Source: Alphaproteobacteria bacterium (GTDB taxonomy: Bacteria > Pseudomonadota > Alphaproteobacteria > CALKHQ01). From it: a stretch of DNA of 64,000 nt. This document shows positions 1 through 64,000 of this stretch, piece after piece. The stretch covers positions 7,211 to 71,210 of the forward strand of contig JBHJOG010000207.1 of assembly GCA_050329975.1 (NCBI GenBank), given 5' to 3'. Below the pieces are notes generated by a model. The model was not told the origin of the DNA, made no database searches, and saw only the letters and a program-made list of their open reading frames with translations. Both the position numbers and the translations under genes were made by a program. Positions within the stretch are counted from its first letter, which is position 1. Every line of letters starts with the position of its first letter.

Positions 1-447
1 CTCCTCCAGCGGCGCGATCAGGGTGTCCATGTCGATGACCGGGATGCCGGCCTCGATCATCCGGTTGACCGGATCGGTCAGGGTGCCGATGCCGAACGCC
101 TGGATCGCCACGAAATCCCACTCCTGGGAGGCCATGTTGTCGATCGCCGCACGCTGCTTGGTCGAGGAGAGTTCGCCGTCGAACCACGTCACCTCGACGT
201 TGAACAGCTTGCCCCAGTATTCCGCCGCCTGCTTGCCCTGGGCGCACCAGGTCGCCTGCAGGCCGGCATTGGAGAAGGCCGCGCGCAGCGGCGTCTCGGA
301 GCGGCCCATCTCCTGGGCCATGGCCTTGGCCAGGAACGGGTCGAAGCCCATGCCGACGGCCGCCAGCCCGGCGGCGCCTGCGGCGGTTGCCGCTCCGCCG
401 AGGACGGAACGCCGCGAAACTGGCTTATTTGTACGATCATTGCTCAT
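1..447 (-). CDS. ABC transporter periplasmic substrate-binding protein (sugar-binding type), N-terminal part only; gene continues beyond the window start
   Basis: Reverse-strand translation from ATG at 445-447 gives MSNDRTNKPVSRRSVLGGAATAAGAAGLAAVGMGFDPFLAKA..., an RR-containing Tat/Sec signal peptide followed by a PBP-like sequence. A GGAGGAAACC Shine-Dalgarno sits upstream at 448-457. The frame has high GC3. This ORF is not in the supplied track because it runs off the window. Confidence 0.6.
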   Translation of the reverse strand, partial: MSNDRTNKPVSRRSVLGGAATAAGAAGLAAVGMGFDPFLAKAMAQEMGRSETPLRAAFSNAGLQATWCAQGKQAAEYWGKLFNVEVTWFDGELSSTKQRAAIDNMASQEWDFVAIQAFGIGTLTDPVNRMIEAGIPVIDMDTLIAPLEE

Positions 448-811
448 CAGGTTTCCTCCAGGAAGTTTATTCTCGTTCGGGAGCCTCAGATTAAGCGCCG
501 TCGACCTTGGCGGTCAATCGAGTACGGGTTCATTTGTATGACGAAACCAATCTGCGTCGGTCCTCCGATATGGCCAAGTGTTGACTCGATTCACGGCCGG
601 CCCAGCCCCAGATTGAATGAGAGGGTGCACAGGACCCATCGTCGGCAGGCTGGACGGCGCGAAAGAGTAGGGCGTCCCACAACGGATACCCTGTTGCGCT
701 ACCGCCGGCAACAGGAAGCGGAGGCCTCCCGGTCCTCGAGATCGGACTGTGGAAGCCCGGTACTGAAGTATGAGCCACGACCCCATGGCAACCACCAAGG
801 AGCCAATGGCG

Positions 812-1396
812 ATGCAGACTCCCGTTGAGATCGTGTTTCACAAGCTGGAGCGGTCAGAGGCCGTCGAAGCCCGCGTGCGCGAGCGCGTTGAACGGCTGGA
901 GCGTTTCCACCCCCGCATCACGAGTTGCCATGTCTACATCGACGCAGCCCACCGCAACGCGCAGAAGAAGAGCCTGGAGTACCAGGTCCGGGTGGAGGTC
1001 CGGGTGCCGGGAACCGAACTGGCGGTCAGCAGCAAGCCGGGCGACGTCAACGCGCATGGCGACGTCTACATCGCCATCCGCGACACCTTCGTGGCCATGG
1101 AGCGGCAGCTGAAGCGCAGCCGTCGGCAGACGACCGGCGAGGTGAAGACGCATCTGTCGCCGTTGCAGGGCACGGTAGCAGAGCTCCATCCGGATCGCGA
1201 CCACGGCCAGATCGCGACCACGGACGGCCGCCTCGTCTATTTCCACCGCAACAGCGTGGTCAACGGCGGCTTCGACGCGCTGAGCGAGGGCGCGACGGTC
1301 GAACTGTCCATCCAGCACGACGAAAGCGACAAGGGTCCGCAGGCGAGCACCGTTCGCCAGATCGGCCCGATGCGGTTCGTCGACGAGCCACGCTGA
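812..1396 (+). CDS. hpf: Ribosome hibernation factor (HPF/RaiA/YfiA family) with C-terminal cold-shock-like OB domain
   Basis: MQTPVEIVFHKLERSEAVEARVRERVERLERFHPRITSCHVYI...DVYIAIRDTFVAMERQLKR matches the HPF/S30AE fold pattern. The C-terminal GTVAELHPDRDHGQIATTDGRLVYFHRNSVVNGGFDALSEGATVELSI...KGPQASTV follows the CSD pattern (G.V..F....G.GFI...G..VFFH..S.....F..L.EG..VEF). An AAGGAG Shine-Dalgarno lies 9 nt before the ATG at 812; the track start at 770 was rejected. Confidence 0.7.
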   Translation: MQTPVEIVFHKLERSEAVEARVRERVERLERFHPRITSCHVYIDAAHRNAQKKSLEYQVRVEVRVPGTELAVSSKPGDVNAHGDVYIAIRDTFVAMERQLKRSRRQTTGEVKTHLSPLQGTVAELHPDRDHGQIATTDGRLVYFHRNSVVNGGFDALSEGATVELSIQHDESDKGPQASTVRQIGPMRFVDEPR

Positions 1397-1423
1397 CGGC
1401 GAGGGCGTTCGCGGTATCATGGT

Positions 1424-2308
1424 CTACGCGTCGTCACGGTGAGCCGACCAGGCGAACCGCGCGAGGTACAGATCCGGCGACGCGGCGTGGGCGCGCATCG
1501 CGGCCGCGAGCGTGGCCGGATCGGCGCCGGAAAGGATACCGGTCCTTACCAGCGCGGCGGCAAAGCCCGCGCGCTTGGCGCCGGCGATGTCGTGCTCGAT
1601 GCTGTCGCCGATCCCGATGGTTCGGGCCGGCGGCGGCAGCGGTCCCAGGCGGGCGGCTTCCTCCAGCGCGACGCGGTAGATCTCCGTGAACGGCTTGCCG
1701 ATCCGGGTTACCGGGCCGCCGAGTTCGGCGTAGAGGTCGGCGATCCGACCGGGGCCGAATCCGCTGCCCTCGGCCAGTACCATGACCTTGTCCGGGTTTG
1801 TGCACAGGCAGGGAAGCCCACGGGCCGCTGCCGGCGCCAGCAACGCGCGGTAGTCGTCGAGCGGCCGGATGTCGCCATCGCTGCCGGCCAGCAGCACGAA
1901 ATCGGCATCGTCGGCAGCAGCGACCATCGCAAGGGGCAGGCCCGCGACCGCCGACTCGTCGCCGCGCCGGTTGACCAGCAGGCATCGCAACGGTTGCGCC
2001 GTTGTGGCCACCGGCAGCTGGCCACCGGCGATCTGCCGCCAGGCGACCTCGCCCGAGCAGAGACAAACATCGTAGCAGGCCCGATCGAAGCCGAGCGCCG
2101 CCAGCCGCGCCTCGTTGCTGGCCGCGCGACGACCCGAATTGGAGAGCAGGATCACGGTCTTGCCTGCTGCCTTGAGTTCGTGCAGCGCCGCGACGGCACC
2201 AGGATAGGCGGCCGACCCATCGTGCAGCACGCCGAACTGATCGACCAGGAACAGGTCGTAGTGCTCGACGATTGCGGAAAGTCCGTCCGCTGTCGTGATG
2301 GCGGGCAT
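1424..2308 (-). CDS. HAD-superfamily subfamily IIA hydrolase (phosphatase)
   Basis: MPAITTADGLSAIVEHYDLFLVDQFGVLHDG...ILLSNSGRRAASNEARLAALGF...IGIGDSIEHDIAGAKRAGFAAALVRTGI shows the HAD motifs (DxxGVLxDG; C-terminal GDxxxxDI). The track ORF 1424..2902 carries a 197-aa Arg-rich N-terminal extension, which I rejected. Confidence 0.75.
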   Translation of the reverse strand: MPAITTADGLSAIVEHYDLFLVDQFGVLHDGSAAYPGAVAALHELKAAGKTVILLSNSGRRAASNEARLAALGFDRACYDVCLCSGEVAWRQIAGGQLPVATTAQPLRCLLVNRRGDESAVAGLPLAMVAAADDADFVLLAGSDGDIRPLDDYRALLAPAAARGLPCLCTNPDKVMVLAEGSGFGPGRIADLYAELGGPVTRIGKPFTEIYRVALEEAARLGPLPPPARTIGIGDSIEHDIAGAKRAGFAAALVRTGILSGADPATLAAAMRAHAASPDLYLARFAWSAHRDDA

Positions 2309-2328
2309 GGTCGTCCCGCTTCGAGGCG

Positions 2329-3384
2329 TCAGCACGGGTTCATCAGCGGTTCGCCGGCGATGAAGCGGCGGATCTCCTCGGCGATCTGCTCGGCGGTATG
2401 GGTCACGGTGCGCACCGAGGCGCCCGCAATGTGCGGCGTGAGCGTGACGTTCGGCAGCTTGAGCAGCGGCCAGTCGGCCGGCGGCGGCTCGATCGCGAAG
2501 GTCTCCAGCATGGCGCCGCCCAGGTGGTTGCTCGCCAGCGCGTCGTAGAGCGCGTCGTAGTCGACCATCGGACCGCGGGCGGTGTTGACGAAGATGGCGC
2601 CCGGCTTCATCGCGGCCAAGGCCGCGGCGTCGATGAAGCCGGTGGTTTCCGGCGTTACCCGGGCGTGGAGGGTGACCACGTCGGACCTGGCGAGCAGGGC
2701 GGCGCGGTCGACATGCTCGACACCGGCCCGCGCATCGTCGGCGCTGAGCTGGACATAGGGATCGGCGACGAGGATCCGGCAGCCGAACGCGCGCAGCAGC
2801 CGCACCACCCGGGTGCCGACCGCGCCGTAACCGATGACGCCGACCGTGAGCTCGTTCAACTCGCGGCCGGTGCGGTCGGTGCGGTAGAGGTCGCCGCGCC
2901 ACTCGCCCTGGCGCAGCGCTTCGTGGCCTGCGCGGATCAGCCGGGTCTCGGCCAGGATGGCGCCGATGGTGAACTCGGCGACCGCGCTGGCGTTGCGGCC
3001 GGGCACGTTGACGACGCGGATGTTTCGGGCGCGGGCGGCGGCCATGTCGATGTTGACCGGGCCGCCGCGCGAGACGGCGACCAGCTGCAGCGCCGGCAGC
3101 CGGGCCATCATGCCGTCGGCGAGGGGCGACAGATGGGTGACGAAGATCTCGGCCTCGCCGATGAAATCCACCACCGCTTCGGGGTCGCCCATGTATTCCT
3201 TCAGCCCCCCAAGCTCTGGATGGGCGAGGCCCGGGCGGGCGTAGCCATGCTCCATCACCTCGTCGGGCCAGGGCAGCTCATCGGTCCGGATCAGGTGGCC
3301 GGGGCCGCAGGCGGCTTCGATCGCCTGACGGAACGTGTCTGAGAGCATGAACCGGTCACCGATGATGGCGATATGTCTAGGCAT
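2329..3384 (-). CDS. D-isomer-specific 2-hydroxyacid dehydrogenase, NAD-binding
   Basis: It has a GVIGYGAVG Rossmann motif and the family's catalytic region (...TLHARVTPETTGFIDAAALAAMKPGAIFVNTARGPMVDYDAL...). The ATG at 3382-3384 overlaps the upstream kinase stop by 8 nt. Confidence 0.85.
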   Translation of the reverse strand: MPRHIAIIGDRFMLSDTFRQAIEAACGPGHLIRTDELPWPDEVMEHGYARPGLAHPELGGLKEYMGDPEAVVDFIGEAEIFVTHLSPLADGMMARLPALQLVAVSRGGPVNIDMAAARARNIRVVNVPGRNASAVAEFTIGAILAETRLIRAGHEALRQGEWRGDLYRTDRTGRELNELTVGVIGYGAVGTRVVRLLRAFGCRILVADPYVQLSADDARAGVEHVDRAALLARSDVVTLHARVTPETTGFIDAAALAAMKPGAIFVNTARGPMVDYDALYDALASNHLGGAMLETFAIEPPPADWPLLKLPNVTLTPHIAGASVRTVTHTAEQIAEEIRRFIAGEPLMNPC

Positions 3385-4939
3385 CCGCTGCTCCGCGCGC
3401 CTCGGCCAACTGCCGCCAGATCGGGATCATCGCGCGCTGGGCCCCGACATAAGCCGGATAGAGCCGGGCGTAGACCTCGGTCAGCGCAGGGTCCGGCGGC
3501 TCCAGCGCTCCGAGCCACGGGCCGACCCAGGCATCGGCGCAGGCGGCCATATCCGGATAGACGCCGAGGCAGACCGCCGCCATCATCGCTGCCCCGGCCG
3601 CGCCCGCTTCCTCGCGGCCGCCGCCCCGGACCGAAGCGCCCACCGCGGCGCCGATGATCTGACGCAAGGCGACGCTGCGGGCAGCACCGCCGGAGACGCG
3701 GATTTCTCCGGGCAGCGGGCCCATTGCGCCGTAGCAATTGCGCGCGGCGAGCGCCAAGCCTTCGAACACCGCACGCATCAGGTCGGCGTAGCGATGGCCG
3801 CTGTCCAGTCCGACGAACCCGGCGCGCGCATGCGGGTCGACGAAGGGGCCGCGTTCGCCAGCGTCCGAGATATGGGGCTGGTAGAGGATGCGGCCCGGCG
3901 CCGCGCCCAGCACCAGGTCGTCTATGCCGATGAGCTGGTCGGCGCGGCTGCGCCTCACACCGGCCGACGCGAGCACGTCGACCGCGAGGTCCAGCAGCCA
4001 ATCGATGTTCAGGGTGGCCGCCATGTTGGACTGGAGCTGGGCATAGAAGCCGGGGACGGGGAACTTCATCGTCCAGCCGGTACTGTCCGGATTGAGGCGG
4101 ACTTTGTCCGCGCCGTCCACCAGCGCGACATGTAATCCGGTCGAGCCGATTATGGTGAGCCCGGTCGAGCAGTCCGGGTCGTACAGACCGCCGCCAACGC
4201 AGGTGCAGAGCGCATCCACATAGGCCAGGACGACCGGCGTGCCGGCAGGTATTCCGATCTCGGCGGCGGCGCGTTCGCTCAGCGGGTCGTACTGGCGGGT
4301 TCCGTCGACGATTTCGGGCAGCAGGCCGCGGCGGTGGCTGAGACCGAGCAGTCGGACCACCTCGTCGCTGTAGGCAAGCGTGCGGTAGGAGCCGAAGGTG
4401 AACAGGCCCTCGGTCGGGTCGGTGGCGCGCCGGCCGGTCATCAGGAAGTACAGCCAGTCCTTGCAATGGAAAGCGGTAGCCGAGCGGTCGAGCAGGCCAG
4501 GCATGGTCTCGTCCATATAGGCGAGCTGGGCGCCCATCTGGCAGGCGGCGAAGCCGGTGCCCGTGATCAAGAACCGCTCGCGGTCTTCGGGCAGCGCGCG
4601 GCGGCGATCGGCCAGCGCGGCAGCCCGCGCGTCGAGCCAGAGCCAGCCCGGCGCTGTGGGTGTCCCGGCGTCGTCGATCAGCCAGGTCCCGTCGCCCTGG
4701 CCGGTGACCGCGATCGCCAGAGTGCGGCGGCCGAGGTCGGGGACCGACTCCGCCAGCCGGCGGAGCACAGCGGCGGTCTTGGTCCAGGTTTCCGCGGGAT
4801 CCTGCTCGTAGCCGCCATCGCCGACCCGCTGGTAGACATTCGGTTCGGCGGCGACGCCCAGTTGGCGGCCGTCGTCGGCGAAGGCGACTGCCTTGATCAC
4901 CGAAGTGCCGGCATCGATCCCGACGATGATGTCCGCCAT
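3377..4939 (-). CDS. FGGY-family carbohydrate kinase
   Basis: MADIIVGIDAGTSVIKAVAF is the FGGY N-terminal ATPase motif. A GGGAGGA Shine-Dalgarno lies 9 nt upstream of the ATG at 4937-4939; the track start at 4978 was rejected. It is probably co-transcribed with the dehydrogenase and HAD hydrolase. Confidence 0.85.
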   Translation of the reverse strand: MADIIVGIDAGTSVIKAVAFADDGRQLGVAAEPNVYQRVGDGGYEQDPAETWTKTAAVLRRLAESVPDLGRRTLAIAVTGQGDGTWLIDDAGTPTAPGWLWLDARAAALADRRRALPEDRERFLITGTGFAACQMGAQLAYMDETMPGLLDRSATAFHCKDWLYFLMTGRRATDPTEGLFTFGSYRTLAYSDEVVRLLGLSHRRGLLPEIVDGTRQYDPLSERAAAEIGIPAGTPVVLAYVDALCTCVGGGLYDPDCSTGLTIIGSTGLHVALVDGADKVRLNPDSTGWTMKFPVPGFYAQLQSNMAATLNIDWLLDLAVDVLASAGVRRSRADQLIGIDDLVLGAAPGRILYQPHISDAGERGPFVDPHARAGFVGLDSGHRYADLMRAVFEGLALAARNCYGAMGPLPGEIRVSGGAARSVALRQIIGAAVGASVRGGGREEAGAAGAAMMAAVCLGVYPDMAACADAWVGPWLGALEPPDPALTEVYARLYPAYVGAQRAMIPIWRQLAEARGAADA

Positions 4940-5087
4940 GCGCGGCGCGTCCTCCCGACTGTCGAATCCCATCTTCAACGCGGCACAGATGTGCCCTGCC
5001 GATGCCGCCAGCGCAACGGATCCTTAACCACGCCGCGGCGATAAGCGAGGAATCGAGTGCGGAAATCCGCGACAGACTGGACGCCTC

Positions 5088-6857
5088 ATGGACGGCTCGA
5101 CTGCGACGTCACCTGAACTCTGCGCGCCCGACAGACCGGCACGCATGACTCCAGCCGCGCCCTGCGGCTGTCTGCTGATCATCCCGAGCGCGCGGCTGGC
5201 CCCGGCGGAACTCCAGGCCGAACTGGGGCCGATCCCGAGTGGTATGGTGCCTTATCGCGGCCGCCCCGCCTATGCCCATATCATCGGTCAGGTCGGTGCG
5301 CGAGCGGATGCGGTTGCGATCGCGGTGGGCGACAGCGGTGCGCTGCTCGCCGAGCACGCCGGCCACGCCTTCGGATCCACAGCCCAGTGCGTCGATGTCG
5401 GTCCGACTACCAGCCTGGGCGCCACCATCAGTGCCGTGCTCGACGACTGGTGCGCCAGCGGGCTCGCCTTGCCGACACGCCTGCGGATTCAGTTCGCCGA
5501 CACGCTGATCGATGTGCCTGGCGCCGAGCCGGCGGATTCGACCGTGATCTACCATGGGCAGGCAGCCGACCTCTACCGCTGGACCTGCTTCACGGTCGAC
5601 GAGGCGGGAGCCATCGAGCGCTTCATCGAGAAGGATGCCGACAAGGCCGGCGAGGACGTCTACGGCGTGGTTATCGGCGCCTTCGCAATCGCCGACGTCG
5701 CCGGGTTTCACCGGCGCCTGCGCGCGGCCTGCGACACGACGACTGCTGTCGATCCGTTCTATGCCGCACTGCGCGAGCACTTCAACGCCGCCCCGGCTGC
5801 ACGGCGTGCGTTGCGCCCGGTGCGGCGCTGGACGGACTTGGGGCACCTGGACACCTATTACGCCGCCCGGCGCCAGGCCGGCATGAATGCCCGCGCGTTC
5901 AACGCGCTCGACGTGCGCGACCGGCGGGGGGTAATCCGCAAGACCAGCGCCAACCGGAGCAAGCTCGCCGACGAGATCCGCTGGTACCTGCGCCTGCCGA
6001 AGACGCTGGCTCATCTCGCCCCGCGGGTCCTCGACTACGACCTCGATCCGCAAGATCCGTTCGTCGAGATGGAGTTCTACGGCTACCCGGCGCTGTCGGA
6101 CATGTACCTCTACGGCGCCCATGACGGTGGAGTCTGGGAACGGGTGATGGCCGCGCTGGGCGACGCCCTGGACCTGATGGGCAGCCATCGCCTGGTCCCC
6201 GGCGATCCGCGCGACCTGACGACGGCCTTGCGGTCGGTCTACCAGGAAAAGACGGCCGACCGGATCGCTGGCCTGCCCGAACAGGGGGTCCGGAGCCTGT
6301 TCGCCCGGGACGTCGTCACCATCAATGGCCTGCGCCGTCCGGGGCTCGCGGCGATGATCGGTCTGCTGCCCCGGCTCGCCGATGCGGTCGGGCTTTACGA
6401 CTGCCCGCATTTCACCGTGATCCACGGCGACTTCTGCCTGTCCAACCTGCTGTTCGACCGGCGCAACTGCTTCCTGCGCTGCATCGACCCGCGCGGCCGG
6501 TTCGGCGGCTATGACATCTACGGCGATCCGCACTACGACCTCGCCAAGCTGCGGCACAGCTTCGTCGGCGGCTATGATTTCATGGTCAACGGCCTGGTCC
6601 GGGTCGATGCCGACGATGGCGGCGACGTGCGCTACACCCTGCTGCGGCAGCCGCGGCACCGCGCGATCGAGCGCCAGTTCGCCCGCTGGCTCGCCCGGCG
6701 CTGCCCGGACACGCTGGCGCGGATCGGCCTGATCGAGAGCCTGCTGTTCATCAGCATGACCCCGCTGCACGCGGACCGTCCCGACGCTCAGATCGCGATG
6801 ATGGCTACCGGCCTCGACCAGTTCGGCCGGCTGGCGCAGGAGGCTGGCCTGGGATGA
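5088..6857 (+). CDS. Bifunctional protein: N-terminal sugar-phosphate nucleotidyltransferase-like domain fused to C-terminal APH/choline-kinase-like phosphotransferase domain
   Basis: The N-terminal half has ...IERFIEKDADKAGEDVYGVVIGAFAIAD (the NTP-transferase v..F.EKP....y.n.G.Y pattern). The C-terminal half has VIHGDFCLSNLLFD (APH/ChoK catalytic HGDxxxxN) and DIYGDPHYDLA (the DxxxD-like motif). The start is ambiguous between M1 at 5088 and M20 at 5145. Confidence 0.65.
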   Translation: MDGSTATSPELCAPDRPARMTPAAPCGCLLIIPSARLAPAELQAELGPIPSGMVPYRGRPAYAHIIGQVGARADAVAIAVGDSGALLAEHAGHAFGSTAQCVDVGPTTSLGATISAVLDDWCASGLALPTRLRIQFADTLIDVPGAEPADSTVIYHGQAADLYRWTCFTVDEAGAIERFIEKDADKAGEDVYGVVIGAFAIADVAGFHRRLRAACDTTTAVDPFYAALREHFNAAPAARRALRPVRRWTDLGHLDTYYAARRQAGMNARAFNALDVRDRRGVIRKTSANRSKLADEIRWYLRLPKTLAHLAPRVLDYDLDPQDPFVEMEFYGYPALSDMYLYGAHDGGVWERVMAALGDALDLMGSHRLVPGDPRDLTTALRSVYQEKTADRIAGLPEQGVRSLFARDVVTINGLRRPGLAAMIGLLPRLADAVGLYDCPHFTVIHGDFCLSNLLFDRRNCFLRCIDPRGRFGGYDIYGDPHYDLAKLRHSFVGGYDFMVNGLVRVDADDGGDVRYTLLRQPRHRAIERQFARWLARRCPDTLARIGLIESLLFISMTPLHADRPDAQIAMMATGLDQFGRLAQEAGLG

Positions 6858-7600
6858 GCACGACCGTCGTCGTCACCATGGCCGGCGAGGGCCGCCGCTT
6901 CCGCGACGCGGGCTACACAGTTCCGAAGTTTGCCGTCGCGGTGCACGGGCGCACGTTGCTCGACTGGTCGCTGACGAGCCTGCAGCGTTTCGCCGCCATG
7001 GGCACGCGGGCAATCTTCGTCGCACGCGCCGAGGAAGATCCGGTGGCGGCCATCGCGCGCGCCTGCGCCGCTGTCGGTTTCGCCAACTGGTCGGTTGTGA
7101 TGCTGGACAGGCCGACCGACGGCCAGGCGACGACCGTGCTCGCAGCCGAACCGGCCCTTGCCGATCCTGCCGACCGGCTGCTGGTGTGGAACGTCGACAC
7201 GCTGGTCTGGCCGGACGCCCTGGACCCTGCCGACTTTGCCGGCGACGGCTGGCTGCCATGTTTCCCGGGGCTCGGTGACGCCTGGAGCTTCGCCCGCGCC
7301 GATTCGTCGGGGTTGGTCGCGGAGGTGCGCGAGAAGCGGCGGATCTCCGGCGACGCCACCATCGGGCTCTACGGGTTCGCCAGCTGGCAGGCGTTTCGCG
7401 ACGCCTATGCCGACACCTACGCCGCCAGCGTGCCGCGCGAGGCGGGCGAGTGCTACGTGGCTCCGATCTACAACGCGATGATCGCCGCGGGCAAGGACGT
7501 GCGCCTGAGCCGGCTGCCCGCACACGCTGTGGTGCCGCTGGGGACGCCGGCCGACGTCGCGGCCTTCGCCGCCGCTGAGCCGGTCGTGGCCGCTGCATGA
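6854..7600 (+). CDS. MobA-like / sugar-phosphate nucleotidyltransferase family protein
   Basis: VVVTMAGEGRRFRDAGYTVPKFAVAVHGRTLLDWSL is an NTP-transferase N-terminal glycine-rich motif. The ATGA overlap with the upstream gene stop suggests translational coupling. Confidence 0.65.
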   Translation: MSTTVVVTMAGEGRRFRDAGYTVPKFAVAVHGRTLLDWSLTSLQRFAAMGTRAIFVARAEEDPVAAIARACAAVGFANWSVVMLDRPTDGQATTVLAAEPALADPADRLLVWNVDTLVWPDALDPADFAGDGWLPCFPGLGDAWSFARADSSGLVAEVREKRRISGDATIGLYGFASWQAFRDAYADTYAASVPREAGECYVAPIYNAMIAAGKDVRLSRLPAHAVVPLGTPADVAAFAAAEPVVAAA

Positions 7601-8793
7601 CCCTGCCGATCATCCTGCTCAAGGGACTGTCGCAGTACGGCGCGTTGCGGCTGCATGTCGAGCAGCTCGCCGCCGCGCTGCGGGCCCGCGGGCAGGAGGT
7701 GTTCGTCTTCGATCACGCCCAGGAGACCTCGGATCGGCTGGTTGCCGCGCTCAACGCGGGCTGCCGGGCGGTCGTCTCCTTCAATGGGGTCGGGCTCGAC
7801 ATGCTGGTCGAGGACAGGCCGTTCTACGACGTGGTCGGGGTGCCGCTGGTGACGATGATCGTCGACCACCCGGCCCACCACGCCCAGCGGCTGGCTGCAG
7901 CCGGGACCCGCGTGGTGATCAATGTGATCGACCGCAGCCACCTGGCCTGGCTTGCCGATGTGTTCGGCCGCGACCGCTTTCAGATCACCGGCCTGCTGCC
8001 GCCGGGCGGCAATGTGGACGCGCCCCCCGAGGACAACGACGTCGACTCGTTCCTGGCCCGGCGCGACATCGCGCTGCTGTTCACGGGCACCTACCGCGGC
8101 GTCCCCGAGCGCCAATGGTCGAAGCTGGGCAGCCCCTTCGTCCGTGGCGTCCTGGATGCCGCCGCCGACCTCTGCCTCGCGCATGACATGCTGCCGGTCG
8201 AAGAGGCCCTGCAGCAGGCGCTGGCCAGTCACGACGTGCAGGTGTCCGGCGAAACCCGGCGCCGGTTCTGGCGGCTGGCCGCGTCGCTCACCGACTTCGT
8301 GCATGGACTGCGCCGCCACCAGGCGCTGAGCGCGATCGGCGAAGCGGGCCTGCCGCTCAGCCTGTACGGCCGCGATTGGGACCCCTATCTCGAGGCCCAT
8401 CCGCACGTGGCCTACGGCGGTGAGGGCAGCTTCGAGGAAACGCTGCAGCACCTGAAGCGCACCCGGATCTGCCTCAACACCAACACAAATTTCGTCGCCG
8501 GCGCCCACGAGCGCGTGTTCGCCGCCCAGTGCGCGGGTGCCGCCGTGTGCACCGACGCCAGCCGCTACTACCAGGACATGTACCGGGACGGCGTGGACAT
8601 CATGCTCTACCGTTGGACCCGGCTTGCGGAACTGCCCGGTTTGATCGGCTCCTATCTGAACGACCCGCCCCGCCTGGCCGGGCTCGCCTTCGCCGGCAGG
8701 GCAACCGCCGAGGCACACCACGGCTGGGAGAGCCGCGCCGATACCCTGCTCGGTCAGATCGACATCTACTACGGATTCGGCCGCTGCGCCTGA
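7597..8793 (+). CDS. Hypothetical protein, GT-B glycosyltransferase-like (CgeB/DUF3880-like C-terminal region)
   Basis: It overlaps the upstream stop by ATGA. The N-terminal part looks like a Rossmann fold (ILLKGLSQYGALRLHVEQLAAALRARGQEVFVFD). The C-terminal TRICLNTNTNFVAGAHERVFAAQCAGAAVCTD resembles the GT1/CgeB C-terminal signature. The frame has high GC3. Confidence 0.5.
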   Translation: MTLPIILLKGLSQYGALRLHVEQLAAALRARGQEVFVFDHAQETSDRLVAALNAGCRAVVSFNGVGLDMLVEDRPFYDVVGVPLVTMIVDHPAHHAQRLAAAGTRVVINVIDRSHLAWLADVFGRDRFQITGLLPPGGNVDAPPEDNDVDSFLARRDIALLFTGTYRGVPERQWSKLGSPFVRGVLDAAADLCLAHDMLPVEEALQQALASHDVQVSGETRRRFWRLAASLTDFVHGLRRHQALSAIGEAGLPLSLYGRDWDPYLEAHPHVAYGGEGSFEETLQHLKRTRICLNTNTNFVAGAHERVFAAQCAGAAVCTDASRYYQDMYRDGVDIMLYRWTRLAELPGLIGSYLNDPPRLAGLAFAGRATAEAHHGWESRADTLLGQIDIYYGFGRCA

Positions 8794-8840
8794 GGAGCCG
8801 ATCGGCGGCCGGTCGGCGCGGACACTCCTCGAATTGCGGC

Positions 8841-8860
8841 GCGGCGGCAGGCGCCGCCGC
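8841..8860. terminator. GC hairpin (GCGGCGGC-AGGC-GCCGCCGC) between convergent genes; possible bidirectional terminator
   Basis: This is a perfect 8-bp inverted repeat read directly from the sequence, extendable with mismatches to 8834..8866. There is no clear U-tract. Confidence 0.35.
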
Positions 8861-8885
8861 ACGCAATCGGCGTGAATCCTGCCGG

Positions 8886-9323
8886 CTATTGGAACACGGC
8901 CCGGGAGACGCGATAATTGTCGGCTGGATCCATGGCGCTGGAGGAGATGTCCATTGTGTCCGTATAGAGCGTTATGGTCGTGATCCTGGGGTTCTCAGTA
9001 TAGAGTATGAGGGAGGTCTCGTCGGCGCGCGCAGACCATTGGACGGGCGCCGCGGTCGTGGGATACGGACCCTCCCAGGTGCTTGCTTCGATCTTTCGGA
9101 AGGTGCCGACCAACTGCTCGCTCGGACCCCTCACCAGATCGAAGCTTATGAGGTGAAGCCCGTCCATCTGCGTCGCGGCGACTGGTGCCGCAGCCGGCGC
9201 CGCAGCCGGCGCCGCAGCCTGCTGCGGTGGCTGATCGTTACGGTCTCCGTCGGACCGGCAGCCGGTCACGGCCAGCATCACGACAAGAATCAGGCCGGAG
9301 AACCTTGCGACAGAAGCGGTCAT
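8886..9323 (-). CDS. Lipoprotein of unknown function
   Basis: MTASVARFSGLILVVMLAVTGC has an LAVTGC lipobox. An AAGGAG Shine-Dalgarno lies 7 nt upstream. Local GC is clearly lower than in the surroundings. The 39-aa upstream extension in the track was rejected. Confidence 0.55.
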   Translation of the reverse strand: MTASVARFSGLILVVMLAVTGCRSDGDRNDQPPQQAAAPAAAPAAAPVAATQMDGLHLISFDLVRGPSEQLVGTFRKIEASTWEGPYPTTAAPVQWSARADETSLILYTENPRITTITLYTDTMDISSSAMDPADNYRVSRAVFQ

Positions 9324-9532
9324 GGGGGCGTCTCCTTCGGGATGTGCGGGGATAGGGTGAGGACGTTCGGCGACAGAAGCAACAGCGTGCAACGCAGTTG
9401 CCTCTCGGACCAGACTATGTGAGAGCTTTCCCCGGCCCAACCGAATTGACGGACTTGGACCGACATAACTCCTTTGCCGCAGGCGCGTCGCTGTTCCGAT
9501 AGCATGGCGCTGGCAACGAGTAGGAGGCTGCC

Positions 9533-10327
9533 ATGCAACTCACCGCCGACCAGCTGGAGACCTTCGACCGCGACGGCTGGCTTCTGCTCGAGGATATGTT
9601 CTCGGCGCCCGAGGTCGCGCTGCTGAAGCGCGAGGCCGCCCGGGTCTATGCCCTCGACCGCCCGGAGGTATTCCGGGAGAAGGACGGCAAGACCGCCCGG
9701 ACCGCCTTCGCCGCCCATACCTACAATGAGGCGTTCCGCCGTCTGGGCCGCCATCCGCGGCTGGTCGAGCCGGTGAAGCAACTCCTCGGCGGCGACGTCT
9801 ACATCCACCAGTACAAGCTGAACGCCAAGGCCGCTTTCGGCGGCGACGTCTGGCAATGGCACCAGGACTACGGCACCTGGGCCCGGGACGACGACATGCC
9901 CGAGGCGCGGGCCATGAACATAGCGCTGTTCCTGGATCCGGTGACCGAGTTCAACGGCCCGCTGATGTTCATCCCGGGTTCCCACAAGCAGGGCGTGATC
10001 GAGGCCGGCCACGACGTCGCCACCACCTCGTACCCGCTGTGGACGCTCGACCAGGACACCATCCGCCGGCTGGTCGCCGAGGGCGGCATCGTCGCGCCAA
10101 AGGGGGCCCCGGGGACGGTACTGATGTTCCATTCGACCCTGGTCCATGGCAGCTCCAGCAACATGTCCCCCTTCGACCGGTCGATCGTCTATCTGAGCCT
10201 GTGCCGGGTCGACAATCACATCCGGCGATTCTCGCGCCCGGAATGGATCGCCCACCGCGATTTCACGCCCATCGAATGCCTGCCGGACGATTGCCTGGCC
10301 CCGCTGCTGGGCGAGAAGGCAGCCTGA
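9533..10327 (+). CDS. Fe(II)/2-oxoglutarate-dependent dioxygenase of the phytanoyl-CoA dioxygenase (PhyH) family, ectoine-hydroxylase-like
   Basis: WQWHQDYGTWARDDDMP resembles the EctD signature F-x-W-H-S-D-F-E-T-W-H-x-E-D-G-M/L-P. A downstream ...HGSSSN... has the second His. An AGGAGG Shine-Dalgarno precedes the ATG. Confidence 0.75.
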   Translation: MQLTADQLETFDRDGWLLLEDMFSAPEVALLKREAARVYALDRPEVFREKDGKTARTAFAAHTYNEAFRRLGRHPRLVEPVKQLLGGDVYIHQYKLNAKAAFGGDVWQWHQDYGTWARDDDMPEARAMNIALFLDPVTEFNGPLMFIPGSHKQGVIEAGHDVATTSYPLWTLDQDTIRRLVAEGGIVAPKGAPGTVLMFHSTLVHGSSSNMSPFDRSIVYLSLCRVDNHIRRFSRPEWIAHRDFTPIECLPDDCLAPLLGEKAA

Positions 10328-10345
10328 TCGCAAAGGACAAGCCAC

Positions 10346-11698
10346 ATGAATTTGCACGCCCTCATGGCCGCCCGTGCCGACCGTCCCGTCCGGGTCGGGC
10401 TCATCGGTGCCGGCAAGTTCGGCGCCATGTTCCTGGCCCAGGTACCGTTCATGCCGGGCCTGCATGTGGCCGCGATCGCCGACCTGCGGCCGGACGGCGT
10501 GCGCGCGCGGCTGAAGGCGGTCGGCTGGGACGAGGCGCGCGGCCAGGCTGCGGACCTGGACGCCGCGCTGGCCACCGGCGGGACCTGGATCGGCGACGAC
10601 GCTATGGCGATGATCGCGTCCGAACCGATCGAGATCGTGATCGACGCCACCGGCGACCCAGCTTCCGGCATCGCTCACGCGCTCGCCTGCTTCGAACACG
10701 GCAAGCACCTGATCATGGTCAATGTGGAGGCGGACGCGCTGGCCGGGCCGCTGCTGGCGGAGCGGGCACGGCAGGCGGGGGTGCTCTACTCGCTCGCCTA
10801 TGGCGACCAGCCGGCGCTGATCTGCGAGCAGGTGGACTGGGCGCGGGCCTGCGGCATGCGCGTGGTGGCGGCTGGCAAGGGCACCCGCTACCGGCCGGAA
10901 TTCCACGGCTCCACCCCCGACACGGTCTGGGGCTATTACGGGCTGACGCCGGAGCAGGCCCAGGCGGCCGGCATGAACCCGAAGATGTTCAACTCCTTTC
11001 TCGACGGCACCAAGTCGGGCATCGAGATGGCGGCGGTGGCCAACGCCACCGGGCTGACCCCCAGCCCCGGCGGGCTGAAGTTCCAGCCCTGCGGTGTGCA
11101 TGACATCGCGCGGATGCTGCGGCCAGCGGAGGTGGGCGGCATCCTGCACCATGCCGGCCAGGTCGAGGTGATCTCCAGCGACGAATTCGACGGCCGCGCG
11201 GTGGTGGGCGACCTGCGCTGGGGCGTCTATGTGGTGATCGAGGGCCCAAGCGACTACGCCGCCCGCTGCTTCGGGGAGTACGGCATGATCACCGATCCGA
11301 CGGGCCGCTACACGGCGCTCTGGCGCCCCTACCACATGATCGGGCTCGAGCTCGGCGTCTCTGTCGCCAGCATCGCCGCCCGCGGCGAGGCGACGGGCGC
11401 GGCGCGGCAGTGGCTGGGCGATGTGGTGGCGACCGCCAAGCGCGACCTCGCACCGGGCGAAGAGCTGGATGGGGAGGGCGGCTACACCGTCTGGGGCCGG
11501 CTCTATCCGGCGGAGCGGTCGCTGGCCATCGGCGGCCTGCCGATCGGGCTGGCCGACAGGGCGCGGCTGCTGCATCCGGTCCAGGCCGGCCAGCCGGTCC
11601 GCTGGTCCGATGTGGCGCTGGACGCGGAGCAGCCGGCGGTCGCCCTGCGCCGCGAGATGGAGCGCGCCTACGCGCCGCAGGCGGACGCGGCGGAGTAA
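10346..11698 (+). CDS. NAD(P)-binding oxidoreductase, predicted homoserine-dehydrogenase-like (COG4091 type) with C-terminal SAF domain
   Basis: VRVGLIGAGKFGAMFL is a Rossmann GxGxxG. The C-terminal LAIGGLPIGLADRARLLHPVQAGQPVRWSDVAL is SAF-like. This is a family-level call only. Confidence 0.6.
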   Translation: MNLHALMAARADRPVRVGLIGAGKFGAMFLAQVPFMPGLHVAAIADLRPDGVRARLKAVGWDEARGQAADLDAALATGGTWIGDDAMAMIASEPIEIVIDATGDPASGIAHALACFEHGKHLIMVNVEADALAGPLLAERARQAGVLYSLAYGDQPALICEQVDWARACGMRVVAAGKGTRYRPEFHGSTPDTVWGYYGLTPEQAQAAGMNPKMFNSFLDGTKSGIEMAAVANATGLTPSPGGLKFQPCGVHDIARMLRPAEVGGILHHAGQVEVISSDEFDGRAVVGDLRWGVYVVIEGPSDYAARCFGEYGMITDPTGRYTALWRPYHMIGLELGVSVASIAARGEATGAARQWLGDVVATAKRDLAPGEELDGEGGYTVWGRLYPAERSLAIGGLPIGLADRARLLHPVQAGQPVRWSDVALDAEQPAVALRREMERAYAPQADAAE

Positions 11699-11770
11699 AG
11701 CCCCTTGACCTCAGCTTAGCTTGAGCTTGTAGCCTGCGGCCCTTCGAACCACGCAGGAGGACCGCCGACG

Positions 11771-12121
11771 ATGGGCAAGCCGCAACACGAGGCCGGGGCA
11801 GAACGCATGCCGGTCACTGTCATCAACGTATTCACGCCGAGGCCGGGAAGACTCGAGGACCTCGTCGCCGTGCAGCAGGCTGCGCTGCCGGGATTCCGCG
11901 GCCGGGTCCCGGGGTTGCTAGGCAGCCGCTTCTACCGGGCGCTGGACGGGCGGAACGCGGTGCTGGTCAGCGTGTTCGAGACGCCGGACGACTTTCAGCA
12001 GTTCCGCGGGTCCGATCTGTTCGCCGCTCATCGCGACCGGATCTCGCCCCTGCTGGAGGGAACGAACCCGGGGCTCTACGAACTGGTGTACGAGGCAGGG
12101 GAGGGTGCGGCTGCCGGCTGA
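11771..12121 (+). CDS. Antibiotic-biosynthesis-monooxygenase (ABM) domain protein
   Basis: PVTVINVFTPRPGRLEDLVAVQQAALPGFRGRVPGLLGSRFYRALDGRNAVLVSVFETPDDFQQF fits the ABM ferredoxin-like pattern. A GGAGGA Shine-Dalgarno lies 9 nt upstream. Confidence 0.6.
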   Translation: MGKPQHEAGAERMPVTVINVFTPRPGRLEDLVAVQQAALPGFRGRVPGLLGSRFYRALDGRNAVLVSVFETPDDFQQFRGSDLFAAHRDRISPLLEGTNPGLYELVYEAGEGAAAG

Positions 12122-12141
12122 GTGTCGCCTGCGGCGACTGT

Positions 12142-12687
12142 TCAGGCGACGGCGGGGGGGCGGATCGCGATCCGTTCGATCACCCCGAGGATGACGGACC
12201 GGCCGGCCCTGCGGTCGATGAACGGGCAGTCGATCGATTCGATGTCCACCAGGTCCTTCCGGTCGTTGAGGATCGTCCCGCGCACCAGATGGCAGCGGCC
12301 GGTATCGGCGACCCGCTCGTAGTGGCTGGTGAGCGCTAGGGCGCTGTCCGGGCTGCAGATCTCAGCGACCGGCCCCGTCGCCTTGCAGTGCGGGAAGACC
12401 TCGTGCATGGCCTCGCCCCGGATGGCGAACACCCAGTCGGCAGGGGCGCGACGCTTGACCAGGTAGAGGTGGGCGACAACCGTCCTGTGCTCGGTCACGT
12501 CGAAGCACGACCAGTCGGGCGGCAAGCCGCCGGCGACGGCGTTCCACCAGTCGAAGAGGTGGCGGACCTTCCGGCTGACGCAATCGAGTGCCCCGTCCAG
12601 GCGATGGACGGCCGCGCCCCTCAGCGGCGTCAGGCTGGGGCTGCCGGCATCCGGGTGGCTGCGCTCGCGGTTGAGAGGGACGTTCAT
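12142..12687 (-). CDS. Hypothetical protein, PAS-like fold suspected
   Basis: The frame has high GC3, which argues against the overlapping plus-strand ORFs. The protein has several Cys/His and an FDWWNAV...DWSCFD segment. I do not recognise a confident family. Confidence 0.4.
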   Translation of the reverse strand: MNVPLNRERSHPDAGSPSLTPLRGAAVHRLDGALDCVSRKVRHLFDWWNAVAGGLPPDWSCFDVTEHRTVVAHLYLVKRRAPADWVFAIRGEAMHEVFPHCKATGPVAEICSPDSALALTSHYERVADTGRCHLVRGTILNDRKDLVDIESIDCPFIDRRAGRSVILGVIERIAIRPPAVA

Positions 12688-12855
12688 GGAGCGACGCTAT
12701 CACGGGTGCGTTAAGGAATTCCTCGAAGCGCGCGGGCGGTTCACTGCCGACCGGGTTGCCGCGACCGGCGAATTGGTCCAGAACCCGCGGCAGGTCGCAG
12801 CAGGCCTTTCCGAGGCCGAGTCCGGCCTCCTCTTGCTCCACGGTGACGCGTTTCG

Positions 12856-13728
12856 ATGAGCCAGCAGGCAATCCTGTCCATCCAGTCCCATGTCGCCTAC
12901 GGCCATGTCGGCAATGCGGCGGCGGTGTTCCCGCTGCAGCGGCTGGGGTTCGAGGTGTGGCCGATCCACACGGTGATGTTCTCCAACCATACGGGCTATC
13001 CGACCTTCCGCGGACCGGTGTTCAGCCCCGACGACCTGGGCTCGGTGTTCCAGGGGATCTTCGAGCGCGGCGTGCTGCCCGGCTGCGCTGCCGTGCTCAG
13101 CGGCTACATGGGAACGTCGGCCCTGGGGGAGGTCATCCTGGATGCCGTCCGCCGGGTGCAGGCCGCCAACCCGCGCGCGCTCTATTGCTGCGATCCTGTG
13201 ATGGGGGATGTGGATGGCGGCCTCTACGTCCGGGAAGGCATTCCCGAGTTCATGCTCAATCATGCCGTGCCGGCGGCAACGATCGTAACGCCGAACCAGT
13301 TCGAGCTCGGGCTGCTGACCGGGCACGACACGGCCACCCTGACCCACGTCCTCGCCGCAGCGAACCTGTTGCTCGGGCTCGGCCCGCGGCTGGTGCTGGT
13401 GACGAGCCTGGTGCGCGAGGAGGCACCCGACGATTCGATCGAGATGCTGCTGGTGGCGCAGGAGGGTGCGTGGCTTCTGGGAACCCCGCGCCTGCCCCTC
13501 GCGGTCGCGCCGAACGGGTCGGGCGACGCGACCGCGGCGCTGTTCCTGGCCAACGTCTTGCGCTTCGGCGCGCCGCAGGCCGCGCTCGAGGCGACGGCGG
13601 ACGCGATCTACGCCGTCTTCGAGGCCACCGCTGCGGCAGGGACCCGCGAACTGCAACTGATCGCCGCCCAGGAGGCGATCGCAGCGTCGCGGCCGGGCGG
13701 CCGCTTCCTGGCCGAACGGGTCGGCTGA
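12856..13728 (+). CDS. pdxY: Pyridoxal/pyridoxamine kinase
   Basis: ILSIQSHVAYGHVGNAAAVFPLQRLGFEVWPIHTVMFSNHTGY matches the PdxY N-terminus closely. The downstream region has a ribokinase-like GxGD region (VAPNGSGDATAALF). Confidence 0.85.
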   Translation: MSQQAILSIQSHVAYGHVGNAAAVFPLQRLGFEVWPIHTVMFSNHTGYPTFRGPVFSPDDLGSVFQGIFERGVLPGCAAVLSGYMGTSALGEVILDAVRRVQAANPRALYCCDPVMGDVDGGLYVREGIPEFMLNHAVPAATIVTPNQFELGLLTGHDTATLTHVLAAANLLLGLGPRLVLVTSLVREEAPDDSIEMLLVAQEGAWLLGTPRLPLAVAPNGSGDATAALFLANVLRFGAPQAALEATADAIYAVFEATAAAGTRELQLIAAQEAIAASRPGGRFLAERVG

Positions 13729-13738
13729 TCGGCCGGGA

Positions 13739-14209
13739 TCAGAACAGGCCCTCGAGGTCCGCGCGCGGCTGCGAGCCGGCCCAGTTCCATGTGCCATCCC
13801 GGTTGCAGACCGTCACCACCAGTGCCTTCGGCTCAGCTGGATCCTCCAGGGTGAAGATGATCTCGCGGCAGCGGGTGACCTCGCCGAACTCACGGACAAG
13901 CTCGACGTTGCCGTACTTGCCGCCGCCTGCCCAGCCTATCACCTCGCCTGGCTTGGCATCGCCGGTGGCGCGCGCAATCGCCGCCTGCAGGGCTTCCGTC
14001 TGTTGCTGCTCGTAGACGCCCCATGCGGTAGAGGCGCTCCAGCTCGCGATCACGCCCGCCGCCAGCCCGATCAGCGGATTGCCGGTCGCCGTGCCGGCAG
14101 CGAGGCCGACCCCGAGGCCGGCGCCCTGCTGGGTCGATTCCTGGCCCAGGGAACAGGCCGACAGCAGGGCCAGAGACAGAAGCATGGAACAGGATCGCAG
14201 GCGGATCAT
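13739..14209 (-). CDS. Glycine-zipper outer-membrane lipoprotein (17-kDa surface-antigen-like)
   Basis: It has an LLSACS lipobox and a Gly-zipper segment GLGVGLAAGTATGNPLIGLAAGVIASW. The C-terminal domain has a conserved Cys pair. Confidence 0.55.
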   Translation of the reverse strand: MIRLRSCSMLLSLALLSACSLGQESTQQGAGLGVGLAAGTATGNPLIGLAAGVIASWSASTAWGVYEQQQTEALQAAIARATGDAKPGEVIGWAGGGKYGNVELVREFGEVTRCREIIFTLEDPAEPKALVVTVCNRDGTWNWAGSQPRADLEGLF

Positions 14210-14263
14210 GATCGGGTACTCGTTCTGCTTCAGGGGCGCAGGGTAGAGGTCGCCGGGGCCGGT

Positions 14264-15679
14264 TCAGTTCCCGTCGGCAGGTGGCCAGTGTCCCTCCGCC
14301 TTGGCTGCGACAGCCGCCGCAAGCGCCGTCCGCGCCCTGGCGAACACCTCTGCCCATTCCCCCGGCACCTGCTGGCGGAACAGCCGCATCGAGGGGTACC
14401 AGGGGGTCCGATCGCTGTCGACCGGGTAGATCCAGTAAGGATGGTAGGGCAGCAGGTTCCAGACCGGGCGGCCGAGAGAACCGCACAGGTGGGCAACCGA
14501 ACTGTCGGTCATGATCACCAGGTCGAGCATCTCGATCGCGGCGGCGGTCTCGGCGAAGTCGTCCACACGGGTCCCGATATCGAGAATCACAGCATCGGCG
14601 CCCGAGGCGACGAGGTCGCCCTCGCGCGGACCCTTCTGCAGGCTGTAGAGCTGGACGCCGGGCACGGTCCCGAGCGGCAGGAACTGCTCGAGGGAGACCG
14701 CCCGCTTCGCGTTGCCCTTGAAGGTGACGCTGCCGGACCAGACGATGCCGACCTTGAAGCGGTCGCCGCCCGGGGCGATCAGAGGGGCGACGCGCGCGCG
14801 CGCTGCTTCCGGCACGGTCAGCGCCACGGGGGCGCCCGGCGCCATCACGTCGGCGCCGAGGATCCGCGGCAGCGTCATCAGCGAGCAATGGGTGTCGAAG
14901 GCCTCAAACCGCTCCTCGGATGCGACCAGCCGGGAGACGCCGGGACACCCCTGGAGCAGCCGGCGCAGCGGGGGCTTGCATTCCAGGACGACGACCGCCT
15001 CCTGCTCCACCAGCTGCGGCAGGAAGCGCAGCGCCATCAGCGTGTCGCCGTAGCCCTGTTCGGGATGCAGGTAGATGGTCTTGCCCGCCAACGGCTCGCC
15101 GTTCCATTCCGGCTGGGGATAGCTGCGCGGCTTGACCTCGCCGGTCTGCCGACGGGCCTCGTAGTCGCGCCAGCCATCGCGGCTGCGTCCGAGGTGAAGC
15201 AGGATCAGGGACCGGTCCCAGCGATAGGTCGGGTTGTCGGGCTTGCGGGCGACGAGGGTGTCCAGTTGGGTCAGCGCCTCCTCGAACCGCGTCGCCTCGC
15301 GCAGGGCAACCGCGTAGTTGTGTCGGCCGCGGTCGTCGTCGGGATCGCGGGCGACCACCGCCTGCTGCAGCGCGAGCGCCTCGTCGAGACGGTCCATGTC
15401 TTTCAGCACGTTGCCGAGGTTGCCCATCGCCGCCACGTCGTCCGGCGCCAGCTCCAGCGCCCGGCGATAGCAGATCTCGGCGGCCGCAAACGCCTTCCGC
15501 TCGCGCAGCGCCACGCCGAGGTTGCACCAGATGCCGCTGTCCTGCGGCCGCACGGCGAGGTAGCGGCGGTAGAGCGGGATCGCCTGCTCGGTCCTACCGC
15601 CCTGGTGCAGCCGGATGGCGTCGGCGCGGACGGCAGCCAGGGGATCGGCCCCACCGGCAGCCGCCCCATTGTCCTTCAT
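14264..15679 (-). CDS. TPR-repeat protein fused to glycosyltransferase family 9 (heptosyltransferase-like) domain; FlmG-like candidate flagellin glycosyltransferase
   Basis: The N-terminal ~180 aa hold four or more TPR repeats (e.g. AIPLYRRYLAVRPQDSGIWCNLGVAL; AEICYRRALELAPDDVAAMGNLGNVL). The C-terminal region has GT9 motifs (KVGIVWSGSVTFKGNAKRAVS; DSSVAHLCGSLGRPVWNLL). Confidence 0.75.
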   Translation of the reverse strand: MKDNGAAAGGADPLAAVRADAIRLHQGGRTEQAIPLYRRYLAVRPQDSGIWCNLGVALRERKAFAAAEICYRRALELAPDDVAAMGNLGNVLKDMDRLDEALALQQAVVARDPDDDRGRHNYAVALREATRFEEALTQLDTLVARKPDNPTYRWDRSLILLHLGRSRDGWRDYEARRQTGEVKPRSYPQPEWNGEPLAGKTIYLHPEQGYGDTLMALRFLPQLVEQEAVVVLECKPPLRRLLQGCPGVSRLVASEERFEAFDTHCSLMTLPRILGADVMAPGAPVALTVPEAARARVAPLIAPGGDRFKVGIVWSGSVTFKGNAKRAVSLEQFLPLGTVPGVQLYSLQKGPREGDLVASGADAVILDIGTRVDDFAETAAAIEMLDLVIMTDSSVAHLCGSLGRPVWNLLPYHPYWIYPVDSDRTPWYPSMRLFRQQVPGEWAEVFARARTALAAAVAAKAEGHWPPADGN

Positions 15680-15704
15680 GGCTGTCGGGCCCTCGGGCGA
15701 AGCT

Positions 15705-16730
15705 TCAAGCGGCCGCGCGGAGGTAGTCGCGGGTCAGCAGCTCGGCGATCTGCACCGCGTTGGTCGCCGCACCCTTGCGCAGGTTGTCGGCGACGATCCA
15801 CATCGAGAGGCCGTAGGGCACGGTCGGATCCTTGCGCAGGCGGCTGACAAAGACCTTGTCTTCGCCCGCAACCTCCGCCGGCGTGACGTAGCCTTCGTCG
15901 ACCCGATGGTCGATGACGCCGGCGCCGTCGGCCTCGCGGATGGCCTCGCGCGCCGTGTCCTCGTCGATCGGGCGCGCGAATTCCACAGTTACCGCCTCGG
16001 CATGACCGACGAACACCGGAACGCGCACGCAGGTCGCCTGCACCTTGATGTCGGGGTCGAGGATCTTGCGCGTCTCGACCGCCATCTTCCACTCTTCCCT
16101 GGTCGAGCCGTCTTCCATGAAACTGTCGATGTGCGGGATCACATTGAAGGCGATCTGCTTGGTGAACAATTCCGGCTTGATCGGATCGTTGACGTAGACG
16201 CCGCGGGTCTGGGTGAACAGCTCGTCCATACCCGCCTTGCCGGCGCCGGAAACCGACTGGTAGGTGGCGACGACGATCCGGGTGATCTTGGCGAGGTCGT
16301 GCAACGGCTTCAGCGCCACCAGCATCTGGATGGTCGAGCAGTTGGGGTTGGCGATGATGCCGCGTTTGGCGTAGCCGCCGATCGCTTGCGGGTTCACTTC
16401 CGGCACGATCAGCGGCACGTCGGGGTCCATACGGAAATGGGACGTATTGTCGATCACCACTGCCCCGGCGCGCGCCGCACGCGGCGCATGCTCGGCCGAA
16501 ATCTTCGAGCCCGGGGAGAACAGGGCGATGTCGATGCCCTTGAAGTCGAAGGTCGCCAGGTCGCGTGCGGTCAGGATCTGCTCGTCCCCGAAGGAGAGCT
16601 CCGTCCCGACCGACCGGCTCGAGGCCAGCGCAACCACCTCGTCGGCGGGAAACTCGCGGTCGGCGAGCGTGTTCAGCATCTCGCGGCCCACATTGCCCGT
16701 GGCTCCGACGACTGCGACCCGATATCCCAT
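15705..16730 (-). CDS. asd: Aspartate-semialdehyde dehydrogenase
   Basis: MGYRVAVVGATGNVGREML... with the active-site region ...IIANPNCSTIQMLVALKPL. The 42-aa upstream extension in the track was rejected. Confidence 0.9.
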   Translation of the reverse strand: MGYRVAVVGATGNVGREMLNTLADREFPADEVVALASSRSVGTELSFGDEQILTARDLATFDFKGIDIALFSPGSKISAEHAPRAARAGAVVIDNTSHFRMDPDVPLIVPEVNPQAIGGYAKRGIIANPNCSTIQMLVALKPLHDLAKITRIVVATYQSVSGAGKAGMDELFTQTRGVYVNDPIKPELFTKQIAFNVIPHIDSFMEDGSTREEWKMAVETRKILDPDIKVQATCVRVPVFVGHAEAVTVEFARPIDEDTAREAIREADGAGVIDHRVDEGYVTPAEVAGEDKVFVSRLRKDPTVPYGLSMWIVADNLRKGAATNAVQIAELLTRDYLRAAA

Positions 16731-16975
16731 AGTCCTGCTCCAGTTCCGCGCCTTTCCGGCGCGCCATGACCGGCTCCGTCGCGTCGCGCCGCGTGAGGCG
16801 GAACCCTTCGCCGCTGCCGTCCGCGATGCTGGTGCGAAGCCCGCCGACGGTGGCATGATAGGCTGCGGACCGCCGGCAACGGCGTGTTAAGTAGAGGCTT
16901 TCCGCCGAAAGTTCAATGCGCCTCGTGCAGGCAGACCGCCGGGGTAGAAGCCCGGCGATACACAGGAGCAACCCG

Positions 16976-17314
16976 ATGGCGCGCCGCTGCTCATCCTATG
17001 GCGAGTTCTGGCCCGTTTACCTGCGCGAGCATTCTCGGCCGAGGACGCGCCTGATCCACTTCGTCGGCACCGGCGCCTCGCTGCTGGCCCTGATCGTCGC
17101 TCTGGCCACCCAGACCTGGTGGCTGCTGATCGTGGTGCCGATCGCCGGCTACGCACCGGCCTGGTATGCGCATTTCGTGGTCGAGCGCAACCGGCCGGCC
17201 ACGTTCACCCATCCGTTCTGGTCGCTGATCAGCGACTTCCGCATGTTCTTCCTATGGTGCGCAGGCCAGCTCGAACCGGAGCTCAGGCGCGCTGGCATCG
17301 TCAGCAATCCCTGA
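16976..17314 (+). CDS. DUF962 (Mpo1-like) membrane protein
   Basis: FWPVYLREHSRPRTRLIHFVGT is the DUF962 N-terminal signature. An AGGAG Shine-Dalgarno lies 8 nt upstream of the ATG at 16976. Two transmembrane segments are present. Confidence 0.65.
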   Translation: MARRCSSYGEFWPVYLREHSRPRTRLIHFVGTGASLLALIVALATQTWWLLIVVPIAGYAPAWYAHFVVERNRPATFTHPFWSLISDFRMFFLWCAGQLEPELRRAGIVSNP

Positions 17315-17426
17315 TTGGTCGGGGTAAGATGTCGAATATTCGTGCCTCAGCGAGGCATTTCCGGCTATCATAGCTGGGCTGACTCAGACTAATTCCACGA
17401 ACGTATCAAGTCATTGGGAGGGAAGA

Positions 17427-17912
17427 ATGAAGATTCGCACGTTGCGTGACGCGAGTACGGGGGTCCTGTTGCTTGCCGTTGCAGGCTTTGCTGCCGGCTG
17501 CCAGTCGACTCCGCCCGCCGCCGAATCCATGGCCGATGAGTCGATGGAGTCGATGGAGACGATGGCCGCGATGTCCATGGTTTCGGCGTCCGATCAGGCC
17601 GCAACCGACAGCATCGTCGTCGCCAGCGTCACTATGGAGTCCGCCGGTTTCGTCACCATCCACGCCAGCAATCCCGACGGATCGATGATCGCGCCGGACT
17701 CGATCGGCCATGTCGCGGTGCCGGCCGGCACCAGCGAGAACGTCGTGGTGCCGCTTGATACGCCGGTCGCGGCCGGTGACGTGGTCCATGTGATGCTGCA
17801 CGAGGACACCGGCGAGATCGGAGTCTATGAGTTCAGGGCGGGCGCGACCGAGTTCGACCTGCCGGTGATGATGGACGGCCAGATGGTGATGACGCCGATC
17901 ACCATCCAGTAG
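17427..17912 (+). CDS. Lipoprotein with Met-rich (MxxM / SMxSM) low-complexity segment, unknown function
   Basis: A GGGAGG Shine-Dalgarno precedes the start, and the lipobox is LAVAGFAAGC. The segment SMADESMESMETMAAMSMVSAS is followed by a beta-rich domain. The frame has high GC3. Confidence 0.65.
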   Translation: MKIRTLRDASTGVLLLAVAGFAAGCQSTPPAAESMADESMESMETMAAMSMVSASDQAATDSIVVASVTMESAGFVTIHASNPDGSMIAPDSIGHVAVPAGTSENVVVPLDTPVAAGDVVHVMLHEDTGEIGVYEFRAGATEFDLPVMMDGQMVMTPITIQ

Positions 17913-17924
17913 CACGCCAGCCTC

Positions 17925-17954
17925 CTTGCGCCCGGCTCCCGTGCCGGGCGCAAG
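17925..17954. terminator. Strong hairpin (11-bp stem CTTGCGCCCGG / CCGGGCGCAAG, 8-nt loop) between convergent lipoprotein and tctA; bidirectional terminator candidate
   Basis: The inverted repeat was read directly from the sequence. Confidence 0.5.
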
Positions 17955-17972
17955 CCACCCCTCGACAGCGCC

Positions 17973-26682: not shown

Positions 26683-29454
26683 CTATTCGACCGCCGCGAC
26701 CTGGTCGACCGCACGCAGCTTCGCCGCGCAGAACTTGAACTCGGGGATCTTGCCGAATGGGTCGAGTTGCGGGTTGGTCAGGATGTTGGCCGCTGCTTCG
26801 TTGTAGCAGAACGGGATGAACAGCACGCCGCGCGGCACGTCGCGGTCGCTGCGTGCCTTCAGCGAGATCGCCCCGCGCCGGGTCGCGACCTCGACCATTT
26901 CGCCCGCGCGCAGCCCCAGTTCGGCAAGCTGGCCTGGGTGGATATGGACCATCGCTTCGGGCTCGATCGCGTCGAGCACGTCGGAGCGGCGGGTCATCGC
27001 ACCGGTGTGCCAGTGCTCGAGCACCCGCCCGGTGGTCAGGATCATCGGATAGGCGTCGTCCGGGACCTCATCGGGCGGGGTCACGTCGGCCGGCACGAAC
27101 TTGCCGCGCCCGCTCGCCGTCGGGAAGCCACCGCCGAAGATGACCTCATGCCCGGGCTCGTCCTCCGAGTCCACCGGATAGACCACCGAGCCCTCGCGGT
27201 CGACCCGGTCCCAACTCATGCCCTTGATCGACGGCATCACCCGGTGCATCTCGGCGAACACGTCGCGCGGGTGGGCATAGCGCCAGTCGAGCCCCATCCG
27301 CAGCGCAATGTCCTGGATCAGCTGCCAGTCCTGCCGCGCGTTCCCCGGCAGCGGCAGCGCGGTGCGGCCCATCTGCACCTGGCGATTGGTGTTGGTGAAG
27401 GTGCCGTCCTTCTCGGGGAAGGCGCTCGCCGGCAGCACCACGTCGGCATGGAAGGCGGTCTCGGTCAGAAAGATGTCCTGCACCACCAGATGCTCCAGCT
27501 TCGCCAGCGCCTGGCGCGCATGGTGCTGGTCGGGATCCGACATCGCAGGGTTCTCGCCCATGATGTACATGCCGCGGATCCGGTCGGCGAGAATGGCGTC
27601 GATGATCTCGACGACGGTGAGCCCGCGCTTCGGATCGAGCGGGGTGTCCCAGGCCTGCTCGAACAGGCCCCGTACCTTTTCGTTCTCCACCGACTGGTAG
27701 TCCGGGAAGAACATCGGGATCAAGCCGACGTCCGACGCGCCCTGCACGTTGTTCTGGCCGCGCAGCGGGTGCAGCCCCGAGCCCGGCCGGCCGACATGGC
27801 CGGTCATCAGCGCCAGGCTGATCAGGCATCGGGCGTTGTCGGTGCCATGCACGTGCTGGCTGATTCCCATGCCCCAGAAGATGATCGCCGCCTTTGCGCG
27901 CGCGATCTTGCGTGCGACCGTACGGATCTCTGCGGCATCGATTCCGCAAATCGGCGCCATGTCCTCGGGCGCGAACTGCAGCACATGCGCCTTCAGCCGC
28001 GCGAAGTCCTGCGTGTAGCCGTCGACATATTGCTGGTCGACCAGCCCTTCGCTGACGATGACGTGCATCATCGCGTTGAGCAGCGCGACGTCGGTGCCGC
28101 CGCGGAACTGCAGCATGTGCGTCGCGTGGCGGGAGAGGCCCTGGCCGCGCGGGTCAGCGACGATGAGCTCCGCGCCCTGCTTGGCCGCCTGCTTGATGTA
28201 GGTCGCCGCGACCGGATGGTTGACGGTCGGGTTGGCGCCGATGACGAAGATCACGTCCGAGTTCATGCACTCCCAGAACGGCGCGGTCACCGCCCCCGAG
28301 CCAATGGTCTCCATCAGCGCCGCCACCGACGAGGCGTGGCAGAGACGGGTGCAGTGGTCGACGTTGTTGGTGCCGAAGCCGGTGCGGACCAGCTTCTGGA
28401 ACAGATAGGCCTCCTCGTTCGACCCCTTGGCCGAGCCGAAGCCGGCCAGTGCGCCGCCGCCGTGCTGATCCCTGATCCGAACGAGCCCGGCAGCCGCCCG
28501 GTCCAGCGCCTCTTCCCAGCTCGCCTCGCGGAAATGGGTCCAGGGATCGCCCGGGTCGACCTGGTCCTCGGCGGATTTGGGCACGCCGTCCTTGCGGACC
28601 ATCGGCACGGTCAGGCGTTGCGGGTGGTGGACGTAATCGAAGCCGAACCGGCCCTTCACGCAAAGCCGTCGCTCGTTGGCCGGGCCGTCGCGGCCGGTGA
28701 CGTAAAGCAGCCGGTCGTCCTTGATGTGGTAGGTGAGCTGGCAGCCGACGCCGCAATAGGGACAGAGTGAGTCCACCTTGCGATCCGGTTCGCGGGCATG
28801 CACGCCCTGCGCGTCCACCACCGTCTTCGGCAAGAGCGCGCCGGTCGGGCATGCCTGCACGCATTCGCCGCAGGCGACGCAGGTGCTGTCGCCCATCGGG
28901 TCGTCGAAGTCGAACACGATCTTGGCCCCCGGCCCGCGATAGGCCATGCCGATCACGTCGTTGACCTGGACCTCGCGGCAGGCGCGCACGCACAGGTTGC
29001 ACTGGATGCAGGCGTCGAGTTGGACAGCCATCGCGCTGTGGCTCATGTCCGCCGAACCTTGCTCGGCGGCAGGGAAGCGGCTGTCGGCGATACCGATCCG
29101 GTCCGCCCAGCGCCAGAGCTTGGAGTCCGGGTCGGGCGCCACGGCGCGCGCCGGCTGGTCGGCGAGCAGCAGTTCCATCACCATCCGGCGCGCGGTCCGC
29201 GCCCGCTCGGTCGCCGTCTTCACCGCCATGCCGGCAGCCGGCTTGCGAATGCAGGAGGCGGCGAGCACGCGCTCGCCCTCGATCTCGACCATGCAGGCGC
29301 GGCAGTTGCCGTCGGGCCGGTAGCCGGGCGCGTCGGCATGGCACAGATGCGGGATGGCGACGTCCTCGCGCTTCGCCACATCCCAGATCGTCTCGCCCGC
29401 GGCCGCGGCGACCTCGCGGCCGTCAAGGGTGAAGGTGACGGGCTCGTCACTCAT
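26683..29454 (-). CDS. fdsA: NAD-dependent formate dehydrogenase alpha subunit (molybdopterin, Fe-S)
   Basis: The N-terminal 2Fe-2S and 4Fe-4S Cys clusters are CHADAPGYRPDGNCRACMVEIEGERVLAASC and CIQCNLCVRAC. These are followed by a molybdopterin oxidoreductase body of ~920 aa. Confidence 0.9.
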   Translation of the reverse strand: MSDEPVTFTLDGREVAAAAGETIWDVAKREDVAIPHLCHADAPGYRPDGNCRACMVEIEGERVLAASCIRKPAAGMAVKTATERARTARRMVMELLLADQPARAVAPDPDSKLWRWADRIGIADSRFPAAEQGSADMSHSAMAVQLDACIQCNLCVRACREVQVNDVIGMAYRGPGAKIVFDFDDPMGDSTCVACGECVQACPTGALLPKTVVDAQGVHAREPDRKVDSLCPYCGVGCQLTYHIKDDRLLYVTGRDGPANERRLCVKGRFGFDYVHHPQRLTVPMVRKDGVPKSAEDQVDPGDPWTHFREASWEEALDRAAAGLVRIRDQHGGGALAGFGSAKGSNEEAYLFQKLVRTGFGTNNVDHCTRLCHASSVAALMETIGSGAVTAPFWECMNSDVIFVIGANPTVNHPVAATYIKQAAKQGAELIVADPRGQGLSRHATHMLQFRGGTDVALLNAMMHVIVSEGLVDQQYVDGYTQDFARLKAHVLQFAPEDMAPICGIDAAEIRTVARKIARAKAAIIFWGMGISQHVHGTDNARCLISLALMTGHVGRPGSGLHPLRGQNNVQGASDVGLIPMFFPDYQSVENEKVRGLFEQAWDTPLDPKRGLTVVEIIDAILADRIRGMYIMGENPAMSDPDQHHARQALAKLEHLVVQDIFLTETAFHADVVLPASAFPEKDGTFTNTNRQVQMGRTALPLPGNARQDWQLIQDIALRMGLDWRYAHPRDVFAEMHRVMPSIKGMSWDRVDREGSVVYPVDSEDEPGHEVIFGGGFPTASGRGKFVPADVTPPDEVPDDAYPMILTTGRVLEHWHTGAMTRRSDVLDAIEPEAMVHIHPGQLAELGLRAGEMVEVATRRGAISLKARSDRDVPRGVLFIPFCYNEAAANILTNPQLDPFGKIPEFKFCAAKLRAVDQVAAVE

Positions 29455-31166
29455 CGCAGGTCCTCCGGAAAATGCCGGATCACCGACAGCAGCGGGTTCG
29501 GCGCGGCCTGGCCGAGTCCGCAGATCGAGGCATCAATCATCGCGCGCGACAATTCCTCCAGCAGGGGTACGTCCCAGTGCGGCTGACCCATCAGCCGCAC
29601 TGCCTTCTCGGTGCCGACCCGGCAGGGCGTGCACTGGCCGCAGCTTTCGTCCTCGAAGAACTTCATCAGGTTCAGGGTCACAGCCTTCATGTCGTCCTGG
29701 TCGGACAGCACGACAATGGCCGCCGAGCCGATGAAGCAGTCATGGGCCTGCAGGGTGTCGAAATCGAGCGGGATGTCATCCATGGCCGCGGGCAGGATGC
29801 CGCCCGAGGCGCCGCCGGGCAGATAGCCCTTGAAGCGGTGGCCGTCGGCCATCCCGCCGCAATGCTCCTCGATCAGCTCCCGGATGGTGATCCCGGCGGG
29901 CGCCAGCTTGACCCCGGGCTCGCGCACCCGGCCTGAGACCGAGAACGAGCGCAGGCCCTTGCGGCCGCTGCGGCCGTGGCTCGCGAACCAGGATGGCCCC
30001 CGCTCCAGGATGTCCCGGACCCAATAGACGCTTTCGACGTTGTTGATCAGGGTGGGTCGGCCGAACAGTCCGACCTGGCTTGGGAAGGGCGGCTTGTGCC
30101 GCGGATAGCCGCGCTTGCCCTCGATGCTCTCCAGCATCGCCGATTCTTCCCCGCAGATATAGGCGCCGGCGCCCCGGCGCAGGTGCAGGGTGACGCCGTC
30201 GGCGAGCCCTGCCGCCTCGAGCGCGGCGACCTCCGTCTTCAGGACCTGAAGCAGCCCGGGATACTCGTCGCGCAGATAGATATAGACGTCGGCCGCCTCG
30301 ACTACCCAGGCGCCGATCAGGGTCCCTTCCAGGAAGCGGTGCGGATCGATCTCCAGATAGTGGCGGTCCTTGAAGGTCCCGGGTTCGCCCTCGTCTGCGT
30401 TGATCGCCATCAGCCGCGGAGCCGGCTCCTGGCGGACGAACCGCCACTTGCGGCCGGTCGGGAAGCCGGCGCCGCCGAGCCCGCGCAGGCCCGATTGCTC
30501 AAGCGCTTCGATCACCGCGTCGCGGGTCAGCTCGCCGGCTTGGCACCGCTGCAGCAGCGCGTAGCCGCCTGAGTCGCGATACGCCGCCAGGCCGGGATAG
30601 GGTGGAATCACCGGCTGGACGGCGCCCGCCGTGGCCACGCCGGCCACCGCCGCGACCGTGGCGTCGGTGACGTGGTTGTGGCCGACCTCTGCGACAGGCG
30701 CCCGGTCGCAGCGCCCCATGCAGGGCGCGCGCACGACGCGGATGCCGGGACCGGCGACCTCCGGCAGTTCGGCCAGCAGCCGCTCCGCGCCGGCGAGCGC
30801 GCAGCTCAGGCTGTCGCAGACCCGGATCGTCAGCGGCGGCGGCGGTGTCTCGTCCTCCATGACCAGGTCGAAATGGGCGTAGAACGAGGCGACCTCGTAG
30901 ACTTCGGTCAGCGCGAGCCGCATCAGCTGGGCCAGTGCCGCCAGATGCCGAGCCGACAAGTGATGGTGGCGGTCCTGCAGCAGGTGCAGATACTCGATCA
31001 GCAGGTCGCGGCGCCAGGGACCGGCCCCGATCAGGCCGCTCACCTCGGCCAGCGCCTCGGGGTCGACCTGGCGGCCCTTGACCTGGACCTTGCCGCGGCG
31101 GCCGGAGCCCGGGCGGACCCTGCGCTGCACCTCGCTCGCAGACGGGCGGTCATGTTCGCTCGCCAT
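29451..31166 (-). CDS. fdsB: Formate dehydrogenase beta subunit, NuoF-like, with fused N-terminal NuoE-like (FdsG-type) 2Fe-2S domain
   Basis: The N-terminal region has Cys motifs RVCDSLSCALAG...APCMGRCDRAP. The NuoF-like body has FMN/NAD motifs (GLRGLGGAGFPTGRKW) and a 4Fe-4S CGQCTPC. It overlaps the fdsA start by 4 nt. Confidence 0.85.
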   Translation of the reverse strand: MASEHDRPSASEVQRRVRPGSGRRGKVQVKGRQVDPEALAEVSGLIGAGPWRRDLLIEYLHLLQDRHHHLSARHLAALAQLMRLALTEVYEVASFYAHFDLVMEDETPPPPLTIRVCDSLSCALAGAERLLAELPEVAGPGIRVVRAPCMGRCDRAPVAEVGHNHVTDATVAAVAGVATAGAVQPVIPPYPGLAAYRDSGGYALLQRCQAGELTRDAVIEALEQSGLRGLGGAGFPTGRKWRFVRQEPAPRLMAINADEGEPGTFKDRHYLEIDPHRFLEGTLIGAWVVEAADVYIYLRDEYPGLLQVLKTEVAALEAAGLADGVTLHLRRGAGAYICGEESAMLESIEGKRGYPRHKPPFPSQVGLFGRPTLINNVESVYWVRDILERGPSWFASHGRSGRKGLRSFSVSGRVREPGVKLAPAGITIRELIEEHCGGMADGHRFKGYLPGGASGGILPAAMDDIPLDFDTLQAHDCFIGSAAIVVLSDQDDMKAVTLNLMKFFEDESCGQCTPCRVGTEKAVRLMGQPHWDVPLLEELSRAMIDASICGLGQAAPNPLLSVIRHFPEDLR

Positions 31167-31237
31167 ACTCTCTCCCTGGGCTGCGCGTGGTTGCGACCCG
31201 GTCGGTCATCTCGCCACCGGGCATCGCAACCGGCGCA

Positions 31238-31420
31238 TCAGCGCGCGTCCCCGGCCTTGACCAGCCTGAGCGCGATGACGGCGCCGTTGATCGTCTGCTT
31301 GCCGGCGTTCTCGAAGTTCACGGTGATCGTCCCGTTGATCGCAGACTGGACCTGTCCCATGCCCCATTCCGGCCGGTCGGGGTGTTTGACGAAGGCGCCG
31401 GGCACCAGTGCGGTCTCCAT
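31238..31420 (-). CDS. Small conserved protein, DUF3553-like (tentative)
   Basis: The 60-aa sequence GAFVKHPDRPEWGMGQVQSAINGTITVNFENAGKQTINGAVIALRLV has a GGGAG Shine-Dalgarno upstream. It lies immediately upstream of fdsB. Confidence 0.4.
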   Translation of the reverse strand: METALVPGAFVKHPDRPEWGMGQVQSAINGTITVNFENAGKQTINGAVIALRLVKAGDAR

Positions 31421-31698
31421 GTTCGCTCCCTGGCGCCGTGCCTAGCCGGGACCTGCCCGGGCGACGGCCGCGCCATATCACGCAAATCTAGACCGCCGTC
31501 CGCCTCGCTGAAAGGGTCGCCCGCCGCCCGGTCGCGGCGGGAGCGGCGCGGCAGTGTGCTGACGGTTAGCAAAGCGTTCAGGGTTAGGCAACCAAGCTGG
31601 GGCTCGGCGAACGCGCTGCGCTGGAATCGATGGACCACTGCTGGACCGCTCGCTACGGTGCGCGCGCGAAACTGCAGGATACCGAAAGGAATCGGCGA

Positions 31699-32349
31699 AT
31701 GCCCGAGATCGATGACATCATGATTTTGCGCTTGGCCTGCTCCAAGCTCTGTCACGATCTCATCAGCCCGGTCAGTGCCGTGAACAACGGTCTCGAGCTG
31801 GTCGGCGATTCGATGGCCGGCGACGTCGAGGCGATGGACCTGATCACATCGAGCGCGCGCGCCGCCGCCGACCGGCTGCAGTACTACCGGGTCGCCTTCG
31901 GCTTCTCCGGCGGATCGGGCCAGTCTCTCAATGCGCTGCAGGCTCTGCTCAAGCCGTTCGTCGCCGACGCGAAATGCCAGTCGTCGTGGACCGTTGATCC
32001 CTCGGTGGCCCAGTCGGTGCTGTCGATCGATGCTGCACAGATCGTGCTGAATGCGATCGCGGCCACGCTGGATTGCCTGCCGCGCAGCGGTGATGTGCGG
32101 GTGGCGCTGACCTCGGCGGGAGACCAACTCCTGACCCTGGTGATCGACGTCGAGGGGCCCTCGGTGCGGATTCGAGACGAGCTGCGCGATGCCCTGACCA
32201 GCCCGATGGGTGAGATCGAGCTTACGGTCCGCGGCGTGCACGGAATCCTGTTGCGCCAGGTGGCGGCCCGCGTCGGCAGCAAGGTTGTCCTGTCGGCCGG
32301 GGACGGTCAAGTCGCCCTGACCGTGGGCCCCATCCCGGTCGACCGCTAA
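31699..32349 (+). CDS. chpT: ChpT-like histidine phosphotransferase (CckA-ChpT-CtrA relay family)
   Basis: LACSKLCHDLISPVSAVNNGLELVGD matches the ChpT phospho-His motif region (CHDFISPxxAI..GL.LL). The rest is a degenerate HATPase-like C-terminal half. An AAGGA Shine-Dalgarno precedes the start; the track start at 31630 was rejected. Confidence 0.65.
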   Translation: MPEIDDIMILRLACSKLCHDLISPVSAVNNGLELVGDSMAGDVEAMDLITSSARAAADRLQYYRVAFGFSGGSGQSLNALQALLKPFVADAKCQSSWTVDPSVAQSVLSIDAAQIVLNAIAATLDCLPRSGDVRVALTSAGDQLLTLVIDVEGPSVRIRDELRDALTSPMGEIELTVRGVHGILLRQVAARVGSKVVLSAGDGQVALTVGPIPVDR

Positions 32350-32387
32350 ACACCTCGGCGAGTCGCCAATGGGATTACTGGTGCCGG

Positions 32388-32407
32388 CCACTGATTATTA
32401 TCAGTGG
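32388..32407. promoter_or_regulatory. Perfect palindrome CCACTGAT-TATT-ATCAGTGG in AT-rich region ~200 bp upstream of cheA; candidate operator
   Basis: Read directly from the sequence. A further CAGTGG copy sits at 32421-32426. Confidence 0.4.
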
Positions 32408-32602
32408 ACTGGCTGTTTCTCAGTGGAATTTTCTCCTATTGTCGCGGATTCTTCCTAAATGTTTCGCTGAGCGCCGCCCAGCGGCCTTTACAGCTTTTTT
32501 ATCATTTTCCCAGAGGATCGCAGCCTGACAACCGGCGATCTCCGGTGGTGCCGTTCCAAAGGCACTCGGTCCGCAACGCGCTGAATCAATGGGTGCTGCA
32601 CG

Positions 32603-35338
32603 ATGGACGACCTTCTGAGCGAATTCTTGACCGAGACCACGGAAAGCCTCGCGCTGCTGGACGTGGAGCTGATCAAGCTCGAACAGACCCCCGACGACCC
32701 GGAATTGCTCGGCAGCATCTTCCGGCTGGTCCATACCATCAAGGGCACCTGCGGCTTCCTCGGGCTTCCGCGGCTCGAGGCGGTGGCGCACGCGTCCGAG
32801 AACGTGCTCGGCAAGGTCCGTGACGGCGCGCTGGACATAACGCCGGTCGCGATCTCGACCATCCTGGAGTCCCTGGACCAGATCAAGTGGATCCTGGCCG
32901 AACTGGAGGCGAAGGAGGCGGAGCCGGAAGGCGAGGACGCCGAGCTGATCTCCCGGCTCAACGCCATCGCGGACGGGGATGCCCCGCCTTCGGGGCCGGC
33001 GGTGACCTGGGAATCCCTCGAGGCCGCATCCGAGGATGCCGAGGAGGCCGTCGATACCGATGACGCGGTCGTGGCTGCCGAGCCGATTGTCGCCGCCGCG
33101 CCGGAGCCCGTCGTGGCCGCAGACGCCGACGACGACTCCGATGCCGACCTCCCGGCGCATCCGGTCGTGGCCAAGCCGGCTGCGGCGCTGGTCAAGGCAG
33201 AGCCGCACGGCGACGTCAAGGAATCAGCCGTCGCCAACCAGACCATCCGGGTCAGCGTCGATCTGCTGGAGAACCTGATGACGCTGGTGAGCGAGCTGGT
33301 GCTCACCCGCAACCAGCTGCTGCAGATGATCCGCAACCAGACCGACAGCGAATTCAACGTGCCCCTGCAGCGGCTGAGCCACGTCACCTCCGAGCTGCAG
33401 GAGAACGTGATGAAGACCCGGATGCAGCCGATCGGCAATGCATGGGCCAAGCTGCCCCGCATCGTCCGCGACCTTTCGGTGGAGCTTGGCAAGAAGATCG
33501 AGCTGGAGATGATCGGCGCTGACACCGAGCTCGATCGGCAGGTTCTGGAGCTGATCAAGGATCCGCTGACCCATATGGTCCGCAACTCCGCCGATCACGG
33601 CCTGGAGACGCCCGATGTGCGGTCCGCGGCCGGCAAGCGCGAGACCGGCACCATCGTGCTGCGCGCCTACCACGAGGGTGGCCACATCATCATCCAGATC
33701 TCCGACGACGGTAAGGGCCTCGACCTCGACCGGATCAAGCAGAAGCTGGTCGGGCAGGGGCTCGCCTCCGAGGCCGAGCTGGATGCGATGACCGACCAGC
33801 AGATCCAGCAGTTCATCTTCAAGGCCGGCTTCTCGACCGCCCAGACCGTGACCAGCGTTTCGGGCCGGGGCGTCGGCATGGATGTCGTCCGCACCAACAT
33901 CGAGAAGATCGGCGGGACCATCGAGCTGGCGTCGGTCGCCGGCAAGGGCAGCCGCTTCACCATCAAGATCCCGCTGACGCTGGCCATCGTCTCGGCGCTG
34001 ATCGTCGAGTGCGGCGGCGAGAAGTTCGCCATGCCGCAGCTGAGCGTGGTCGAGTTGGTGCGCGTCTCCGCCAAGTCGGAGCACCGGATCGAAACCATCA
34101 ACAGCGCGCCGGTGCTGCGTCTTCGCGACCGCATTCTGCCGCTGATCTCGCTGCGCGACCTGCTGCGGCTGAAGACGGCCAATGACGACGAGCCCCAGGG
34201 CGCCACGAAGCGCGAGGCCGTGGCGCCGACGAACGGGACCGCGCTGCTGCACGGCTCGAGCGAGCACTTCATCGTCGTCACCAAGGTCGGGACTTACGAC
34301 TTCGGCATCGTCGTCGACCGCGTGTTCGACACCGAGGAAATCGTGGTCAAGCCGGTGGCGCCGATCCTGCGCAACATCTCCATGTTTTCCGGCAACACCA
34401 TTCTCGGCGACGGCAGCGTGATCATGATCCTCGATCCGAACGGGATCGCAGGTGCGACAAGCGAGGTGGCGCCGGAGGCCGCGGAGGGCAGCAGCAAGGT
34501 GCGCGAGCATGGCAGCGACGAGACCGTGACCATGCTGGTGTTCAAGGCCGGCGACGAGACGCCGAAAGCGGTGCCGCTGGCCCTGATAGCCCGCCTCGAG
34601 GAGATCGCCGCCGACAAGATCGAATGGTCGAGCGGCCGGCCGATGGTCCAGTACCGCGGCAAGCTGATGCCGATCGTGACCATCGCCGACGACTACCAGA
34701 TCAAGACCCAGGGCATGCAGGCAGTGCTGGTGTTCTCCGACGAGGACCATGCGATGGGCCTGGCGGTCGACGTCATCGTCGACATTGTCGAGGATCGCAT
34801 GACCGTCGAACTCTCGGCCGACCGGCCGGGCTATGTCGGCAGCGCGATCATCAGCGGCAAGGCGACTGACGTGATCGACGCCGGCTACTTCCTCGGCAAG
34901 GCGTTCGAGGACTGGTTCGGCACCGGCGCGCACCGCGGCGACGATGGCCGGGCGAGCGGCCGGCATCTGCTGCTGGTCGACGACAGCCCGTTCTTCCGCA
35001 ACATGCTGACCCCGCTGCTCTCGGCTGCCGGCTATGTGGTCACCTCGGTGGAGAGCGCCAAGGATGCGCTCGACCTCTGCGACCAGGGCCGGATGTTCGA
35101 TGTCATTGTCAGCGACATCGAGATGCCGGGCATGAGCGGGCTGGAGTTCGCCGAAGTGGTTCGTGACTCGGCGCAGTGGCGGCAGACTCCGATCGTCGCC
35201 CTGTCGTCGCACACCAACCAGCGCGACATCGATCGCGCCAAGACGGTCGGCTTCAACGACTACGTGGCCAAGACGGACCGCGAGGGTCTGCTGCAGACGC
35301 TGTCGGAGACCGTCGTCGCGCTGCGGGGCGCGGCGTGA
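32603..35338 (+). CDS. cheA: Chemotaxis histidine kinase CheA with C-terminal receiver domain (CheA-REC hybrid)
   Basis: HPt is HTIKGTCGFLGL. There are HATPase motifs, a CheW-like domain, and a C-terminal REC (LLLVDDSPFFRNM...DVIVSDIEMPGMSGLEF...KTD). Confidence 0.9.
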   Translation: MDDLLSEFLTETTESLALLDVELIKLEQTPDDPELLGSIFRLVHTIKGTCGFLGLPRLEAVAHASENVLGKVRDGALDITPVAISTILESLDQIKWILAELEAKEAEPEGEDAELISRLNAIADGDAPPSGPAVTWESLEAASEDAEEAVDTDDAVVAAEPIVAAAPEPVVAADADDDSDADLPAHPVVAKPAAALVKAEPHGDVKESAVANQTIRVSVDLLENLMTLVSELVLTRNQLLQMIRNQTDSEFNVPLQRLSHVTSELQENVMKTRMQPIGNAWAKLPRIVRDLSVELGKKIELEMIGADTELDRQVLELIKDPLTHMVRNSADHGLETPDVRSAAGKRETGTIVLRAYHEGGHIIIQISDDGKGLDLDRIKQKLVGQGLASEAELDAMTDQQIQQFIFKAGFSTAQTVTSVSGRGVGMDVVRTNIEKIGGTIELASVAGKGSRFTIKIPLTLAIVSALIVECGGEKFAMPQLSVVELVRVSAKSEHRIETINSAPVLRLRDRILPLISLRDLLRLKTANDDEPQGATKREAVAPTNGTALLHGSSEHFIVVTKVGTYDFGIVVDRVFDTEEIVVKPVAPILRNISMFSGNTILGDGSVIMILDPNGIAGATSEVAPEAAEGSSKVREHGSDETVTMLVFKAGDETPKAVPLALIARLEEIAADKIEWSSGRPMVQYRGKLMPIVTIADDYQIKTQGMQAVLVFSDEDHAMGLAVDVIVDIVEDRMTVELSADRPGYVGSAIISGKATDVIDAGYFLGKAFEDWFGTGAHRGDDGRASGRHLLLVDDSPFFRNMLTPLLSAAGYVVTSVESAKDALDLCDQGRMFDVIVSDIEMPGMSGLEFAEVVRDSAQWRQTPIVALSSHTNQRDIDRAKTVGFNDYVAKTDREGLLQTLSETVVALRGAA

Positions 35339-35373
35339 ACAGGGCCCGCGACCGGGAACAGGTGAAAGAGATC

Positions 35374-35829
35374 ATGAGCGACGCGATGAGCCAGAATTCC
35401 GATTTCGTGACCGTGACGGTGGCCAAGCAGCTGTTCGGCATCCCGGTGCTGAAGGTCCAGGACATCCTGGGTCCGCAGCGGATCACCCGCATCCCGCTGG
35501 CTCCGCCTGAGGTTGCGGGCGCGCTCAACCTCCGCGGTCGCATCGTCACTGCGATCGACGTCCGCAGCCGGCTGCGCCTGCCGCCGCGAGCGGCCGGCGA
35601 CGAGGGCATGGCGGTGGTGGTCGAGCACGACCAGGAGCTTTACAGCCTGCTGATCGACTCGGTCGGCGACGTGCTCAGCCTCTCGGAGAGCAAGTTCGAG
35701 CGCAATCCGACCACGATGGATGCCCTCTGGCGAGAGGTGTCGGTCGGGATCTACCGGCTGAAGGACGAATTGATGATGGTTCTCGATGTCGACCGGCTGT
35801 TGGCGATCGAGAAAGCTATCGCGGCCTGA
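35374..35829 (+). CDS. cheW: Chemotaxis coupling protein CheW
   Basis: A 151-aa CheW-like domain (FVTVTVAKQLFGIPVLKVQDIL...). The track start at 35176 overlaps cheA and was rejected in favour of the ATG at 35374. Confidence 0.85.
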   Translation: MSDAMSQNSDFVTVTVAKQLFGIPVLKVQDILGPQRITRIPLAPPEVAGALNLRGRIVTAIDVRSRLRLPPRAAGDEGMAVVVEHDQELYSLLIDSVGDVLSLSESKFERNPTTMDALWREVSVGIYRLKDELMMVLDVDRLLAIEKAIAA

Positions 35830-35904
35830 CCGCCGCGACTTGTTTCAATGGCGGCGCCCGGCTTCGTTCGGGCCCGCGCCGAGCGCCACGGAGCCAGTGA
35901 GCCA

Positions 35905-36267
35905 ATGCGGTGTCTTATCGTCGACGATTCCAAGGTGATCCGGGCGGTCACGCGCAAGATCATGGAGGAGCTGTCCTTCGAAACAGTCGAGGCCGCGGAC
36001 GGCGCGGAGGCGATCGACCGCTGCAAGGAACAGATGCCTGACGCGATTTTGCTCGACTGGAACATGCCCCGCGTCGACGGACTCGAGTTCCTCGGCATGC
36101 TGCGCCAGATGGACGGCGGCCAGACACCGATCGTCGTGTTCTGCACCTCCGAGAACGCGATCGACAAGATCGACTCCGCACTCAAATCGGGTGCGAACGA
36201 GTACATCATGAAGCCGTTCGACAGCGAGATCATCCAGTCAAAGCTGCAGCAAGTCGGGTTGATCTGA
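35905..36267 (+). CDS. cheY: Chemotaxis response regulator CheY
   Basis: A 120-aa single REC domain (MRCLIVDDSKVIR...AILLDWNMPRVDGLEFL...MKPF). Confidence 0.85.
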   Translation: MRCLIVDDSKVIRAVTRKIMEELSFETVEAADGAEAIDRCKEQMPDAILLDWNMPRVDGLEFLGMLRQMDGGQTPIVVFCTSENAIDKIDSALKSGANEYIMKPFDSEIIQSKLQQVGLI

Positions 36268-37448
36268 TGACGCCGGAGCCCCTCATCCGCTCCACGGCCG
36301 CCGCCGCGCCCGCGGGCGAACGGACCCGGGTACTTCTGGTCGACGACTCCACGGTCTACCGAAGCCTGGTCCGCCGCGAACTGGTGAAGTGCCCCGACAT
36401 CGAGATCGTCGGCAGCTGCGGCGACGGCAAGTCGGCGATCCGCGCGGTCCAGGCAACCGCTGCCGATGTGGTCGTGCTCGACATCGAGATGCCGATCATG
36501 GATGGGCTTACGGCGTTGCCCCAGTTGATCGCCGCGCGGCCGTCGGTGAAGGTGATCATGGCGTCGACCCTGACGGTGCGCAATGCCGATATCAGCATGC
36601 GCGCGCTGCAGATGGGCGCCGCGGAAACGGTCGCCAAGCCCACCACCGCCAATCTTACCAACGACGCCGACCGGTTCATCCAGGAGCTGATCCGCAAGAT
36701 CCGCGCCCTCGGCGAGGCGGCGCGCCGCAGCGAGAGCCGGCTGGCGCGTCGCGCTGCGCCGGCCGTCCCGGGAGAGGCGGCGCCCGCGCGCCGGCCGGGT
36801 CCATCAAGCGGGCCGGCCGCGGCCGCACCGATCGAGATCAGCCTTCGCCCTGCGCCGACGCGCGCGCCCGAGCTGATCGCCATCGGCAGTTCCACCGGGG
36901 GGCCGAAGGCGCTGATGTCGATGCTGACGGACCTGGTGAAGTCGGTGAAGACGCCGATCATCGTCACCCAGCACATGCCGGCGACGTTCACCGCCATCCT
37001 GGCCGAGCATATCGCGCGTGCGACCGGCCGGCCCACGGTCGAGGCGACCGAAGGCATGACGCTCGAGCCGGAGCGGATCTACGTCGCCCCCGGCGACTAC
37101 CACATGACCGTCCGGCGCGAATCGCGGACGCTGGTGAAACTGCATCTCGACCAGAACCCGCCGGAGAACTTCTGCCGTCCGTCGGTGGACCCGATGCTGC
37201 GGTCCGTGGCGACCTGCTACGGTGCCACGGTGCTCGCGATCATCCTGACCGGCATGGGGCAGGACGGCGCGCAGGGCGCCAAGGCGCTGGTCGCCGCCGG
37301 CGGAGCCGTGGTCGCCCAGGATCAGGCGACCAGCGTGGTCTGGGGCATGCCCCAGGCGGCGGCGAAAGCCGGCGTCTGCAGCGCAGTGCTCCCGCTGGAC
37401 GAGATAGCTCCCTATGTAAGCAGGCTTGCAATGAGGCACGCGGCATGA
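36267..37448 (+). CDS. cheB: Chemotaxis protein-glutamate methylesterase CheB
   Basis: REC domain plus methylesterase domain (LIAIGSSTGGPKAL...VTQHMPATFT...GMGQDGAQG). There is a 1-nt TGATGA overlap with the cheY stop. Confidence 0.9.
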   Translation: MTPEPLIRSTAAAAPAGERTRVLLVDDSTVYRSLVRRELVKCPDIEIVGSCGDGKSAIRAVQATAADVVVLDIEMPIMDGLTALPQLIAARPSVKVIMASTLTVRNADISMRALQMGAAETVAKPTTANLTNDADRFIQELIRKIRALGEAARRSESRLARRAAPAVPGEAAPARRPGPSSGPAAAAPIEISLRPAPTRAPELIAIGSSTGGPKALMSMLTDLVKSVKTPIIVTQHMPATFTAILAEHIARATGRPTVEATEGMTLEPERIYVAPGDYHMTVRRESRTLVKLHLDQNPPENFCRPSVDPMLRSVATCYGATVLAIILTGMGQDGAQGAKALVAAGGAVVAQDQATSVVWGMPQAAAKAGVCSAVLPLDEIAPYVSRLAMRHAA

Positions 37449-38305
37449 ATACCGAGGACTTCGAACTCATCACCTCATTGCTGAAGAAGCGCAGCGGCCT
37501 GGTGCTGACGCGCGACAAGATGTACCTGCTCGAGAGCCGCCTGACGCCGGTCGCGCGCGCATTCGGGCTCGGCGGCCTGCCGGGTCTGATCGACGCCATT
37601 CGCAAGCGTCCGGATCCGAAGCTGATCGACGAGGTGGTCGACGCCATGACCACCAACGAGTCCTTCTTCTTCCGTGACATCAAGCCGTTCGACCAGTTTC
37701 GCGACCATGTGCTGCCTACGTTGCTGAAGTCGCGCGCCGCCCAGAAGTCGATCCGGATCTGGAGCGCGGCCTGTTCCAGCGGCCAGGAAGCCTATTCGCT
37801 CTGCATGATCCTGAAAGAGCACGCGGCCAAGCTGGCCGGCTGGAAGGTTGAGATCGTCGGCACCGACATCTCGCGCGAAATGCTGACGAAGGCCCGGCGG
37901 GGCGTGTATTCGCAGTTCGAGGTCCAGCGCGGCCTGCCGATCGCCAATCTGGTCAAGTTCTTCGGTCAGGAGGGCGACAAGTGGACCATCTCCGCCGAGC
38001 TGCGTGCCATGGTGCAGTTCCGCGAGTTCAACCTGCTGGACGATCCGCGCGGACTCGGCATGTTCGACGTGGTGTTCTGCCGCAACGTTCTGATCTACTT
38101 CGACCAGGAGACCAAGGCCAAGGTCCTGCATGCGATCGGTGGGGTGTTGAGGCCGGACGGCTTCCTCTATCTCGGGGGTGCGGAGACCGTGCTCGGGGTG
38201 ACCGACCGCTTCGCCCCGATGGCGGGCATGCGCGGCATCTACGGGCATGTGGCTCGCGAGCTGGCGCCGCGTGAGGCGAGTGCCCCGATTCGGGCCGCCG
38301 TCTGA
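37445..38305 (+). CDS. cheR: Chemotaxis protein methyltransferase CheR
   Basis: CheR N-terminal helical domain plus SAM-dependent methyltransferase domain (IRIWSAACSSGQEAYSL...VFCRNVLIYF). The ATGA overlap with the cheB stop sets the start; the track frame starting at 36389 was rejected. Confidence 0.9.
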   Translation: MNTEDFELITSLLKKRSGLVLTRDKMYLLESRLTPVARAFGLGGLPGLIDAIRKRPDPKLIDEVVDAMTTNESFFFRDIKPFDQFRDHVLPTLLKSRAAQKSIRIWSAACSSGQEAYSLCMILKEHAAKLAGWKVEIVGTDISREMLTKARRGVYSQFEVQRGLPIANLVKFFGQEGDKWTISAELRAMVQFREFNLLDDPRGLGMFDVVFCRNVLIYFDQETKAKVLHAIGGVLRPDGFLYLGGAETVLGVTDRFAPMAGMRGIYGHVARELAPREASAPIRAAV

Positions 38306-38337
38306 GTCAGCCCAGGTCGCGCCCGGACAATACAGCA

Positions 38338-38368
38338 AAAAACCGCCGGGGGACCGGCGGTTTTTTCT
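38338..38368. terminator. Rho-independent bidirectional terminator between convergent cheR and ctrA
   Basis: CAAAAAACCGCCGGGGGACCGGCGGTTTTTTCTT is an 8-bp GC stem with a GGGA loop, flanked by an A-tract and a T-tract. Confidence 0.8.
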
Positions 38369-38423
38369 TGGGTCGCGCATGAGCCGGCCCGCGCCAAGCG
38401 GCGGGGCCGGCGGATCGGAACCG

Positions 38424-39188
38424 TCAGCCGGCGTGGGCGAAGGATACGTAGCCGTCGTCGTCGTGGCCGACCGGGACGCCGGCACCGGCCGGGCGTCGCT
38501 CGCCGCCTTCGGCCTGGGGATCGCGCAGTACATAGCCGCGGCCCCAGACGGTCTCGATGTAGTTGGAGCCGCCGGTGGCGGTCGACAGCTTCTTGCGCAG
38601 CTTGCAGACGAACACGTCGATGATCTTCAGCTCCGGTTCGTCGATGCCGCCATAGAGGTGGTTGAGGAACATCTCCTTGGTCAGCGTCGTCCCCTTGCGC
38701 AGGCTCAGCAGCTCGAGGATGCCGTATTCCTTGCCGGTCAGGTGCAGCGGCTTGCCCTCGACCTCGACCGTATGGGCGTCGAGGTTCACGGCCAGCTTGC
38801 CGGTGCGGATGACGGATTCGGCGTGGCCCTTGGACCGGCGGATGATGGCGTGGATTCGCGCGATCAGTTCGGCCTTGTCGAAAGGCTTGGTCAGATAGTC
38901 GTCGGCGCCGAAGCCCAGGCCCTTGACCTTGTTGTTCGGCTCGTTGAGGCCGGACAGGATCAGGATTGGAGTCTGCACCCGCGCCGCGCGCAGCCGGCGG
39001 AGCACCTCGTAGCCGTCGATGTCAGGGAGCAGCAGGTCGAGAACGATGATGTCGTAGTCGTAGAGCTTTCCGATCTCCAGGCCATCCTCGCCCAGGTCGG
39101 TCATGTCGACGACAAAGCCTTCGGATTGCAGCATCATCTGGATGCTTCGTGCAATCGGAGTATCGTCTTCTACCAACAAAACCCGCAT
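38424..39188 (-). CDS. ctrA: Cell-cycle/motility master response regulator CtrA (OmpR family)
   Basis: MRVLLVEDD...[23 protein letters not shown]...TPILILSG...[68 protein letters not shown]...[12 protein letters not shown] is near-identical in pattern to Caulobacter CtrA. A ~25-aa C-terminal tail is present. Confidence 0.9.
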
Positions 39189-39426
39189 GTTCGACTCCCG
39201 CTTGAATGCATTGTGCGGTCGGCCGTGGGGATCGCCGCCGCGGTCGGTTGCATCTGATTAACATTAACTTTCTCACCCATTCGTTAAGCAAGGGTAAACG
39301 CTCCGATTGTCGGTGGGGGGTTCATTCACAATTAATGGAACGGCACCGGCATGTGATTTACGCCGGCTTAATCCCCGCCGCCTAACATCCCTGGACCCGC
39401 TCGCATCGCAGAAGGCGACGCCGCAT

Positions 39427-40776
39427 ATGCCCGTTCTCGTCGACACCCTGGTCAGGGAGGTTTCTGCCATCCCGAACCCGCAGATCTTCGGGCGGGTGAC
39501 CGCAGCCCAGGGCATGCTGATCGAGGTCGGCGGCGCCCACCGCGCGATGTCGGTCGGCGATCGCTGCCGCATCCGCACGCGCAGCCGCGCGCCATTGCGC
39601 TGCGAGGTGGTCGGCTTTCACAAGGACAGAGCGATCGTGATGCCGTTCGGCCCGGCCGAGGGTATCGGACTCGGCTGCCGGGTCGAGCTCAGCGGCGCCG
39701 CGGCCTATGTCCATCCGGGGCGGGGCTGGCTCGGTCGCGTGATCAACGCGCTCGGCGAGCCGATCGACGGCAAGGGCCCGCTGCCGCACGGCCCACGCGG
39801 CTACGAGATCAGGGCGATGCCCCCTGCCGCCCACACGCGCGAGCGCGTCGGCGCGAAGATCGACCTCGGGGTCAGAGCGCTCAACAGCTTCGTCACCTGC
39901 TGCCGCGGCCAGCGCATGGGCATCTTTGCCGGCTCCGGCGTGGGCAAGTCGGTGCTGATGTCGATGCTGGCGCGCTACACCGCCTGCGACGTCTCGGTCA
40001 TTGCGCTCGTCGGCGAGCGCGGGCGCGAGGTGCAGGAGTTCATCGAGGACGACCTGGGGCCGGAAGGCCTGGCGCGCAGCGTCGTGGTGGTCGCAACCTC
40101 CGACGAGCCGCCCCTGATGCGCCGGCAGGCTGCCCAGCTTGCGCTGTCGGTGGCCGAATGCTTCCGGGATGAGGGCAAGGACGTGCTCTGCCTCATGGAC
40201 AGCGTCACCCGCTACGCCATGGCGCTGCGCGAGATCGGGCTTTCGGCCGGCGAGCCGCCTACGACACGCGGCTATCCGCCATCGGTGTTCGCGGAATTGC
40301 CGAAGCTCCTGGAGCGCGCCGGGCCGGGAGCTGCCGGCCAGGGCAGCATCACCGGGCTGTTCACCGTACTGGTCGAGGGCGACGATCACAACGAGCCGAT
40401 CTCGGATGCCGTTCGCGGTATCCTGGACGGCCACATCGTGATGGAGCGCGCCATCGCGGAGCGCGGCCGCTATCCGGCGATCAACGTGCTGCGATCGATC
40501 TCCCGGACCATGCCGCAGTGCAACAGCCGCGAAGAGATGGCGCTGGTGCTGACCGCGCGTCGTCTGCTGTCGACCTATGGAGACATGGAGGAGTTGATCA
40601 GGCTCGGCGCCTATCGTCCGGGGAGCAACCCGGAGGTCGACGAGGCGATCGCGGTGCAGCCGCAGCTCGAGGCCTTTCTTAACCAGATGAAAAGCGAACA
40701 CTCCGATTTTGCCGAAACCTACGCCCAACTCGCCGCGATTCTCGGCGAAGCCCCCCCGACAGGACAATCTGGATGA
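39427..40776 (+). CDS. fliI: Flagellum-specific ATP synthase FliI
   Basis: It has Walker A (GSGVGKS), Walker B and the F1/T3SS ATPase fold. The track start at 39307 was rejected for the ATG at 39427. Confidence 0.9.
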
Positions 40777-41201
40777 AAAGCCTCGATAGCCTGATTCGCC
40801 TGCAGAAGTGGCAGCTCGACGAGAAGCGTCGGCAGCTCGGCGACCTGCGCCGGATGCATGCCGACTTGGCCGCGGCGATTGCGCGCCTCGAAGAAGACAT
40901 CGCCAACGAGGCCGTGCTGGCCCGCAAGGACCAGTCGCTCGGCGCCACGTTCGGCGCGTTCGCGCAGGCCGCCGAGGAGCGCAAGCAGAAGCTCGTCGGC
41001 TCCCTGCGCGAGCTCGACAGCCAGATCGACCTCGTCGAGCACGAGATCGGTGCCGCCTTCACCGAACTGAAGAAGGTCGAACTGATCAAGGATAGCCGCG
41101 AGGCGCGGATTCGTCAGAGCAGCGCCCGCCGCAGCCAGGCGACCCTCGACGAGATCGGCTCGATCATGGCCCGTCGCCGGCAGGCCGGCGAAAGCTCCTG
41201 A
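40773..41201 (+). CDS. fliJ: Flagellar export protein FliJ
   Basis: A 142-aa coiled-coil protein that starts with an ATGA overlap of the fliI stop. FliJ normally occupies this position after fliI. Confidence 0.65.
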
Positions 41202-41205
41202 CGGC

Positions 41206-42714
41206 CTACACCGTCACGTCGGGATGCACCTGCTCGGCCCGCACCGCTGGTGCCGTGAGGTCCGGCTGCTCGACGAAGCGAATATGGCCCTTCAGGCCCA
41301 TTGCCGCGATCGTGTCGCCGAACAGCGCCTCGATCTCAGCCCGGGACTCGGCGCCGAATGCGGTGCGACTGATCAGCAGCAGGTCTAGCCGGCCGGTTCC
41401 CGCGAGGCCGTCGAGCCGGACCGGGCCGAGCCTGGAGAATCCGAAGTCGATCTGGAATCGAGCCCGGTCGTCTTCGCCGCCCTCGTCCTGCCCGTCATCG
41501 GGCTCCTGCCATGCAACCCTGAGCGGCTGCCAGCCGTGGGCGGTCGCGATCGGCAGGTAGAGCGCCCGCCAGAGTTCGCTGCCGGCGGAGGCGGCCTCGG
41601 TCTCCAGGCGCGACCCGCGCTGGGAGAGTGCCTCGGCGAGACGCTTGAGCAGGCTGTCGCGTCCCTGTTTCTGCATCGCCTGCTGTGCGTCCTGGCCCAC
41701 CAGGGCACCGACGCCGCCTCCCTGCAAGGCGGCCATCAGGAACAGGGTCGACGACCCCAGCTTGGGGCCCATCCGTGGCAGCCGGGCGTCGACGGCAGCG
41801 GCCAGCGACGGCTGGGCGACGAGCGCCGCCATCATCTCGTCGAGCAAGCCCCCCAGTTGCGCGATCGATGGAGCCGGCGGTCCGACGCTTCGGGCTGTCG
41901 CCAGCACCTCCAGCCGAAGCCTGGCGCCGTCCGGCAGGTCGCCGCGATCCAGCACCAGCGTGCCGTTGGCAAAGTTCAGCACCGGCTGGCCCAGGGCGGC
42001 CCGGCCGCTCACGGTCGCCTCGAACGGTGCCGGCACGGTCAGCGACGGGGGCTGAGCGGTACCCGGCCGGGCGGTTGCCTGGCTTCCGCCCAACAGGGGC
42101 TGGATCGCCGGCTCGATCGCCAGGATCCGCACGGTGACCGTCGTCGGGCCGATGGCGGGAAGAGTGGGGCCGGCCGGCGGCGGTTGCGCTGCGGCGTTCG
42201 ATGGCGCCGTCTGGGCGGCGGGCAACAGTCGCGCCTGCACCACGTCGCCGGCGGCCAGCGTCGGGATGGCATGGCCAGTTGCCGGCGCGGACGCGCCGGC
42301 GGTGCCGGTTGCAGGCTGGGTCTGCGGGGGCAGCAGGCGCACGACTCCCCCGGTATCCACCGCGAGCCGCAGCGAGGCGCCGGGCTCGGTGGTCAGGCCG
42401 GGCGCCGTCACCAGGATTCGTCCCAGCGCCGTCTCCAGGCGAATCGTGTCCGCAGCCTGGGTTGCGACCACCCGCGCCGCGAGCGTCACCGGCGCAGGCA
42501 GGCTGCGCAGATCGACCGAGGATTCGCTGACGGTGACCCGGGTTCCGCTCTCGGCCGTCGTCGACGGCGCCGGTTGCTGCCTGGGCGCTTCCTGGGTCCC
42601 GGTCGCGGTCGAGGGGGACGGGGCTGCCGGCGCCGCCCTGCCGCTCTCGGAAGCCGCAGGCAGAGGCCGCGCGACGACCGCCGTCACCGGGGCGACGACG
42701 GGAACTTCAACCAT
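41206..42714 (-). CDS. Ala/Pro-rich hypothetical protein, last gene of the flhA-flhF-flhG operon
   Basis: The start overlaps the flhG stop by 8 nt. The N-terminal ~250 aa are low-complexity and Pro/Ala/Thr/Gln-rich. The C-terminal ~200 aa are globular (…ALYLPIATAHGWQPLRVAWQEPDD…RFQIDFGFSRLGPVRLDGLAGTGRLDLLLISRTAF…). No recognised family. Confidence 0.5.
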   Translation of the reverse strand: MVEVPVVAPVTAVVARPLPAASESGRAAPAAPSPSTATGTQEAPRQQPAPSTTAESGTRVTVSESSVDLRSLPAPVTLAARVVATQAADTIRLETALGRILVTAPGLTTEPGASLRLAVDTGGVVRLLPPQTQPATGTAGASAPATGHAIPTLAAGDVVQARLLPAAQTAPSNAAAQPPPAGPTLPAIGPTTVTVRILAIEPAIQPLLGGSQATARPGTAQPPSLTVPAPFEATVSGRAALGQPVLNFANGTLVLDRGDLPDGARLRLEVLATARSVGPPAPSIAQLGGLLDEMMAALVAQPSLAAAVDARLPRMGPKLGSSTLFLMAALQGGGVGALVGQDAQQAMQKQGRDSLLKRLAEALSQRGSRLETEAASAGSELWRALYLPIATAHGWQPLRVAWQEPDDGQDEGGEDDRARFQIDFGFSRLGPVRLDGLAGTGRLDLLLISRTAFGAESRAEIEALFGDTIAAMGLKGHIRFVEQPDLTAPAVRAEQVHPDVTV

Positions 42715-43513
42715 TTGTCCGAACCAGCATGTCGCCGATGATGGCGGCGATCGCCTCCACGTCCGCGCCTGCCGGCGAGCCGGGGTGGCAGGTCAGGGTC
42801 GGCGTCTGCCGCCGAATGCTGTCCTTGACCCGGGAATCACGCCGGACAATGCCGAGCAGCGGCGGGCTGAACTTGAGGAAGGATTCGCAGGCGCGTCGCA
42901 TTGCGCCGTAGGTGCGCTCGCCCTCCTTGAGGCTGTCGGCCATGTTGACCACGATCTCGAAGCTGAGCTGCGGGTAGCGCGCGCGGGCGACCTTGATGAA
43001 GGCGTAGCCGTCGGTGAGCGAGGTCGGCTCGTCGGTGATGAGCACGATGCAGCGGCCGGCAGCGCCCGCCAGCCGCATCACCGAATCCTCAATGCCGGCG
43101 CCGAGATCGAGCACGATCGCGTCGTAGGTCGGAGCCAGATCGAACAGCTCGTCGGTCAACGTTCCCAGCTGGGACTGGCTCATCCGGCCGAGCGCGCCGG
43201 ACCCGGACCGGCCGGCGATCACGTCGAAGCGCCCGTCGCCTGCCTTGCAGATCACGTCGCGCAGCGGCACCCCGTCGATCACGGCGCGCGCTATGTCCTG
43301 GTCCGGCATCAGGCCGAGCTGGACGTCGACATTGGCCAGGCCCATGTCGGCATCGAACAGCAGGGCCCTGCGCCGCTTCAGCCCGAGGGCGTGGGCCAGC
43401 GTCACCGAGAACCAGGTCTTGCCGACCCCGCCCTTGCCGGACGCGACCGCGATGATCCTGCCGGGGGACAGCAACGGCATGGCCTGTGCCCGTTCAGCCG
43501 GTGTCATGCGCAT
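42707..43513 (-). CDS. flhG: MinD/ParA-family flagellar number regulator FlhG (FleN)
   Basis: Deviant Walker A (AVASGKGGVGKT) and a MinD-like body. The start is ambiguous among 43537, 43513 and 43507, each an ATG overlapping the flhF end. Confidence 0.85.
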   Translation of the reverse strand: MRMTPAERAQAMPLLSPGRIIAVASGKGGVGKTWFSVTLAHALGLKRRRALLFDADMGLANVDVQLGLMPDQDIARAVIDGVPLRDVICKAGDGRFDVIAGRSGSGALGRMSQSQLGTLTDELFDLAPTYDAIVLDLGAGIEDSVMRLAGAAGRCIVLITDEPTSLTDGYAFIKVARARYPQLSFEIVVNMADSLKEGERTYGAMRRACESFLKFSPPLLGIVRRDSRVKDSIRRQTPTLTCHPGSPAGADVEAIAAIIGDMLVRTNG

Positions 43514-44541
43514 TGCTCCTCTGATCCGTCGTTCCATCGATGCTCGGCGCTGCCTCCGCTCTTGGTCATCAGCAGGCGGGCGAGGCTGGCCGGGGTCACC
43601 GGCCGAAGGCCGTTGCCGAGGCGCGGCGAGATCCCGACGCCGGAGAGCTTCAGATGGCCGCCATTGCCGCGGACCGCCGCCGCCGTCACCAGGCTGCCGA
43701 GCCGGCGGGCGGCATCGACCCGGCTTATGATGAGATGGGTGGCCCCGATCTCGGCGAAGGCCAGCGCCGTGTCCGCCGCCTCGAGCGGATCGCCGCCTGC
43801 CGGGAGCACCAGCACCCCGTGGCCGCGCACGCCGGCGATCAGGGCTGCGGCACGCGCCATGTCGTCAGGCTCGAACGGGTTGGCGCCGGCGGTGTCGACG
43901 ATGGCGAGCACGGTTCGCCCGGCCGCCTCGTGCGCGGCGCGGCGCGTGCGCCAGCCTGCGGCCAGCGTCGCCGAGTTCTCCGCGCTCTCCACCGCGAGCC
44001 CCATGTGCTTGGCCAGCCCGGCGAGCTGTGCGAGCGCCCCGGTCTTCACCGTGTCCGCCGCCATCAGGTCCACGGCGACCCCGCCCATCATCGCGTGGGC
44101 GGCGAGCTTGGCGGCGGTGGTGGTCTTGCCGGCACCGGGCGGACCCACCAGCACGATCGGGCGCAGGCTGGGCCGGAACGGGGCGCCGCCGAAGCGCAGC
44201 CGCGTCTCGAACAAGGCCGCCATCGCCATCTCCGGCTGCAGGTCGCGGTGAGCGGCCGCGCCGGCGACGAACTGGCGGGCCAGGGCCTCCGGCACCCCAT
44301 GGCCGGCGAGCGCAGTGCCGATGACCTCCTCGACCGACGGACCCGCAGGCGCCGTCGGGAGGGTCTCGAAGTCCTCCTCGTCGTCGTAGCCGGGCGCCGG
44401 CGGCTCGCAGGCCGCGATCACCTTGACCATGCCGTCGCGACGGCTCTCGCTGGAGACGATGATCGCATCGTCCCCCATCTCCTCGCGGATCAGCCCCAGC
44501 GCCTGGGGCATGTCCTGGGCGATGTAGGTCTTGATCCGCAT
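43504..44541 (-). CDS. flhF: Flagellar biosynthesis SRP-type GTPase FlhF
   Basis: The N-terminus MRIKTYIAQDMPQALGLIREEMGDDAIIVS is typical of FlhF. It has the GTPase G1 (LVGPPGAGKTTT), G3 (DTAG) and G4 motifs. Confidence 0.85.
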   Translation of the reverse strand: MRIKTYIAQDMPQALGLIREEMGDDAIIVSSESRRDGMVKVIAACEPPAPGYDDEEDFETLPTAPAGPSVEEVIGTALAGHGVPEALARQFVAGAAAHRDLQPEMAMAALFETRLRFGGAPFRPSLRPIVLVGPPGAGKTTTAAKLAAHAMMGGVAVDLMAADTVKTGALAQLAGLAKHMGLAVESAENSATLAAGWRTRRAAHEAAGRTVLAIVDTAGANPFEPDDMARAAALIAGVRGHGVLVLPAGGDPLEAADTALAFAEIGATHLIISRVDAARRLGSLVTAAAVRGNGGHLKLSGVGISPRLGNGLRPVTPASLARLLMTKSGGSAEHRWNDGSEEQCA

Positions 44542-44544
44542 CGC

Positions 44545-46671
44545 CTAGACCTGGCCCACGGTGCGGATCTTCGCCTTGGGGTGGATCTCGTTCTGCGACA
44601 TGACCACGGTGATCGGCCGGAACCGCTCGACGATCGAGCGGACATAGGGCCGGATCGCCGGGCTGGTCAGCAGCACGGGCGTCTCGCCCAGCATCGCCTG
44701 GTGCTCGAAGATCTGCCGTACCCGGGCAATGAACTCCTGCAGCCTGGTCGGCGCCATCGCAAGCTGCCGTTCCTCGCCCTGGCCGACCAGCGCCTCCGCG
44801 AAGGCGCGCTCCCAGTCCGGCGACATGGTCACGATCGGCAACACGTTGTCGTGGTTGAGATTGGCATCGCAGAGCTGGCGCGCCAGCCGGCCGCGGACAT
44901 GCTCGGTCAGCAGCAGCACATTGCGGGTGTGGCCGGCGGCCTCGGCGACCGCCTCGAGGATCGTCGGCAGGTCGCGCACCGACACCCGCTCGCGCAGCAG
45001 GCCCTGCATGATCCGCTGGATGACGGAGGTGCTGACCTGGGACGGGATCAGGTCCTCGATCAGCTTCTTGTGCTCGCCGGATATCTCGTCCAGCAGCTTC
45101 CTGGACTCGGCGAACGACAGCAGGTCGGCCATGTTGTCCTTTATCAGCTCGGTCAGGTGCGTGGTCACCACGGTTGCCGGGTCGACCACGGTGTAGCCGC
45201 GGAACAGCGCCTCCTCGCGGTTGTTCTCGCCGATCCATTTCGCCGGCAGCCCGAAGGTCGGCTCGCGGGTGGCGTCGCCGCTGATCGGAATCTCCTCGCC
45301 GCGCGGGTCCATCACCAGCAGCATGTTCGGCCTCAGCTCGCCGCGCCCTGCCTCGATCTCCTTGATGCGGATCGAATAGTCGTTGGCCGCCAGCTGCAGG
45401 TTGTCCTGGATCCGCACCGCCGGCATCACGAAGCCCATCTCCGAGGCGAGCTGCCGGCGCAGGGACTTGATCTGGTCGGTCAGCCGCTGGCCGGCCGGCC
45501 CGTTGATCAGCTGCAGCAGGCCGAAGCCGAGCTCGAGCCGGATCAGGTCCATGTGCAGGGCCGTGGTTATCGGCTCCTCCACCGGCGGAACCGCCCGCAC
45601 CGCCTTGGCCTCTTCCATTGCCGCCGCGGCGACCACGGCGTTGCGCCGCCTGTCGACCACATAGGCGATGCCCCCGGTCGCGCCGGCCATGGCCAGGAAC
45701 GGGAGCATCGGGATGCCGGGCAGCAGCGACATGGCCAGCATCAGGACCGCGCACAGGCCAAGGGCGCGCGGGTAGCCGCTGAGCTGGGCGAACACCGCCT
45801 TGTCGGCGCTGCCGGCGACGTTCGACTTGGAGACGAGCAGGCCGGCTGCCACCGAAACCACCAGCGCGGGGATCTGGGAGACGAGGCCGTCGCCGACGGT
45901 GAGCAGGGTATAGGACTGGGCGGCCTCTTCCATCGTCAGGCCCTTCTGGGCGGTGCCGATGATGATGCCGCCGACGATGTTGATCACGGTGATCATCAGG
46001 CCGGCGACGGCGTCGCCGCGGACGAACTTCGAGGCGCCGTCCATCGCGCCGAAGAAATTGCTCTCGTCCTCCAGCGCCTTGCGGCGGTCGCGGGCCTGGG
46101 TCTCGTCGATCAGGCCGGCGCTGAGATCGGCATCGATCGCCATCTGCTTGCCGGGCATCGCATCCAGGGTGAAGCGTGCCGACACCTCGGCGATCCGGCC
46201 CGAGCCCTTGGTGATGACGACGAAGTTCACGATCACCAGGATCGCGAACACCACGATGCCGATGACGAAGTTGCCGCTCATCACGAAGCTGCCGAAGGCC
46301 TCGATGACATGTCCCGCCGCCCCGGGACCTTCGTGGCCGTCGCTCAGGATCAGCCGAGTCGACGCCAGGTTGAGCGACAGCCTGAGCAGCGTCGCGATCA
46401 GCAGGACCGTCGGGAAGGAGGAGAACTCCAGCGGCTTGGCGATGAACAGGCTGGTCATCAGGATCAGGACGCCGAGGGTGATCGAGATCGCCAGCGCGAT
46501 ATCCAGCAGCCAGGTCGGCATCGGCAGGATCAGGACGACCAGGATGCAGACCAGGCCGAGCGCAAGCACTACGTCCCCGCCCTTGGCCAGGCGCAGGATG
46601 CGCATGAAACCGGCGCGCGCGTCGTCGGACTTGGAACCGGCGCTGGGCGCCGGCAGGCTGGACTCGCTCAT
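44545..46671 (-). CDS. flhA: Flagellar export apparatus protein FlhA
   Basis: 708 aa with N-terminal TM domain motifs (FPTVLLIATLLRLSLNLASTRLIL) and a cytoplasmic FlhA_C domain. Confidence 0.95.
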   Translation of the reverse strand: MSESSLPAPSAGSKSDDARAGFMRILRLAKGGDVVLALGLVCILVVLILPMPTWLLDIALAISITLGVLILMTSLFIAKPLEFSSFPTVLLIATLLRLSLNLASTRLILSDGHEGPGAAGHVIEAFGSFVMSGNFVIGIVVFAILVIVNFVVITKGSGRIAEVSARFTLDAMPGKQMAIDADLSAGLIDETQARDRRKALEDESNFFGAMDGASKFVRGDAVAGLMITVINIVGGIIIGTAQKGLTMEEAAQSYTLLTVGDGLVSQIPALVVSVAAGLLVSKSNVAGSADKAVFAQLSGYPRALGLCAVLMLAMSLLPGIPMLPFLAMAGATGGIAYVVDRRRNAVVAAAAMEEAKAVRAVPPVEEPITTALHMDLIRLELGFGLLQLINGPAGQRLTDQIKSLRRQLASEMGFVMPAVRIQDNLQLAANDYSIRIKEIEAGRGELRPNMLLVMDPRGEEIPISGDATREPTFGLPAKWIGENNREEALFRGYTVVDPATVVTTHLTELIKDNMADLLSFAESRKLLDEISGEHKKLIEDLIPSQVSTSVIQRIMQGLLRERVSVRDLPTILEAVAEAAGHTRNVLLLTEHVRGRLARQLCDANLNHDNVLPIVTMSPDWERAFAEALVGQGEERQLAMAPTRLQEFIARVRQIFEHQAMLGETPVLLTSPAIRPYVRSIVERFRPITVVMSQNEIHPKAKIRTVGQV

Positions 46672-46714
46672 CTGGGCTCCGTTCCCGAAACGGGTGACCG
46701 ACTAGGGTCGCGTA

Positions 46715-48097
<1,383 letters not shown>

Positions 48098-48143
48098 TGT
48101 GAACCCTCTTGTCCTAGGCAGCGTGTCAGGCAGTACGGAGCGG

Positions 48144-48515
48144 TCACGACCGGTCCGACTTGATGATTTCGGTCATGGTGACCCCGAGCCGATCGTCGAC
48201 CACAACGACCTCGCCGCGGGCGACGAGGCGGTTGTTGACGAAGATGTCGATCGGCTCTCCCACCTTCCGGTCCAGCTCGACGATCGCGCCGGGGCCGAGG
48301 CGAAGCAGGTTGCTGACCTGCAGCTGCGACTTGCCGAGGACCGCCGAAACCTGGACCGGGATATCGTAGACCGTCTCCAGCTCGCGCGACGTGCGAACCT
48401 GGTTCGGGTCCTCGTCGTCGGAAGCGATCCGCCGGGCCTCCGCGGCCATAGCCGCCGCCATGTCGGTGTCGTCCTCGTCCAGCGTGTTGAGAACCAGATC
48501 TCCGTCTTCGTTCAT
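48144..48515 (-). CDS. fliN: Flagellar motor switch protein FliN
   Basis: The SpoA/FliN C-terminal domain is [66 protein letters not shown]. Confidence 0.9.
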
Positions 48516-49258
48516 GACCGGGTCTCCTGTTCAAGCTTTGGCCGCGACGGATCGTCCGGTTCGGGCCTGGTGTCGGGTGCGCCGCTGTGGCCGGGCGCTG
48601 TCTGTGATCGGTCGTCCAGTGCCTGGGCGACCAGTTGCTCGATCTGCTGCAGCACGGCCTCGCTGTTGCGCTCGGCGCCCCCGTCGGCCCACTCGACCAC
48701 GCAGCCGTCTCGCGGCAGCTTGTGGTCGGCGAGAATGACGAGCTTGCCGGGCCAGGCGCGGGCGGCAGCCATGGCCTCCAACGGCGCGGTCGCCGCCTCC
48801 AGCACGTCGGGATGGAACTTGAACACGATGGCCGGCTCGTGCCGCGCCAGCTCCAGGCACTCGGCGACGACCGTCTCGATCTCCTGCAGGCCGTGCGCGG
48901 CCGAGAGCCGCGGGAACAAGGTGCGGACCGAGGCCATCGCCAGGGCCAGGCCGTCGCGCCGCGCGTGGTCTGCCACATAGACCAGCTGCTCGCGCAGGCT
49001 CGCGAGCTGCCCATCGATCCTGGCGACAGCCTGCTCGGTCGCCGCCGCGATGCTGCGCAGCGCCTGCACCTCGCCGGCGGCCAGGCCTTCGGCATGGCCG
49101 GTCGACCGCGCCATCTCCAACTCGTCGCGGTTGAACGTCGGCTCGGGCGGTGGCGCCTCGGCCCGCAGCCGGTCCCCCCGGTCGGCCCTGTCGGCCCGGT
49201 CGAACGATGTCTCGAAGAGGAACTTTTCCAACTGCTGTCCCGAACGGCCGGTCAATAG
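48512..49258 (-). CDS. fliH: Flagellar assembly protein FliH (start uncertain)
   Basis: It sits between fliG and fliN. The FliH-like region is ...[52 protein letters not shown].... The probable TTG start at 49256-49258 overlaps the fliG stop. A later ATG in ELEMARSTG is the alternative. The Arg-rich track extension to 49474 was rejected. Confidence 0.55.
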
Positions 49259-50277
49259 ACCAGCTCGTCCTCTCCCTTGCCTTCGTTGATGACGATCTCG
49301 CCTTTTGCCGCCAACTCCTTGGCGATCCCGATCATCTCCGACTGCGCCTCGTCGACGTCGCGCAGGCGGACGGGCCCCATGGCCGTCATGTCGTCCTTCA
49401 GGATCTTGCCGGCGCGCTCGGACATGTTGCCGATGAACAGCTGGCGCAGGCTTTCCGATGCGCCCTTCAGGCACATCGCGAGCTTGTCCTTCGGCACCGA
49501 GCTCATCAGCCTCTGCACCGAGGTGGAGTCGAGCTTGCCCAGGTCCTCGAAGGTGAACATCAGCGATTTGATCTTCTCGGCCGCGTCGCGGTTGCGCTCT
49601 TCCAGCGCGGACAGGAAGCGGCTCTCGGTCGACCGATCGAGGTTGTTGAAGATGTCGGCCATCATCTCGTGGGCGTCACGCCGGTTGGTGCGGGCGAGGT
49701 TGCTCATGAACTCGTTGCGCAGCGTGCGCTCGACGTCGTCGAGCACCTCCTTCTGCACCGCCTCCATGCGCAGCATCCGCATCACCACTTCCATCGCGAA
49801 CCCTTCGGGCAGGTTGGTCAGCACGCGCGACGCATGGTCCGGCCGCACCTTCGACAGCACGACGGCGACCGTCTGCGGGTATTCGTTCTTCAGGTAGTTG
49901 GCGAGCACCGATTCATTGACGTTGCAGAGCTTCTCCCACATCGTCCGGCCGGCCGGACCGCGGATCTCCTCCATGATCAGGTCGACCCGGGAGTCGGGCA
50001 GGACCTTCAGCAGCAGGCGCTCGGTGCTGTCGAAAGTGCCGACGATGGCGCCGGTCGACATCAGGTTCTGGGCAAATTCCTTGAACAGCTGCTCGACTAC
50101 CGGTGACGCGACCGAGCCGAGCTGGGCCATGTGCTGGCAGATGTCGCGGATCTCGTCGTCCTGCATCTCGGCGAACAGCTTCGATGCATGCTCTTCGCCG
50201 AGCGCCAGCAGGATGATGGCGGCCCGGTCGGGCCCCTTCAGCTCGCTGTAAGCGTTGATCCTGCGGAAGGCGGCCAT
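49252..50277 (-). CDS. fliG: Flagellar motor switch protein FliG
   Basis: A typical 341-aa FliG with a C-terminal torque helix (...[22 protein letters not shown]...). Confidence 0.95.
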
Positions 50278-51990
50278 TTAGTTCTGACCTTCTTCGGTGT
50301 AGAGCCAGCTGCGCAGAAGTGCCACCGCCTCCTGCGGGTGGTTGTCGATGATCTCGCTGACCTTGTTGATCGAGGAGCGACGGACCTGGCCCTCGATCTT
50401 GGCGAGGTCGATGAAGTCGTCCATCGCGGTGCGGCTCGGCGCCTTCGGCCGCCCGTCGTCTTCCGCCTCGCCCTCGCTGCCGGCGGGCCCCGTCAGCAGC
50501 GGCTGGCCGTCCGCGCCCATCGTTGCCGCGATCGCAGGGTTGCCCGCCGCGCCGGCAAGCGCCGGCACGGCTCCGCCGGCTCCGCTCATGCCGCGCATGA
50601 TTGGCCGAACCACGAAGATGATCGCCACCAACGCCAGCACGACCAGCAGCAGGATTTCGATCAGCCGCGTGAGGTCGATGCCGAACTCTTCCAGCATTCC
50701 AGGAACCTCGACGCCGGAGCCGACCTGCATCTCGGCAAGGGACATGCCTTGGGCGAACTGCAGGTTCTGCACCTCCAATGTATCGCCGCGCGCAGGGTCG
50801 TAGCCGACCGCCGATTCGACCAGGGCCTGCATCGCCGCAAGCTCCTCCTGGCTGCGCGGCCGGTAGCTGATCGTGGAGACCTCGTTTCCGTCCGCATCCG
50901 TGACGACCGTCGGGTCGTAGGAACCGTCGATCATCACGGCGATGGACAGCCGCCGGACAGCGCCGGGCGCAAATGTGGTCTGGGTCTCGACCACCGACAG
51001 GCGGTTGGCGACACGTTCCTCCAGCGAGCTGTCGCTCGAGAAGCTGGTGGTACCGTCCACCGCGCCATCCTGGGGGTTTGGCAGTTCGGCGAGCACGGTA
51101 ACGCCGTCGCCGCCTCGCTGGTCGGTGGATTCCCGGGTTCTCTCGACGGTCGTGACCTCGGCCGGCACGACGCCTTCCGGGTCGTAGCTGGTCGACGACT
51201 GGGTCACCAGGTCGAAGTTCATCGATGCCGTGACCTTGGCCTGGACATGACCGGCCCCGACATAGGCACTCAGCAACTCCACGATCCGGTGTTCGAGCTC
51301 GGCCTCGTAGGCGGTCTGCAGCTGCTCCGAGCGGCTGGTCTGGGTGGACTGGCTGAGCAGGCGGCCGCCCTGGTCGATCACCGAGACGTTGTCCGGTTCC
51401 ATGCGGTTGACGGCCGAGGCGACCAGGTTCTGGATCGCCATCACCTGGTCGGCGGAGATCGTACGTCCGCCACGGATGTCCAGAATGATCGAGGCGCTGG
51501 GCGGCTGGGTCTCCCGGCTGAACGTCATCCGCTGCGGCAGCACGAGGTGCACGCGCGCGTTCTGCACGGAGTCCAGCCAGCGGATGGTGCGCGCGAGCTC
51601 GCCCTCGATCGCGCGCTGCTGGTTGATCTCGATGATGTTGCTGGTGGTGCCGAGCGCGTCGAGATTGTCGAAGATCTCGTAGCCGATCACGCCATAGCCC
51701 GGCAGGCCGTTGGCCGCCATGTCCAGCCGCAGGCGGGCGACCTCGGTTGACGGCACCATGATGGTCGTGCCGCCGTTGGTCAGCTGGTAGTCGACCCCGC
51801 GTGAGTCGAGCTCGCCGACGATCGCGGTGCTGTCGCCCGGCTCCAGGCCGGCGAACAGCGGGGTCATCTCGGTGGCGCTGAACCGCGAGATGATATAGGC
51901 GAACAGTCCGATCAGCCCGGCGGCGACCAGCCCGAGCGCGATGATCCTTCCCGGACCAAGACTGCGCAATGTGTTGATCAGGCCCTGCAC
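50278..51990 (-). CDS. fliF: Flagellar MS-ring protein FliF
   Basis: 570 aa with N-terminal TM, a YscJ/FliF domain and a C-terminal TM (ILLLVVLALVAIIFVV). GTG start with a GGGGAG Shine-Dalgarno 10 nt upstream. The stop abuts the fliG ATG. Confidence 0.95.
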   Translation of the reverse strand: MQGLINTLRSLGPGRIIALGLVAAGLIGLFAYIISRFSATEMTPLFAGLEPGDSTAIVGELDSRGVDYQLTNGGTTIMVPSTEVARLRLDMAANGLPGYGVIGYEIFDNLDALGTTSNIIEINQQRAIEGELARTIRWLDSVQNARVHLVLPQRMTFSRETQPPSASIILDIRGGRTISADQVMAIQNLVASAVNRMEPDNVSVIDQGGRLLSQSTQTSRSEQLQTAYEAELEHRIVELLSAYVGAGHVQAKVTASMNFDLVTQSSTSYDPEGVVPAEVTTVERTRESTDQRGGDGVTVLAELPNPQDGAVDGTTSFSSDSSLEERVANRLSVVETQTTFAPGAVRRLSIAVMIDGSYDPTVVTDADGNEVSTISYRPRSQEELAAMQALVESAVGYDPARGDTLEVQNLQFAQGMSLAEMQVGSGVEVPGMLEEFGIDLTRLIEILLLVVLALVAIIFVVRPIMRGMSGAGGAVPALAGAAGNPAIAATMGADGQPLLTGPAGSEGEAEDDGRPKAPSRTAMDDFIDLAKIEGQVRRSSINKVSEIIDNHPQEAVALLRSWLYTEEGQN

Positions 51991-52143
51991 GACCCTGCAT
52001 CTCCCCGGTTACAGGAGGCTTGGGCACGTCCATCCAGGGACTCTGGTCCGGCCGTACCCTCGCGTCACCGAGACGCTAGGGCCGACGTGCTGAACAACAG
52101 GTTAAGCGGGGGCAGATTTTGCCTAGCAGGCGGCAAATCTTGC

Positions 52144-52443
52144 TCAGCCGAGATGCGGGCGGTTGTCGACGTTTTCCCGGTAGTCCTGCAGCCGGGTGGT
52201 GCGAAGGCCCCGCATGCCGTGGCGCTCGATCAGACGCTGCCAGGACAGGAATTCCTCGACCGACAGGCGGTAACGCTTGCAGGCATCTTCGAGGCTGATC
52301 AGGCCCGAGCGGACACCGGCGACGACCTGCGCCTTTCGCTTGATCACCCAACGCTTCGTGTTGGGCGGCGGTAGATCATCGACGCTGGATGGAGCCCCGA
52401 CCGAGTCGAGGATCGCGTCGTCGAAGCCTTTGGTTGTGTCCAT
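52144..52443 (-). CDS. DUF1153-family small protein (putative HTH DNA-binding) within flagellar cluster
   Basis: MDTTKGFDD...RWVIKRKAQVVAGVRSGLISLEDACKRYRLSVEEFLSWQRLIERHGMRGLRTTRLQDYR matches my recollection of the DUF1153 family pattern. The Arg-poor upstream extension in the track was rejected. Confidence 0.55.
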   Translation of the reverse strand: MDTTKGFDDAILDSVGAPSSVDDLPPPNTKRWVIKRKAQVVAGVRSGLISLEDACKRYRLSVEEFLSWQRLIERHGMRGLRTTRLQDYRENVDNRPHLG

Positions 52444-52545
52444 GGTTGGTCCCGCCGAAATCGACAACTTCCTGTTGCTGGACCCAAGGCTAGGCTCGCC
52501 GGCTTTATAAACCCCTAAAATCGAGGGATTCGCATTGCACATCAT

Positions 52546-52564
52546 ATGGTTAATCATGGAATTC
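52546..52564 (-). promoter_or_regulatory. CtrA-box-like motif (minus strand GAAT-N7-TTAACCAT) ~90 nt upstream of the DUF1153 gene
   Basis: It contains the canonical TTAACCAT half-site in an AT-rich intergenic stretch. The first half-site is degenerate. Confidence 0.35.
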
Positions 52565-52637
52565 CGCTCAAATTGCACCGACGGGACCAGGGTGACCCGG
52601 TCCCGTTGGCGGAACGTCGATGCTTCAGCCATTACCC

Positions 52638-53996
52638 TTAGCGTTTCAGGCGGATAAGCTCATCCAGCATCTCGTCGCTGGTGGTGATGATGCGCGCGTT
52701 TGCCGAATAGGCGCGCTGGGTGATGATCATGCTGGTGAACTCCTCGGCGAGGTCGACGTTCGAGGCTTCGAGCGATGCCGAGGAGATCTTGCCCGCGCCG
52801 GCGGTGTTGGCCTGCAGCAGCAGGTACTCGCCCGAGTCCGCGGTCTGCGCATAGGCGTTGCCGGTCCGCGACTGCAGCCCGTTCGGGTTGTTGAAGGTGG
52901 CAAGCGGCAACTTGTAGATCTTCTTGCGGCTGCCGTTGTCGAAGAACGCGGTGACGATGCCGTCCTTGTCGATCGACACGCCGGAATAGGTGCCGAACGG
53001 CAGGCCGTTCTGCTCCAGCGTCTTGGGCGTGTACGGCCCGTCGAGGAAGGTCATGCCGCTGGCCGCGCCATAGGTGCCGAGCGCGAGCGACATCTGATTG
53101 CTGGCGACATCGCCCAGCTCGCCGCCCGAGCCGGTGAAGTTGAATGCCTGCGTGCCTCCCGGATTGAAGTTGAGCGTCATCGACACCGGGCCGGTTCCGC
53201 CCGTCGGGGTGCCGTTGGTCGCGAAGTCGAGGGTTCCGATCACCATGTAGTTGGTATCCGACAGTGCCGCCGCGGGCGTCGCGTCGGTCGTGTCGGAGTC
53301 GTAGGTGGCCGAGGCGACGCCATCGCTGGTGCGGGTCATGCCGGTGACACGCGCCTCCCATTGGTTGGTGCCGTTGTAGTGCCAGGTCAGTTCGACATCG
53401 TGCGGCACGCCCAGCGAGTCGTAGATCGTCACGTTGGTCGTCTCGGTCTGACCGACCGTCGCGGTAGCGGGCAGGTTGGCGCCGATCTGGATCTCGGTGG
53501 TCCGCTCCGCCAGCGTCGACAGCCCGGCCACGTTGACCGTCTCGAGCGCCGATATCGAGCTCGTGTTGCTCGGCAGGGCTTCGTTCGCGTCGAGCGGCCA
53601 CCCTTGCAGGTAGAACCCACCCGCGTTGACGAAATTGCCGTCCGAGTCGACCGTGAACGAGCCTTCACGCGAGAACAGGAATTCGTTGCCCGTGCCACCG
53701 TTCGGCCCTTCGTTGACGACAAAGAAGCCGGAGCCGTCGATGGCAAGGTCGGTCGGCGAACTCGAGCCCTGCAGCAGACCCTGCTGGTCGATGAGGCGCA
53801 GGGGCAGGGCGGCGACGCCGCCCGGGGTATAGCCGGAATTTGTCGAGGACTGGGTGACCAGGGTCGAGAATCGTGCCCGCGATCCCTTGTAGCCGATCGT
53901 GTTCACGTTGGAGATGTTGTCGGCGATCATGCCGAGGTTCTGGCTGTTTGCGGCAAGACCCGAAACGCCTGACGTCATCGCGCCGTAAATGCTCAT
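52638..53996 (-). CDS. flgE: Flagellar hook protein FlgE
   Basis: N-terminal MSIYGAMTSGVSGLAANSQNLGMIADNISNVNTIGYK and C-terminal ...NVDLAEEFTSMIITQRAYSANARIITTSDEMLDELIRL are rod/hook conserved termini. Confidence 0.9.
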   Translation of the reverse strand: MSIYGAMTSGVSGLAANSQNLGMIADNISNVNTIGYKGSRARFSTLVTQSSTNSGYTPGGVAALPLRLIDQQGLLQGSSSPTDLAIDGSGFFVVNEGPNGGTGNEFLFSREGSFTVDSDGNFVNAGGFYLQGWPLDANEALPSNTSSISALETVNVAGLSTLAERTTEIQIGANLPATATVGQTETTNVTIYDSLGVPHDVELTWHYNGTNQWEARVTGMTRTSDGVASATYDSDTTDATPAAALSDTNYMVIGTLDFATNGTPTGGTGPVSMTLNFNPGGTQAFNFTGSGGELGDVASNQMSLALGTYGAASGMTFLDGPYTPKTLEQNGLPFGTYSGVSIDKDGIVTAFFDNGSRKKIYKLPLATFNNPNGLQSRTGNAYAQTADSGEYLLLQANTAGAGKISSASLEASNVDLAEEFTSMIITQRAYSANARIITTSDEMLDELIRLKR

Positions 53997-54053
53997 GGCC
54001 GTGTGCTCCTTGCTGGCCCGGGGCGGCTGTCCTGCGCGCGCCCGGTCATGTCG

Positions 54054-54764
54054 CTAAGACTGTGTGTCGCTCTCGTCGTCGATGGGTGCGGCAGGCGGCG
54101 GGGCAGGCAGCGTCGGCGAGCGCACCGCGGTGATTTCCTGCAGATAGATCGCGAGGTCACCGATCATCACGACCGGCTGTCCGTCGCGGGATTCGACGCC
54201 TGTCACGACACCGACGATGCCGGCCTCTGCCGTGACCGGGTTGCCGGCTGCGTCGGTGGCCTCGATGGCGATGCTGTAGACGCCGTTGGCGGCGACCTTG
54301 TTGTCGCTGGTCAGGCCGTTCCACGAGATCTGGTGCGTGCCGGCGGTGACGGGCCCCTGACCGGAGAAGACCACGTTTCCGCTCGAGTCGCGGATGGTGT
54401 ACTTGGCCGACGCCGCGGCGTCCTTGAGCGTGTAGGCGAACTGCGCCTCGCCGTTGGCCAGGTTGGCCTTGTCGCCGATCGCCGAGATCTCCTTGCCGAT
54501 GAAACCGAGAGCCGACAGCGTCTGGCCGGCGAACTGCACCTGGACCAGCTGCTCGAGCTGGGTGTTGGTCAGGATCGCCTGCTCGACGCTGGTGAACTGC
54601 ACCAGCTGGCTGGTGAACTCGTTGGTCTCCATCGGCGACAGCGGATCCTGGTTCTTCAGCTGTTGGGTGAGCAGGGTCAGGAAGTTGTCGAAGTTGGAGG
54701 AGAGGCCGGCCAGCGCGCTGGTCGTGCCGCTGGTGTTCGTGTTGGCGACTGGACTGACGTTCAT
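54054..54764 (-). CDS. flgD: Flagellar hook assembly/capping protein FlgD
   Basis: FlgD N-terminal motif (SNFDNFLTLLTQQLKNQDPLSPM) plus a C-terminal Ig-like domain. It lies 57 nt upstream of flgE. Confidence 0.9.
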   Translation of the reverse strand: MNVSPVANTNTSGTTSALAGLSSNFDNFLTLLTQQLKNQDPLSPMETNEFTSQLVQFTSVEQAILTNTQLEQLVQVQFAGQTLSALGFIGKEISAIGDKANLANGEAQFAYTLKDAAASAKYTIRDSSGNVVFSGQGPVTAGTHQISWNGLTSDNKVAANGVYSIAIEATDAAGNPVTAEAGIVGVVTGVESRDGQPVVMIGDLAIYLQEITAVRSPTLPAPPPAAPIDDESDTQS

Positions 54765-54776
54765 GGTGTGGCCCCG

Positions 54777-56261
54777 CTATACGAAGAGGTCGACGACCAG
54801 GTGGCTGTCGCTCTGGTGTGTGATGATCATGCCGTCGACGGCCTCGCCGCCCTCCGGCTCGGACTCGCTCTCGGCATCGCGGCCGCTTCGCTTCGCGTCG
54901 TCCTGGTCGCCGGGGCTCTGCTGACGCAAAGAGAAGCTCAGGTCGCCGGCGCTGGTGTCGAACCCGGCGTCGGCCAGGGCGCGCTCGAGGTCGCGGACGT
55001 TGCGCTGCAGCTGGTCGAGCGTCTCCTGGCGGTCGGCAGCGACGGTCATCGTCATCCGCCCGTCCTGCCCGAGCTCCATGCGGACGTCGATCCGGCCGAG
55101 TTCGCGCGGATTGAGCCGGATTGATACCCGGTCGACTCCGGTCTCGGCCGCATGCGCGATGGTGAGACCGATGCGCTCGGCGAACTGGGGACCGTTCAGC
55201 CGGGGCATGTGCTGGGGCTGCGCAGGCCCGTCGACGCGGGCGGGCTGCGCCGTACGCTCGCCCAGGGCGGCCGCGCCGGGCGTTCCCGATCCGGTCGGCG
55301 CAGGCGGTGCGGATGCTCCCTCGCTGACGGCCGGCAGGCTGCCGGCAGCGGCAGCCGTCGCGGCTGCACCGCGCCCGCCGGCCGGATTGTTGGCCATCGC
55401 GGCTGCGATTGCGCTGAAGTCGGCGGCGGCGCCCTGTTCCTTGCCCAGGCTGGGCTGGCTCTGTTTGCCCAGCGCCTTGGCCGGCGCGTTGCCAGCCATA
55501 ATGCGCTGGCCGGGCGGCATGGCCGTCTGTGGGCCAGGCGCCTGTTGGGTGCCGGCCAGCGAATGCGCGAACAGCGCGACGGCGAGGCCGGGGGCCGGCG
55601 GTCCGGCCGGGCCGGGCTCGGTCCCCGCCGCCGCACCGCGCGACTGCATGACGGCAAGGAGGTTCGCCAGGATGTCGTCGTTGGCGGGCGTGGCTGCGCC
55701 GTCCGCCAGGGAGAGTGCGCCCGGCTGCGCGGCTCCTGGGATCGGGTCGGCGGCACCTGCCTGGCCCGGGGTGGCCCGGTCCGAGGCGGTCTGGCCCGGG
55801 GTGGCCTGATCCGGGGTGGCCTGATCCGGGGCGGTCTGGTCCGGCGCCGCCGGTCCTGTCGTGGCCTGGGCCGGGTCGGCCACGGGTCCGGCGGCGTTGG
55901 GTGTGGCCGGTTCTGCGACCGGCTCGACCTGGGTCTCGGCGGGGGGCGGGGTCTCGGTGGCCTGCGCCGTTGGCAGTGTGACCGGCTCGTCGTGCCGGCG
56001 GTCGTCGCTGCTCTGGCGGGCGGCCCGGTCGACGTGCCGGCGATCGGCGGCGTCGCGCTGTGCATAGTCGCGCGCCGGCTCCGGCCGCTCGCGCTCCGGG
56101 ATGTCCCGGCGGCTCGTCGCGCGGTCGGTGTCGGTACGGCTCTCGCGCGCACTCATCGCGCGGACCAGCTCGTCGAACGGATGTCCCGTCGCCGGCTTGC
56201 CGGCCCGGCCTGGACCCGAGACGTCGAACCGCGGCTGGTCGTCGCGAATGGCTATCTGCAT
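54777..56261 (-). CDS. fliK: Flagellar hook-length control protein FliK
   Basis: The central region is Pro/Ala-rich and repeat-containing. The C-terminal Flg_hook domain is (RVSIRLNPRELGRIDVRMELGQDGRMTMTVAADRQETLDQLQRNVRDLERALADAGF). It sits directly upstream of flgD. Confidence 0.75.
   Translation of the reverse strand: MQIAIRDDQPRFDVSGPGRAGKPATGHPFDELVRAMSARESRTDTDRATSRRDIPERERPEPARDYAQRDAADRRHVDRAARQSSDDRRHDEPVTLPTAQATETPPPAETQVEPVAEPATPNAAGPVADPAQATTGPAAPDQTAPDQATPDQATPGQTASDRATPGQAGAADPIPGAAQPGALSLADGAATPANDDILANLLAVMQSRGAAAGTEPGPAGPPAPGLAVALFAHSLAGTQQAPGPQTAMPPGQRIMAGNAPAKALGKQSQPSLGKEQGAAADFSAIAAAMANNPAGGRGAAATAAAAGSLPAVSEGASAPPAPTGSGTPGAAALGERTAQPARVDGPAQPQHMPRLNGPQFAERIGLTIAHAAETGVDRVSIRLNPRELGRIDVRMELGQDGRMTMTVAADRQETLDQLQRNVRDLERALADAGFDTSAGDLSFSLRQQSPGDQDDAKRSGRDAESESEPEGGEAVDGMIITHQSDSHLVVDLFV
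55757..55850. repeat. In-frame 15-bp tandem repeat inside fliK encoding (A/T)PDQ(A/T) pentapeptide repeats
   Basis: The DNA CCGGGGTGGCCTGAT is repeated, and the protein reads APDQTAPDQATPDQATPGQTASDRATPGQ. Confidence 0.7.
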
Positions 56262-56430
56262 CGCCTGTTCCCTAAGCTACCTTGCCAGCCAGGCTTCGCA
56301 AGCCGCGGGCCATCGCAGAGGTCAGGGTGATGTCCTTGATATCACGAGATTTTTGCGCGAGCACCGCGCAGCGCCGGGACCCTGCCTGCCAAGGGTTGCC
56401 GGGTGGGCCCGGCAACTGTTGCCGGTAGGA

Positions 56431-56462
56431 AAGAAAAAACGCCGCTGAGGGGTCAGCGGCGT
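56431..56462 (-). terminator. Rho-independent terminator downstream of flaF
   Basis: The minus-strand sequence reads GCCGCTGA-CCCC-TCAGCGGC followed by GTTTTTTCTTT. Confidence 0.75.
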
Positions 56463-56493
56463 CGTGGGCAGGCGCGGGGAAGGGAGGAAGCGG

Positions 56494-56928
56494 TCAGGCG
56501 ACGAACCGGTTGGCCATCGGTGCCGTGGAGGCCGGCTGGGCAGGCGCGGCGACCGTGCCGTCGGTCCGCTGGCCGGAAAGGCCCAGCGCGATGTTGCGGT
56601 TGATGTCAATCAGCACCTGCAGGCGCTCCGGCGCCACCCTGCCGAGGGCCGACACGGTATGGCGGTCGACGAACCCGGCCAGGCTCAGCATGTTCTGCTT
56701 GATCTCGGGCGGCAGCGGATTGCTGTCCTCGGCGATGTCGGCCTGAAACAGCGTCCACAACCGCCAGTTCAGCCTGAGCGCGCTGCGATACTGCTCGATG
56801 TCGGCATCGGCGCGCTGCACCGCATCCAGTCGGCGGGCGGCTTCCAGCAGCGCCCGAGATTCGGTTTCGCGCGGATTGGACCCGAGTTTCTGCGCCTGCT
56901 GGTAGGGGTTGTTACGCGGAGCCGGCAT
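56494..56928 (-). CDS. flaF: Flagellin synthesis regulator FlaF
   Basis: MPAPRNNPYQQAQKLG...ESRALLEAARRLDAVQ...LRLNWRLWTLFQADI is a FlaF-family pattern. It is adjacent to flbT. Confidence 0.8.
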   Translation of the reverse strand: MPAPRNNPYQQAQKLGSNPRETESRALLEAARRLDAVQRADADIEQYRSALRLNWRLWTLFQADIAEDSNPLPPEIKQNMLSLAGFVDRHTVSALGRVAPERLQVLIDINRNIALGLSGQRTDGTVAAPAQPASTAPMANRFVA

Positions 56929-57307
56929 AGTTCAGCACCTCTTGCTCATACCTGATCAGGTTGCGGCACTTCTTGAGTGCGCCGTAGCTGTCGCCGGCGA
57001 TCATCTGCTGGCCGATCTCCAGCAGGAGCGTCGTCGAGCTCGGAACCGCCTGGGCGAACTGTTGCAGGAAGCTGTTAAAGTTCTCTTGATGATCCCGCAC
57101 ATGTTCGGGAAACAGGTGCATCATCTGGACCGTGAAGTAGATCCGCTTCGCTGGCGTGTCGGCGCGCTCTTCGGTGATGATGTCCTTCTCGCGCAGGATG
57201 TTGGCGCGGTTCTGCAGGACGAACTGGGCGCGGTCGCCGCCGTTTACGATGACGGCGCCGTTGATGATGATCTTTTCGCCCGCCTTCAGTGAGATCTTCA
57301 GAGCCAT
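56912..57307 (-). CDS. flbT: Flagellin translation regulator FlbT
   Basis: MALKISLKAGEKIIINGAVIVNGGDRAQFVLQNRANILREKDII is a FlbT signature. The 51-aa Arg/Pro-rich track extension was rejected. It overlaps the flaF start by 17 nt. Confidence 0.85.
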   Translation of the reverse strand: MALKISLKAGEKIIINGAVIVNGGDRAQFVLQNRANILREKDIITEERADTPAKRIYFTVQMMHLFPEHVRDHQENFNSFLQQFAQAVPSSTTLLLEIGQQMIAGDSYGALKKCRNLIRYEQEVLNYAGSA

Positions 57308-57371
57308 GGGTCGGGTGCCTTCTGCACGGGCCGGCGCAGGGCCGGCGGCTTCAGATGTCGTGTGAGGGAGC

Positions 57372-58199
57372 CTAACCGAACAGCTGCAGCACGTTGCGCT
57401 CATTCTGGGCGGAGAGCGAAAGCGCGTTGGTGGCCAGCTGCTGCCGGGTCTGCAGGGCAAGCAGGTTGGCGCTTTCCTCGTTCATGTCGGCGAGCGTCAG
57501 CTTGCCCGCACCCTGCTCGAGGGTGTTGACCAGGCTCTGGGTGAAGCTCAGGCGCGTCTTCAGCACCGTGTTGTTCGAGCCCAGCGCCGCGGCATTTGTC
57601 CGCAACTCGATCAGGGCCGCATTCACCGAACTCAGCGCCGCGTCGACGTCGCCCTCGCTGCCCCAGTTGTTCGTCGCCGTGCCGATCGAGAGCCCGCCCG
57701 CGCTCGACGTCGACCGCAGGTGGGCGATCGTCAGCTTGGATGTGCCGTCCTCGTTGAAATCTACGGTCAGCGTGTCGGAGCCGCCGTCGATCAGGTTGAC
57801 GCCGTTGTAGCTGGCGTCCCGGGCGAGGTCGTTGAGCTGGGTCAGCAGCTCGGTGAACTGGTGGGCCAGCCCGGAGCGCTCCGCCGCGCTGCCCGAAGAC
57901 TTCGCCTTGGTCGCCAGGCCCTTGGCCTGCTCGACCAGGTCGGTGATCGACTCGATGCCGTCGATGGCGGCCTGGATCGTGCTGATCGCCTGGTCGACGT
58001 TGTCCTTCAGTCGGCCCAGATCGCCGGCCCGGTCGCTGAGCGCCCGCGACTGGAAATAGGCGGTCGGGTCGTCCAGTGCGGAACTGACCTTGAGCCCGGT
58101 CGCCAGACGGTTCTGCGTCGTGTTGACCAGGTCCGAGGTGCGCTGAAGCGTCAGCAGGTTGTCACGTACGATCTGGGAAAGAGCAATCTTGGCTGCCAT
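57372..58199 (-). CDS. Flagellin (short, 275 aa)
   Basis: The conserved flagellin N-terminus is MAAKIALSQIVRDNLLTLQRTSDLVNTTQNRLATGLKVSSALDDPTAYF. The C-terminus is ...LLALQTRQQLATNALSLSAQNERNVLQLF. A GGAGGATGAA Shine-Dalgarno is present. The track start at 58280 was rejected. Confidence 0.9.
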   Translation of the reverse strand: MAAKIALSQIVRDNLLTLQRTSDLVNTTQNRLATGLKVSSALDDPTAYFQSRALSDRAGDLGRLKDNVDQAISTIQAAIDGIESITDLVEQAKGLATKAKSSGSAAERSGLAHQFTELLTQLNDLARDASYNGVNLIDGGSDTLTVDFNEDGTSKLTIAHLRSTSSAGGLSIGTATNNWGSEGDVDAALSSVNAALIELRTNAAALGSNNTVLKTRLSFTQSLVNTLEQGAGKLTLADMNEESANLLALQTRQQLATNALSLSAQNERNVLQLFG

Positions 58200-58320
58200 T
58201 TCATCCTCCGGTGTCGCCATGCGCTGCTGACATTCTGCAGCGCGTTGGTGTTCAGCTTTCTGCTCCGGTTGGCGTCGCAACCGGACAGGTCGTCACGGCA
58301 TTGCCGCAACAGGTTCGGTA

Positions 58321-58336
58321 AGGTTAACGGCAACCG
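58321..58336 (-). promoter_or_regulatory. Sigma-54 (-24/-12) promoter TGGCAC-GCCGG-TTGC for the downstream flagellin gene
   Basis: The match to TGGCAC-N5-TTGC is exact on the minus strand. The predicted TSS is ~110 nt upstream of the flagellin ATG. flbD is in the window. Confidence 0.7.
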
Positions 58337-58581
58337 GCGTGCCAACACGTGCACCGGCCCCGGAGGAGCGGCGAGTGCATCTGTTGAATCCGAGATGTAT
58401 CAGTGGTTTAGCCGAACTCTCCGGTGGAGCGGAGGCTGGCCGCGACAGGGTAAAGGCCGCACTGGGCGCCGTGGCCGGGGGAAAACTCTGCCGGCCGATG
58501 GCAATTCGTGCCGGGACATATCGGTCGCGTCGGCGACCCGAGGGCTCATGCGGCCCGGCCTGCGGCGAGGTCGTCGCGGGC

Positions 58582-58610
58582 AAAAAAAATGGCGGGGCCG
58601 AAGCCCCGCC
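58582..58610 (-). terminator. Rho-independent terminator after the upstream flagellin copy
   Basis: The minus-strand sequence reads GGCGGGGC-TTCG-GCCCCGCC followed by ATTTTTTTTG, 30 nt after the stop. Confidence 0.85.
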
Positions 58611-58638
58611 AGATCGCGATCGAAGGTTCTTGGTTCGG

Positions 58639-59466
58639 TTAGCCGAGGAGCCCCAGCACCGACCGCTCGGACTGTGCCGACAACGCAAGGGCGTTGGTGG
58701 ACAGCTGCTGGCGGGTCTGCAGCGCGAGCAAGTTCGCGCTTTCCTCGTTCAGGTCGGCGAGCGTCAGCTTGCCGGCGCCGCTCTGCAGCGTGTTGACCAT
58801 CTTGGAGGTGAACTCCAAGCGGGTCTGCAGGACGGCGTTGTTGGAACCGAGCGTGGACGCGTTGGTCCGCAGTTCGGTCAGCGCAGCGTTGACTGAGCTC
58901 AGGGCCGCGTCGACGTCGCCGTCGGACGCGAAGTTGCCCGTAGCGCCGGCGATCGAGAGTCCGCCGGCACTGGCGTTCGACCTCATGTGCGCGATCGTCA
59001 GCCGCGAGGTTCCGTCCTCGTTGAAGTCGACCGTCAACTCGTCGTCGCCGCCGTCGATCAGGTTGACGCCGTTGTAGCTCGAGTCCCTCGCCAGGTCGTT
59101 GATCTGGGTCAGGATGTCATCGAACTGCGAGGCCAGGCTCGACCGCTCGGTGGCGTCACCGGACGACTTCGCCTTGGTCGCCAGACCCTTCGCCTGCTCG
59201 ACCAGACTCGTGATGCCCTCGATACCGTCGATGGCTGCACCGATCGTGCTGACCGCCTGGTCGATATTCGACTTCAGCGTGTTGAGGTCGCCGGCGCGGT
59301 CGGTCAGGCTCTTTGCCTGGAAGAACGCAGAGGCGTCGTCCAGAGCGGACGAAACCTTCAGGCCGGTGGCAAGGCGGTTCTGGGTAGTGTTGATCAGGCT
59401 CGCCGTGCCGGTCAGGGTCAGCAGGTTGTTGCGTACCGGTGCTGAGAGAGCAATGCTAGCAGCCAT
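58639..59466 (-). CDS. Flagellin (short, 275 aa), paralogue of the 57372..58199 product
   Basis: MAASIALSAPVRNNLLTLTGTASLINTTQNRLATGLKVSSALDDASAFF... The termini are highly similar to the first copy, and the central region diverges. Confidence 0.9.
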   Translation of the reverse strand: MAASIALSAPVRNNLLTLTGTASLINTTQNRLATGLKVSSALDDASAFFQAKSLTDRAGDLNTLKSNIDQAVSTIGAAIDGIEGITSLVEQAKGLATKAKSSGDATERSSLASQFDDILTQINDLARDSSYNGVNLIDGGDDELTVDFNEDGTSRLTIAHMRSNASAGGLSIAGATGNFASDGDVDAALSSVNAALTELRTNASTLGSNNAVLQTRLEFTSKMVNTLQSGAGKLTLADLNEESANLLALQTRQQLSTNALALSAQSERSVLGLLG

Positions 59467-59626
59467 GTCGTATCCCTTTCTAGGATATTGGCAACGAACG
59501 CATTCTGCATTCGCGTAAGCCAGGTTCTACTTGAACGACGACATTGCCAGACTGGGCCTACGGCGTCGGAACTACCTGTTCCATATGACGTTGGCCTACC
59601 TGGCAAAACGCCGCGTCGAATTGAGA

Positions 59627-59641
59627 GCAACCGCCGTGCCA
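59627..59641 (-). promoter_or_regulatory. Sigma-54 (-24/-12) promoter TGGCAC-GGCGG-TTGC for the second flagellin gene
   Basis: Exact consensus on the minus strand. The predicted leader is ~150 nt. Confidence 0.7.
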
Positions 59642-59907
59642 GACAGTTGGCTCGGATTGAAGTCTTTGATTCCTGTGATATCTGATAGTTAATCGAAGGT
59701 AAAATGGTCAGAGTGCTCGGCAAATGTTGCCGTTGCCGGGGGAAATTTTTGCCGCAGCGGGGAAGAATCTGCCGGATGCATTTTCTTAGGGTAAATCAAT
59801 CCTTGACTATACTGATGTATTTGCGGTTTCTCCGATCTCTCACCAGGTTCGTTGCCGGTCTGACCCTGATGGTGCCTGGAAGGGCCTTGAGTTGCTGACA
59901 GCGGTTG

Positions 59908-59923
59908 CTTGCGTGGATTAGGC
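59908..59923 (+). promoter_or_regulatory. CtrA-box-like motif TTAG-N7-TTAAC ~30 nt upstream of the neuB/pseI-like gene
   Basis: There is a single mismatch to TTAA-N7-TTAAC, and TTAACCAA partially overlaps the TTAACCAT half-site consensus. Confidence 0.35.
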
Positions 59924-59954
59924 TCCCGTTAACCAACATCGGTGTCGATAGGGC

Positions 59955-60818
59955 ATGGTCCAGTTCATCGCCGAGATATCCAGCAACCATGCCCGCGATC
60001 CGGGCCGCTGCGCCGCACTGATCGCGGCGGCCGCAGCGGCCGGCTGCGACGCGGTCAAGTTCCAGCTCTTCCGGGTCGACGCGTTGTTCGCGCCGGAAAT
60101 CCTCGCCCGCAGCGCCGAGCATCGCCGGCGGAAGGACTGGGAGCTGCCGGTCGAGCTGATCCCGCAACTCGCGGCGCAGGCGCGGGATCGAGGAATGGCC
60201 TTCGGCTGCACGCCCTTCGACCTCGATGCCGTCGAGGCGTTGCGCGCGCATGTGGATTTTCTGAAGGTCGCTTCCTATGAGCTGATCTGGCGTGACCTCA
60301 TCGCGGCCTGCGCGCGCACCGGGCTGCCGACCATCCTGTCCACCGGCATGGCCACCCTCGAAGAGGCGGTCGCCGCGGTCGCCGGCGCGCGCGAAGACGG
60401 CGCGGGCGACCTCACGGTCCTGCACTGCGTTTCGAGCTACCCGACGCCGCCCGCCCAATGCAACCTGGCGGCCATGGCCACCATCGCGCGCGCCTGCGGC
60501 GTACCGGTGGGCTGGTCCGACCACAGCCGATCGCCCGAGGTGGTGCTGCGCGCAGTCCATCGCTGGAATGCGGCAATGGTCGAGTTCCACCTCGACCTCG
60601 ATGGATCCGGCGCCGAGTACGCCCCGGGCCATTGCTGGCTGCCCGAGGAGATCGCGCCGGTGATTGCCGCCTGTCGCCAGGGGGCGGTGCTCGACGGCGA
60701 CGGCAAGAAGGCGCCGCAGCCCTGCGAGCTGGCCGATCGGGACTGGCGGGCGGACCCCGTCGACGGCCTCCGGCCGCTGCTGGCAACCCGCGCCCGGTGG
60801 CTGGAGGAGGCATCGTGA
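59955..60818 (+). CDS. neuB: Nonulosonic acid (sialic/pseudaminic/legionaminic acid) synthase family protein (NeuB/PseI-like), short form without obvious SAF domain
   Basis: FIAEISSNHARDPGRCAALIAAAAAAGCDAVKFQLF...FLKVASYELIW...TILSTGMATLEE...LHCVSSYPTPP fits NeuB family motifs (IAEIGxNHxG; KFQ; hCvS.YP). Confidence 0.8.
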   Translation: MVQFIAEISSNHARDPGRCAALIAAAAAAGCDAVKFQLFRVDALFAPEILARSAEHRRRKDWELPVELIPQLAAQARDRGMAFGCTPFDLDAVEALRAHVDFLKVASYELIWRDLIAACARTGLPTILSTGMATLEEAVAAVAGAREDGAGDLTVLHCVSSYPTPPAQCNLAAMATIARACGVPVGWSDHSRSPEVVLRAVHRWNAAMVEFHLDLDGSGAEYAPGHCWLPEEIAPVIAACRQGAVLDGDGKKAPQPCELADRDWRADPVDGLRPLLATRARWLEEAS

Positions 60819-62629
60819 GGCCGATCGCGCCTGTGCGCCGGGTCGTAGCCGTCGTCCAGGCTCGCATGGGGTCGAGCCGGCTGCCTGGCAAGGCGCTGAT
60901 GCCGCTCGCCGGCCGGCCGGTGATCTGGCACGTCCTGGAGCGGCTCGCGCGCGCGCAGCGGCTCGACCAGGTCGTGCTGGCGACGACCACGGCCGCTGCC
61001 GATGATGCGCTTGCCGACTATGTCACCGGCCTCGGCGTCGTGGTCGTCCGTGGGTCGGAGCGCAATGTGCTCGCCCGTTTCATTCAGGCCGCCGAGCTGA
61101 CCCGCGCCGACGTCGTGGTCCGCATCACCGGCGATTGCCCGCTGGTCGACCCGTGGCTCGTCGACTACCTGGTCGATGCGCTGGCAGCGGATGCCGGCTA
61201 TGTCCAGGTCAACCCCGACGGCGTGCTGATCGACGAAGGCATCGATCCATGCACCACGTGGGCCCTGCACCGGCTCGCCGCCCAGGCCGGCGACGATCCG
61301 GTGGCCCAGGAGCACGTCACCAGCTACTTCAAGCTGCACCCTGGCTTCGTCCCCGTCGCCCGCTGTCCGGCGCCGGAGGACCGCCGGCTGGAAGGCGCCA
61401 GGATTTCCGTCGATACGCCGGCCGACCTGCGCTTTCTCGAGAGAATCTACGAGCGAATGCAGGCTGCCCCCGGCGACCTCGACGTGGTCGCCCTGGTCGG
61501 GCTGCTCCGGGCCGAGCCCGAGCTGATGACGCTGAATCGGCATGTGGTGCGCAAGCAGACGCGGGTAGACGACCGCTGCGTCCTTATCCGCTGTGACGGC
61601 TATGCCGCGATCGGGCTCGGTCACGTCGTGCGCTGCCTGGCGATCGCCGAGGCGCTCCGCGATCGGCATGGCCTGCGGGTGGTTCTTGCCGTGGACCAGG
61701 GCCGTCCTGCACAGGACCTCGTCGCCCGTCAGGGCTTCAAGCTGGCCGAGGCACGCTGCGACGGCGAATGCGAAGCCGCCTGGATCGACCGGACGCTGGC
61801 CGCCACCGGCGCCGAAGCGCTGGTGCTCGACATTCGCACTGACCTTCCTGCCGATACGGTCCGCCGCTGGCGGCAACGTGGGACGGTGACAGCGGTCGTC
61901 GACGACGGCAGCCCGCGTCGGCTTGCTGCGGACCTCGCCTTCTTTCCGCCGGTGCCGCAGCTGAAGGACCTGGACTGGTCGGGCTTCTCCGGGGCGCTGT
62001 TTGTCGGCTGGGACTATCTTGCGCTGCGCCGAGAGTTCGCACGTACACGTCGTGCGCTCCCCGCCGGCGACGGTCGACGGCTGCGGCTGCTGGTCACCAT
62101 GGGCGGGTCGGACCCGGCCGGTGCCACCGCGGTGGCGATCGAGGCGCTGGCCGGCCTTGCCGCAGATGTTGCGGTGACCGTCGTGGTCGGCGCCGCCAGC
62201 CTCGAAAGGGACCGGATTGCCGCGCTGGTCGTCACGCATCTGCCCGGCGGCCGCCTGCTCTATGGGAGCGACGACATGCCGGCGCTGATGGCGGCGGCCG
62301 ACCTCGCCGTCATCGCCTTCGGGATGACCGCCTACGAGGCGGCCGCGGTCGGCACCCCGACCCTTGCCCTCTGTCTGTCGGCAGATCACGAGGCCAGCGC
62401 GCGCGCGCTCGCGGACGAGGGAGCCCTCGTCGTCGCCGGCAGGATCGGGGTGGTGACGGCAGCCGGGCTTGCCCCGCAGATCGCCGCTCTGATCGCAAAT
62501 CGCGACCGGCTTGCGGCGATGGGCGAGGCCGGAGGCCGGCTGATCGATGGTCGGGGCGCCGATCGCATCGCCGACCGGATCATGGCCCGGCTCGCGCAGC
62601 GCGAGCGTGGCCCTCTGGTCGCCGCGTGA
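60815..62629 (+). CDS. Fusion protein: N-terminal CMP-nonulosonate synthetase-like cytidylyltransferase (SpsF/PseF/FlmC-like) + C-terminal PseG/FlmD-like UDP-sugar hydrolase (GT28-C-like)
   Basis: GTG start with a GGAGGAGG Shine-Dalgarno, overlapping the neuB stop (GTGA). The N-terminal motif is VVAVVQARMGSSRLPGKALMPLAGRPVIWHVLER (CTP_transf_3 pattern). The middle region has CVLIRCDGYAAIGLGHVVRCLAIAEAL (PseG GxGHxxRC motif). The C-terminal region has LVTMGGSDPAG...AADLAVIAFGMTAYEAAAVGTPTLAL (MurG-like). The track start at 60458 was rejected. Confidence 0.7.
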   Translation: MRPIAPVRRVVAVVQARMGSSRLPGKALMPLAGRPVIWHVLERLARAQRLDQVVLATTTAAADDALADYVTGLGVVVVRGSERNVLARFIQAAELTRADVVVRITGDCPLVDPWLVDYLVDALAADAGYVQVNPDGVLIDEGIDPCTTWALHRLAAQAGDDPVAQEHVTSYFKLHPGFVPVARCPAPEDRRLEGARISVDTPADLRFLERIYERMQAAPGDLDVVALVGLLRAEPELMTLNRHVVRKQTRVDDRCVLIRCDGYAAIGLGHVVRCLAIAEALRDRHGLRVVLAVDQGRPAQDLVARQGFKLAEARCDGECEAAWIDRTLAATGAEALVLDIRTDLPADTVRRWRQRGTVTAVVDDGSPRRLAADLAFFPPVPQLKDLDWSGFSGALFVGWDYLALRREFARTRRALPAGDGRRLRLLVTMGGSDPAGATAVAIEALAGLAADVAVTVVVGAASLERDRIAALVVTHLPGGRLLYGSDDMPALMAAADLAVIAFGMTAYEAAAVGTPTLALCLSADHEASARALADEGALVVAGRIGVVTAAGLAPQIAALIANRDRLAAMGEAGGRLIDGRGADRIADRIMARLAQRERGPLVAA

Positions 62630-63555
62630 TGCCGGCGAGCGCGCTCGCCGCGGTGCGGCACGACGGCCCGTTGCTGGCCGAGCGCGACGGCTTTGCGGTT
62701 ATCGACTGCACGGGCTGCGGCTATGCCCATGCCATGCCGCTCCCCAGCGTGGACGCGCTGATCGATACCTACCGCCATGACTATTATGCCGCGGAGAAGC
62801 CGCTTTACCTGGCGCGGACCGAGGAGGACCGCGCCTGGTGGCTCGACGTCTACGATGAACGCGTGGCCACAATGGAGGCCTGGCGGGGCCAGGCCCCCGG
62901 AGCGATTCTCGACATCGGCAGCGGCCCCGGCCTGTTTCTCGACGCGGCCGCGGCGCGCGGCTGGCGCACGCGCGGGGTCGAGCCGTCCCGCCAGGCCGCC
63001 ACCCATGCGCGCGGGCTCGGCCACGAGATCCGCGAAGGCTTCTTCGGGGCGGCGATGGCCGCGTCGCTGGACCCGGTCGACGCCGTACACATGGCGCTGG
63101 TGCTGGAGCATGTGCCGGAGCCGGCCAGCCTGCTTGCTGCGGCGCGCGGGCTGCTGCGGCCGAGCGGTGTCCTCTGCGTCGTGGTGCCGAACGACTTCAG
63201 TCCGTTGCAGCGGGTGGTGGAGGGGCAGGGAATGGCACCTTGGTGGGTGGCCCCGCCGCACCACCTCAACTACTTCACCCCCGTGAGCCTGACCGCCCTG
63301 CTGGAACGCACCGGGTTTACCGTCGTCGAGCGCACCGCCACCTTCCCGATGGAGCTGTTCCTGCTGATGGGCGAGGCCTATGTCGGCGACGACGCCCTCG
63401 GGCGCGCCTGCCACGGCAAGCGCAAGGCCTTCGAGACCGCGATGCGGCGGGCCGGGCAGTCAGACCGGCTGGCGCGGCTCTATCGCAGCCTGGCCGACCA
63501 GGGCCTCGGCCGCGAGATCGTGCTGTACGCGCGCGCCGCCGGCAGCGCGCGATGA
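62626..63555 (+). CDS. Class I SAM-dependent methyltransferase
   Basis: Motif I is ILDIGSGPGLF. Motif post-I/II follows (GWRTRGVEPS..., VDAVHMALVLEHVPEP). ATGA overlap with the upstream stop. Confidence 0.75.
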   Translation: MMPASALAAVRHDGPLLAERDGFAVIDCTGCGYAHAMPLPSVDALIDTYRHDYYAAEKPLYLARTEEDRAWWLDVYDERVATMEAWRGQAPGAILDIGSGPGLFLDAAAARGWRTRGVEPSRQAATHARGLGHEIREGFFGAAMAASLDPVDAVHMALVLEHVPEPASLLAAARGLLRPSGVLCVVVPNDFSPLQRVVEGQGMAPWWVAPPHHLNYFTPVSLTALLERTGFTVVERTATFPMELFLLMGEAYVGDDALGRACHGKRKAFETAMRRAGQSDRLARLYRSLADQGLGREIVLYARAAGSAR

Positions 63556-64000
63556 AGGGCACCCGTCCGATCTTCGTCGTCGGCAGCGGCCGGTCCGGCA
63601 CTGCCGCCCTGGCCAGGGTCCTGGGCAGCGTGCCGGGCGTGGAAATGCACCACGAGTATCTGTGCACCCATATCCAGCCGGTCTCCGCCCGTTACGCCAT
63701 GGGCCGCGCCGATGTTGCCGAGGTGCGCACGGTTCTCGATGCCTGCCACGGCGCGGCAATCAGGCTCAGCAGCGCCGGGATCTGGGGCGACAGCTCCAAC
63801 AAGCTGTCATGGATCATGCCTATCCTGGCCGAACTCTATCCCGACGCCCGCTACGCCCATGTCGTACGCGACGGGCGCAAGGTGGCGAGCTCCTTTTTTC
63901 ACAAGCTCGCCGACGAGTGCTACGACGACGCCAGCGTCGCTGCGCTCGCCGACTGGCTCGACGGCAGGGGCGTGATGCCGCCGCCGGAAAAGCGCTACTG
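63552..64000 (+). CDS. Sulfotransferase-family protein (partial; continues beyond window end)
   Basis: MKGTRPIFVVGSGRSGTAALARVL resembles the 5'-PSB PAPS-binding loop of bacterial sulfotransferases. The ATG overlaps the methyltransferase stop (GATGA). The frame has high GC3 and stays open to the window end. It is not in the supplied track. Confidence 0.5.
   Translation, partial: MKGTRPIFVVGSGRSGTAALARVLGSVPGVEMHHEYLCTHIQPVSARYAMGRADVAEVRTVLDACHGAAIRLSSAGIWGDSSNKLSWIMPILAELYPDARYAHVVRDGRKVASSFFHKLADECYDDASVAALADWLDGRGVMPPPEKRY

What the first reader, a model, noticed from the sequence alone, without database searches (positions are those of the whole stretch)
5088..8793. Translationally coupled three-gene operon: nucleotidyltransferase-APH-like kinase fusion, second nucleotidyltransferase, GT-B-like protein
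Three ORFs are joined by ATGA overlaps. The first combines a sugar-1-phosphate nucleotidyltransferase-like N-terminal half (IERFIEKDADKAGEDVYGVVIGAF) with an APH/choline-kinase-like C-terminal half (VIHGDFCLSNLLFD). This is the same two-activity logic as LicC+LicA (CDP-choline) or MurU+AmgK (UDP-MurNAc), but in one chain. The second ORF is another MobA-like nucleotidyltransferase. The third is a CgeB/GT1-like protein. Together they look like a kinase, then nucleotidyl activation, then transfer pathway for an unknown small molecule or sugar. They could decorate a surface glycan, possibly the flagellin glycan or LPS. I cannot assign the substrate.
Basis: partly seen in the sequence, partly recalled or inferred. 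Interest (0 to 1): 0.6.

Follow-up and report, generated by a model that had tools for sequence, protein, structure and literature searches.

The report
KfoE-type sugar-activation operon with private glycosyltransferase
This three-gene operon is a distant relative of the E. coli K4 kfoE genes needed to put fructose branches on a capsule; it most likely phosphorylates a sugar, links it to a nucleotide and transfers it, and so points to the still-unknown donor for such sugars.

Summary
Three real genes (5088-6857, 6854-7600, 7597-8793, + strand) are joined by ATGA overlaps.

- **ORF1** is a nucleotidyltransferase (NT)-fold domain fused to an intact APH/methylthioribose-kinase-like kinase. The NT-fold domain has lost the GxGxR loop and catalytic lysine in every relative examined, so ORF1 is probably not a LicCA- or AmgK+MurU-type bifunctional enzyme.
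- **ORF2** is the canonical NT. It sits beside the ORF1 homologue in 79 of 83 loci across Bacteria and Archaea, and is fused to it in two proteins.
- **A third partner** occurs in 75 of 80 loci: a BcbF-type HAD phosphatase (TIGR01689). It is missing here.
- **ORF3** is a GT4-like GT-B glycosyltransferase. It accompanies the pair only in some Alphaproteobacteria.

ORF1 is a full-length homologue of E. coli K4 KfoE. Published kfoE deletion primers flank that gene exactly, and the deletion removes the capsule's fructose branch.

Best reading: kinase, then NT, then transferase, making and using a nucleotide-activated sugar. The sugar is probably fructofuranose. It, the nucleotide and the acceptor are inferred, not shown.

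This is a new variant of a genetically known but biochemically undescribed module: no phosphatase, its own transferase, and no surrounding glycan locus.

The parts
5088..6857 (+). ORF1, KfoE-family protein (589 aa; alternative start at 5145): an NT-fold domain fused to an APH-like kinase
   Evidence: Full-length homologue of E. coli K4 KfoE: 24% identity over 557 aa, E 3e-47. Of the 51 columns invariant in its own clade, 43 are also at least 90% conserved in the KfoE clade.
5166..5879 (+). ORF1 N-terminal domain (about aa 27-264): sugar-nucleotidyltransferase fold without the NTP-binding signature
5895..6845 (+). ORF1 C-terminal domain (about aa 270-586): small-molecule kinase of the APH/ELK fold with a complete catalytic set
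6854..7600 (+). ORF2, canonical sugar-phosphate nucleotidyltransferase (248 aa), ATGA-coupled to ORF1
   Evidence: Pfam NTP_transf_3. PDB 4evw at E 3.6e-31 over residues 5-239. The TMAGxGxRF...PK signature, N-x-D-T and LGTP are at least 90% conserved in 84 family members. It lies next to the ORF1 homologue in 79 of 83 loci and is fused to it in P0320 and P0363.
7597..8793 (+). ORF3, GT-B (GT4-like) glycosyltransferase (398 aa), ATGA-coupled to ORF2
   Evidence: Pfam Glyco_trans_1_2 at 1.5e-16. AF2 pLDDT 90.6. Foldseek matches tetrahydrobiopterin glucosyltransferase, PimB', HepE, sucrose-phosphate synthase, BshA and MshA (E 1e-9 to 1e-7). It sits with the ORF1/ORF2 pair in the window, L090, L091, L016, L021, L093 and L094.
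4979..5087 (.). Intergenic region of 109 bp shared with the divergent FGGY-kinase gene; presumed promoter region of the operon
   Evidence: No sigma-70-like site or Rfam match was found. This is an inferred role only.

Best explanation
The operon makes a nucleotide-activated sugar and transfers it.

**Step 1.** The C-terminal kinase of ORF1 phosphorylates a sugar hydroxyl, most likely the anomeric one. By homology with E. coli K4 KfoE the sugar is most likely D-fructofuranose, phosphorylated at O-2. The substrate would be free fructose or fructose-6-phosphate.

**Step 2.** ORF2, a complete nucleotidyltransferase, condenses the sugar phosphate with an NTP to give an NDP-sugar.

**Role of the NT-fold domain.** It keeps the sugar-phosphate/Mg2+ side of the active site but not the NTP loop. 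It probably acts as a non-catalytic partner that binds the sugar phosphate or docks ORF2, much as GMPPA or KONJAC serve their catalytic paralogues.

**Step 3.** ORF3, a GT4-like GT-B enzyme, transfers the sugar to an unidentified acceptor.

**The missing phosphatase.** In most relatives a BcbF-type HAD phosphatase completes the set. That gives the same kinase/phosphatase/NT logic as the GDP-heptose pathway: Fru-6-P, then Fru-2,6-P2, then Fru-2-P, then NDP-Fru. This lineage lacks the phosphatase. It therefore either starts from the free sugar, borrows another phosphatase, or keeps the extra phosphate.

**Shown:** the folds, the catalytic-residue status, the co-conservation, the fusions, and the homology to kfoE.

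**Inferred:** every chemical step, the sugar, the nucleotide and the acceptor.
For: - **Kinase.** The catalytic set is intact and invariant. Its closest folds include sugar anomeric kinases: methylthioribose kinase and maltokinase.
- **NT-fold domain.** The fold is confirmed, but GxGxR and the PK lysine are absent family-wide. The domain is found almost only fused to the kinase: 190 cluster representatives, nearly all 520-590 aa with the match at the N-terminus.
- **ORF2.** The full NT signature is present, with a close solved relative, 4evw. It is adjacent in 79 of 83 loci. Two natural proteins fuse ORF1-like and ORF2-like parts.
- **Phosphatase.** A TIGR01689 'EcbF-BcbF capsule biosynthesis phosphatase' is adjacent in 75 of 80 loci.
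- **Glycan context.** Neighbours in other genomes are glycan-assembly genes: GT4, Wzx, Bac_transf, ABC transporter, GT2, WecG and WavE. The trio lies in E. coli capsule and O-antigen loci.
- **Link to kfoE.** The K4-type locus L088 carries the HAD gene, a 522-aa ORF1 homologue and an NT gene. Published kfoE deletion primers match exactly on both sides of the 522-aa gene. That deletion yields unfructosylated chondroitin (PMC7925653, PMC8858990).
- **P. multocida.** Type B bcbE and bcbG mutants lose the fructose side chain, and BcbF is the namesake of the HAD family (PMC13552107).
- **Shared core.** 43 of 51 invariant residues are shared between the window's clade and the KfoE clade.
- **ORF3.** It has the GT-B fold and recurs with the pair in seven loci.
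Against: - No enzyme of this family has been assayed. I found no paper describing an NDP-fructose or fructose-2-phosphate route.
- Identity to KfoE is only 24%, so the sugar may differ.
- The phosphatase present in 75 of 80 loci is absent from this window and its relatives.
- The operon is not inside a glycan-assembly locus.
- The literature calls KfoE a fructosyltransferase.
- E. coli O78 carries the trio, yet the FEMS review of E. coli O antigens never mentions fructose.
- A K/R at position 36 in 46 of 62 close relatives could still serve as the loop arginine, so residual NT activity in ORF1 is not excluded.
- The equivalence of BcbG and KfoE rests on gene order and the HAD family name, not on a sequence comparison.
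Confidence: 0.6

Rival explanations
1. Same pathway logic (kinase, then NT, then GT), but the sugar in this alphaproteobacterial clade is not fructose. It could be another ketose or an aldose that lacks a mutase route.
For: Identity to KfoE is only 24-26% and to the E. coli NTs 28-34%. Eight of 51 invariant positions differ between the clades, including R164 (K/Q in the KfoE clade) and D255 (N in the KfoE clade) in the NT-fold domain. The phosphatase is absent and the transferase is different. The module is present in E. coli O78, for which no fructose is reported.
Against: 43 of 51 invariant residues, spread over both domains, are identical in the two clades. Most members of the window's own clade (A1) keep the BcbF-type phosphatase, like K4.
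Confidence: 0.3
2. One reading: ORF1 is a truly bifunctional kinase plus nucleotidyltransferase (LicCA-like or AmgK+MurU-like), and ORF2 is a second NT for another step.
For: The architecture matches: an NT fold followed by an APH-like kinase. D138/T139 and the W-x-D-x-G-H motif at the Mg/sugar-phosphate site are invariant. K/R36 is present in 46 of 62 sequences.
Against: The GxGxR loop and PK lysine are missing in all 126 sequences inspected, and the E. coli members have no basic residue in the loop. A canonical NT is an obligatory neighbour and is sometimes fused on as a third domain. There is no Choline_kinase hit, and the MurU model scores 16 bits on ORF2 against a cut-off of 250.
Confidence: 0.15
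3. KfoE-type proteins are themselves the glycosyl (fructosyl) transferases, as the K4 literature names them. The NT/GT-A-like domain would transfer the sugar and the kinase-like domain would be regulatory.
For: Deleting kfoE abolishes fructosylation, and KfoE is named a fructosyltransferase (PMC8858990, PMC7925653). NT and GT-A folds are related, and PGAP labels the ORF2-type protein 'glycosyltransferase family 2' in some genomes.
Confidence: 0.1
4. The cassette activates a phospho-alcohol head group (choline, ethanolamine, glycerol or similar) as a CDP-alcohol for decorating a glycan, in the manner of LicA/LicC.
Against: There is no Choline_kinase hit on ORF1. No LicB, LicD or phosphotransferase partner is present. 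The transferase here is a GT-B glycosyltransferase. The genetics in K4 and P. multocida point to a neutral sugar branch, not a phosphodiester.
Confidence: 0.07
5. ORF1 is an aminoglycoside or other antibiotic phosphotransferase, as database names suggest.
For: The annotation reads 'aminoglycoside phosphotransferase family protein'. There are weak APH(3') matches over the catalytic loop.
Against: The match covers about 40 residues around HGD...N only (E 0.1) and scores 20 bits against a cut-off of 205. The gene is fused to an NT-fold domain and travels with an NT and a phosphatase in glycan loci.
Confidence: 0.02

Closest known systems
E. coli K4 kfoI(orf3)-kfoE-kfoH and P. multocida bcbE/F/G (fructose branch of fructosylated chondroitin and of type B/E capsules)
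   Same: ORF1 is a full-length homologue of KfoE, with the same two domains and 43 of 51 invariant residues shared. ORF2 is homologous to the NT that follows kfoE. Genes are tightly linked and co-oriented.
   Different: Identity is about 24%. No BcbF/KfoI-type phosphatase is present. The cassette is not in a kps/O-antigen locus. The associated transferase is an ORF3-type GT-B rather than KfoD/BcbE or WavE. The biochemistry is unknown even for K4, where KfoE is labelled a fructosyltransferase.
GDP-D-glycero-D-manno-heptose pathway (HddA/HldE kinase, GmhB HAD phosphatase, HddC NT)
   Same: The wider family shares the kinase + HAD phosphatase + NT logic for making a sugar-1-phosphate from a sugar phosphate that has no mutase. 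HddC is the best sequence-profile hit of ORF1's N-domain.
   Different: The kinase here has the APH fold, not GHMP or PfkB. The phosphatase is HAD-IIIC-like (TIGR01689), not GmhB. No isomerase is present. This is an analogy of logic, not homology of the pathway.
AmgK/MurU and LicA/LicC (including LicCA fusions)
   Different: In those systems the NT partner or domain is catalytic. Here the fused NT-fold domain has lost the NTP loop and a separate NT is required. No family-specific HMM is met.
Catalytically impaired NT-fold partners: GMPPA with GMPPB, KONJAC with VTC1, eIF2B gamma/epsilon
   Same: An NT-fold protein or domain without full catalytic signature accompanies an active paralogue. These complexes appear among the structural matches (7d72, 8yre, 5b04, 6caj).
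   Different: No interaction between ORF1 and ORF2 has been shown; it is inferred only from adjacency and natural fusions.
Anomeric sugar kinases of the APH fold (5-methylthioribose kinase, maltokinase) and fructosamine-3-kinase
   Different: Identity is no more than 18%. None of them carries an N-terminal NT-fold domain.
Retaining GT4 GT-B glycosyltransferases (BshA, MshA, PimB', sucrose-phosphate synthase, tetrahydrobiopterin glucosyltransferase)
   Same: ORF3 has the two-Rossmann GT-B fold and the Glyco_trans_1_2 C-terminal half.
   Different: Identity is 9-16%. The N-half has no Pfam match. The family is small (35 proteins). Donor and acceptor are unknown.

Membership tests
KfoE/BcbG-type module (fructose-branch genes of K4 and P. 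multocida B/E capsules) | Full-length homology to KfoE: NT-fold domain plus APH-like kinase, about 520-590 aa | tested here: met
   BLASTP of ORF1 against the K4 522-aa protein gives 24% identity over 557 aa, E 3.5e-47. 43 of 51 invariant columns are shared. The identity of that gene as kfoE was confirmed by exact matches of the published deletion primers.
KfoE/BcbG-type module | An adjacent 4evw-type nucleotidyltransferase | tested here: met
   ORF2 overlaps ORF1 by ATGA. Its homologue is adjacent in 79 of 83 loci. It shows 28-34% identity to the E. coli partners.
KfoE/BcbG-type module | An adjacent TIGR01689 (EcbF-BcbF) HAD phosphatase | tested here: not met
   It is present in 75 of 80 other loci. 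tblastn and a family HMM over six frames find none in the 64-kb window, nor in L090, L091, L021, L010, L030 or L069. It could lie elsewhere in the genome.
KfoE/BcbG-type module | Location in a capsule, O-antigen or EPS assembly locus | tested here: not met
   The window's neighbours are an FGGY kinase, a 2-hydroxyacid dehydrogenase, a HAD, a lipoprotein, PhyH and a DRL oxidoreductase. L021 and L093 are also stand-alone.
KfoE/BcbG-type module | Required for a fructofuranose branch on the product | not testable with these tools
   Known only from K4 kfoE and P. multocida bcbE/bcbG mutants in the literature.
LicA/LicC (CDP-choline), LicCA fusion | Choline_kinase (PF01633) signature in the kinase half | tested here: not met
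   Pfam reports only APH PF01636, E 1e-6.
LicA/LicC (CDP-choline), LicCA fusion | A catalytic NT domain with GxGxR and the conserved lysine | tested here: not met
   The loop reads P-S-A-[KR]-L and the lysine position is S/T/P. The E. coli members have no basic residue there.
LicA/LicC (CDP-choline), LicCA fusion | LicB permease or LicD phosphocholine transferase in the locus | tested here: not met
   None is among the window's neighbours or the recurrent neighbours in 80 loci.
AmgK/MurU (UDP-MurNAc salvage) | Match to the MurU equivalog NF045761 at its cut-off | tested here: not met
   ORF2 scores 16 bits against a cut-off of 250.
Sugar-1-phosphate nucleotidyltransferase (GT-A-like NT fold) | The fold | tested here: met
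Sugar-1-phosphate nucleotidyltransferase (GT-A-like NT fold) | The catalytic signature G-x-G-x-R ... K | tested here: met
   This holds for ORF2 only: TMAGxGxRF...PK is at least 90% conserved. The ORF1 N-domain does not meet it.
APH / eukaryotic-like small-molecule kinase | Beta3 Lys, alphaC Glu, HxD...N catalytic loop and Mg-binding Asp | tested here: met
   K285, E296, H446/D448/N453 and D467 are invariant in 62 + 64 sequences. Pfam APH scores above its gathering threshold: 29.2 against 23.2 bits.
APH(3') aminoglycoside resistance enzymes | Match to the NCBIfam APH_3p model at its cut-off | tested here: not met
   20.4 bits against a cut-off of 205, covering residues 443-485 only.
GT-B glycosyltransferase (GT4-like) | Two-Rossmann GT-B fold with a Glyco_trans_1 C-terminal half | tested here: met
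   AF2 pLDDT is 90.6. Foldseek gives E 7.5e-10 to GT4 enzymes. Pfam PF13524 scores 61 bits.
GT-B glycosyltransferase (GT4-like) | The E-x7-E donor-binding motif | tested here: inconclusive
   ORF3 has H304-E305-R306-x-F308, invariant in its family. By eye, the usual second Glu position is Ala/Gln. No structural superposition was possible.

The most novel reading that the evidence does not exclude
The KfoE-type trio (APH-fold kinase fused to a degenerate NT domain, a BcbF-type phosphatase, and a 4evw-type NT) may be the missing pathway to a nucleotide-activated ketofuranose: NDP-D-fructofuranose, via fructose-2,6-bisphosphate and fructose-2-phosphate. It would be used across Bacteria and Archaea. 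KfoE would then have been misnamed a fructosyltransferase. The window's phosphatase-less stand-alone operon, with its own GT-B, would fructosylate something other than a classical polysaccharide, such as a soluble metabolite or a protein like flagellin.
Probability: 0.3. Interest if true: 0.8.

Novelty: new variant of a known kind. Interest (0 to 1): 0.6.

Why it matters
Fructofuranose branches occur on the E. coli K4 and P. multocida B/E capsules. I found no paper describing how the sugar is activated for transfer. The only gene assigned, kfoE, is called a fructosyltransferase on the strength of a deletion phenotype.

The domain anatomy says otherwise. KfoE-type proteins are kinases welded to a disabled nucleotidyltransferase domain. 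They always travel with a real nucleotidyltransferase and usually with a phosphatase. That reads as a donor-synthesis pathway, which three purified proteins could test directly.

The module is widespread: 293 of the GTDB species genomes matched, including haloarchaea, Lachnospiraceae, Levilactobacillus and the E. coli O78 cluster. Acid-labile ketofuranosides may therefore be under-reported in microbial glycans.

It also bears on chondroitin production strains, which routinely delete kfoE. The window itself adds a variant with no phosphatase and a private GT-B outside any glycan locus, hinting at a non-polysaccharide product.

Tried and rejected
- **BcbF-type phosphatase in the window.** tblastn with 75 family members found nothing at E < 0.01. 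A family HMM over six-frame ORFs found no hit in the window, L090, L091, L010, L021, L030 or L069.
- **The 131-aa gene upstream in L090/L091.** It looked like a possible HAD but is an unrelated lipoprotein.
- **Other window genes as part of the system.** The PhyH, DRL/SAF oxidoreductase, ABM and PfkB genes downstream, and the FGGY kinase, 2-hydroxyacid dehydrogenase and NagD-like HAD upstream, were all rejected. None appears in the 83 loci. The upstream set is absent even from 74%-identical relatives. A convergent gene separates ORF3 from PhyH.
- **Regulatory elements.** No Rfam family reaches threshold in the window. There is no terminator-like site, and only one chance-level promoter-like site.
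- **Sequence-only PDB searches.** ORF1 gave only a 40-residue APH match and ORF3 gave nothing useful. Profiles and models were needed.
- **Literature.** 'bcbF/ecbF' alone returned noise. Searches for UDP-, CDP-, GDP- or CMP-fructose, fructose-2-phosphate and ketofuranose nucleotides found nothing relevant.
- **Look-up of P0098.** It failed.
- **Flagellin glycosylation.** This was considered but not supported. Flagellins are 48 kb away here. The about 3 kb proximity in Gimibacter is interrupted by two opposite-strand genes.
- **BcbG = KfoE.** I could not verify this by sequence, because no P. multocida sequence was held.

Full report
**1. The observation**

The window is about 68% G+C. ORFs 5088-6857, 6854-7600 and 7597-8793 lie on the + strand, and each junction is a 4-base ATGA overlap. 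All three show the GC3 of 0.86-0.89 and low GC2 typical of real genes here.

A small lipoprotein gene on the opposite strand (8886-9323) follows ORF3. The transcription unit is therefore these three genes. NCBI's record of the identical protein starts ORF1 at M20 (5145).

**2. ORF1 anatomy**

Pfam sees only an APH domain at residues 280-490 and nothing in the N-half. Three further tests place the N-half in the sugar-nucleotidyltransferase fold:
- A profile built from 62 homologues (A1) hits HddC (7.8e-5), GlmU and GalU/YngB in the PDB over profile positions 16-200.
- An AlphaFold2 model (pLDDT 91.9, pTM 0.89) matches NTs with Foldseek.

The signature that binds the NTP is gone, however. Where NTs have G-x-G-x-R the family has P-S-A-[K/R]-L. 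Where they have the catalytic PK lysine it has S/T/P followed by A/G. The E. coli members have no basic residue in that loop at all.

What stays invariant is F-A-D138-T139 and W248-x-D250-x-G-H253. From my knowledge of RmlA these correspond to its LGDN and WLDTGTHD motifs, the sugar-phosphate/Mg2+ side of the site.

A search of 1.84 billion cluster representatives with this domain alone found 190 proteins. Nearly all are 520-590 aa with the match at their N-terminus. The domain therefore exists essentially only as a fusion to this kinase.

**3. ORF2 and ORF3**

ORF2 hits NTP_transf_3. It also matches the solved Vibrio cholerae 'nucleoside-diphosphate-sugar pyrophosphorylase' 4evw (E 3.6e-31). 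Its family conserves TMAGxGxRF...PK, N-x-D-T and LGTP, which makes it a complete NT.

ORF3 has a Glyco_trans_1_2 C-half. A confident model (pLDDT 90.6) matches GT4-type GT-B enzymes: tetrahydrobiopterin glucosyltransferase, PimB', HepE, sucrose-phosphate synthase, BshA and MshA.

**4. Co-conservation**

ORF1 homologues of 520-600 aa are numerous. A scan of one genome per GTDB species found 293 relatives. They span Acidobacteriota, Deltaproteobacteria, Bacillota (Levilactobacillus, Lachnospiraceae, Blautia), Deinococcus, Armatimonadota, haloarchaea, and Odin- and Woesearchaeota.

| Partner gene | Loci where found near the ORF1 homologue |
|---|---|
| ORF2 homologue | 79 of 83 |
| ORF3 homologue | 2 of 83 |
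| About 130-aa DxDGT phosphatase | 75 of 80 (directly up- or downstream in 70) |

Most of the loci without an ORF2 homologue are truncated or end-limited contigs.

The small phosphatase scores 137-140 bits on TIGR01689, 'EcbF-BcbF capsule biosynthesis phosphatase'. That is just under the model's 162-bit cut-off.

Two proteins, P0320 (836 aa) and P0363 (797 aa), carry NT-like, kinase and canonical NT domains in one chain.

Recurrent neighbours elsewhere are GT4, Wzx flippase, Bac_transf, ABC-transporter ATPase, GT2, WecG/TagA, GDP-sugar epimerase and WavE proteins. The trio is thus a cassette that plugs into many glycan loci with varying transferases.

**5. The link to fructose**

Annotated E. 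coli records carry the trio in five settings:
- a plasmid capsule locus (L084);
- the O78 O-antigen cluster of ETEC H10407, with a WavE protein (L086);
- two kps capsule loci (L087 and L089);
- a K4-type kfo locus (L088).

The L088 gene order is galE/kfoA, kfoB, split kfoC, an IS, a 477-aa gene, a HAD gene, a 522-aa gene, a short ORF, a sugar dehydrogenase and a GT2.

The 522-aa protein aligns with ORF1 end to end (E 3.5e-47). The lambda-Red arms published for the kfoE deletion (Badri et al. 2021, Supplementary Table 3) match L088 exactly at 10220-10269 and 11839-11888. These positions bracket that gene. The ORF1 homologue is therefore kfoE.

Deleting kfoE gives unfructosylated chondroitin, which is why the field names KfoE a fructosyltransferase. 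The ORF after kfoE is an ORF2-type NT, split by a frameshift in this assembly.

In P. multocida type B, bcbE and bcbG mutants lose the fructose side chain. BcbE/F/G had been predicted to add it, and bcbF could not be mutated (PMC13552107). BcbF names the HAD family. That BcbG is the KfoE homologue I infer from gene order only.

Despite about 25% identity, 43 of the 51 columns invariant in the window's clade are at least 90% conserved as the same residue in 64 KfoE-clade sequences. This argues for the same chemistry.

**6. Mechanism**

- **Shown:** an intact sugar-type kinase; a disabled NT-fold domain fused to it; an intact NT that is always adjacent and sometimes fused; a phosphatase in most relatives; variable transferases; and genetic necessity of the kinase fusion for a fructofuranose branch in K4.
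- **Inferred:** the kinase phosphorylates the anomeric O-2 of fructose or Fru-6-P. The HAD, where present, removes the 6-phosphate. ORF2 makes NDP-fructose. A locus-specific transferase, ORF3 here, uses it.

This mirrors the kinase/phosphatase/NT logic of the GDP-heptose pathway. The fused NT-fold domain may hold the sugar phosphate or dock ORF2, as GMPPA, KONJAC and eIF2B subunits do for their paralogues. I found no paper describing such a pathway or an NDP-fructose donor in bacteria.

**7. What is particular to this window**

The window, its 74%-identical relatives (L090, L091), Pseudokordiimonas caeni (L021) and Gimibacter soli (L093) lack the phosphatase within reach. They carry ORF3 directly after ORF2. 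L016 and L094 have both the phosphatase and ORF3.

The ORF3 family is small, at 35 proteins, and mostly alphaproteobacterial. In Nitrospirillum it stands alone.

No glycan-export or polymerase genes surround the operon. The upstream FGGY kinase, dehydrogenase and HAD genes are not conserved even in close relatives.

In Gimibacter the operon is about 3 kb from three flagellin genes and near neuB. In the window the flagellins are 48 kb away. The acceptor is therefore open.

**8. Rivals**

| Rival | Main objection |
|---|---|
| A different sugar | This is the main caveat: low identity, R164 and D255 differ between clades, and O78 has no reported fructose |
| True bifunctional LicCA/AmgK-MurU-type enzyme | The NTP loop is lost and a separate NT is obligatory |
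| KfoE as the transferase | The fold matches are to NTs and kinases, the kinase site is invariant, and the neighbouring transferases vary |
| Phospho-alcohol activation | No support from HMMs or context |
| Antibiotic resistance | No support from HMMs or context |

**9. Verdict**

The operon is real, and its broad logic was read correctly. ORF1 is better described as a KfoE-family kinase with a degenerate NT domain. ORF2 is the NT. A concrete substrate hypothesis now exists.

It is a new variant (no phosphatase, private GT-B, stand-alone) of a module that is known genetically but not biochemically.

Noticed in passing
window 770-1396 (+): A ribosome hibernation factor domain (Ribosomal_S30AE) is fused to a C-terminal cold-shock domain (CSD) in one 208-aa protein. 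This is an unusual architecture for HPF-type proteins.
   Followed up: no
window 8886-9323 (-): A small lipoprotein gene (signal peptide ending LAVTGC, with an Ala/Pro-rich linker) is convergent on ORF3 and fills most of the 740-bp gap before the PhyH gene. It marks the 3' end of the operon.
   Followed up: partly
window 14264-15679 (-): A TPR protein has about 300 C-terminal residues without a Pfam hit. It aligns over 441 aa (24% identity, E 1e-21) with the TPR protein that lies between the flagellin genes and neuB in Gimibacter soli (L093 17288-19021). It is a candidate FlmG-like flagellin glycosyltransferase.
   Followed up: partly
window about 32600-59500: A chemotaxis and flagellar cluster: CheA, CheB, FlhA, a sigma-54 activator, FliG, FliF, FlgE, FlgD, FliK and two flagellins (57372-58280 and 58639-59466, - strand).
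   Followed up: partly
window 1424-4978 (-): A divergent operon encodes an FGGY sugar kinase, a D-2-hydroxyacid dehydrogenase and a NagD-like HAD hydrolase. It is absent from the same position in the 74%-identical relatives L090 and L091, so it is probably unrelated to ORF1-3.
   Followed up: partly
window 9533-11698 (+): A PhyH-family dioxygenase and a DRL-type oxidoreductase with a SAF domain are syntenic with the operon in close relatives only. Their function is unknown.
   Followed up: partly
L086 9001-11728 (E. coli ETEC H10407, O78 O-antigen cluster): The O78 cluster carries the HAD, KfoE-like and NT trio plus a WavE-family gene, all annotated 'hypothetical'. The FEMS review of E. coli O antigens never mentions fructose. 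An acid-labile substituent on O78 may have been missed.
   Followed up: partly
L088 11835-12538 (E. coli E686, K4-type locus): The NT gene after kfoE is split into two frames and annotated only as a 149-aa hypothetical protein. galE/kfoA and kfoC are also broken in this assembly, so sequencing error is possible.
   Followed up: partly
P0320 (836 aa), P0363 (797 aa): These natural single-chain proteins contain the NT-like domain, the kinase and a canonical ORF2-type NT.
   Followed up: yes
L085 (Citrobacter plasmid), L086, and 11 Lachnospiraceae loci: WavE-family proteins (PF07507) recur next to the trio. They are candidate transferases for its product.
   Followed up: no
C. jejuni IA3902 capsule insertion (PMC7901785, Table 4): Three adjacent genes of unknown function, of 240, 507 and 132 aa (CJSA_1353-1355), have the sizes expected of NT, KfoE-like and HAD proteins. 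No sequence was available to check.
   Followed up: no

Follow-up and report, generated by a model that had tools for sequence, protein, structure and literature searches.

An asd-linked paralogue of FlmG in an alphaproteobacterium: a TPR-fused, GT9-like glycosyltransferase that is probably not the flagellin pseudaminyltransferase

Results

The asd-linked gene and its product

The stretch of DNA analysed here (the window, 64,000 nucleotides) carries, directly behind asd, a gene for a tetratricopeptide repeat (TPR) protein with a predicted glycosyltransferase domain, which we refer to below as the target. The features of this part of the window are as follows.

14264..15679, minus strand: target gene, encoding a 471-aa TPR + GT-B protein (GT9-like, FlmG superfamily); open reading frame, codon bias, identical database protein, AlphaFold2 model
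15146..15649, minus strand: N-terminal TPR domain, residues about 11-178, five helix pairs; Pfam, AlphaFold2 helices H13 to H178, PDB matches to OGT and consensus TPRs
14297..15112, minus strand: C-terminal GT-B glycosyltransferase domain, residues about 190-461, GT9-like fold
15044..15046, minus strand: codon of D212 in the invariant EQG-x-GD motif, aligned to the WaaC catalytic base Asp13; invariant in 39 family members, alignment and residue map
14489..14506, minus strand: codons of D392-H397 (D-S-S-V-A-H), GT9-type donor-sugar motif; aligned to WaaC D261-H266 and WaaF N-D-S-G-L-M-H
15680..15704, minus strand: 25-nt spacer that separates the target from asd and carries a GAGGG Shine-Dalgarno-like motif; sequence, promoter/terminator scan
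15705..16730, minus strand: asd, aspartate-semialdehyde dehydrogenase, 341 aa, probable start at Met43 of the longest open reading frame; Pfam Semialdhyde_dh and Semialdhyde_dhC, homologues of 338-341 aa in L005-L008

The target open reading frame runs from ATG to stop and has a coding-type third-position GC content of 0.89. Its product is identical to P0001 (MGF1626112.1), a protein of an alphaproteobacterial metagenome-assembled genome (MAG) that is annotated there only as 'tetratricopeptide repeat protein'. Pfam recognises TPRs of many families at residues about 11-178 (E 1e-12 to 1e-16), and an AlphaFold2 model of the protein, built with 39 homologues (pLDDT 92.4, pTM 0.88), has ten TPR helices followed by two Rossmann-like halves, which bears out the fusion of N-terminal TPRs to a C-terminal GT9-like GT-B domain proposed in an earlier note on this DNA. 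Judged from its sequence, the N-terminus has neither a signal peptide nor a transmembrane segment, and the protein is most likely soluble and cytoplasmic. The gene does lie 25 nt downstream of asd on the same strand, as that note had stated. The two genes are probably co-transcribed, because the short spacer carries the GAGGG motif and a scan of positions 13600-17100 gave no promoter-like and no terminator-like site (0 and 0).

The pairing with asd is conserved

The earlier note had also called the asd context unexpected. This view does not hold: asd lies directly upstream of the target orthologue, on the same strand, in 4/4 other genomes with readable context (5/5 if the window is included), and the arrangement is thus not an odd one.

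L005: orthologue 76% identical to the target, asd immediately upstream
L006: orthologue 65% identical to the target, asd immediately upstream
L007 (Pelagibius): orthologue 52% identical to the target, asd immediately upstream
L008 (complete 4.6-Mb chromosome): orthologue tandemly duplicated, asd immediately upstream

The neighbourhood is partly shared as well, with a divergent Mpo1-like gene upstream of asd in the window, L005, L007 and L008, and a pyridoxal-kinase-like gene downstream in the window and L005-L007. No flagellar or nonulosonate genes are found within 8 kb of the asd-linked orthologue in L005-L008. In the window itself the target lies about 42 kb from the flagellin genes, and is not encoded together with flagellar, flagellin or nonulosonate genes. 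The position next to asd is therefore a stable position of the core genome. A search with the C-terminal domain returned more than 2,900 proteins, the best 120 of which are 48-83% identical to it, about 450-530 aa long and TPR-fused, and belong to Pelagibius, Denitrobaculum and MAGs of Kiloniellales and Dongiaceae. The asd-linked proteins form a separate paralogue clade, fixed downstream of asd across a broad Rhodospirillales-like group of Alphaproteobacteria.

The catalytic domain has a GT9-like fold

The Pfam GT9 model (PF01075, gathering threshold 22 bits) scores the target below threshold, at 13.5 bits over its full length and 14.3 bits when only the C-terminal domain is scored, and no NCBIfam model matches the target. 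Searches of PDB sequences with the whole target or a whole-family profile were dominated by TPR matches, and a profile of the C-terminal domain reached the GT9 structure 3TOV with a non-significant E value of 0.1, so that a comparison of folds was needed. The comparison of the target model with solved structures gave the following scores.

3TOV (GT9): 19.6, 246 residues aligned
WaaF (1PSW): 18.1
WaaC (2H1F): 16.2
TibC (4RAP, protein heptosyltransferase): 15.8

The solved folds nearest to the GT-B domain are thus those of GT9, the family of the lipopolysaccharide (LPS) heptosyltransferases. On the strength of this model, the catalytic domain is a GT9-like GT-B domain at the level of fold, despite its sub-threshold Pfam score, and the GT9 call made from the sequence was right at that level. 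WaaC, WaaF and 3TOV are only 11-16% identical to the target, which differs from them in its additional TPR domain and in having no LPS genes around it.

The alignment places D212 of the target on WaaC D13, and D392, S393 and H397 on WaaC D261, T262 and H266. Asp13 acts as catalytic base in WaaC, where hydrogen bonds link Asp261 and His266 to heptose hydroxyls and the alpha-phosphate is bound by the backbone of Thr262/Gly263 (bioRxiv 10.1101/2021.06.16.448588). The target thus has both the catalytic Asp and the D-(S/T)-G-x-x-H type of motif expected of a GT9 enzyme. Its site is nonetheless not a strict GT9 copy, since the position of WaaC Lys192 is occupied by Asn323 in the target and by Asn in its family. 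D212, D392, S393 and H397 are invariant across the asd-linked family (n=39 members), in which the mean column identity is only 52%, and invariance of catalytic and donor-site residues at such a level of divergence is typical of active enzymes. It is consequently very improbable that the target is a non-catalytic scaffold that has kept a GT9-like fold, as in the plant NDH subunit PnsB1.

Given that LPS heptosyltransferases are the nearest solved folds and that the sugar-contacting D and H of GT9 are kept, the target might be a glycosyltransferase of glycolipid or polysaccharide synthesis resembling an LPS-core heptosyltransferase, in which the TPRs would serve only complex assembly or localisation. 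A cluster of kinase, nucleotidyltransferase and glycosyltransferase genes 6-9 kb from the target, in the window and in L005, would fit such a role. We nevertheless consider it quite unlikely: the GT9 score stays under the gathering threshold, neither the window nor any of the four syntenic loci contains LPS-core or lipid A genes, and FlmG, the sole characterised TPR-fused relative, acts on a protein (PMC7591256), as does TibC, which has the GT9 fold. An LPS heptosyltransferase in a full LPS-core setting, one of two findings that the earlier note had named as speaking against its proposal, was rejected because such genes are absent from these regions.

Three other classes of transferase were compared with the target. 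The autotransporter heptosyltransferases TibC/AAH (BAHT family) lack a TPR domain and have about 11% sequence identity to the target; they are iron-containing dodecamers. O-GlcNAc transferase (OGT, GT41) and the bacterial OGT-like enzymes resemble the target in placing a TPR superhelix ahead of a GT-B catalytic domain, and the TPRs of OGT match those of the target strongly. These OGT matches are confined to residues about 11-180, Pfam Glyco_transf_41 has no match in the target, and the catalytic domain is accordingly not of the GT41 type. Finally, the Maf model (MAF_flag10/DUF115, GT-A) has no Pfam match in the target, in any gene of the window or in the approximately 10 kb of the flagellin glycosylation island that we viewed (see below), which leaves no Maf-type candidate for the flagellin enzyme in these regions.

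The target is homologous to FlmG over both domains

FlmG (CCNA_01524) of Caulobacter crescentus/vibrioides is a flagellin pseudaminyltransferase made of TPRs and a GT-B domain (PMC7591256). We recovered its gene through an exact-match scan with primer NK-74 (first 20 nt; PMC7591256 supplement), which led to Caulobacter vibrioides; the open reading frame encodes 596 aa, as published (PMC7591256), and is followed by the GNAT gene flmH. In BLASTP the target and FlmG are 28% identical over 458 aa (E 2e-31), a stretch that takes in the TPRs and all of the C-terminal domain, and hhalign of the family profile with FlmG gives a probability of 99.95% (E 1.8e-37, 419 columns). The full-length target scores 111-114 bits against FlmG and its C-terminal domain alone 68.9 bits (E 6e-17, 27% identity), within a family whose C-terminal domains score 69-80 bits. 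FlmG itself has a weak, sub-threshold Pfam GT9 signal too (11.7 bits). Because both alignments span the TPR and the C-terminal domain, and because the two proteins give the same weak GT9 signal, these comparisons identify the target as a true homologue of FlmG across both domains, beyond mere shared modular logic. The resemblance to FlmG that the earlier note had drawn is thus stronger than the analogy it was presented as.

Both proteins are cytoplasmic, the target by prediction, and share, besides their domain order, the EQG-x-GD and P-W-Y-P-S-x-R motifs. They differ in several respects. The target is 125 aa shorter and has five TPRs, compared with a TPR region of 313 aa in FlmG; the GT9 residues D392 and H397 are retained in it but replaced by S and N in FlmG; its family reads GDT(I/L)(L/M) in the N-terminal motif, where FlmG reads GDEVMF; and it adjoins asd, whereas FlmG sits in a flagellar/flm setting. 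To our knowledge, FlmG is the sole characterised member of its enzyme class.

The flagellin glycosylation island has its own TPR-glycosyltransferases

A flagellar cluster occupies about 38-59 kb of the window and comprises fliI, fliJ, flhA, flhF, a MinD-like gene, a sigma-54 activator gene, fliN, fliG and fliF, as well as flgE, flgD, fliK, flaF and two flagellin genes. It is followed by the start of a glycosylation island that crosses the end of the window.

57372..59466, minus strand: two flagellin genes, 57372..58199 and 58639..59466; Pfam Flagellin_N and Flagellin_C, gene calls in the sister assembly L004
59955..64000, plus strand: flagellin glycosylation island, start only; continuation in L004 and L009
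59955..60818, plus strand: NeuB-family synthase
60815..62629, plus strand: cytidylyltransferase-PseG fusion
62629..63555, plus strand: methyltransferase
63552 onward, plus strand: sulfotransferase-methyltransferase fusion

The PseG-like half of the fusion at 60815-62629 matches TIGR03590 over nearly its full length, with 133.5 bits, below the equivalog cutoff; since this is the PseG hydrolase model, we rejected that half as a candidate transferase.

The sister assembly L004 has the same flagellin locus and continues past position 64000 with the sulfotransferase-methyltransferase fusion, a split transketolase, an SDR and an ATP-grasp enzyme. L009, a collinear island of a related organism that was reached via a 65%-identical homologue of the sulfotransferase-methyltransferase fusion, then encodes a TPR protein of 483 aa, flaG, two further TPR proteins (532 and 533 aa) and part of a fourth. 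All three complete TPR proteins are FlmG homologues, so this island holds at least three TPR-glycosyltransferase genes. They score 167-188 bits against FlmG over their full length and 134-150 bits over the C-terminal domain (33-35% identity). The organism of the window has such a protein as well: MGF1626161.1 (P0244), a TPR-glycosyltransferase of 483 aa, is 61% identical to the L009 protein, and its C-terminal domain scores 125 bits against FlmG (35% identity). This protein is known from its record, and is placed on the contig of the target by two features of that record: its contig is 78,631 bp long, exactly as is that of the target and of the sulfotransferase-methyltransferase fusion (MGF1626156.1), and it comes five accessions after this fusion, an offset that matches the gene order of L009.

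With these proteins in view, the earlier note's remark that no glycosyltransferase sits beside the Pse genes and flagellins stands for the window, in which the target is the sole FlmG homologue and no second one occurs, but fails for the island as a whole, given MGF1626161.1 five genes past the window end. The island TPR-glycosyltransferases (MGF1626161.1 and the L009 proteins of 483, 532 and 533 aa) are about 25-31% identical to the target and share its superfamily and architecture, but unlike the asd-linked target they are encoded within a flagellin/Pse/flaG island. The C-terminal domains of the island proteins score 113-150 bits against FlmG, as against 69 bits for that of the target. Both types of paralogue coexist in three genomes: that of the window organism, GCA_041396705.1 (MEZ5669309.1 and MEZ5669618.1) and the genome of a 1,447,929-bp contig (P0010 and P0250).

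FlmG groups with the island proteins

An alignment of C-terminal domains was made from the target, 15 members of its family, FlmG and six island proteins, with Escherichia coli WaaC and WaaF as outgroup, and a neighbour-joining tree was built from 294 columns, rooted on WaaC/WaaF, with 200 bootstraps. FlmG and the island proteins are monophyletic in 200/200 bootstraps, as is the asd-linked family (200/200), and FlmG groups with the asd-linked family in 0/200. With 11-16% identity the outgroup is a very remote one, and the rooting therefore rests on a long branch; the motif states independently agree with this rooting. The motif of the catalytic Asp reads EQG-x-GDE(L/V)MF in FlmG and the island proteins and EQGFGDT(I/L)(L/M) in the target family, the latter being nearer to the G-D-V/M pattern of GT9. 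At the donor site, WaaF has N-D-S-G-L-M-H, WaaC V-D-T-G-L-S-H and the target family T-D-S-x-x-A-H, whereas FlmG has F-S-N-A-T-I-N and the island proteins, for example, C-A-S-S-V-A-E, with both the Asp and the His lost. The target, with GDTLM and T-D-S-S-V-A-H, has neither of the FlmG-type active-site motifs. Tree and motifs together indicate that the target lies outside the FlmG clade. The profile check of the C-terminal domain against GT9 and FlmG that the earlier note had suggested thus returned significant homology to FlmG, but a sub-threshold GT9 score and a place outside the clade of FlmG.

Discussion

Our analysis suggests that the target is an asd-linked paralogue of FlmG, namely a cytoplasmic, TPR-guided glycosyltransferase that uses a GT9-type donor and has a probably proteinaceous acceptor, and that it is not the flagellin pseudaminyltransferase. 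We favour this reading with moderate confidence. By analogy with the known TPR-fused enzymes, the five-repeat TPR module would pick a protein client, and the GT9-like GT-B domain would then transfer a sugar taken from its nucleotide-sugar donor, D212 being the putative general base. A protein acceptor is probable from the TPR module and from the precedents of FlmG, OGT and TibC, and it would probably differ from that of FlmG. A donor sugar other than that of FlmG is argued for by the sugar-contacting residues, which are GT9-like in the target and changed in the Pse-transferring FlmG clade. These two retained residues point to an NDP-heptose or NDP-hexose as the probable kind of donor rather than to a CMP-nonulosonate.

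The earlier note had put the target forward as the best candidate for the transfer of pseudaminic acid to flagellin. According to this proposal the asd-linked protein would be the flagellin glycosyltransferase, or one of several, its TPRs binding both flagellins and its GT-B domain transferring the sugar made by the island. Several observations are in keeping with it: the target is truly homologous to FlmG, has its architecture and is its only homologue in a 64-kb window that holds a large flagellar cluster, neither the window nor about 10 kb of the island shows a Maf gene, and the island encodes many sugar-modifying enzymes, such that more than one transferase could be needed. We nevertheless regard a role on flagellin as unlikely. 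Collinear islands, and the island of this contig itself, contain FlmG-clade TPR-glycosyltransferase genes, the target is excluded from their clade in all bootstraps, and its donor-site residues are unlike those of FlmG. Moreover, its adjacency to asd is conserved at loci without nearby flagellar genes, and it coexists with the island-type enzymes and does not replace them. The target is thus not the best candidate, because its pairing with asd is conserved, the island holds TPR-glycosyltransferases of its own and FlmG groups with these island proteins. The role of flagellin pseudaminyltransferase is most likely better assigned to the FlmG-clade gene or genes of the island past the window end.

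Returning to the target as a paralogue with a client of its own, it is possible, although we put this forward only tentatively and with some doubt, that the asd-linked family constitutes a conserved cytoplasmic system of protein O-glycosylation in Rhodospirillales-like bacteria, in which ADP-heptose or another NDP-sugar would serve as donor and the TPRs would choose a housekeeping, non-flagellar protein. If true, this system would be a bacterial counterpart of OGT-like regulatory glycosylation, and would offer a first functional handle on a superfamily of more than 38,000 clusters in which FlmG alone is characterised. The family, which retains the ancestral GT9 donor site, is in any case a candidate, and a tractable one, for a new protein-glycosylation activity in the cytoplasm. 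For annotation, our results imply that TPRs in a FlmG-like architecture are by themselves insufficient to call a flagellin glycosyltransferase, and that such a call also requires the clade, both motifs and the gene context.

FlmG enzymes have been described as narrowly distributed and restricted to the Caulobacterales (bioRxiv 10.1101/2023.12.03.569772). The island proteins described here indicate by their sequences that FlmG-clade enzymes occur in flagellin islands of Alphaproteobacteria outside this order, and these enzymes, together with the two discriminating motifs, may outweigh the original claim about the target in importance. Our literature search found nothing on TPR + GT9 protein glycosyltransferases, on FlmG-like enzymes outside the Caulobacterales or on the breadth of the superfamily. 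By sequence similarity, the catalytic domain of FlmG belongs to a very large GT9-like superfamily that extends far beyond the Caulobacterales: an exhaustive search with the C-terminal domain of the target returned 38,593 cluster representatives (50% identity, E ≤ 1e-3), 15,807 of them at E ≤ 1e-30. Many members of this superfamily are giant proteins in which the domain is repeated 2-6 times in tandem.

FlmG-clade genes and the nonulosonate island

FlmG-type flagellin glycosyltransferases were published as being confined to the Caulobacterales (bioRxiv 10.1101/2023.12.03.569772), a limit that is contradicted by FlmG-clade TPR-GT genes in the islands of non-Caulobacterales Alphaproteobacteria. 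In L009, the collinear flagellin island of a related organism, three complete genes and one partial gene of this clade are grouped with flaG (L009:15925-21141, on to 22004) at the far end of the flagellin/nonulosonate island. Another member, P0244 (MGF1626161.1), is placed by its protein record and accession order on the window's own contig, past 64000. The presence of more than one FlmG-clade paralogue per island suggests several transfer specificities.

Two other parts of the island are relevant here (L004 being the sister assembly with the same flagellin locus):

59955-62629: NeuB-family synthase and cytidylyltransferase-PseG-like fusion gene
62629-64000; L004:1-5915; L009:9057-15909: tailoring genes

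At only 287 aa, the NeuB-family synthase is short and apparently without the SAF domain that is usual at the C-terminus; its scores against the NeuB and PseI models are equal and fall under both cutoffs. Its gene overlaps the next by 4 nt, and that next gene encodes a fusion of a cytidylyltransferase of the KdsB/CTP_transf_3 type with a PseG-like hydrolase domain. Besides a methyltransferase, an SDR and an ATP-grasp ligase, the unusual tailoring set comprises a sulfotransferase-methyltransferase fusion of 670 aa and a transketolase split into N and C subunits; it suggests that the flagellin nonulosonic acid is heavily modified.

The asd-linked TPR-GT locus

The following features surround the asd-linked TPR-GT:

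5088-8793 (+): APH-family kinase (589 aa), NTP_transf_3 nucleotidyltransferase and Glyco_trans_1_2 protein
9533-11698 (+): PhyH dioxygenase, then DRL-type oxidoreductase with a SAF domain
13739-14209 (-): 156-aa protein, 54 nt downstream of the TPR-GT
15705-16856 (-): longest asd ORF, 383 aa

Judged by its homologues, which are 338-341 aa long, the longest asd ORF has 42 extra codons at its 5' end, and the ATG at 16730 is likely to be the true start. The 156-aa protein, with no match in Pfam or NCBIfam, has a lipoprotein-type signal peptide (lipobox L-S-A-C); its gene is conserved in L005, another genome's TPR-GT locus, and not in L006-L008. In L008 (CP030885.1, a complete 4.6-Mb chromosome), the TPR-GT is tandemly duplicated right after asd (L008:6578-9374), the first copy encoding 470 aa and the second 457 aa.

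The kinase, nucleotidyltransferase and Glyco_trans_1_2 genes likely form one operon. The same five genes, from APH kinase to DRL-type oxidoreductase, flank the TPR-GT in L005 (L005:11641-17410), and could constitute a sugar-1-phosphate activation pathway.

Other observations

The flagellar cluster contains an ORF with no match in a Pfam search and a coding-type codon bias, lying between fliJ and a MinD/FlhG-like gene:

41206-42714 (-): 502-aa ORF

Among the C-terminal-domain search matches (P0361-P0394), some of the closest representatives of 50%-identity clusters are giant proteins, 1,500-3,100 aa long and with 3-6 tandem copies of the GT9-like domain, a striking architecture that appears to be uncharacterised.

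Follow-up and report, generated by a model that had tools for sequence, protein, structure and literature searches.

Results

Organization of the locus

The stretch of DNA analysed, 64,000 nucleotides of an alphaproteobacterial contig, is referred to below as the window. In the region of interest chpT, cheA with a fused receiver domain, cheW, cheY, cheB and cheR are followed by a terminator hairpin, by ctrA on the opposite strand and by fliI and fliJ, downstream of which lie approximately 20 kb of flagellar genes. All genes named in an initial annotation of this DNA were recovered at or near their positions in it. The features of this part of the window are:

31238-31420, minus strand: small DUF3553 gene, 60 aa, divergent from chpT (Pfam PF12073, 92 bits)
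31699-32349, plus strand: chpT, 216 aa, predicted CtrA-relay histidine phosphotransferase (PF10090 HPTransfase, 58.3 bits; cut-off 22.9)
32603-35338, plus strand: cheA, 911 aa (Pfam Hpt, H-kinase_dim, HATPase_c, CheW and C-terminal Response_reg)
35386-35829, plus strand: cheW (PF01584, 112 bits; start taken from the gene call in relative L001)
35905-36267, plus strand: cheY, 120 aa (PF00072, 97.6 bits; the top NCBIfam matches are CheY models)
36267-37448, plus strand: cheB (NF001965, 386.5 bits; cut-off 293)
37445-38305, plus strand: cheR (PF01739, 205 bits, and PF03705)
38337-38366, both strands: predicted bidirectional intrinsic terminator, AAAAAACCGCCGG-GGGA-CCGGCGGTTTTTT, with a 13-pair stem and T runs on both strands
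38424-39188, minus strand: ctrA, 254 aa (NCBIfam NF045991, 419.5 bits; cut-off 350)
39427-41201, plus strand: fliI-fliJ, flagellar export ATPase and partner (TIGR03498, 668 bits; cut-off 587)

The ChpT protein

The PF10090 match of ChpT spans profile positions 3-121 of 123. The predicted phosphorylation site, His19 (codon 31753-31755), lies in the motif LCHDLISPV and is invariant in 23 aligned homologues; the same motif is aligned in 4QPJ_A and 4FMT_A. No HATPase_c match was obtained with Pfam at an E value of 0.001 or better. The best PDB sequence matches were ChpT chains (E about 1e-21). An AF2 model (pLDDT 92.3, pTM 0.88) has a two-domain fold, consisting of a DHp-like helical hairpin and a kinase-CA-like alpha/beta domain, and its top seven PDB fold matches were all ChpT chains (4QPJ/4QPK/4FMT/4FPP) with TM scores of 0.80-0.86, compared with approximately 0.5-0.6 for true kinases.

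At the sequence level the protein is approximately 28-35% identical to characterised ChpTs and does not exceed 43% identity to ChpTs from beyond its own clade, an uncultured lineage; the gene calls of GCA_964505755.1 include an identical 216-aa gene. It scored 118.3 bits against NCBIfam NF046018 (Brucella/rhizobia; cut-off 240; positions 12-209 of 211) and 116.2 bits against NF046025 (Caulobacter; cut-off 225; positions 8-202 of 204), aligning full-length but remaining under the cut-off in both cases. Since the two models are clade-specific, these scores exclude close equivalence to the respective clades, not membership of the ChpT family. The initial annotation had placed a ChpT-type phosphotransferase directly upstream of cheA and had made this depend on HMM assignment of the reading frame; PF10090 was passed, and the PDB sequence and fold matches point the same way. 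We conclude from these matches and from the model that the product is a genuine ChpT-family phosphotransferase.

The che operon

The che genes occupy positions 32603-38305, and Pfam and NCBIfam matches bear out the cheAWYBR operon of the initial annotation. CheA has domains P1-P5 and, as had also been claimed, ends in a receiver (Response_reg, aa 790-898; the fused receiver as a whole covers approximately aa 785-911, nt 34955-35335); cheW, cheY, cheB and cheR follow in that order. The operon contains no MCP gene. Percent identities of the CheA receiver were uninformative, at 32-36% to each of CheY, the CheB receiver and the CtrA receiver. Receiver helix 1 of CheA (DDSPFFRNM) resembles those of CheY (DDSKVIR) and CheB (DDSTVYR).

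ctrA and the flagellar cluster

cheR and ctrA converge on the hairpin at 38337-38366, as the initial annotation had described. The NF045991 match of CtrA covers positions 1-224 of 224, with the next family at 177.6 bits, and a C-terminal tail extends approximately 30 aa past the family model. The domains are PF00072 (aa 3-112) and PF00486 Trans_reg_C (aa 145-221), and Asp51 is present. Identity to Caulobacter CtrA is presumably about 69%. The receiver is 70% identical to that of Brucella CtrA (PDB 4QPJ_C). By its profile match the product is a CtrA orthologue; its description as near-identical to Caulobacter CtrA was too strong, given an identity of approximately 70%.

The flagellar genes that the initial annotation had placed next to the che and ctrA genes were found from fliI/fliJ (the FliJ profile match being weak) through the flagellin genes. 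Their order after fliIJ is flhG, flhF, flhA, flbD, fliN, fliH, fliG, fliF, sciP, flgE, flgD, fliK, flaF, flbT and two flagellin genes, and the cluster reaches position 59466. Two of them are needed below:

50278-51990, minus strand: fliF
52144-52443, minus strand: sciP, predicted CtrA inhibitor (NF051866, 124.4 bits, cut-off 100; PF06627, 118 bits)

The sciP gene lies within the flagellar cluster, beyond the stretch covered by the initial annotation (31699-39188), and was not mentioned there. Approximately 100 nt upstream of it, at 52546-52553, is the half-site TTAACCAT, the only perfect one in the window. cckA was not found among the screened long ORFs of the window.

CtrA boxes

CtrA boxes were defined as sites of the TTAA-N7-TTAA type, and those with at most one mismatch were termed near-consensus. 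The scan for boxes at flagellar promoters that the initial annotation had called for returned seven near-consensus sites in the window, against 0.37 expected (an approximately 19-fold enrichment), and none of 100 shuffles reached seven. All seven lie in the ctrA/flagellar cluster, six of them intergenic and one within flbT. The intergenic sites are:

39284-39298, 39321-39335 and 39357-39371: three near-consensus CtrA boxes in the divergent ctrA/fliI promoter region
52091-52105: near-consensus CtrA box approximately 100 nt upstream of fliF
59689-59703 and 59918-59932: two near-consensus CtrA boxes between a flagellin gene and glycosylation genes

The first and third boxes of the ctrA/fliI region are conserved in relatives L005 and L006, and 28 CtrA boxes were observed in the ctrA-fliI spacers of relatives against 5.2 expected. 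No enrichment was detected upstream of chpT (five boxes observed, 3.1 expected in 81 loci), and a perfect TTAA-N7-TTAA occurs nowhere in the window. A variant of the box with 6-bp spacing was discarded, as it merely re-found the same sites. Putative sites of the TTAA-N7-TTAA type are thus present at ctrA's own promoter and at flagellar promoters, and the earlier statement that the CtrA relay is housed with motility genes holds.

The chpT-cheA gap

chpT and cheA are separated by 253 bp with a GC content of 54.5%, compared with 67.7% for the window, in agreement with the AT-rich gap noted initially. Two elements were identified in it:

32391-32410, plus strand: hairpin CCACTGAT-TATT-ATCAGTGG, just 3' of chpT (from sequence, fold and alignment)
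32484-32508, plus strand: conserved block GCCTTTACAGCTTTTTTATCATTTT (from an alignment of relatives)

The hairpin has no T run, is not conserved in L005 or L006 and was not flagged as a terminator; it is the source of the RNA fold signal of the gap, which reached a z-score of only -2.35. The terminator scan revealed no canonical terminator after chpT, and the promoter scan no sigma-70 promoter on the plus strand of the gap. No Rfam family reached its gathering score anywhere in the window, and the gap therefore holds no known riboswitch or sRNA.

The block at 32484-32508 is the sole long conserved stretch of the gap among relatives whose ChpT is 71-74% identical. Within it, positions 32487-32501 form a degenerate CtrA-like box, TTTA-N7-TTTA, which lies 116 nt ahead of the ATG of cheA. 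This box has two mismatches and, taken alone, does not stand out from chance (212 of 500 shuffles), so that a function can be argued from conservation and position only. In 18 of 20 more distant relatives a near-consensus CtrA box occupies the corresponding position. Inspection by eye gave no convincing match to sigma-54 (GG-N10-GC) or sigma-28 motifs in the block. The conserved block, together with the near-consensus boxes at its position in relatives, makes it probable that the che operon is transcribed from a promoter of its own, and the block itself is probably a che promoter or operator.

Conservation of the gene order

We compared 38 non-redundant loci with at least 9 kb of sequence downstream of chpT. 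The locus set was taken from the best 80 of 591 matches by similarity to the query and is therefore not an unbiased sample; Bradyrhizobium is over-represented. The che operon directly follows chpT in 27 of the 38 loci (cheA was detectable in 25), ctrA lies on the opposite strand within 10 kb of chpT in 29, and only two have neither. The taxa include Nitrospirillum, Magnetospira, Thalassospiraceae, Nisaea, Stellaceae, Emcibacter, Inquilinaceae, Bradyrhizobium, Methylobacterium and Sphingomonas. Set against these relatives and Rhodospirillum rubrum, the window has the order and strands of the cluster, with chpT and cheA to cheR on the plus strand, ctrA on the minus strand and fliI and fliJ again on the plus strand. 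Upstream of chpT, the DUF3553 gene is found in at least 12 of the 38 loci.

The loci form a reduction series. Some carry the full che operon, L038 and L066 keep cheY and cheR, a lone receiver gene is left in L019, L028 and L030, and chpT abuts ctrA in L023, L043 and L054. This series points to an ancestral chpT-che-ctrA cluster, of which the chpT-ctrA neighbourhoods in some Hyphomicrobiales-type genomes would be remnants.

Discussion

The locus is a fresh instance of a known arrangement, and all its parts belong to well-studied families. In R. rubrum S1 the flagellar gene cluster extends from RRU_RS02725 to RRU_RS02860, and the consecutive genes RRU_RS02725 to RRU_RS02760 are chpT, a CheA-type gene (942 aa, labelled cheW), a response regulator, cheB, cheR, ctrA, fliI and fliJ (PMC12363192 Table S2C); the main text of that study associates the relay genes with flagellar genes. 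Both loci share chpT, a CheA-type hybrid of more than 900 aa, a single-domain response regulator, cheB, cheR, ctrA, fliI and fliJ and, further on, flhA, a sigma-54 activator, fliN, fliH, fliG, fliF, flgE and flgD. They differ in that the R. rubrum table has no separate cheW between kinase and response regulator and has motA ahead of fliN, and R. rubrum CtrA has 239 aa compared with 254 aa here. Moreover, cckA is tied to flagellar genes in R. rubrum, whereas none was seen in this window. A layout that is widespread in Alphaproteobacteria and tabulated for R. rubrum is ordinary. The initial annotation had regarded the coupling of chpT to cheA as unusual; it is instead the common state in the loci compared.

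The individual components also have well-known counterparts. The Che1 cluster of Rhodospirillum centenum likewise has a CheA fused to a receiver domain, with CheA, CheW, CheY, CheB and CheR homologues (PMC2890560). In common with characterised CtrA relays, our locus has the ChpT fold with the HDLISP histidine motif, the CtrA domains with Asp51, the TTAA-N7-TTAA-type motif and SciP; it differs from them in sequence (identities of approximately 28-35% for ChpT and approximately 70% for CtrA) and in the lack of a perfect full box. The relay genes lie in the motility cluster here, whereas they have distant locus tags in Phaeobacter and Agrobacterium. The che operon of Caulobacter is reportedly CtrA-dependent, a finding attributed to Jones et al. 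in 2001. CtrA has been proposed to have had motility control as its ancestral function (PMC3692519). The chpT-che-ctrA neighbourhood goes unmentioned in Brilli et al. 2010 and in Tomasch et al. 2021.

We consider it likely that a motility supercluster conserved in Alphaproteobacteria has its regulatory and chemosensory end here, and that chpT and cheA do not form a special operon. His19 of ChpT would be phosphorylated by a CckA kinase whose gene lies elsewhere, and ChpT would pass the phosphoryl group to Asp51 of CtrA. Phosphorylated CtrA (CtrA~P) may then autoregulate ctrA and turn on fliI, fliF, sciP and the flagellin genes at the boxes, and may switch on the che operon via the conserved element in the chpT-cheA gap, with SciP in turn restraining CtrA. 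chpT would have its own promoter, lacking a CtrA box, in the spacer shared with the DUF3553 gene, and the CheA receiver would be CheY-like, with the P1 domain of CheA itself serving it. The genes may be clustered because they are members of one ancestral regulon.

Three other readings were weighed. chpT could be co-transcribed with the che operon and also wired to it, ChpT and the CheA receiver exchanging phosphoryl groups such that chemosensory input feeds CtrA or the state of the relay feeds chemotaxis. In 25-27 of the 38 relatives chpT and cheA remain neighbours on the same strand, with gaps of 67-312 bp, the CheA adjacent to chpT has a receiver in nearly all complete cases, and the lack of a canonical terminator after chpT makes read-through into cheA possible. 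However, the gap has a conserved element or CtrA box of its own, at the position of the relatives' boxes, and the co-transcription considered initially is not required for the layout. The CheA directly next to chpT in Sphingomonas (L017) lacks a receiver, and chpT still lies beside ctrA in the three loci that have lost the che genes, which identifies ctrA as its stable partner. Read against PMC9981736, the CheA receiver also appears to carry Phe at a contact position for which a small Ala is retained in the CckA-ChpT-CtrA relay, and to lack the FxSGY 'FATGUY' motif found in intermediary receivers of the CckA type. We therefore regard this wiring as improbable. Its core, a phosphotransfer branch between ChpT and the CheA receiver that would explain the long-kept adjacency and let chemoreceptor activity modulate CtrA~P, or the reverse, is made unlikely by this evidence; if true, chemoreceptor activity would reach flagellar and cell-cycle transcription through CtrA~P.

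The ChpT-like protein might also be a diverged HPTransfase paralogue serving another pathway, with the true ChpT of CtrA encoded elsewhere. Its scores under both NCBIfam ChpT equivalog cut-offs and its low identity to characterised ChpTs would fit this, and the assignment draws on genome data from the window plus 13 kb of the MAG. Yet the NCBIfam models, specific to Brucella/rhizobia and to Caulobacter, both align full-length, the fold is that of ChpT and clearly apart from true kinases, the gene sits at the syntenic position of R. rubrum chpT (PMC12363192), and 29 of the 38 relatives show its linkage to ctrA; we give the paralogue very little credence. Finally, the locus could be a chance junction, without regulatory meaning, of a formate dehydrogenase-DUF3553-chpT block and a che-ctrA-fla block, and a 4.07-Mb MAG (L004/L010) indeed keeps the former block with unrelated genes after chpT. 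Against this, the linkage recurs across orders with differing upstream blocks, and CtrA boxes mark the cluster. We rate such a junction as the least probable of all; because it recurs in relatives from several orders, the chpT-che-ctrA layout is not due to chance.

As a discovery the locus carries little weight, since its gene families are well studied and the layout is already in the R. rubrum table. Researchers working on the CtrA pathway may wish to look at the DUF3553 gene, a candidate that is uncharacterised and lies divergently from chpT in several orders. With this locus, the range of the conserved chpT-che-ctrA-fliIJ cluster now includes an uncultured and poorly sampled lineage of Alphaproteobacteria.

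Organization of the locus

ORF lists and domain scans bore out the gene map of the initial annotation, including its CheA ending in a receiver domain and its two-way terminator between cheR and the convergent ctrA, which is a hairpin with T runs on both strands.

Features of the locus
31699-32349, + strand: chpT (216 aa, motif LCHDLISPV)
32603-35338, + strand: cheA (Hpt, dimerisation, HATPase_c, CheW-like and C-terminal receiver domains)
35386-35829: cheW
35905-36267: cheY
36267-37448: cheB
37445-38305: cheR
38337-38366: hairpin AAAAAACCGCCGG-GGGA-CCGGCGGTTTTTT, T run on both strands
38424-39188, - strand: ctrA, convergent with cheR
39427-41201: fliI and fliJ, divergent from ctrA
3' of fliJ, to 59466: flhG, flhF, flhA, flbD, fliN, fliH, fliG, fliF, sciP, flgE, flgD, fliK, flaF, flbT and two flagellin genes
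3' of the flagellar cluster: flagellin-glycosylation-type genes

Gene calls on two read-assembly contigs and on a 23.8-kb contig of MAG GCA_964505755.1 give an identical 216-aa product, which favours the ATG at 31699 over a longer chpT ORF of 239 aa. A terminator-like GC-rich hairpin (35819-35838) overlaps the 3' end of cheW, upstream of the 75-bp spacer to cheY, and might act as an attenuator within the che operon. Convergent with fliJ lies a 502-aa Pro/Ala-rich ORF (41206-42714, - strand) for which Pfam and NCBIfam searches gave no match; the relatives L005 and L006 carry a gene of comparable size in the equivalent position. Beyond both flagellin genes, NeuB-like, cytidylyltransferase/glycosyltransferase and methyltransferase genes (59955-63555) suggest flagellin glycosylation with nonulosonic acid.

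Identity of ChpT and CtrA

The ChpT protein scored above the Pfam HPTransfase cut-off (58.3 bits against 22.9). It matched both ChpT equivalog models of NCBIfam over their full length, although below cut-offs that are high and clade-specific (118 against 240 and 116 against 225). Its PDB sequence matches were exclusively the Brucella and Caulobacter ChpT structures (E about 1e-21). In an AlphaFold2 model built from 23 homologues (pLDDT 92.3), the predicted fold had ChpT chains as its top seven structural matches (TM 0.80-0.86), and genuine histidine kinases ranked lower (TM about 0.5-0.6). His19 was invariant across the alignment of these homologues. Given the Pfam score, the PDB and fold matches and the conserved His19, the failed HMM assignment that the initial annotation named as grounds for dismissing ChpT does not apply, and the identification is supported. 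Compared with ChpTs of other clades, its identity does not exceed 43%.

CtrA exceeded the NCBIfam CtrA equivalog cut-off (419.5 bits against 350) and has Asp51. It shares 70% identity with the Brucella CtrA receiver and ~69% with a presumed Caulobacter CtrA sequence, so that its earlier description as near-identical to the Caulobacter protein was too strong. The C-terminus (38424-38516) extends ~30 residues past the 224-position family model; CtrA is of similar length in L005 and L006 (253 and 258 aa).

Conservation of the gene order

The genomic surroundings of ChpT relatives were retrieved for 80 loci, homologues of all the window proteins were placed in them by tblastn, and counts were made on the 38 non-redundant loci that extend 9 kb or more 3' of chpT. 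The che operon follows chpT immediately on the same strand in 27/38 (cheA detectable in 25), ctrA is encoded no more than 10 kb away on the other strand in 29/38, both cheA and ctrA are present in 19/38, and only two of the 38 have neither che operon nor ctrA; these fractions are not unbiased frequencies, since the 80 loci are the best of 591 hits by query similarity. The loci come from Nitrospirillum, Magnetospira, Thalassospiraceae, Nisaea, Stellaceae, Emcibacter, Inquilinaceae, Bradyrhizobium, Methylobacterium, Sphingomonas and many MAGs. They form a reduction series from the full A-W-Y-B-R operon through cheY and cheR (L038, L066) and a single receiver gene (L019, L028, L030) to chpT directly adjoining ctrA (L023, L043, L054). 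In the five loci of the two middle steps, from Hyphomicrobiales-type and Inquilinaceae genomes, what remains between chpT and ctrA is one single-domain receiver gene, alone or together with cheR; these loci seem to be partway through losing the che operon.

The same layout is on record for R. rubrum, where RRU_RS02725-RRU_RS02760 are listed as consecutive genes (PMC12363192, Table S2C): chpT, a 942-aa CheA-type protein labelled cheW, a response regulator, cheB, cheR, ctrA, fliI and fliJ, after which the list gives flhA, a sigma-54 activator, motA, fliN, fliH, fliG, fliF, flgE and flgD. CtrA phosphorelay genes have been tied to flagellar genes in that species (PMC12363192), and a receiver-fused CheA has been described in the R. 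centenum Che1 cluster (PMC2890560). The proposal that chpT-cheA coupling is unusual is not supported by the 27/38 loci or by the tabulated R. rubrum order.

Upstream, the formate dehydrogenase and DUF3553 block is retained in the closest complete MAG (L004/L010), which has unrelated genes 3' of chpT. The DUF3553 gene (60 aa, 31238-31420, - strand) is divergent from chpT and is so paired in at least 12/38 non-redundant relatives from several orders (L004-L006, L013, L014, L020, L022, L027, L031, L032, L037, L038, L043, L051, L054, L066). A literature search for DUF3553 returned only one paper, an unrelated one; it is possibly an uncharacterised companion of the CtrA relay.

More than 20 Bradyrhizobium draft contigs stop 250-1,200 bp 3' of chpT, at or shortly before the 5' part of cheA (L041, L045, L047-L049, L052, L055, L056, L058, L062, L064, L065, L067-L069, L072, L074, L077, L079-L081, L083, L088). 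In the window CheA, residues from about 110 to 200 form an acidic linker rich in Ala and Pro, and a low-complexity or repeated stretch in this region may break short-read assemblies.

CtrA boxes and transcription of the locus

Using published motif definitions (PMC6180460), we found no perfect TTAA-N7-TTAA in the window and seven boxes with one mismatch, against 0.37 expected, a number reached in 0/100 shuffles.

Predicted CtrA boxes
39284, 39321, 39357: ctrA/fliI spacer
52091: ~100 nt 5' of fliF
57075: within flbT
59689, 59918: beside a flagellin gene

Activating CtrA sites sit near the -35 region (PMC6180460). Two of the three spacer boxes, the first and the third, are kept in relatives with ~70-90% protein identity, and the ctrA-fliI spacers of 20 relatives hold 28 boxes against 5.2 expected. 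Between fliF and flgE lies sciP (52144-52443, - strand; NF051866, 124 bits, cut-off 100), a CtrA inhibitor and the third CtrA-pathway gene of the window, absent from the initial annotation. The sole perfect TTAACCAT half-site of the window (52546-52553) is ~100 nt upstream of it.

The 253-bp gap between chpT and cheA was fairly described as AT-rich, its GC content being 54.5% against 67.7% for the window. It has diverged from two relatives except for one block, GCCTTTACAGCTTTTTTATCATTTT (32484-32508), 116 nt 5' of the cheA ATG. This block holds TTTA-N7-TTTA, a two-mismatch box that alone is no better than chance. More distant relatives have clear boxes at the equivalent position (e.g. TTAACGGCGGGTTAA, TTTACAGCTTTTTAA), Bradyrhizobium has TTAAC-N6-TTTAC throughout, and a gap box with at most one mismatch occurs in 18/20 relatives. 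No enrichment was found 5' of chpT (5 boxes against 3.1 expected, 81 loci). On these sequence comparisons, the simplest reading is that chpT would be driven by its own promoter lacking a CtrA box and the che operon by a second promoter, located in the gap and probably responsive to CtrA. Transcription may also read through from chpT into cheA, as the hairpin after chpT (32391-32410) has no T run and is not conserved.

A closer coupling, in which ChpT exchanges phosphoryl groups with the receiver fused to CheA, would be the sole reading to make the locus remarkable. The conserved chpT-cheA adjacency and the almost constant receiver fusion speak for it, but in Sphingomonas (L017) chpT adjoins a CheA without a receiver, and loss of the che genes leaves chpT beside ctrA. 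The residues of the CheA receiver also seem to speak against it: helix 1 (DDSPFFRNM) resembles those of cheY (DDSKVIR) and cheB (DDSTVYR), a Phe apparently occupies the position where CckA-ChpT-CtrA interfaces retain a small Ala, and the FxSGY motif that marks intermediary receivers of the CckA type appears to be missing (PMC9981736). We regard such exchange as very improbable.

The chpT-che-ctrA-fliIJ layout is conserved and already tabulated, and the window is a further instance of it, from an uncultured alphaproteobacterial lineage. The results support the general interpretation that the CtrA relay forms part of the motility regulon.

Follow-up and report, generated by a model that had tools for sequence, protein, structure and literature searches.

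The window analysed here, a 64,000-nucleotide stretch of an alphaproteobacterial contig, carries a flagellar gene cluster in which an open reading frame of 502 codons closed by a TAG stop, referred to below as X, is the last gene of the same-strand run fliF-fliG-fliH-fliN-flbD-flhA-flhF-flhG (Table 1). The ATG of X (42712-42714) and the TGA of flhG (42707-42709) give an 8-nt overlap, within ATGGTTGA, and from the other side fliI and fliJ converge on X, with the stop codon of fliJ 4 bp from that of X. An initial annotation, made from the sequence alone, had described X as a protein whose family is unknown, almost certainly co-translated with flhG at the end of an flhA-flhF-flhG operon; its coordinates and overlap prove exact, the terminal position is borne out by the same-strand neighbours and the convergent fliJ, and translational coupling to flhG is supported by the overlap. 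No promoter-like site was found around X, and the one terminator-like site detected nearby, inside fliJ, is within chance expectation.

Table 1. Genes of the flagellar cluster and parts of the X protein, with positions in the window (residue numbers refer to X)
Feature	Position	Strand	Remarks
fliI	39427-40776		Upstream of fliJ
fliJ	40773-41201	+	Convergent with X
X	41206-42714	-	Unnamed alphaproteobacterial family, encoded after flhF-flhG
X, low-confidence tail	41209-41268	-	Residues 483-502; ends DVTV
X, T3S4-like α/β domain	41269-41568	-	Residues 383-482; predicted
X, helix bundle	41587-41865	-	Residues 284-376; family motif LFFLxALxGGDxxxWLG
X, β-domain copy 2	41899-42033	-	Residues 228-272; small OB/TRAM-like barrel; opens the C-terminal module
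X, linker	42034-42324	-	Residues 131-227; Ala/Pro/Thr/Gly/Gln-rich
X, β-domain copy 1	42325-42546	-	Residues 57-130; pLDDT about 80; conserved in close homologues
X, disordered N-terminal tail	42547-42714	-	Residues 1-56; Ala/Pro/Val/Thr/Ser-rich; pLDDT about 30-35
flhG (MinD/ParA-type ATPase)	42707-43537	-	CbiA/ParA/MinD matches; NCBI gene call starts at 43507 (266 aa)
flhF (SRP-type GTPase)	43504-44541	-	SRP54 domain; TIGR03499 E 2.6e-33
flhA (export gate)	44545-46671	-	FHIPEP E 3e-260
flbD-type sigma-54 activator	46715-48097	-	
fliN	48144-48515	-	Upstream of the flbD-type gene
fliH-like gene	48512-49255	-	
fliG	49252-50277	-	
fliF	50278-51990	-	
flgE	52638-53996	-	
flgD	54054-54764	-	Directly downstream of canonical fliK
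fliK, canonical	54777-56261	-	494 aa; Flg_hook PF02120 E 6e-16

The window DNA is ~70% G+C, and many long spurious ORFs overlap the X region in other frames; in DNA so full of chance ORFs, length alone is no proof of a gene. That X is a real gene is established by an in-frame GC3 of 0.85, by full-length homologues and by a confident model of its C-terminal part. Eight close homologues, at 44-61% identity, conserve the protein over its full length including Met1, and the start Met-Ala/Val-Glu/Asp is kept among them.

The protein is soluble by prediction, with a pI of 5.5. AlphaFold gives a model of low overall quality for the whole chain (pLDDT 56); residues 228-502, modelled with 24 diverse sequences, reach a pLDDT of 84.5 and a pTM of 0.67. 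Where the initial annotation saw a low-complexity N-terminus of ~250 aa followed by a globular C-terminal domain of ~200 aa, the N-terminal tail is disordered and the linker rich in Ala, Pro and Thr, but they flank a folded β-domain at residues ~57-130, and the C-terminal part is folded as anticipated, but as a module of ~275 aa (228-502) with three folded parts. The last of these, in the predicted model, consists of a β-hairpin and an acidic loop followed by a β-β-β-α-β core (RFQIDFGFSRLGPVRLDGLAGTGRLDLLLIS...IRFVE). Two short conserved strands, GDVVQARLLP and VTVRILA, are carried by the linker, the most length-variable part of the protein across the family.

Family-wide, the conserved module of ~275-285 aa always forms the extreme C-terminus, preceded by an Ala/Pro/Gly/Thr-rich region of 157-696 aa (median 262) in complete proteins, and the last four residues are conserved as G-[VL]-[TV]-[AV], D standing for G in X. 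An HMM of β-domain 2 picks up another copy close to the N-terminus, at residues ~40-90, in most family members, and six copies in two long ones; the Foldseek matches of this small domain are OB/TRAM barrels (PAN N-domain, TrmA TRAM domain). X shows neither a transmembrane segment nor a signal peptide, its maximum 19-residue Kyte-Doolittle hydropathy being 1.4 (a value of 1.8 is reached in only 1 of 155 relatives, and the other 154, like X, have no hydrophobic stretch that could span a membrane); this fits a cytoplasmic or type III-exported protein.

The X family is large, alphaproteobacterial, and left unnamed by RefSeq and the curated libraries. A word-indexed protein search returned the eight close homologues, five to eight of them with alignments, low-complexity words apparently filling the candidate list; a profile built from these eight and run exhaustively against 1.84 billion cluster representatives retrieved 2557 clusters (50% identity) at E <= 1e-3 and 1877 at E <= 1e-10. 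X itself has no match at E <= 1 in Pfam or NCBIfam, and among 32 diverse members none has a consistent Pfam match, nor Flg_hook at E <= 0.1. Named sources label family members ‘hypothetical protein’, as RefSeq does the Azospirillum lipoferum 4B homologue WP_014188891.1 (615 aa; locus tag AZOLI_RS19710). A full-text literature search found no published description of the family, and the Rhodospirillum centenum genome paper names flhF and fleN, the X gene being absent from its list.

The order flhA-flhF-flhG-X is found in the window's own clade (loci L001-L003) and also in L004-L006, whose members are only about 28-30% identical; overlapping stop and start codons at X are usual throughout L001-L006, by 4-8 nt in several. 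The most conserved motif, RF..D....SRLGP.[QR].DG, was turned into a degenerate DNA pattern, which matched each of the seven known loci and occurs once in the window, where chance would give 0 matches. Scanned over one genome per GTDB species, the pattern yielded at least 120 matches, 118 of the 120 listed encoding the X module. Among the matches listed, flhG stands immediately upstream of X in at least 51 of the 65 loci with enough upstream DNA, and in four further ones in which it was missed through overlapping open frames. The initial annotation had held that its proposal would fall if X were not conserved downstream of flhG in relatives or belonged to a known unrelated family; the position is kept in the distant L004-L006 and in these loci, and neither X nor its 32 relatives matches such a family. 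Exceptions comprise flhA-flhG-X arrangements without flhF (L044, L056 and L060), flhA-X (L049) and flhF-X in which flhG is not adjacent (L030), and in ~7 of the 65 informative loci X lies beside unrelated genes (dnaG, ftsK, uvrC, pntB).

Taxa among the matches listed include Azospirillum, Magnetospirillum, Thalassospira, Roseospira and Rhodospira; Stellaceae, Inquilinaceae, Kiloniellaceae and Zavarzinia; Kordiimonas, Emcibacter and Micavibrio; and many metagenome-assembled genomes labelled ‘Rhodospirillales’, ‘Rickettsiales’ or ‘Alphaproteobacteria’. On the A. lipoferum 4B replicon AZO_p2, the order runs fliH, fliN, motA, sigma-54 regulator, flhA, ‘GTPase’, ‘MinD/ParA family protein’, the hypothetical protein WP_014188891.1 and a further hypothetical protein of 117 aa. 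A tblastn search of plasmids and chromids recovered X in Azospirillum only, and canonical FliK also in Sphingobium, Methylobacterium, Erythrobacter and Paroceanicella. A small QueF-like gene follows X in 20 of 107 loci among the matches listed and is absent from the window, and so was placed outside the core unit and rejected as a hint of a chaperone.

Besides the small OB/TRAM-like barrels, the sole recognisable fold in the predicted models of X is of the T3S4 type, its C-terminal domain being predicted to adopt the β-β-β-α-β arrangement of that class. The substrate-specificity-switch (T3S4) domain of PscP, a ruler protein of the Pseudomonas injectisome (5cuk), came at or near the top in three structure searches; Foldseek placed it at rank 2 (prob 0.98) with the poor full-length model, and at rank 1 (E 0.014, prob 0.99) with the good model of residues 228-502. 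The structure prediction that the initial annotation had suggested for the C-terminal part gives a confident model, which resembles a T3S4 domain.

Profile comparison points the same way. An alignment of the T3S4 region of the X family (232 sequences, non-redundant at 80%) was set by hhalign against ten canonical FliK C-termini (those of the window's FliK, E. coli FliK and eight alphaproteobacterial FliKs), giving a score of 30.1 and a P of 2.4e-4 over 70 columns in the Flg_hook register, RF..D..LSRLGP.QLDG aligning with ..IRL.P.ELGRI.V. Controls all scored 15 or less: 13.7 for the reversed template, 12.6 for the reversed query, at most 13.7 for 30 column shuffles, and 15.0 for the β-domain and helical part of X. 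As a calibration, the same FliK alignment scores 27.4 (P 3.9e-4) against PscP, so X appears, by profile score, to be about as FliK-like as this accepted T3S4 protein; in the PDB the FliK profile retrieves 2RRL at E 8e-25 and 5cuk only at E 0.017. With a shallow X alignment the P against FliK is 0.009 (prob 3-5%), and against the single window FliK sequence the prob is 3%. BLASTP of X against the window FliK returned low-complexity matches only, and searches of PDB sequences with X profiles gave no meaningful match. A phmmer search of the PDB with the canonical FliK of the window also gave no match.

The likeness to FliK (PF02120; 2RRL) extends to the whole protein: both have an N-terminal region, a variable Pro/Ala/Gln-rich linker, a T3S4 or T3S4-like domain near the C-terminus, and a short disordered tail whose hydrophobic tip is conserved, and both are encoded in flagellar clusters. 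The two differ in several respects: the Pfam Flg_hook model misses X; the two OB-like β-domains and the ~95-aa helix bundle of X are absent from FliK; the canonical FliK end, G-x-[VI]-D-[IVL]-x-[VAIL] with a hydrophobic tip, has a conserved Asp that the tip of X lacks; and X follows flhF-flhG among early genes instead of preceding flgD-flgE. X has therefore been kept outside the FliK family proper, on the grounds of both sequence model and gene position. The candidacy of X for the hook-length FliK of this system was rejected, since a Flg_hook protein sits upstream of flgD-flgE in the same cluster, as a canonical fliK-flgD-flgE set 12 kb from X, which makes X an additional FliK-like protein. 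The window appears, on profile and model comparisons, to encode a single flagellar system of alphaproteobacterial type that includes two FliK-like proteins, and what seems to be new is a cryptic protein of T3S4 type whose architecture and genomic position are both without precedent.

Among other T3S4 proteins, YscP/PscP differs from X in belonging to an injectisome and not to a flagellum, in showing no direct likeness in sequence (P 0.14 when hhalign sets the PscP sequence against the X profile), and in lacking the extra domains that X carries. Xanthomonas HpaC is a non-secreted T3S4 protein that acts on the FlhB/HrcU-type gate from the cytoplasm and is not a ruler. HpaC-type proteins offer a possible mode of action for X; they are much smaller and belong to plant-pathogen injectisomes.

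The initial annotation had proposed a polar landmark or flagellar positioning factor, a suggestion that the analysis does not support. Known proteins of this kind, HubP, FimV and FipA in gammaproteobacteria and TipN, TipF and PflI in Caulobacter, are all membrane-anchored, HubP and FimV also binding peptidoglycan. X shares with all six a genetic association with flagellar placement genes, here flhF and flhG, and with HubP and FimV the long low-complexity stretches; it differs in having no transmembrane segment and no matching Pfam domain (LysM, FimV C-terminal, DUF2802 or coiled coils), and in a fold that is predicted to be T3S4-like instead. A membrane-anchored landmark was rejected for want of a transmembrane segment, and the combination of T3S4-like fold, FliK-like layout and lack of a membrane segment suggests a role at the export apparatus and not in placement.

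The reading tentatively favoured here, although it falls somewhat short of probable, is that X is a soluble factor of the ruler or switch type, acting at the export gate of the flagellum as a second such protein beside FliK. FliK and YscP are known to switch export specificity through the action of their T3S4 domain and C-terminal tail on FlhB-C/YscU-C, their linker serving as the ruler; from this known action, together with the layout, fold, tip and context of X, a comparable docking is proposed. X would be expressed together with the early genes fliF...flhA-flhF-flhG, to which it is coupled in translation, and its T3S4-like domain and C-terminal tip would dock on the cytoplasmic face of the gate, at FlhB-C or possibly FlhA-C, there setting or timing an export-specificity or assembly checkpoint. 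X might be an early secreted substrate with the linker as a spacer, or a non-secreted gate-binding factor; gate binding, secretion and any switching or measuring role are ascribed to it by analogy. Several observations weigh against this reading: no FliK sequence model recognises X; its helix bundle and OB-like β-domains have no counterpart in FliK/YscP; a canonical FliK is already present, with no known step that needs a second ruler; X is tightly linked to flhG/flhF, not to flhB or the hook genes; and the fold scores are moderate and based on predicted models.

That very tight flhG linkage is what favours the main rival, which we consider unlikely but well worth weighing, namely that X is a soluble partner of FlhF/FlhG whose T3S4-like fold is merely a protein-binding module. 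Such a partner might link FlhF/FlhG to the nascent MS-ring, C-ring or export gate, or alternatively modulate the FlhG ATPase or FlhF GTPase. Its genomic basis is broad: flhG directly precedes X in all 6 of 6 contexts looked up by protein as well as in at least 51 of the 65 informative loci, the two genes overlap by 4-8 nt in several, and, among the matches listed, X occurs only in lineages with flhF-flhG in a fliF/flhA operon (Rhodospirillales, Kordiimonas, Emcibacter, Micavibrio and others); on plasmids and chromids, too, X was confined to Azospirillum and canonical FliK was present in four further genera. The linkage is nevertheless imperfect, X persisting without adjacent flhF in three loci and without adjacent flhG in two (L030 and L049) and lying beside unrelated genes in the ~7 of 65 loci noted above, and the protein has neither the membrane anchor nor the LysM, FimV or DUF2802-type domain of known FlhF partners, its fold matching export-switch domains only. 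A functional link between X and FlhF/FlhG is possible.

Rather less likely still is that X is some other accessory flagellar component, such as a secreted rod or hook scaffold, a cap-like factor or a cytoplasmic assembly chaperone, with a T3S4 likeness born of convergence and no switching role. The OB-like barrels and helix bundle, absent from rulers, would suit such a component, as would the six tandem β-domains of some members, which are more like a structural beads-on-a-string protein; the placing of a T3S4 entry at or near the top in all three structure searches, the profile alignment in the same register, and the parallel with FliK in whole-protein layout and C-terminal tip argue otherwise. 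The notion that X is an open frame arisen by chance, or an artefact of composition in high-GC DNA, prompted by the long spurious ORFs in other frames and the low complexity of ~150 of its residues 1-227, was rejected on the conservation data and can be set aside almost entirely, given the GC3 in its frame, the full-length homologues at 44-61% identity, the 2557 related clusters, the conserved synteny and the confident fold prediction for the C-terminal module.

A more speculative and rather improbable scheme is one in which the Rhodospirillales-type polar flagellum uses two T3S4 proteins, FliK for the hook and X either as a ruler or gate timer of an earlier step or as a licence for one gate per pole. 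X would here be made with the earliest (fliF/flhA-class) genes and be coupled to FlhF/FlhG, and might time a step such as completion of the rod or basal body, or might license a single gate at each pole, tying export switching to flagellar number.

In Bacillus, as in gamma- and epsilonproteobacteria, FlhF/FlhG operons are well studied, and none is known to include an X-like gene. X is conserved across thousands of alphaproteobacterial lineages, yet it is annotated as a ‘hypothetical protein’, although it bears hallmarks of the class of length-measuring, specificity-switching type III secretion proteins; among its carriers, Azospirillum, Magnetospirillum and Rhodospirillum centenum are amenable to genetics. 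Should X prove to be a partner of FlhF/FlhG, it would be without a soluble precedent and would also be the first such partner described in alphaproteobacteria. If instead X acts on the export gate, a single flagellum would employ two T3S4 proteins, and the family would offer a route to an unknown assembly checkpoint, possibly one that couples export to flagellar number.

Stop codons of X, the 502-aa ORF closing the flhA-flhF-flhG series (minus strand, 41206-41208), and of convergent fliJ (plus strand, 41199-41201) are separated by 4 bp within window 41199-41208. There is no space here for an intergenic terminator; the transcript of each convergent operon must therefore end inside the coding region of the opposing operon.

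In relatives, X is followed by a small conserved protein (117-147 aa) that frequently overlaps the X stop codon. It occupies this place in 20 of 107 GTDB loci and is absent from the window. In A. lipoferum 4B it carries the label 'hypothetical protein'; its match to QueF-like PF14489 is weak, falling under the cut-off.

Coordinates of features in the window and at loci of X relatives
Feature	Location	Coordinates	Strand
Ribosomal_S30AE + cold-shock ORF	window	770-1396	+
CtrA-type response regulator and ChpT-type phosphotransferase (PF10090)	window	38424-39188 and 31630-32349	- and +
DUF1153 gene	window	52144-52443	-
flgE	window	52638-53996	-
flgD	window	54054-54764	-
Canonical fliK	window	54777-56261	-
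flaF	window	56494-56928	-
Flagellin gene, first of two	window	57372-58280	-
Flagellin gene, second of two	window	58639-59466	-
NeuB-family gene (sialic/legionaminic-acid synthase-type)	window	59955-60818	+
Class I methyltransferase	window	62626-63555	+
Small protein after X	L004	11464-11892	
Small protein after X	L005	9695-10138	
Small protein after X	L006	10217-10597	
Small protein after X	L007	2709-3113	
Small protein after X	L128	9465-9818	

Variation within the X family extends to repeat number: in P0037 (990 aa) and P0127 (869 aa) the small beta-domain is repeated in tandem, with six copies spaced ~100-118 aa in place of the usual two, making their N-terminal region a beads-on-a-string version. 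At L005 (6199-8004), on a 2-Mb contig, the gene call joins FlhF and FlhG into one 601-aa product with SRP54 plus ParA domains, which reflects a frameshift if it is not a natural fusion. The alphaproteobacterial X gene also occurs on L008 (with fliI and fliJ), L020 (with flhF and flhG) and L023 (with fliI), whose GTDB records bear the titles of MAGs of Patescibacteria, Pseudobdellovibrionaceae and Pseudomonas fluorescens; the three contigs were probably mis-binned into those MAGs.

Elsewhere in the window, one 208-aa ORF joins a ribosome hibernation/sigma-54 modulation domain (Ribosomal_S30AE) to a C-terminal cold-shock domain, a combination that may be an uncommon fusion. The remainder of X's own flagellar system occupies 52638-59466 (-), where the flagellin genes are directly adjoined by a NeuB-family gene and a class I methyltransferase gene, which suggests glycosylation of flagellin. 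In the clade to which the window belongs (L001, L002), a DUF1153 gene lies ahead of fliF, and the che operon is flanked by a response regulator of the CtrA type and a phosphotransferase of the ChpT type; this points to cell-cycle control of the CtrA type over the cluster.

Follow-up and report, generated by a model that had tools for sequence, protein, structure and literature searches.

What transcribes the two tandem flagellin genes of this locus, and do the long leaders in front of their coding sequences carry regulatory information? The stretch of DNA analyzed here (64 kb, referred to as the window) encodes two flagellins, fla1 and fla2, on the minus strand, directly upstream of flbT and flaF [Table 1]. 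The original prediction assigned sigma-54 promoters to both genes and proposed that their leaders are subject to post-transcriptional control. Taken together, the data discussed below make it quite likely that the two motifs are -24/-12 elements driving both flagellin genes, which would constitute the last tier of a flagellar hierarchy of the Caulobacter type.

Table 1. Genes, promoter elements, and RNA features discussed in the text, with their positions in the window.
Feature	Position	Strand	Basis and remarks
ctrA	38424..39188	-	NCBIfam CtrA, 419 bits vs cut-off 350
flbD, sigma-54 enhancer-binding protein	46715..48097	-	NCBIfam FlbD equivalog, 766 bits vs cut-off 750
fliF promoter region	52091..52144	-	Palindromes 52144-52132 and 52123-52111, then CtrA-type box TTAACCTGTTGTTCA at 52105-52091
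sciP, CtrA inhibitor	52144..52632	-	NCBIfam SciP, 123 bits vs cut-off 100; 5 nt after flgE
fliK (hook operon) sigma-54 promoter	56297..56312	-	TGGCCCGCGGCTTGCG; GC 36 nt before fliK ATG 56261
fliK enhancer palindromes	56388..56423	.	56411-56423 perfect, inside CCGGCAACAGTTGCCGG; 56388-56400, 1 mismatch
Intrinsic terminator 3′ of flaF	56438..56463	-	Closes operon preceding fliK
flaF	56494..56928	-	Pfam and NCBIfam FlaF, both above cut-offs
flbT	56912..57307	-	Pfam FlbT, 141 bits; below NCBIfam cut-offs
fla2, flagellin paralogue	57372..58199	-	275 aa; Pfam Flagellin_N and Flagellin_C; "class B"-type promoter and leader (promoter/leader comparison)
fla2 leader (predicted)	58200..58319	-	~119 nt; fold z = -1.96
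fla2 sigma-54 promoter	58330..58344	-	TGGCACGCCGGTTGC; exact consensus, with preceding T from 58345
fla2 enhancer	58480..58512	.	GGCACGAATTGCC at 58500-58512 (1 mismatch); 58480-58492 (2 mismatches)
Intrinsic terminator 3′ of fla1	58580..58611	-	9-bp GC-rich stem, then T8
fla1, flagellin	58639..59466	-	275 aa; Pfam Flagellin_N and Flagellin_C; "class A" leader
fla1 leader module	59464..59516	-	53 nt; two hairpins by RNAalifold; covariance model 55 bits
fla1 leader (predicted)	59467..59616	-	~149 nt; MFE -63.2 kcal/mol, z = -3.37 vs shuffles
fla1 sigma-54 promoter	59627..59641	-	TGGCACGGCGGTTGC; exact consensus, -24 GG and -12 GC; top PWM score in window
fla1 IHF-like site	59659..59671	-	AATCAAAGACTTC; 1 mismatch to WATCAANNNNTTR; between enhancer and promoter
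fla1 enhancer	59719..59773	.	Three GGCAA-N3-TTGCC-type palindromes; centers 20-22 nt apart, about -110, -132, and -152
fla1 palindromes	59719-59731; 59741-59753; 59761-59773		Perfect; 1 mismatch; 3 mismatches

Promoters of the flagellin genes

On both strands of the window, the pattern TGGCAC-N5-TTGC has two exact matches, both on the minus strand and each upstream of a flagellin gene, which bears out the claim that exact sigma-54 motifs precede both genes. Dinucleotide-preserving shuffles give an expected count of 0.10, and two matches were obtained in 0/100 shuffles. The position originally given for the fla1 motif (59627-59641) is correct, whereas that for the fla2 motif (58321-58336) has to be shifted by ~8-9 nt, to 58330-58344. 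Both elements lie in non-coding DNA and in sense orientation, with GG and GC spaced exactly 10 nt, and have the top two PWM scores among the gene-upstream regions of the window. The distance from the C of the GC to the ATG is 161 nt for fla1 (ATG 59466) and 131 nt for fla2 (ATG 58199). With initiation ~11-12 nt past the GC, transcription would start near 59616 (fla1) and 58319 (fla2), and the resulting predicted leaders agree with the anticipated length of 110-150 nt.

A simple PWM in combination with mononucleotide shuffles is not discriminating (mean shuffle maximum, 14.5), and weight is therefore put on the exact-pattern shuffles and on conservation. A -24/-12 element is present 67-186 nt before the ATG in 67/67 related flagellin genes (41 MAG loci), and in the clade it is kept at 69/69 flagellin promoters, even though the flagellins are 56-82% identical and the flanks have diverged. 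These relatives are labeled "Rhodospirillaceae" or plain "Alphaproteobacteria". In a first scan that covered one flagellin gene per locus in 74 loci, 36 upstream regions score at least 14, while the antisense and in-gene controls gave none. The fla1 and fla2 sites are not fully independent of each other because the two genes are paralogues; the rest of their upstream regions have diverged. Moreover, the 23-nt stretch TGGCACGCCGGTTGCCGTTAACC at the fla2 promoter recurs unchanged in the promoter that locus L018 has at its first flagellin copy, and a protein identical to the fla1 product is present in MAG GCA_964505755.1.

Scanning upstream of the flagellin genes for sigma-70 and sigma-28 consensus sequences revealed no convincing promoter, and rpoN was not found within the 64-kb window. 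The terminator 3′ of fla1 makes this gene monocistronic; in the 64-nt gap between fla2 and flbT, the terminator scan detected no terminator.

An RNA module at the flagellin start codon

The leaders were proposed as targets of FlbT and FlaF, and the matches to both families [Table 1] corroborate that the two regulators are encoded in the window. In Caulobacter, FlaF is a secretion chaperone. FlbT acts there on the flagellin 5′ UTR (PMC3930126), and translation is co-repressed by FlbT together with the flagellin FljJ (PMC7591256). The RNA target of FlbT and its mechanism are listed as unsettled in reviews (PMC4347634).

Comparison of leaders reveals a conserved module of ~50 nt adjoining the ATG, in which a hairpin with an AGAAU loop is followed by UCCUAGAAnGGGA over the ribosome-binding site. 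In fla1, hairpin 1 corresponds to CGAAUGC-AGAAU-GCGUUCG (59513-59495), and hairpin 2, UAUCCU-AGAAA-GGGAUA (59487-59471), covers the Shine-Dalgarno sequence and is followed by the AUG. Compensatory changes in hairpin 1 affect 5/7 pairs with 94% of the cells paired, and 0/500 shuffles reached as high a value. Hairpin 2 is almost invariant across the relatives, so that the comparison tests its sequence but hardly its structure. The fla1 leader also contains the hairpin GGAAC-AGGUA-GUUCC, which has a counterpart, GGGGC-AGGUA-GCCCC, in locus L001. In contrast to the fla1 leader, the leader of fla2 fits the module poorly: the covariance model gives 13 bits with a match that ends at the ATG, and UCCUAGAA is lacking. 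Its hairpin GCGCUGC-AGAAUGUCA-GCAGCGC is located at 58243-58221 and its Shine-Dalgarno sequence, GGAGGA, at 58209-58204.

The covariance model is nearly specific for flagellin starts. Of its non-training matches in 634 kb, 28/29 have their end precisely at a flagellin ATG; in an independent 344 kb, 8/8 matches sit at flagellin 5′ ends. The module is found at the flagellin start in most loci examined, mostly carriers of flbT-flaF, irrespective of promoter type; it is present also in loci without sigma-54 promoters, the majority of which have flbT-flaF, and in MAGs labeled Eisenbacteria and Thermodesulfovibrionales. In distant relatives, the sigma-54 promoter is positioned only 58-60 nt from the ATG, and the leader consists of the ~50-nt module alone. 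Leader length as such is hence not the conserved feature. A search of positions 56000-60200 against Rfam 15 at E <= 1 assigned neither leader to a family; the sole matches, SorX/SorY at the fla1 terminator, are sub-threshold. The module thus resembles the cis-regulatory families of Rfam in being a 5′-UTR element with a covarying hairpin, but it matches none of them.

These features fit post-transcriptional control and make the module a candidate FlbT operator. With respect to the proposed control of the long leaders by FlbT/FlaF, the conserved covarying module is in keeping with it, while the emphasis on length is not, and FlbT binding is the step that we infer. Our reading, to which we give somewhat less than an even chance, is that the module serves FlbT, alone or in complex with flagellin, as RNA operator and represents an undescribed cis-regulatory RNA family. 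With two AGAA-type loops, the module may have a dimeric or bipartite reader, in a layout like that of CsrA on hag. For Brucella, FlbT has been reported as an activator (PMC4347634), and it is therefore not certain whether FlbT represses or activates here.

The CsrA-FliW system, as known for Bacillus subtilis hag and Campylobacter jejuni flaA, offers a parallel in that a site in a hairpin loop is combined with one at the ribosome-binding site and translation is released upon flagellin export; an analogy to FlbT/FlaF has been drawn (PMC4894983). The systems differ in that the loop in the window is AGAAU and not GGA, and FlbT/FlaF belong to other Pfam families than CsrA/FliW. A CsrA-binding leader was rejected, given the AGAAU loop without a GGA core and the lack of csrA: tblastn with E. 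coli CsrA yielded no match in either the window or the loci.

The same observations bear on an alternative that we regard as unlikely, albeit not negligible, namely that the sigma-54 promoters are real but that the module is a general translation or stability element. It might set the rate of translation through a hairpin that occludes the ribosome-binding site, protect the mRNA from RNase as a stem-loop, or serve as a site for another RNA-binding protein or a small RNA. Any translation-tuning element would be expected to have an invariant hairpin overlapping the ribosome-binding site, as is the case for hairpin 2, and the layout with two sites recalls CsrA sites in flagellin leaders; one flagellin in L055 has AGGA at both positions. 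Moreover, some module loci are without flbT in the fetched flanks (e.g., L062, L064, and L069), and the unsettled status of the FlbT mechanism (PMC4347634) leaves room for such a role. Against this stand the lack of a CsrA homologue in the window or any locus, the hairpin-1 loop without the GGA core, and the fact that the module tracks flagellins near flbT-flaF across diverse taxonomic labels and promoter types. In addition, no factor other than FlbT has been reported to act on the 5′ UTRs of flagellin genes in this group (PMC3930126).

Enhancer palindromes, FlbD, and the fliK and fliF promoters

Upstream of both flagellin promoters there are palindromes of the type GGCAA-N3-TTGCC, which may correspond to the Caulobacter ftr element. 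The two fla2 palindromes have their centers at about -168 and -188 (spacing, 20 nt) and are hence more distant than those at fla1. At 66/69 related promoters, at least one palindrome precedes the -24 element by 70-140 nt (two or three are typical), and the density of 1.87 per 150 nt upstream is ~tenfold higher than the background of 0.17. In the window, the best palindrome matches amount to 8 compared to 1.83 expected, and 7/8 are located at fla1, fla2, fliK, and fliF. The sequence GGCAACATTTGCC is considered a candidate FlbD-binding sequence. The IHF-like site of fla1 begins 30 nt before the -24 T, and the strict matches in the relatives share a fixed offset. Among the related promoters, 13/69 have a strict and 25/69 a relaxed match (background, 0.007 per 80 nt); at fla2, no IHF-like site was found. 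Bending sites of this kind are frequent at sigma-54 promoters, although not every such promoter needs one. Collectively, these comparisons support that the fla1 and fla2 motifs are conserved sigma-54 promoters with putative upstream activator sites.

The proposal that neither fliK-flgD-flgE nor fliF is preceded by a sigma-54 element holds for fliF, where such an element is absent upstream, but not for fliK. The whole-window PWM scan for weaker sites, which had been suggested as a check, identifies the fliK element as the third-best upstream score (11.0; the next is 8.5). Its core, TGGCCCGCGGCTTGC (TGGCCC-N5-TTGC), occupies 56312-56298, and two palindromes are located 75-110 nt upstream of the element. 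Equivalent sites are present in 18-23/27 related loci, often as TGGCCC-N5-TTGCT with 1-3 palindromes, and the fliK promoter core in L082 is identical to that in the window. Here, 18/27 is a lower bound because the crude in-frame ORF rule missed several fliK promoters situated just inside over-extended ORFs. These relatives were taken from a metagenome scan with FlgE, the flanks of the first relatives being without fliK.

At fliF, two palindromes precede a CtrA-type box [Table 1]. Palindromes are present in 27/27 related sciP-fliF spacers and a CtrA-like box in 25/27, mostly beginning 17-19 nt past the start of the last palindrome; the order flgE-sciP-fliF is likewise retained in the relatives. 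The motif TTAA-N7-TTAA (<=1 mismatch) occurs 7 times in the window against an expectation of 0.37. Among these are the fliF site and sites in the divergent ctrA/fliI spacer, whose CtrA-type boxes lie at 39284, 39321, and 39357. Together with ctrA and sciP in the window, the fliF box and its conserved spacing substantiate, for fliF, the suggestion that CtrA is a candidate regulator. In Caulobacter, FlbD represses fliF through ftr4 (PMC3930126). The conserved junction of palindrome and CtrA box at a fixed spacing suggests direct competition between FlbD and CtrA, which may act as a switch from early to late expression. The Caulobacter regulatory flagellin FljJ has a CtrA-dependent promoter (PMC7591256); a CtrA-type promoter of its own was found at neither flagellin in the window, and neither was thus classed as an FljJ-like regulatory flagellin.

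The presence of a sigma-54 activator of FlbD type was foreseen, and the match to the FlbD equivalog confirms it. The protein has the motifs GESGTGK and GAFTGA (at residue 195), and its receiver is degenerate, being without the N-terminal acidic pair and scoring 19.8 bits for Pfam Response_reg (cut-off, 30.2). The window encodes no sigma-54 activator besides FlbD, whose gene lies inside the flagellar cluster; no FliX-like ORF was recognized within the 64-kb window. Judged from these motifs, the promoters would depend on RpoN and FlbD, with FlbD as the putative binder of the palindromes. It is quite improbable that an enhancer-binding protein other than this FlbD activates the promoters and binds the palindromes. 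Other alphaproteobacteria do employ FleQ/FleT-type activators, and the identity of the palindrome-binding protein is one that we infer. Moreover, ~ten sigma-54 activators are often encoded per genome (PMC9977809). However, no other activator is encoded in the window, the best palindrome matches cluster at flagellar promoters, including that of the operon to which flbD itself belongs, and the fliF arrangement mirrors Caulobacter repression by FlbD via ftr4 (PMC3930126). Hardly credible is the idea that the motifs are chance matches or duplication relics and that the flagellins are transcribed from other promoters: in this GC-rich window, the looser TGGC-N7-TTGC is more frequent than expected (12 vs 2.2), simple PWM scores are high also in shuffled sequence, and fla1 and fla2 are paralogues, but the element persists at every clade promoter despite divergence, a score of 14 is attained by none of the controls, the distances of the enhancer and the IHF-like site are as expected, and no alternative promoter motif was found upstream of the flagellins.

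A probable Caulobacter-type scheme in an uncultured lineage

The gene order in the window is fliK-flgD-flgE-sciP-fliF-fliG-x-fliN-flbD-flhA, which matches that of the Caulobacter hook/fliF cluster. The likeness to Caulobacter crescentus extends to an FlbD orthologue with a degenerate receiver, to sigma-54 promoters at the hook operon and the flagellins (fljK/fljL in that organism), to enhancer palindromes ~100 nt upstream combined, at fla1, with an IHF-like site, and to FlbD-type sites at a CtrA-dependent fliF promoter (PMC3930126, PMC3096577, PMC4083442); ctrA, sciP, flbT, and flaF are all encoded in the window. In Caulobacter, the flagellins need RpoN and FlbD (PMC3930126), class III/IV promoters require sigma-54 and IHF, and FliX controls FlbD (PMC3096577). 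The window differs from Caulobacter in that two tandem flagellin genes, each with a sigma-54 promoter, immediately precede flbT-flaF, the flagellin leaders are longer (~119-149 nt), and fliX is not in the window. Since both flagellins have sigma-54 promoters, unlike the CtrA-dependent FljJ, the co-repressor step may differ.

Combining these features, the following scheme can be envisaged. CtrA, restrained by SciP, would activate the CtrA-box promoter in front of the early operon fliF-fliG-...-fliN-flbD. The FlbD produced would bind GGCAA-N3-TTGCC ~100-190 nt upstream of the predicted starts at three sigma-54 promoters and, at least for fla1, an IHF-type bend would bring it to the promoter. FlbD would then use ATP to open three sigma-54 promoters, that of fliK-flgD-flgE with its short leader and those of fla1 and fla2 with their long leaders, and it would most likely repress the early fliF promoter via the palindromes abutting the CtrA box. 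The flagellin mRNAs are predicted to begin ~149 and ~119 nt before the ATG and to have leaders that end in the AGAAU-loop hairpin and UCCUAGAAnGGGA over the ribosome-binding site.

Beyond Caulobacterales, FlbD acts as a flagellar class II regulator of the subpolar flagellum in Bradyrhizobium diazoefficiens and the polar flagellum in Rhodospirillum centenum (PMC2890560; Dardis et al. 2021 via PMC9977809). The soil-metagenome loci L085-L150, which have the compact version and are without taxonomic label, may belong to Bradyrhizobium/Rhodospirillum-like FlbD/FliX groups.

The Caulobacter scheme of CtrA, FlbD-sigma-54, and FlbT-FlaF is thereby extended to an uncultured alphaproteobacterial lineage and dozens of MAGs, which helps annotation and regulon prediction but is unsurprising in itself. 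GGCAA-N3-TTGCC marks each of the three sigma-54 promoters of flagellar genes as well as the promoter of fliF, and with an enhancer motif common to flagellar promoters FlbD regulons become predictable from sequence. While promoter control of this kind is already known from Caulobacter, the conserved leader RNA element is the less expected result: the 53-nt module at flagellin start codons provides a short candidate for the RNA target of FlbT.

Sigma-54 promoters of the flagellin genes

As originally predicted, exact TGGCAC-N5-TTGC (-24/-12) elements precede both paralogous flagellin genes, fla1 and fla2, in non-coding DNA and on the sense strand relative to each gene (see table). With both strands scanned, they are the sole two exact matches in the window; dinucleotide-preserving shuffles gave a mean of 0.10 and never reached two. 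The predicted interval 59627-59641 stands, while 58321-58336 is off by ~8-9 nt. The C of the GC lies 161 nt (fla1) and 131 nt (fla2) from the ATG. If transcription starts ~11-12 nt past the GC, the predicted leaders measure ~149 and ~119 nt, within the 110-150 nt first proposed. The fla1 transcript ends at a terminator (58611-58590; GC-rich hairpin of 9 bp, then T8), and therefore fla2 needs its own promoter.

Features of the flagellar region (window positions)
Feature	Position	Strand	Sequence or remark
fla1	59466-58639	minus	275 aa, Pfam Flagellin_N/C
fla2	58199-57372	minus	275 aa, Pfam Flagellin_N/C
fla1 -24/-12 element	59641-59627	minus	TGGCACGGCGGTTGC, exact match
fla2 -24/-12 element	58344-58330	minus	TGGCACGCCGGTTGC, exact match; T before at 58345
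fla1 palindromes	59731-59719, 59753-59741, 59773-59761		third weaker; centres 20-22 nt apart
fla2 palindromes	58512-58500, 58492-58480		second with 2 mismatches
fliK palindromes	56423-56411, 56400-56388		
fliF palindromes	52144-52132, 52123-52111		
fla1 IHF-like site	59671-59659		AATCAAAGACTTC, offset 30 from -24 T
fla1 hairpin 1	59513-59495	minus	CGAAUGC-AGAAU-GCGUUCG
fla1 hairpin 2	59487-59471	minus	UAUCCU-AGAAA-GGGAUA
FlbT	57307-56912	minus	profile match
FlaF	56928-56494	minus	profile match
fliK sigma-54 site	56312-56297		TGGCCCGCGGCTTGCG, 36 nt before ATG
FliK	56261-54777	minus	
SciP (CtrA inhibitor)	52632-52144	minus	DUF1153 protein above NCBIfam cut-off
fliF CtrA-type box	52105-52091		TTAACCTGTTGTTCA, 1 mismatch to TTAA-N7-TTAA
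FlbD (sigma-54 activator)	48097-46715	minus	FlbD equivalog, 766 bits (cut-off 750)
CtrA	39188-38424	minus	419 bits (cut-off 350)

A genome-collection scan with fla1 as query returned 74 loci, all derived from metagenome-assembled genomes (MAGs) except L062 and L066 (Insolitispirillum), and mostly labeled Alphaproteobacteria or Rhodospirillaceae; their flagellins are at best 82% and in the majority 45-68% identical to fla1. In the loci at least ~56% identical (L001-L039, L050, and L054), all 67 flagellin genes carry a strong sense-strand -24/-12 element 67-186 nt before the ATG, giving 69 promoters with the window's two. An initial scan took a single flagellin gene from each locus: a score of 14 or more was reached by 36 of 74 upstream regions and by none of the antisense and in-gene control regions. 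The element is absent from more distant flagellins of the same search, some of which have upstream sequences resembling sigma-28-type promoters. No sigma-70-like or sigma-28-like promoter was detected in a scan upstream of fla1 or fla2. Given this conservation, the silent controls and the lack of an alternative promoter, a chance match or a duplication relic is for practical purposes excluded.

Aligning the fla1 and fla2 upstream regions revealed a common block, CGGCAnAnnTTTTCCCCCGGCnACGGC, which across the 69 promoters resolves into the palindrome GGCAA-N3-TTGCC, a candidate enhancer. Allowing up to two mismatches, 66/69 promoters have at least one copy and 45/69 at least two, located 70-140 nt upstream of the -24 element (1.87 per 150 nt, vs 0.17 across whole loci). 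With at most one mismatch, the window holds eight (1.83 expected), seven of which cluster upstream of fla1, fla2, fliK, and fliF. The sequence CCCGGCAAnnnTTGCCG would fit the Caulobacter ftr consensus (C-CGGC--AAA--GC-G). Moreover, a strict IHF consensus, WATCAANNNNTTR, occurs in 13/69 promoters and a relaxed form in 25/69, always starting 26-30 or 39-40 nt upstream of the -24 T (background 0.007 per 80 nt); neither form was found at the fla2 promoter. Palindromes, IHF-like site, and -24/-12 element together form the layout typical of sigma-54 promoters that rely on an enhancer-binding protein.

Relatives usually have two flagellin copies ahead of flbT and flaF: copy 1 with a leader of the GCCAGAAAGGA type ("class B"), then copy 2 with the complete leader module discussed below ("class A"). 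The fla2 promoter equals the first-copy promoter of one relative (L018) over 23 nt and the fla1 leader is class A; thus, the window holds both lineages in reversed order, an assignment that protein identities support only marginally. Both lineages have sigma-54 promoters. Because the regulatory flagellin of Caulobacter, FljJ, depends on CtrA instead (PMC7591256), the co-repressor step here may be different. In fla2, TTAACC directly follows the -12 TTGC (58327-58322). It recurs in many class B promoters (copy 1 of L003-L019; TTGCCGTTAACC or TTGCCATTAACC); this conserved sequence coincides with the predicted transcription start and looks like a CtrA half-site.

Promoters of the hook operon and fliF

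Contrary to the original prediction that fliK-flgD-flgE lacks a comparable element, sigma-54 scoring of the 300-nt upstream regions of all ~53 window genes placed fliK (11.0) third, behind fla1 (18.8) and fla2 (15.7) and ahead of the next best (8.5). Two palindromes and the flaF terminator (56463-56438) lie upstream of this site. The match alone is weak evidence because loose TGGC-N7-TTGC motifs are over-represented in the window (12 vs 2.2 expected from shuffles). Most of these copies lie inside genes, and their excess, which probably reflects codon usage or base composition, warns that the motif by itself is not enough to call a weak sigma-54 site. Conservation was therefore checked in 80 metagenome loci fetched with FlgE, in which the order fliK-flgD-flgE-sciP-fliF is kept. 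A sigma-54 site just before fliK is present in 18/27 loci under a strict ORF rule and in ~23/27 if sites falling slightly within over-extended ORFs are included; it often reads TGGCCC-N5-TTGCT with 1-3 palindromes, and in one locus (L082) the core TGGCCCGCGGCTTGC is identical to the window's. This conservation argues that fliK-flgD-flgE is probably also sigma-54-dependent (class III).

The same scan bore out the absence of a sigma-54 element upstream of fliF (best score 0.3). Instead, a CtrA-type box directly follows the two palindromes in the sciP-fliF spacer. Related spacers contain at least one palindrome in 27/27 cases and a CtrA-like box in 25/27; in most of the latter, as in the window, the start-to-start distance from the last palindrome to the box is 17-19 nt. 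The arrangement would fit CtrA activation and FlbD repression of an early operon, as described for Caulobacter fliF with its ftr4 site (PMC3930126, PMC4083442), and the fixed spacing suggests direct competition between FlbD and CtrA.

The sciP gene starts 5 nt past the flgE stop (52632-52638), and flgE-sciP-fliF order is found in 27 related loci (L076-L143). Hence, sciP may be transcribed by readthrough from the sigma-54 promoter of the hook operon; if so, late transcription would make the CtrA inhibitor, a feedback. CtrA-type boxes are also present between ctrA and fliI and, at 59918-59932 (TTAACGGGAGCCTAA, minus strand), 23-37 nt ahead of the neuB start codon. The NeuB-family synthase (59955-60818, plus strand) is divergent from fla1 and is followed by a cytidylyltransferase/glycosyltransferase ORF (region to 62629); a 723-aa ORF listed from 60458 overlaps neuB, its real start probably lying near 60815. 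This suggests CtrA-controlled flagellin glycosylation with nonulosonic acid; CtrA control of neuB is reported in Caulobacter (PMC7591256).

An RNA module in the flagellin leaders

The fla1 leader folds at -63.2 kcal/mol (z = -3.37 vs shuffles), the fla2 leader being less distinct (z = -1.96). In right-aligned leaders, conservation is confined to the last ~50 nt, where a variable-stem hairpin with an AGAAU loop (or AGAAG, AGAAC) is followed after 8-14 nt by UCCUAGAAnRGGA(G), a second hairpin over the ribosome-binding site, and ~8-12 nt on by the AUG. RNAalifold predicted both hairpins from 30 leaders: the first shows compensatory changes in 5/7 pairs and 94% pairing (0/500 shuffles as high; slid controls collapse), and the second is close to invariant. 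A covariance model built from these leaders gave 63 matches in 634 kb; 29 fell outside the training set, and the end of 28 of them coincides precisely with a flagellin ATG. Among them are loci that lack sigma-54 promoters as well as loci labeled Eisenbacteria or Thermodesulfovibrionales, in most of which flbT-flaF directly follows the flagellins. In the enlarged alignment 8/11 pairs are compensatory, although it is model-fitted and hence leans towards structure. All eight matches in the independently chosen FlgE loci fall at 5' ends of flagellins 38-41% identical to fla1 and followed by flbT-flaF. There, only 58-60 nt separate TGGCAC-N5-TTGCT from the ATG, leaving a leader hardly longer than the module; what is conserved is therefore the module rather than the length of the leader. 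Over their 5' two-thirds, the fla1 and fla2 leaders are lineage-specific, though structured: GGAAC-AGGUA-GUUCC in fla1 has a counterpart, GGGGC-AGGUA-GCCCC, in L001, a related locus. The fla2 leader fits the model weakly (13 bits): its hairpin (58243-58221) keeps AGAAU at the loop's 5' side, and it has CCGGAGGA where the module has UCCUAGAA. No Rfam family matched the leaders, and no CsrA homologue was found in the window or any locus.

The Eisenbacteria- and Thermodesulfovibrionales-labeled MAGs (L049, L051-L053, L055, and L059) carry module-bearing flagellin-flbT-flaF cassettes with flagellins ~50% identical to fla1, reflecting either horizontal transfer or mis-binned contigs; the Eisenbacteria loci have sigma-28-like upstream sequences (CTCAAGTTT...CCGAAG). 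In L055, the second flagellin (~5570-5626) has AGGA for AGAA at both module positions (CCGGCAAGGACUGCCGG ... CCUUAGGAAAAGGAG), placing a CsrA-like AGGA version beside an AGAA version in one locus.

Gene content and the proposed hierarchy

The gene order fliK-flgD-flgE-sciP-fliF-fliG-x-fliN-flbD-flhA, with a minus-strand FliN ORF and one further minus-strand ORF separating fliG from flbD, is that of the Caulobacter hook/fliF cluster. FlgD, FlgE, FliF, FliG, FlhA, FliI, and FliJ were also identified; rpoN and fliX were not found in the 64-kb window. The expected FlbD-like activator, FlbT, and FlaF are all encoded. In FlbD, GESGTGK forms the Walker A motif and GAFTGA the sigma-54 contact motif, and its receiver, without the N-terminal acidic pair and below the Pfam cut-off, matches that reported for Caulobacter FlbD (PMC3096577).

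The 64-nt fla2-flbT gap (57308-57371) contains a hairpin, GCCGGCCCUGCGCCGGC, with no T tract, and no terminator was detected there; fla2-flbT-flaF may be a single sigma-54 transcript. A related locus, L035, has a separate sigma-54-like site between flagellin and flbT (TGGCATGTAATATGCT, position 1639). Three plus-strand ORFs (101, 136, and 705 aa; 41255-44251) downstream of fliI-fliJ have no Pfam or NCBIfam match and, from their location, may encode lineage-specific flagellar proteins. Adjoining the flagellar cluster (31630-37448) are a ChpT-like histidine phosphotransferase (below NCBIfam cut-offs), a CheA-receiver hybrid kinase, and CheB; thus, several parts of the CtrA phosphorelay and of the chemotaxis genes are linked to the cluster.

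Taking the observed sequence features, conservation, and covariation together, the window most likely encodes a four-tier flagellar hierarchy of the Caulobacter type. CtrA and SciP would control the fliF operon, flbD included; FlbD with sigma-54 would switch on the hook operon and flagellins and repress fliF; and FlbT/FlaF would control flagellin translation via the leader module. The start sites, RpoN and FlbD dependence, palindrome-binding protein, and FlbT binding assumed here are those expected by analogy with the known system (PMC3930126, PMC3096577, PMC7591256, PMC9812332). The leader module could matter most, as a defined candidate FlbT operator, since the literature still treats what FlbT targets and how it acts as unsettled (PMC4347634).
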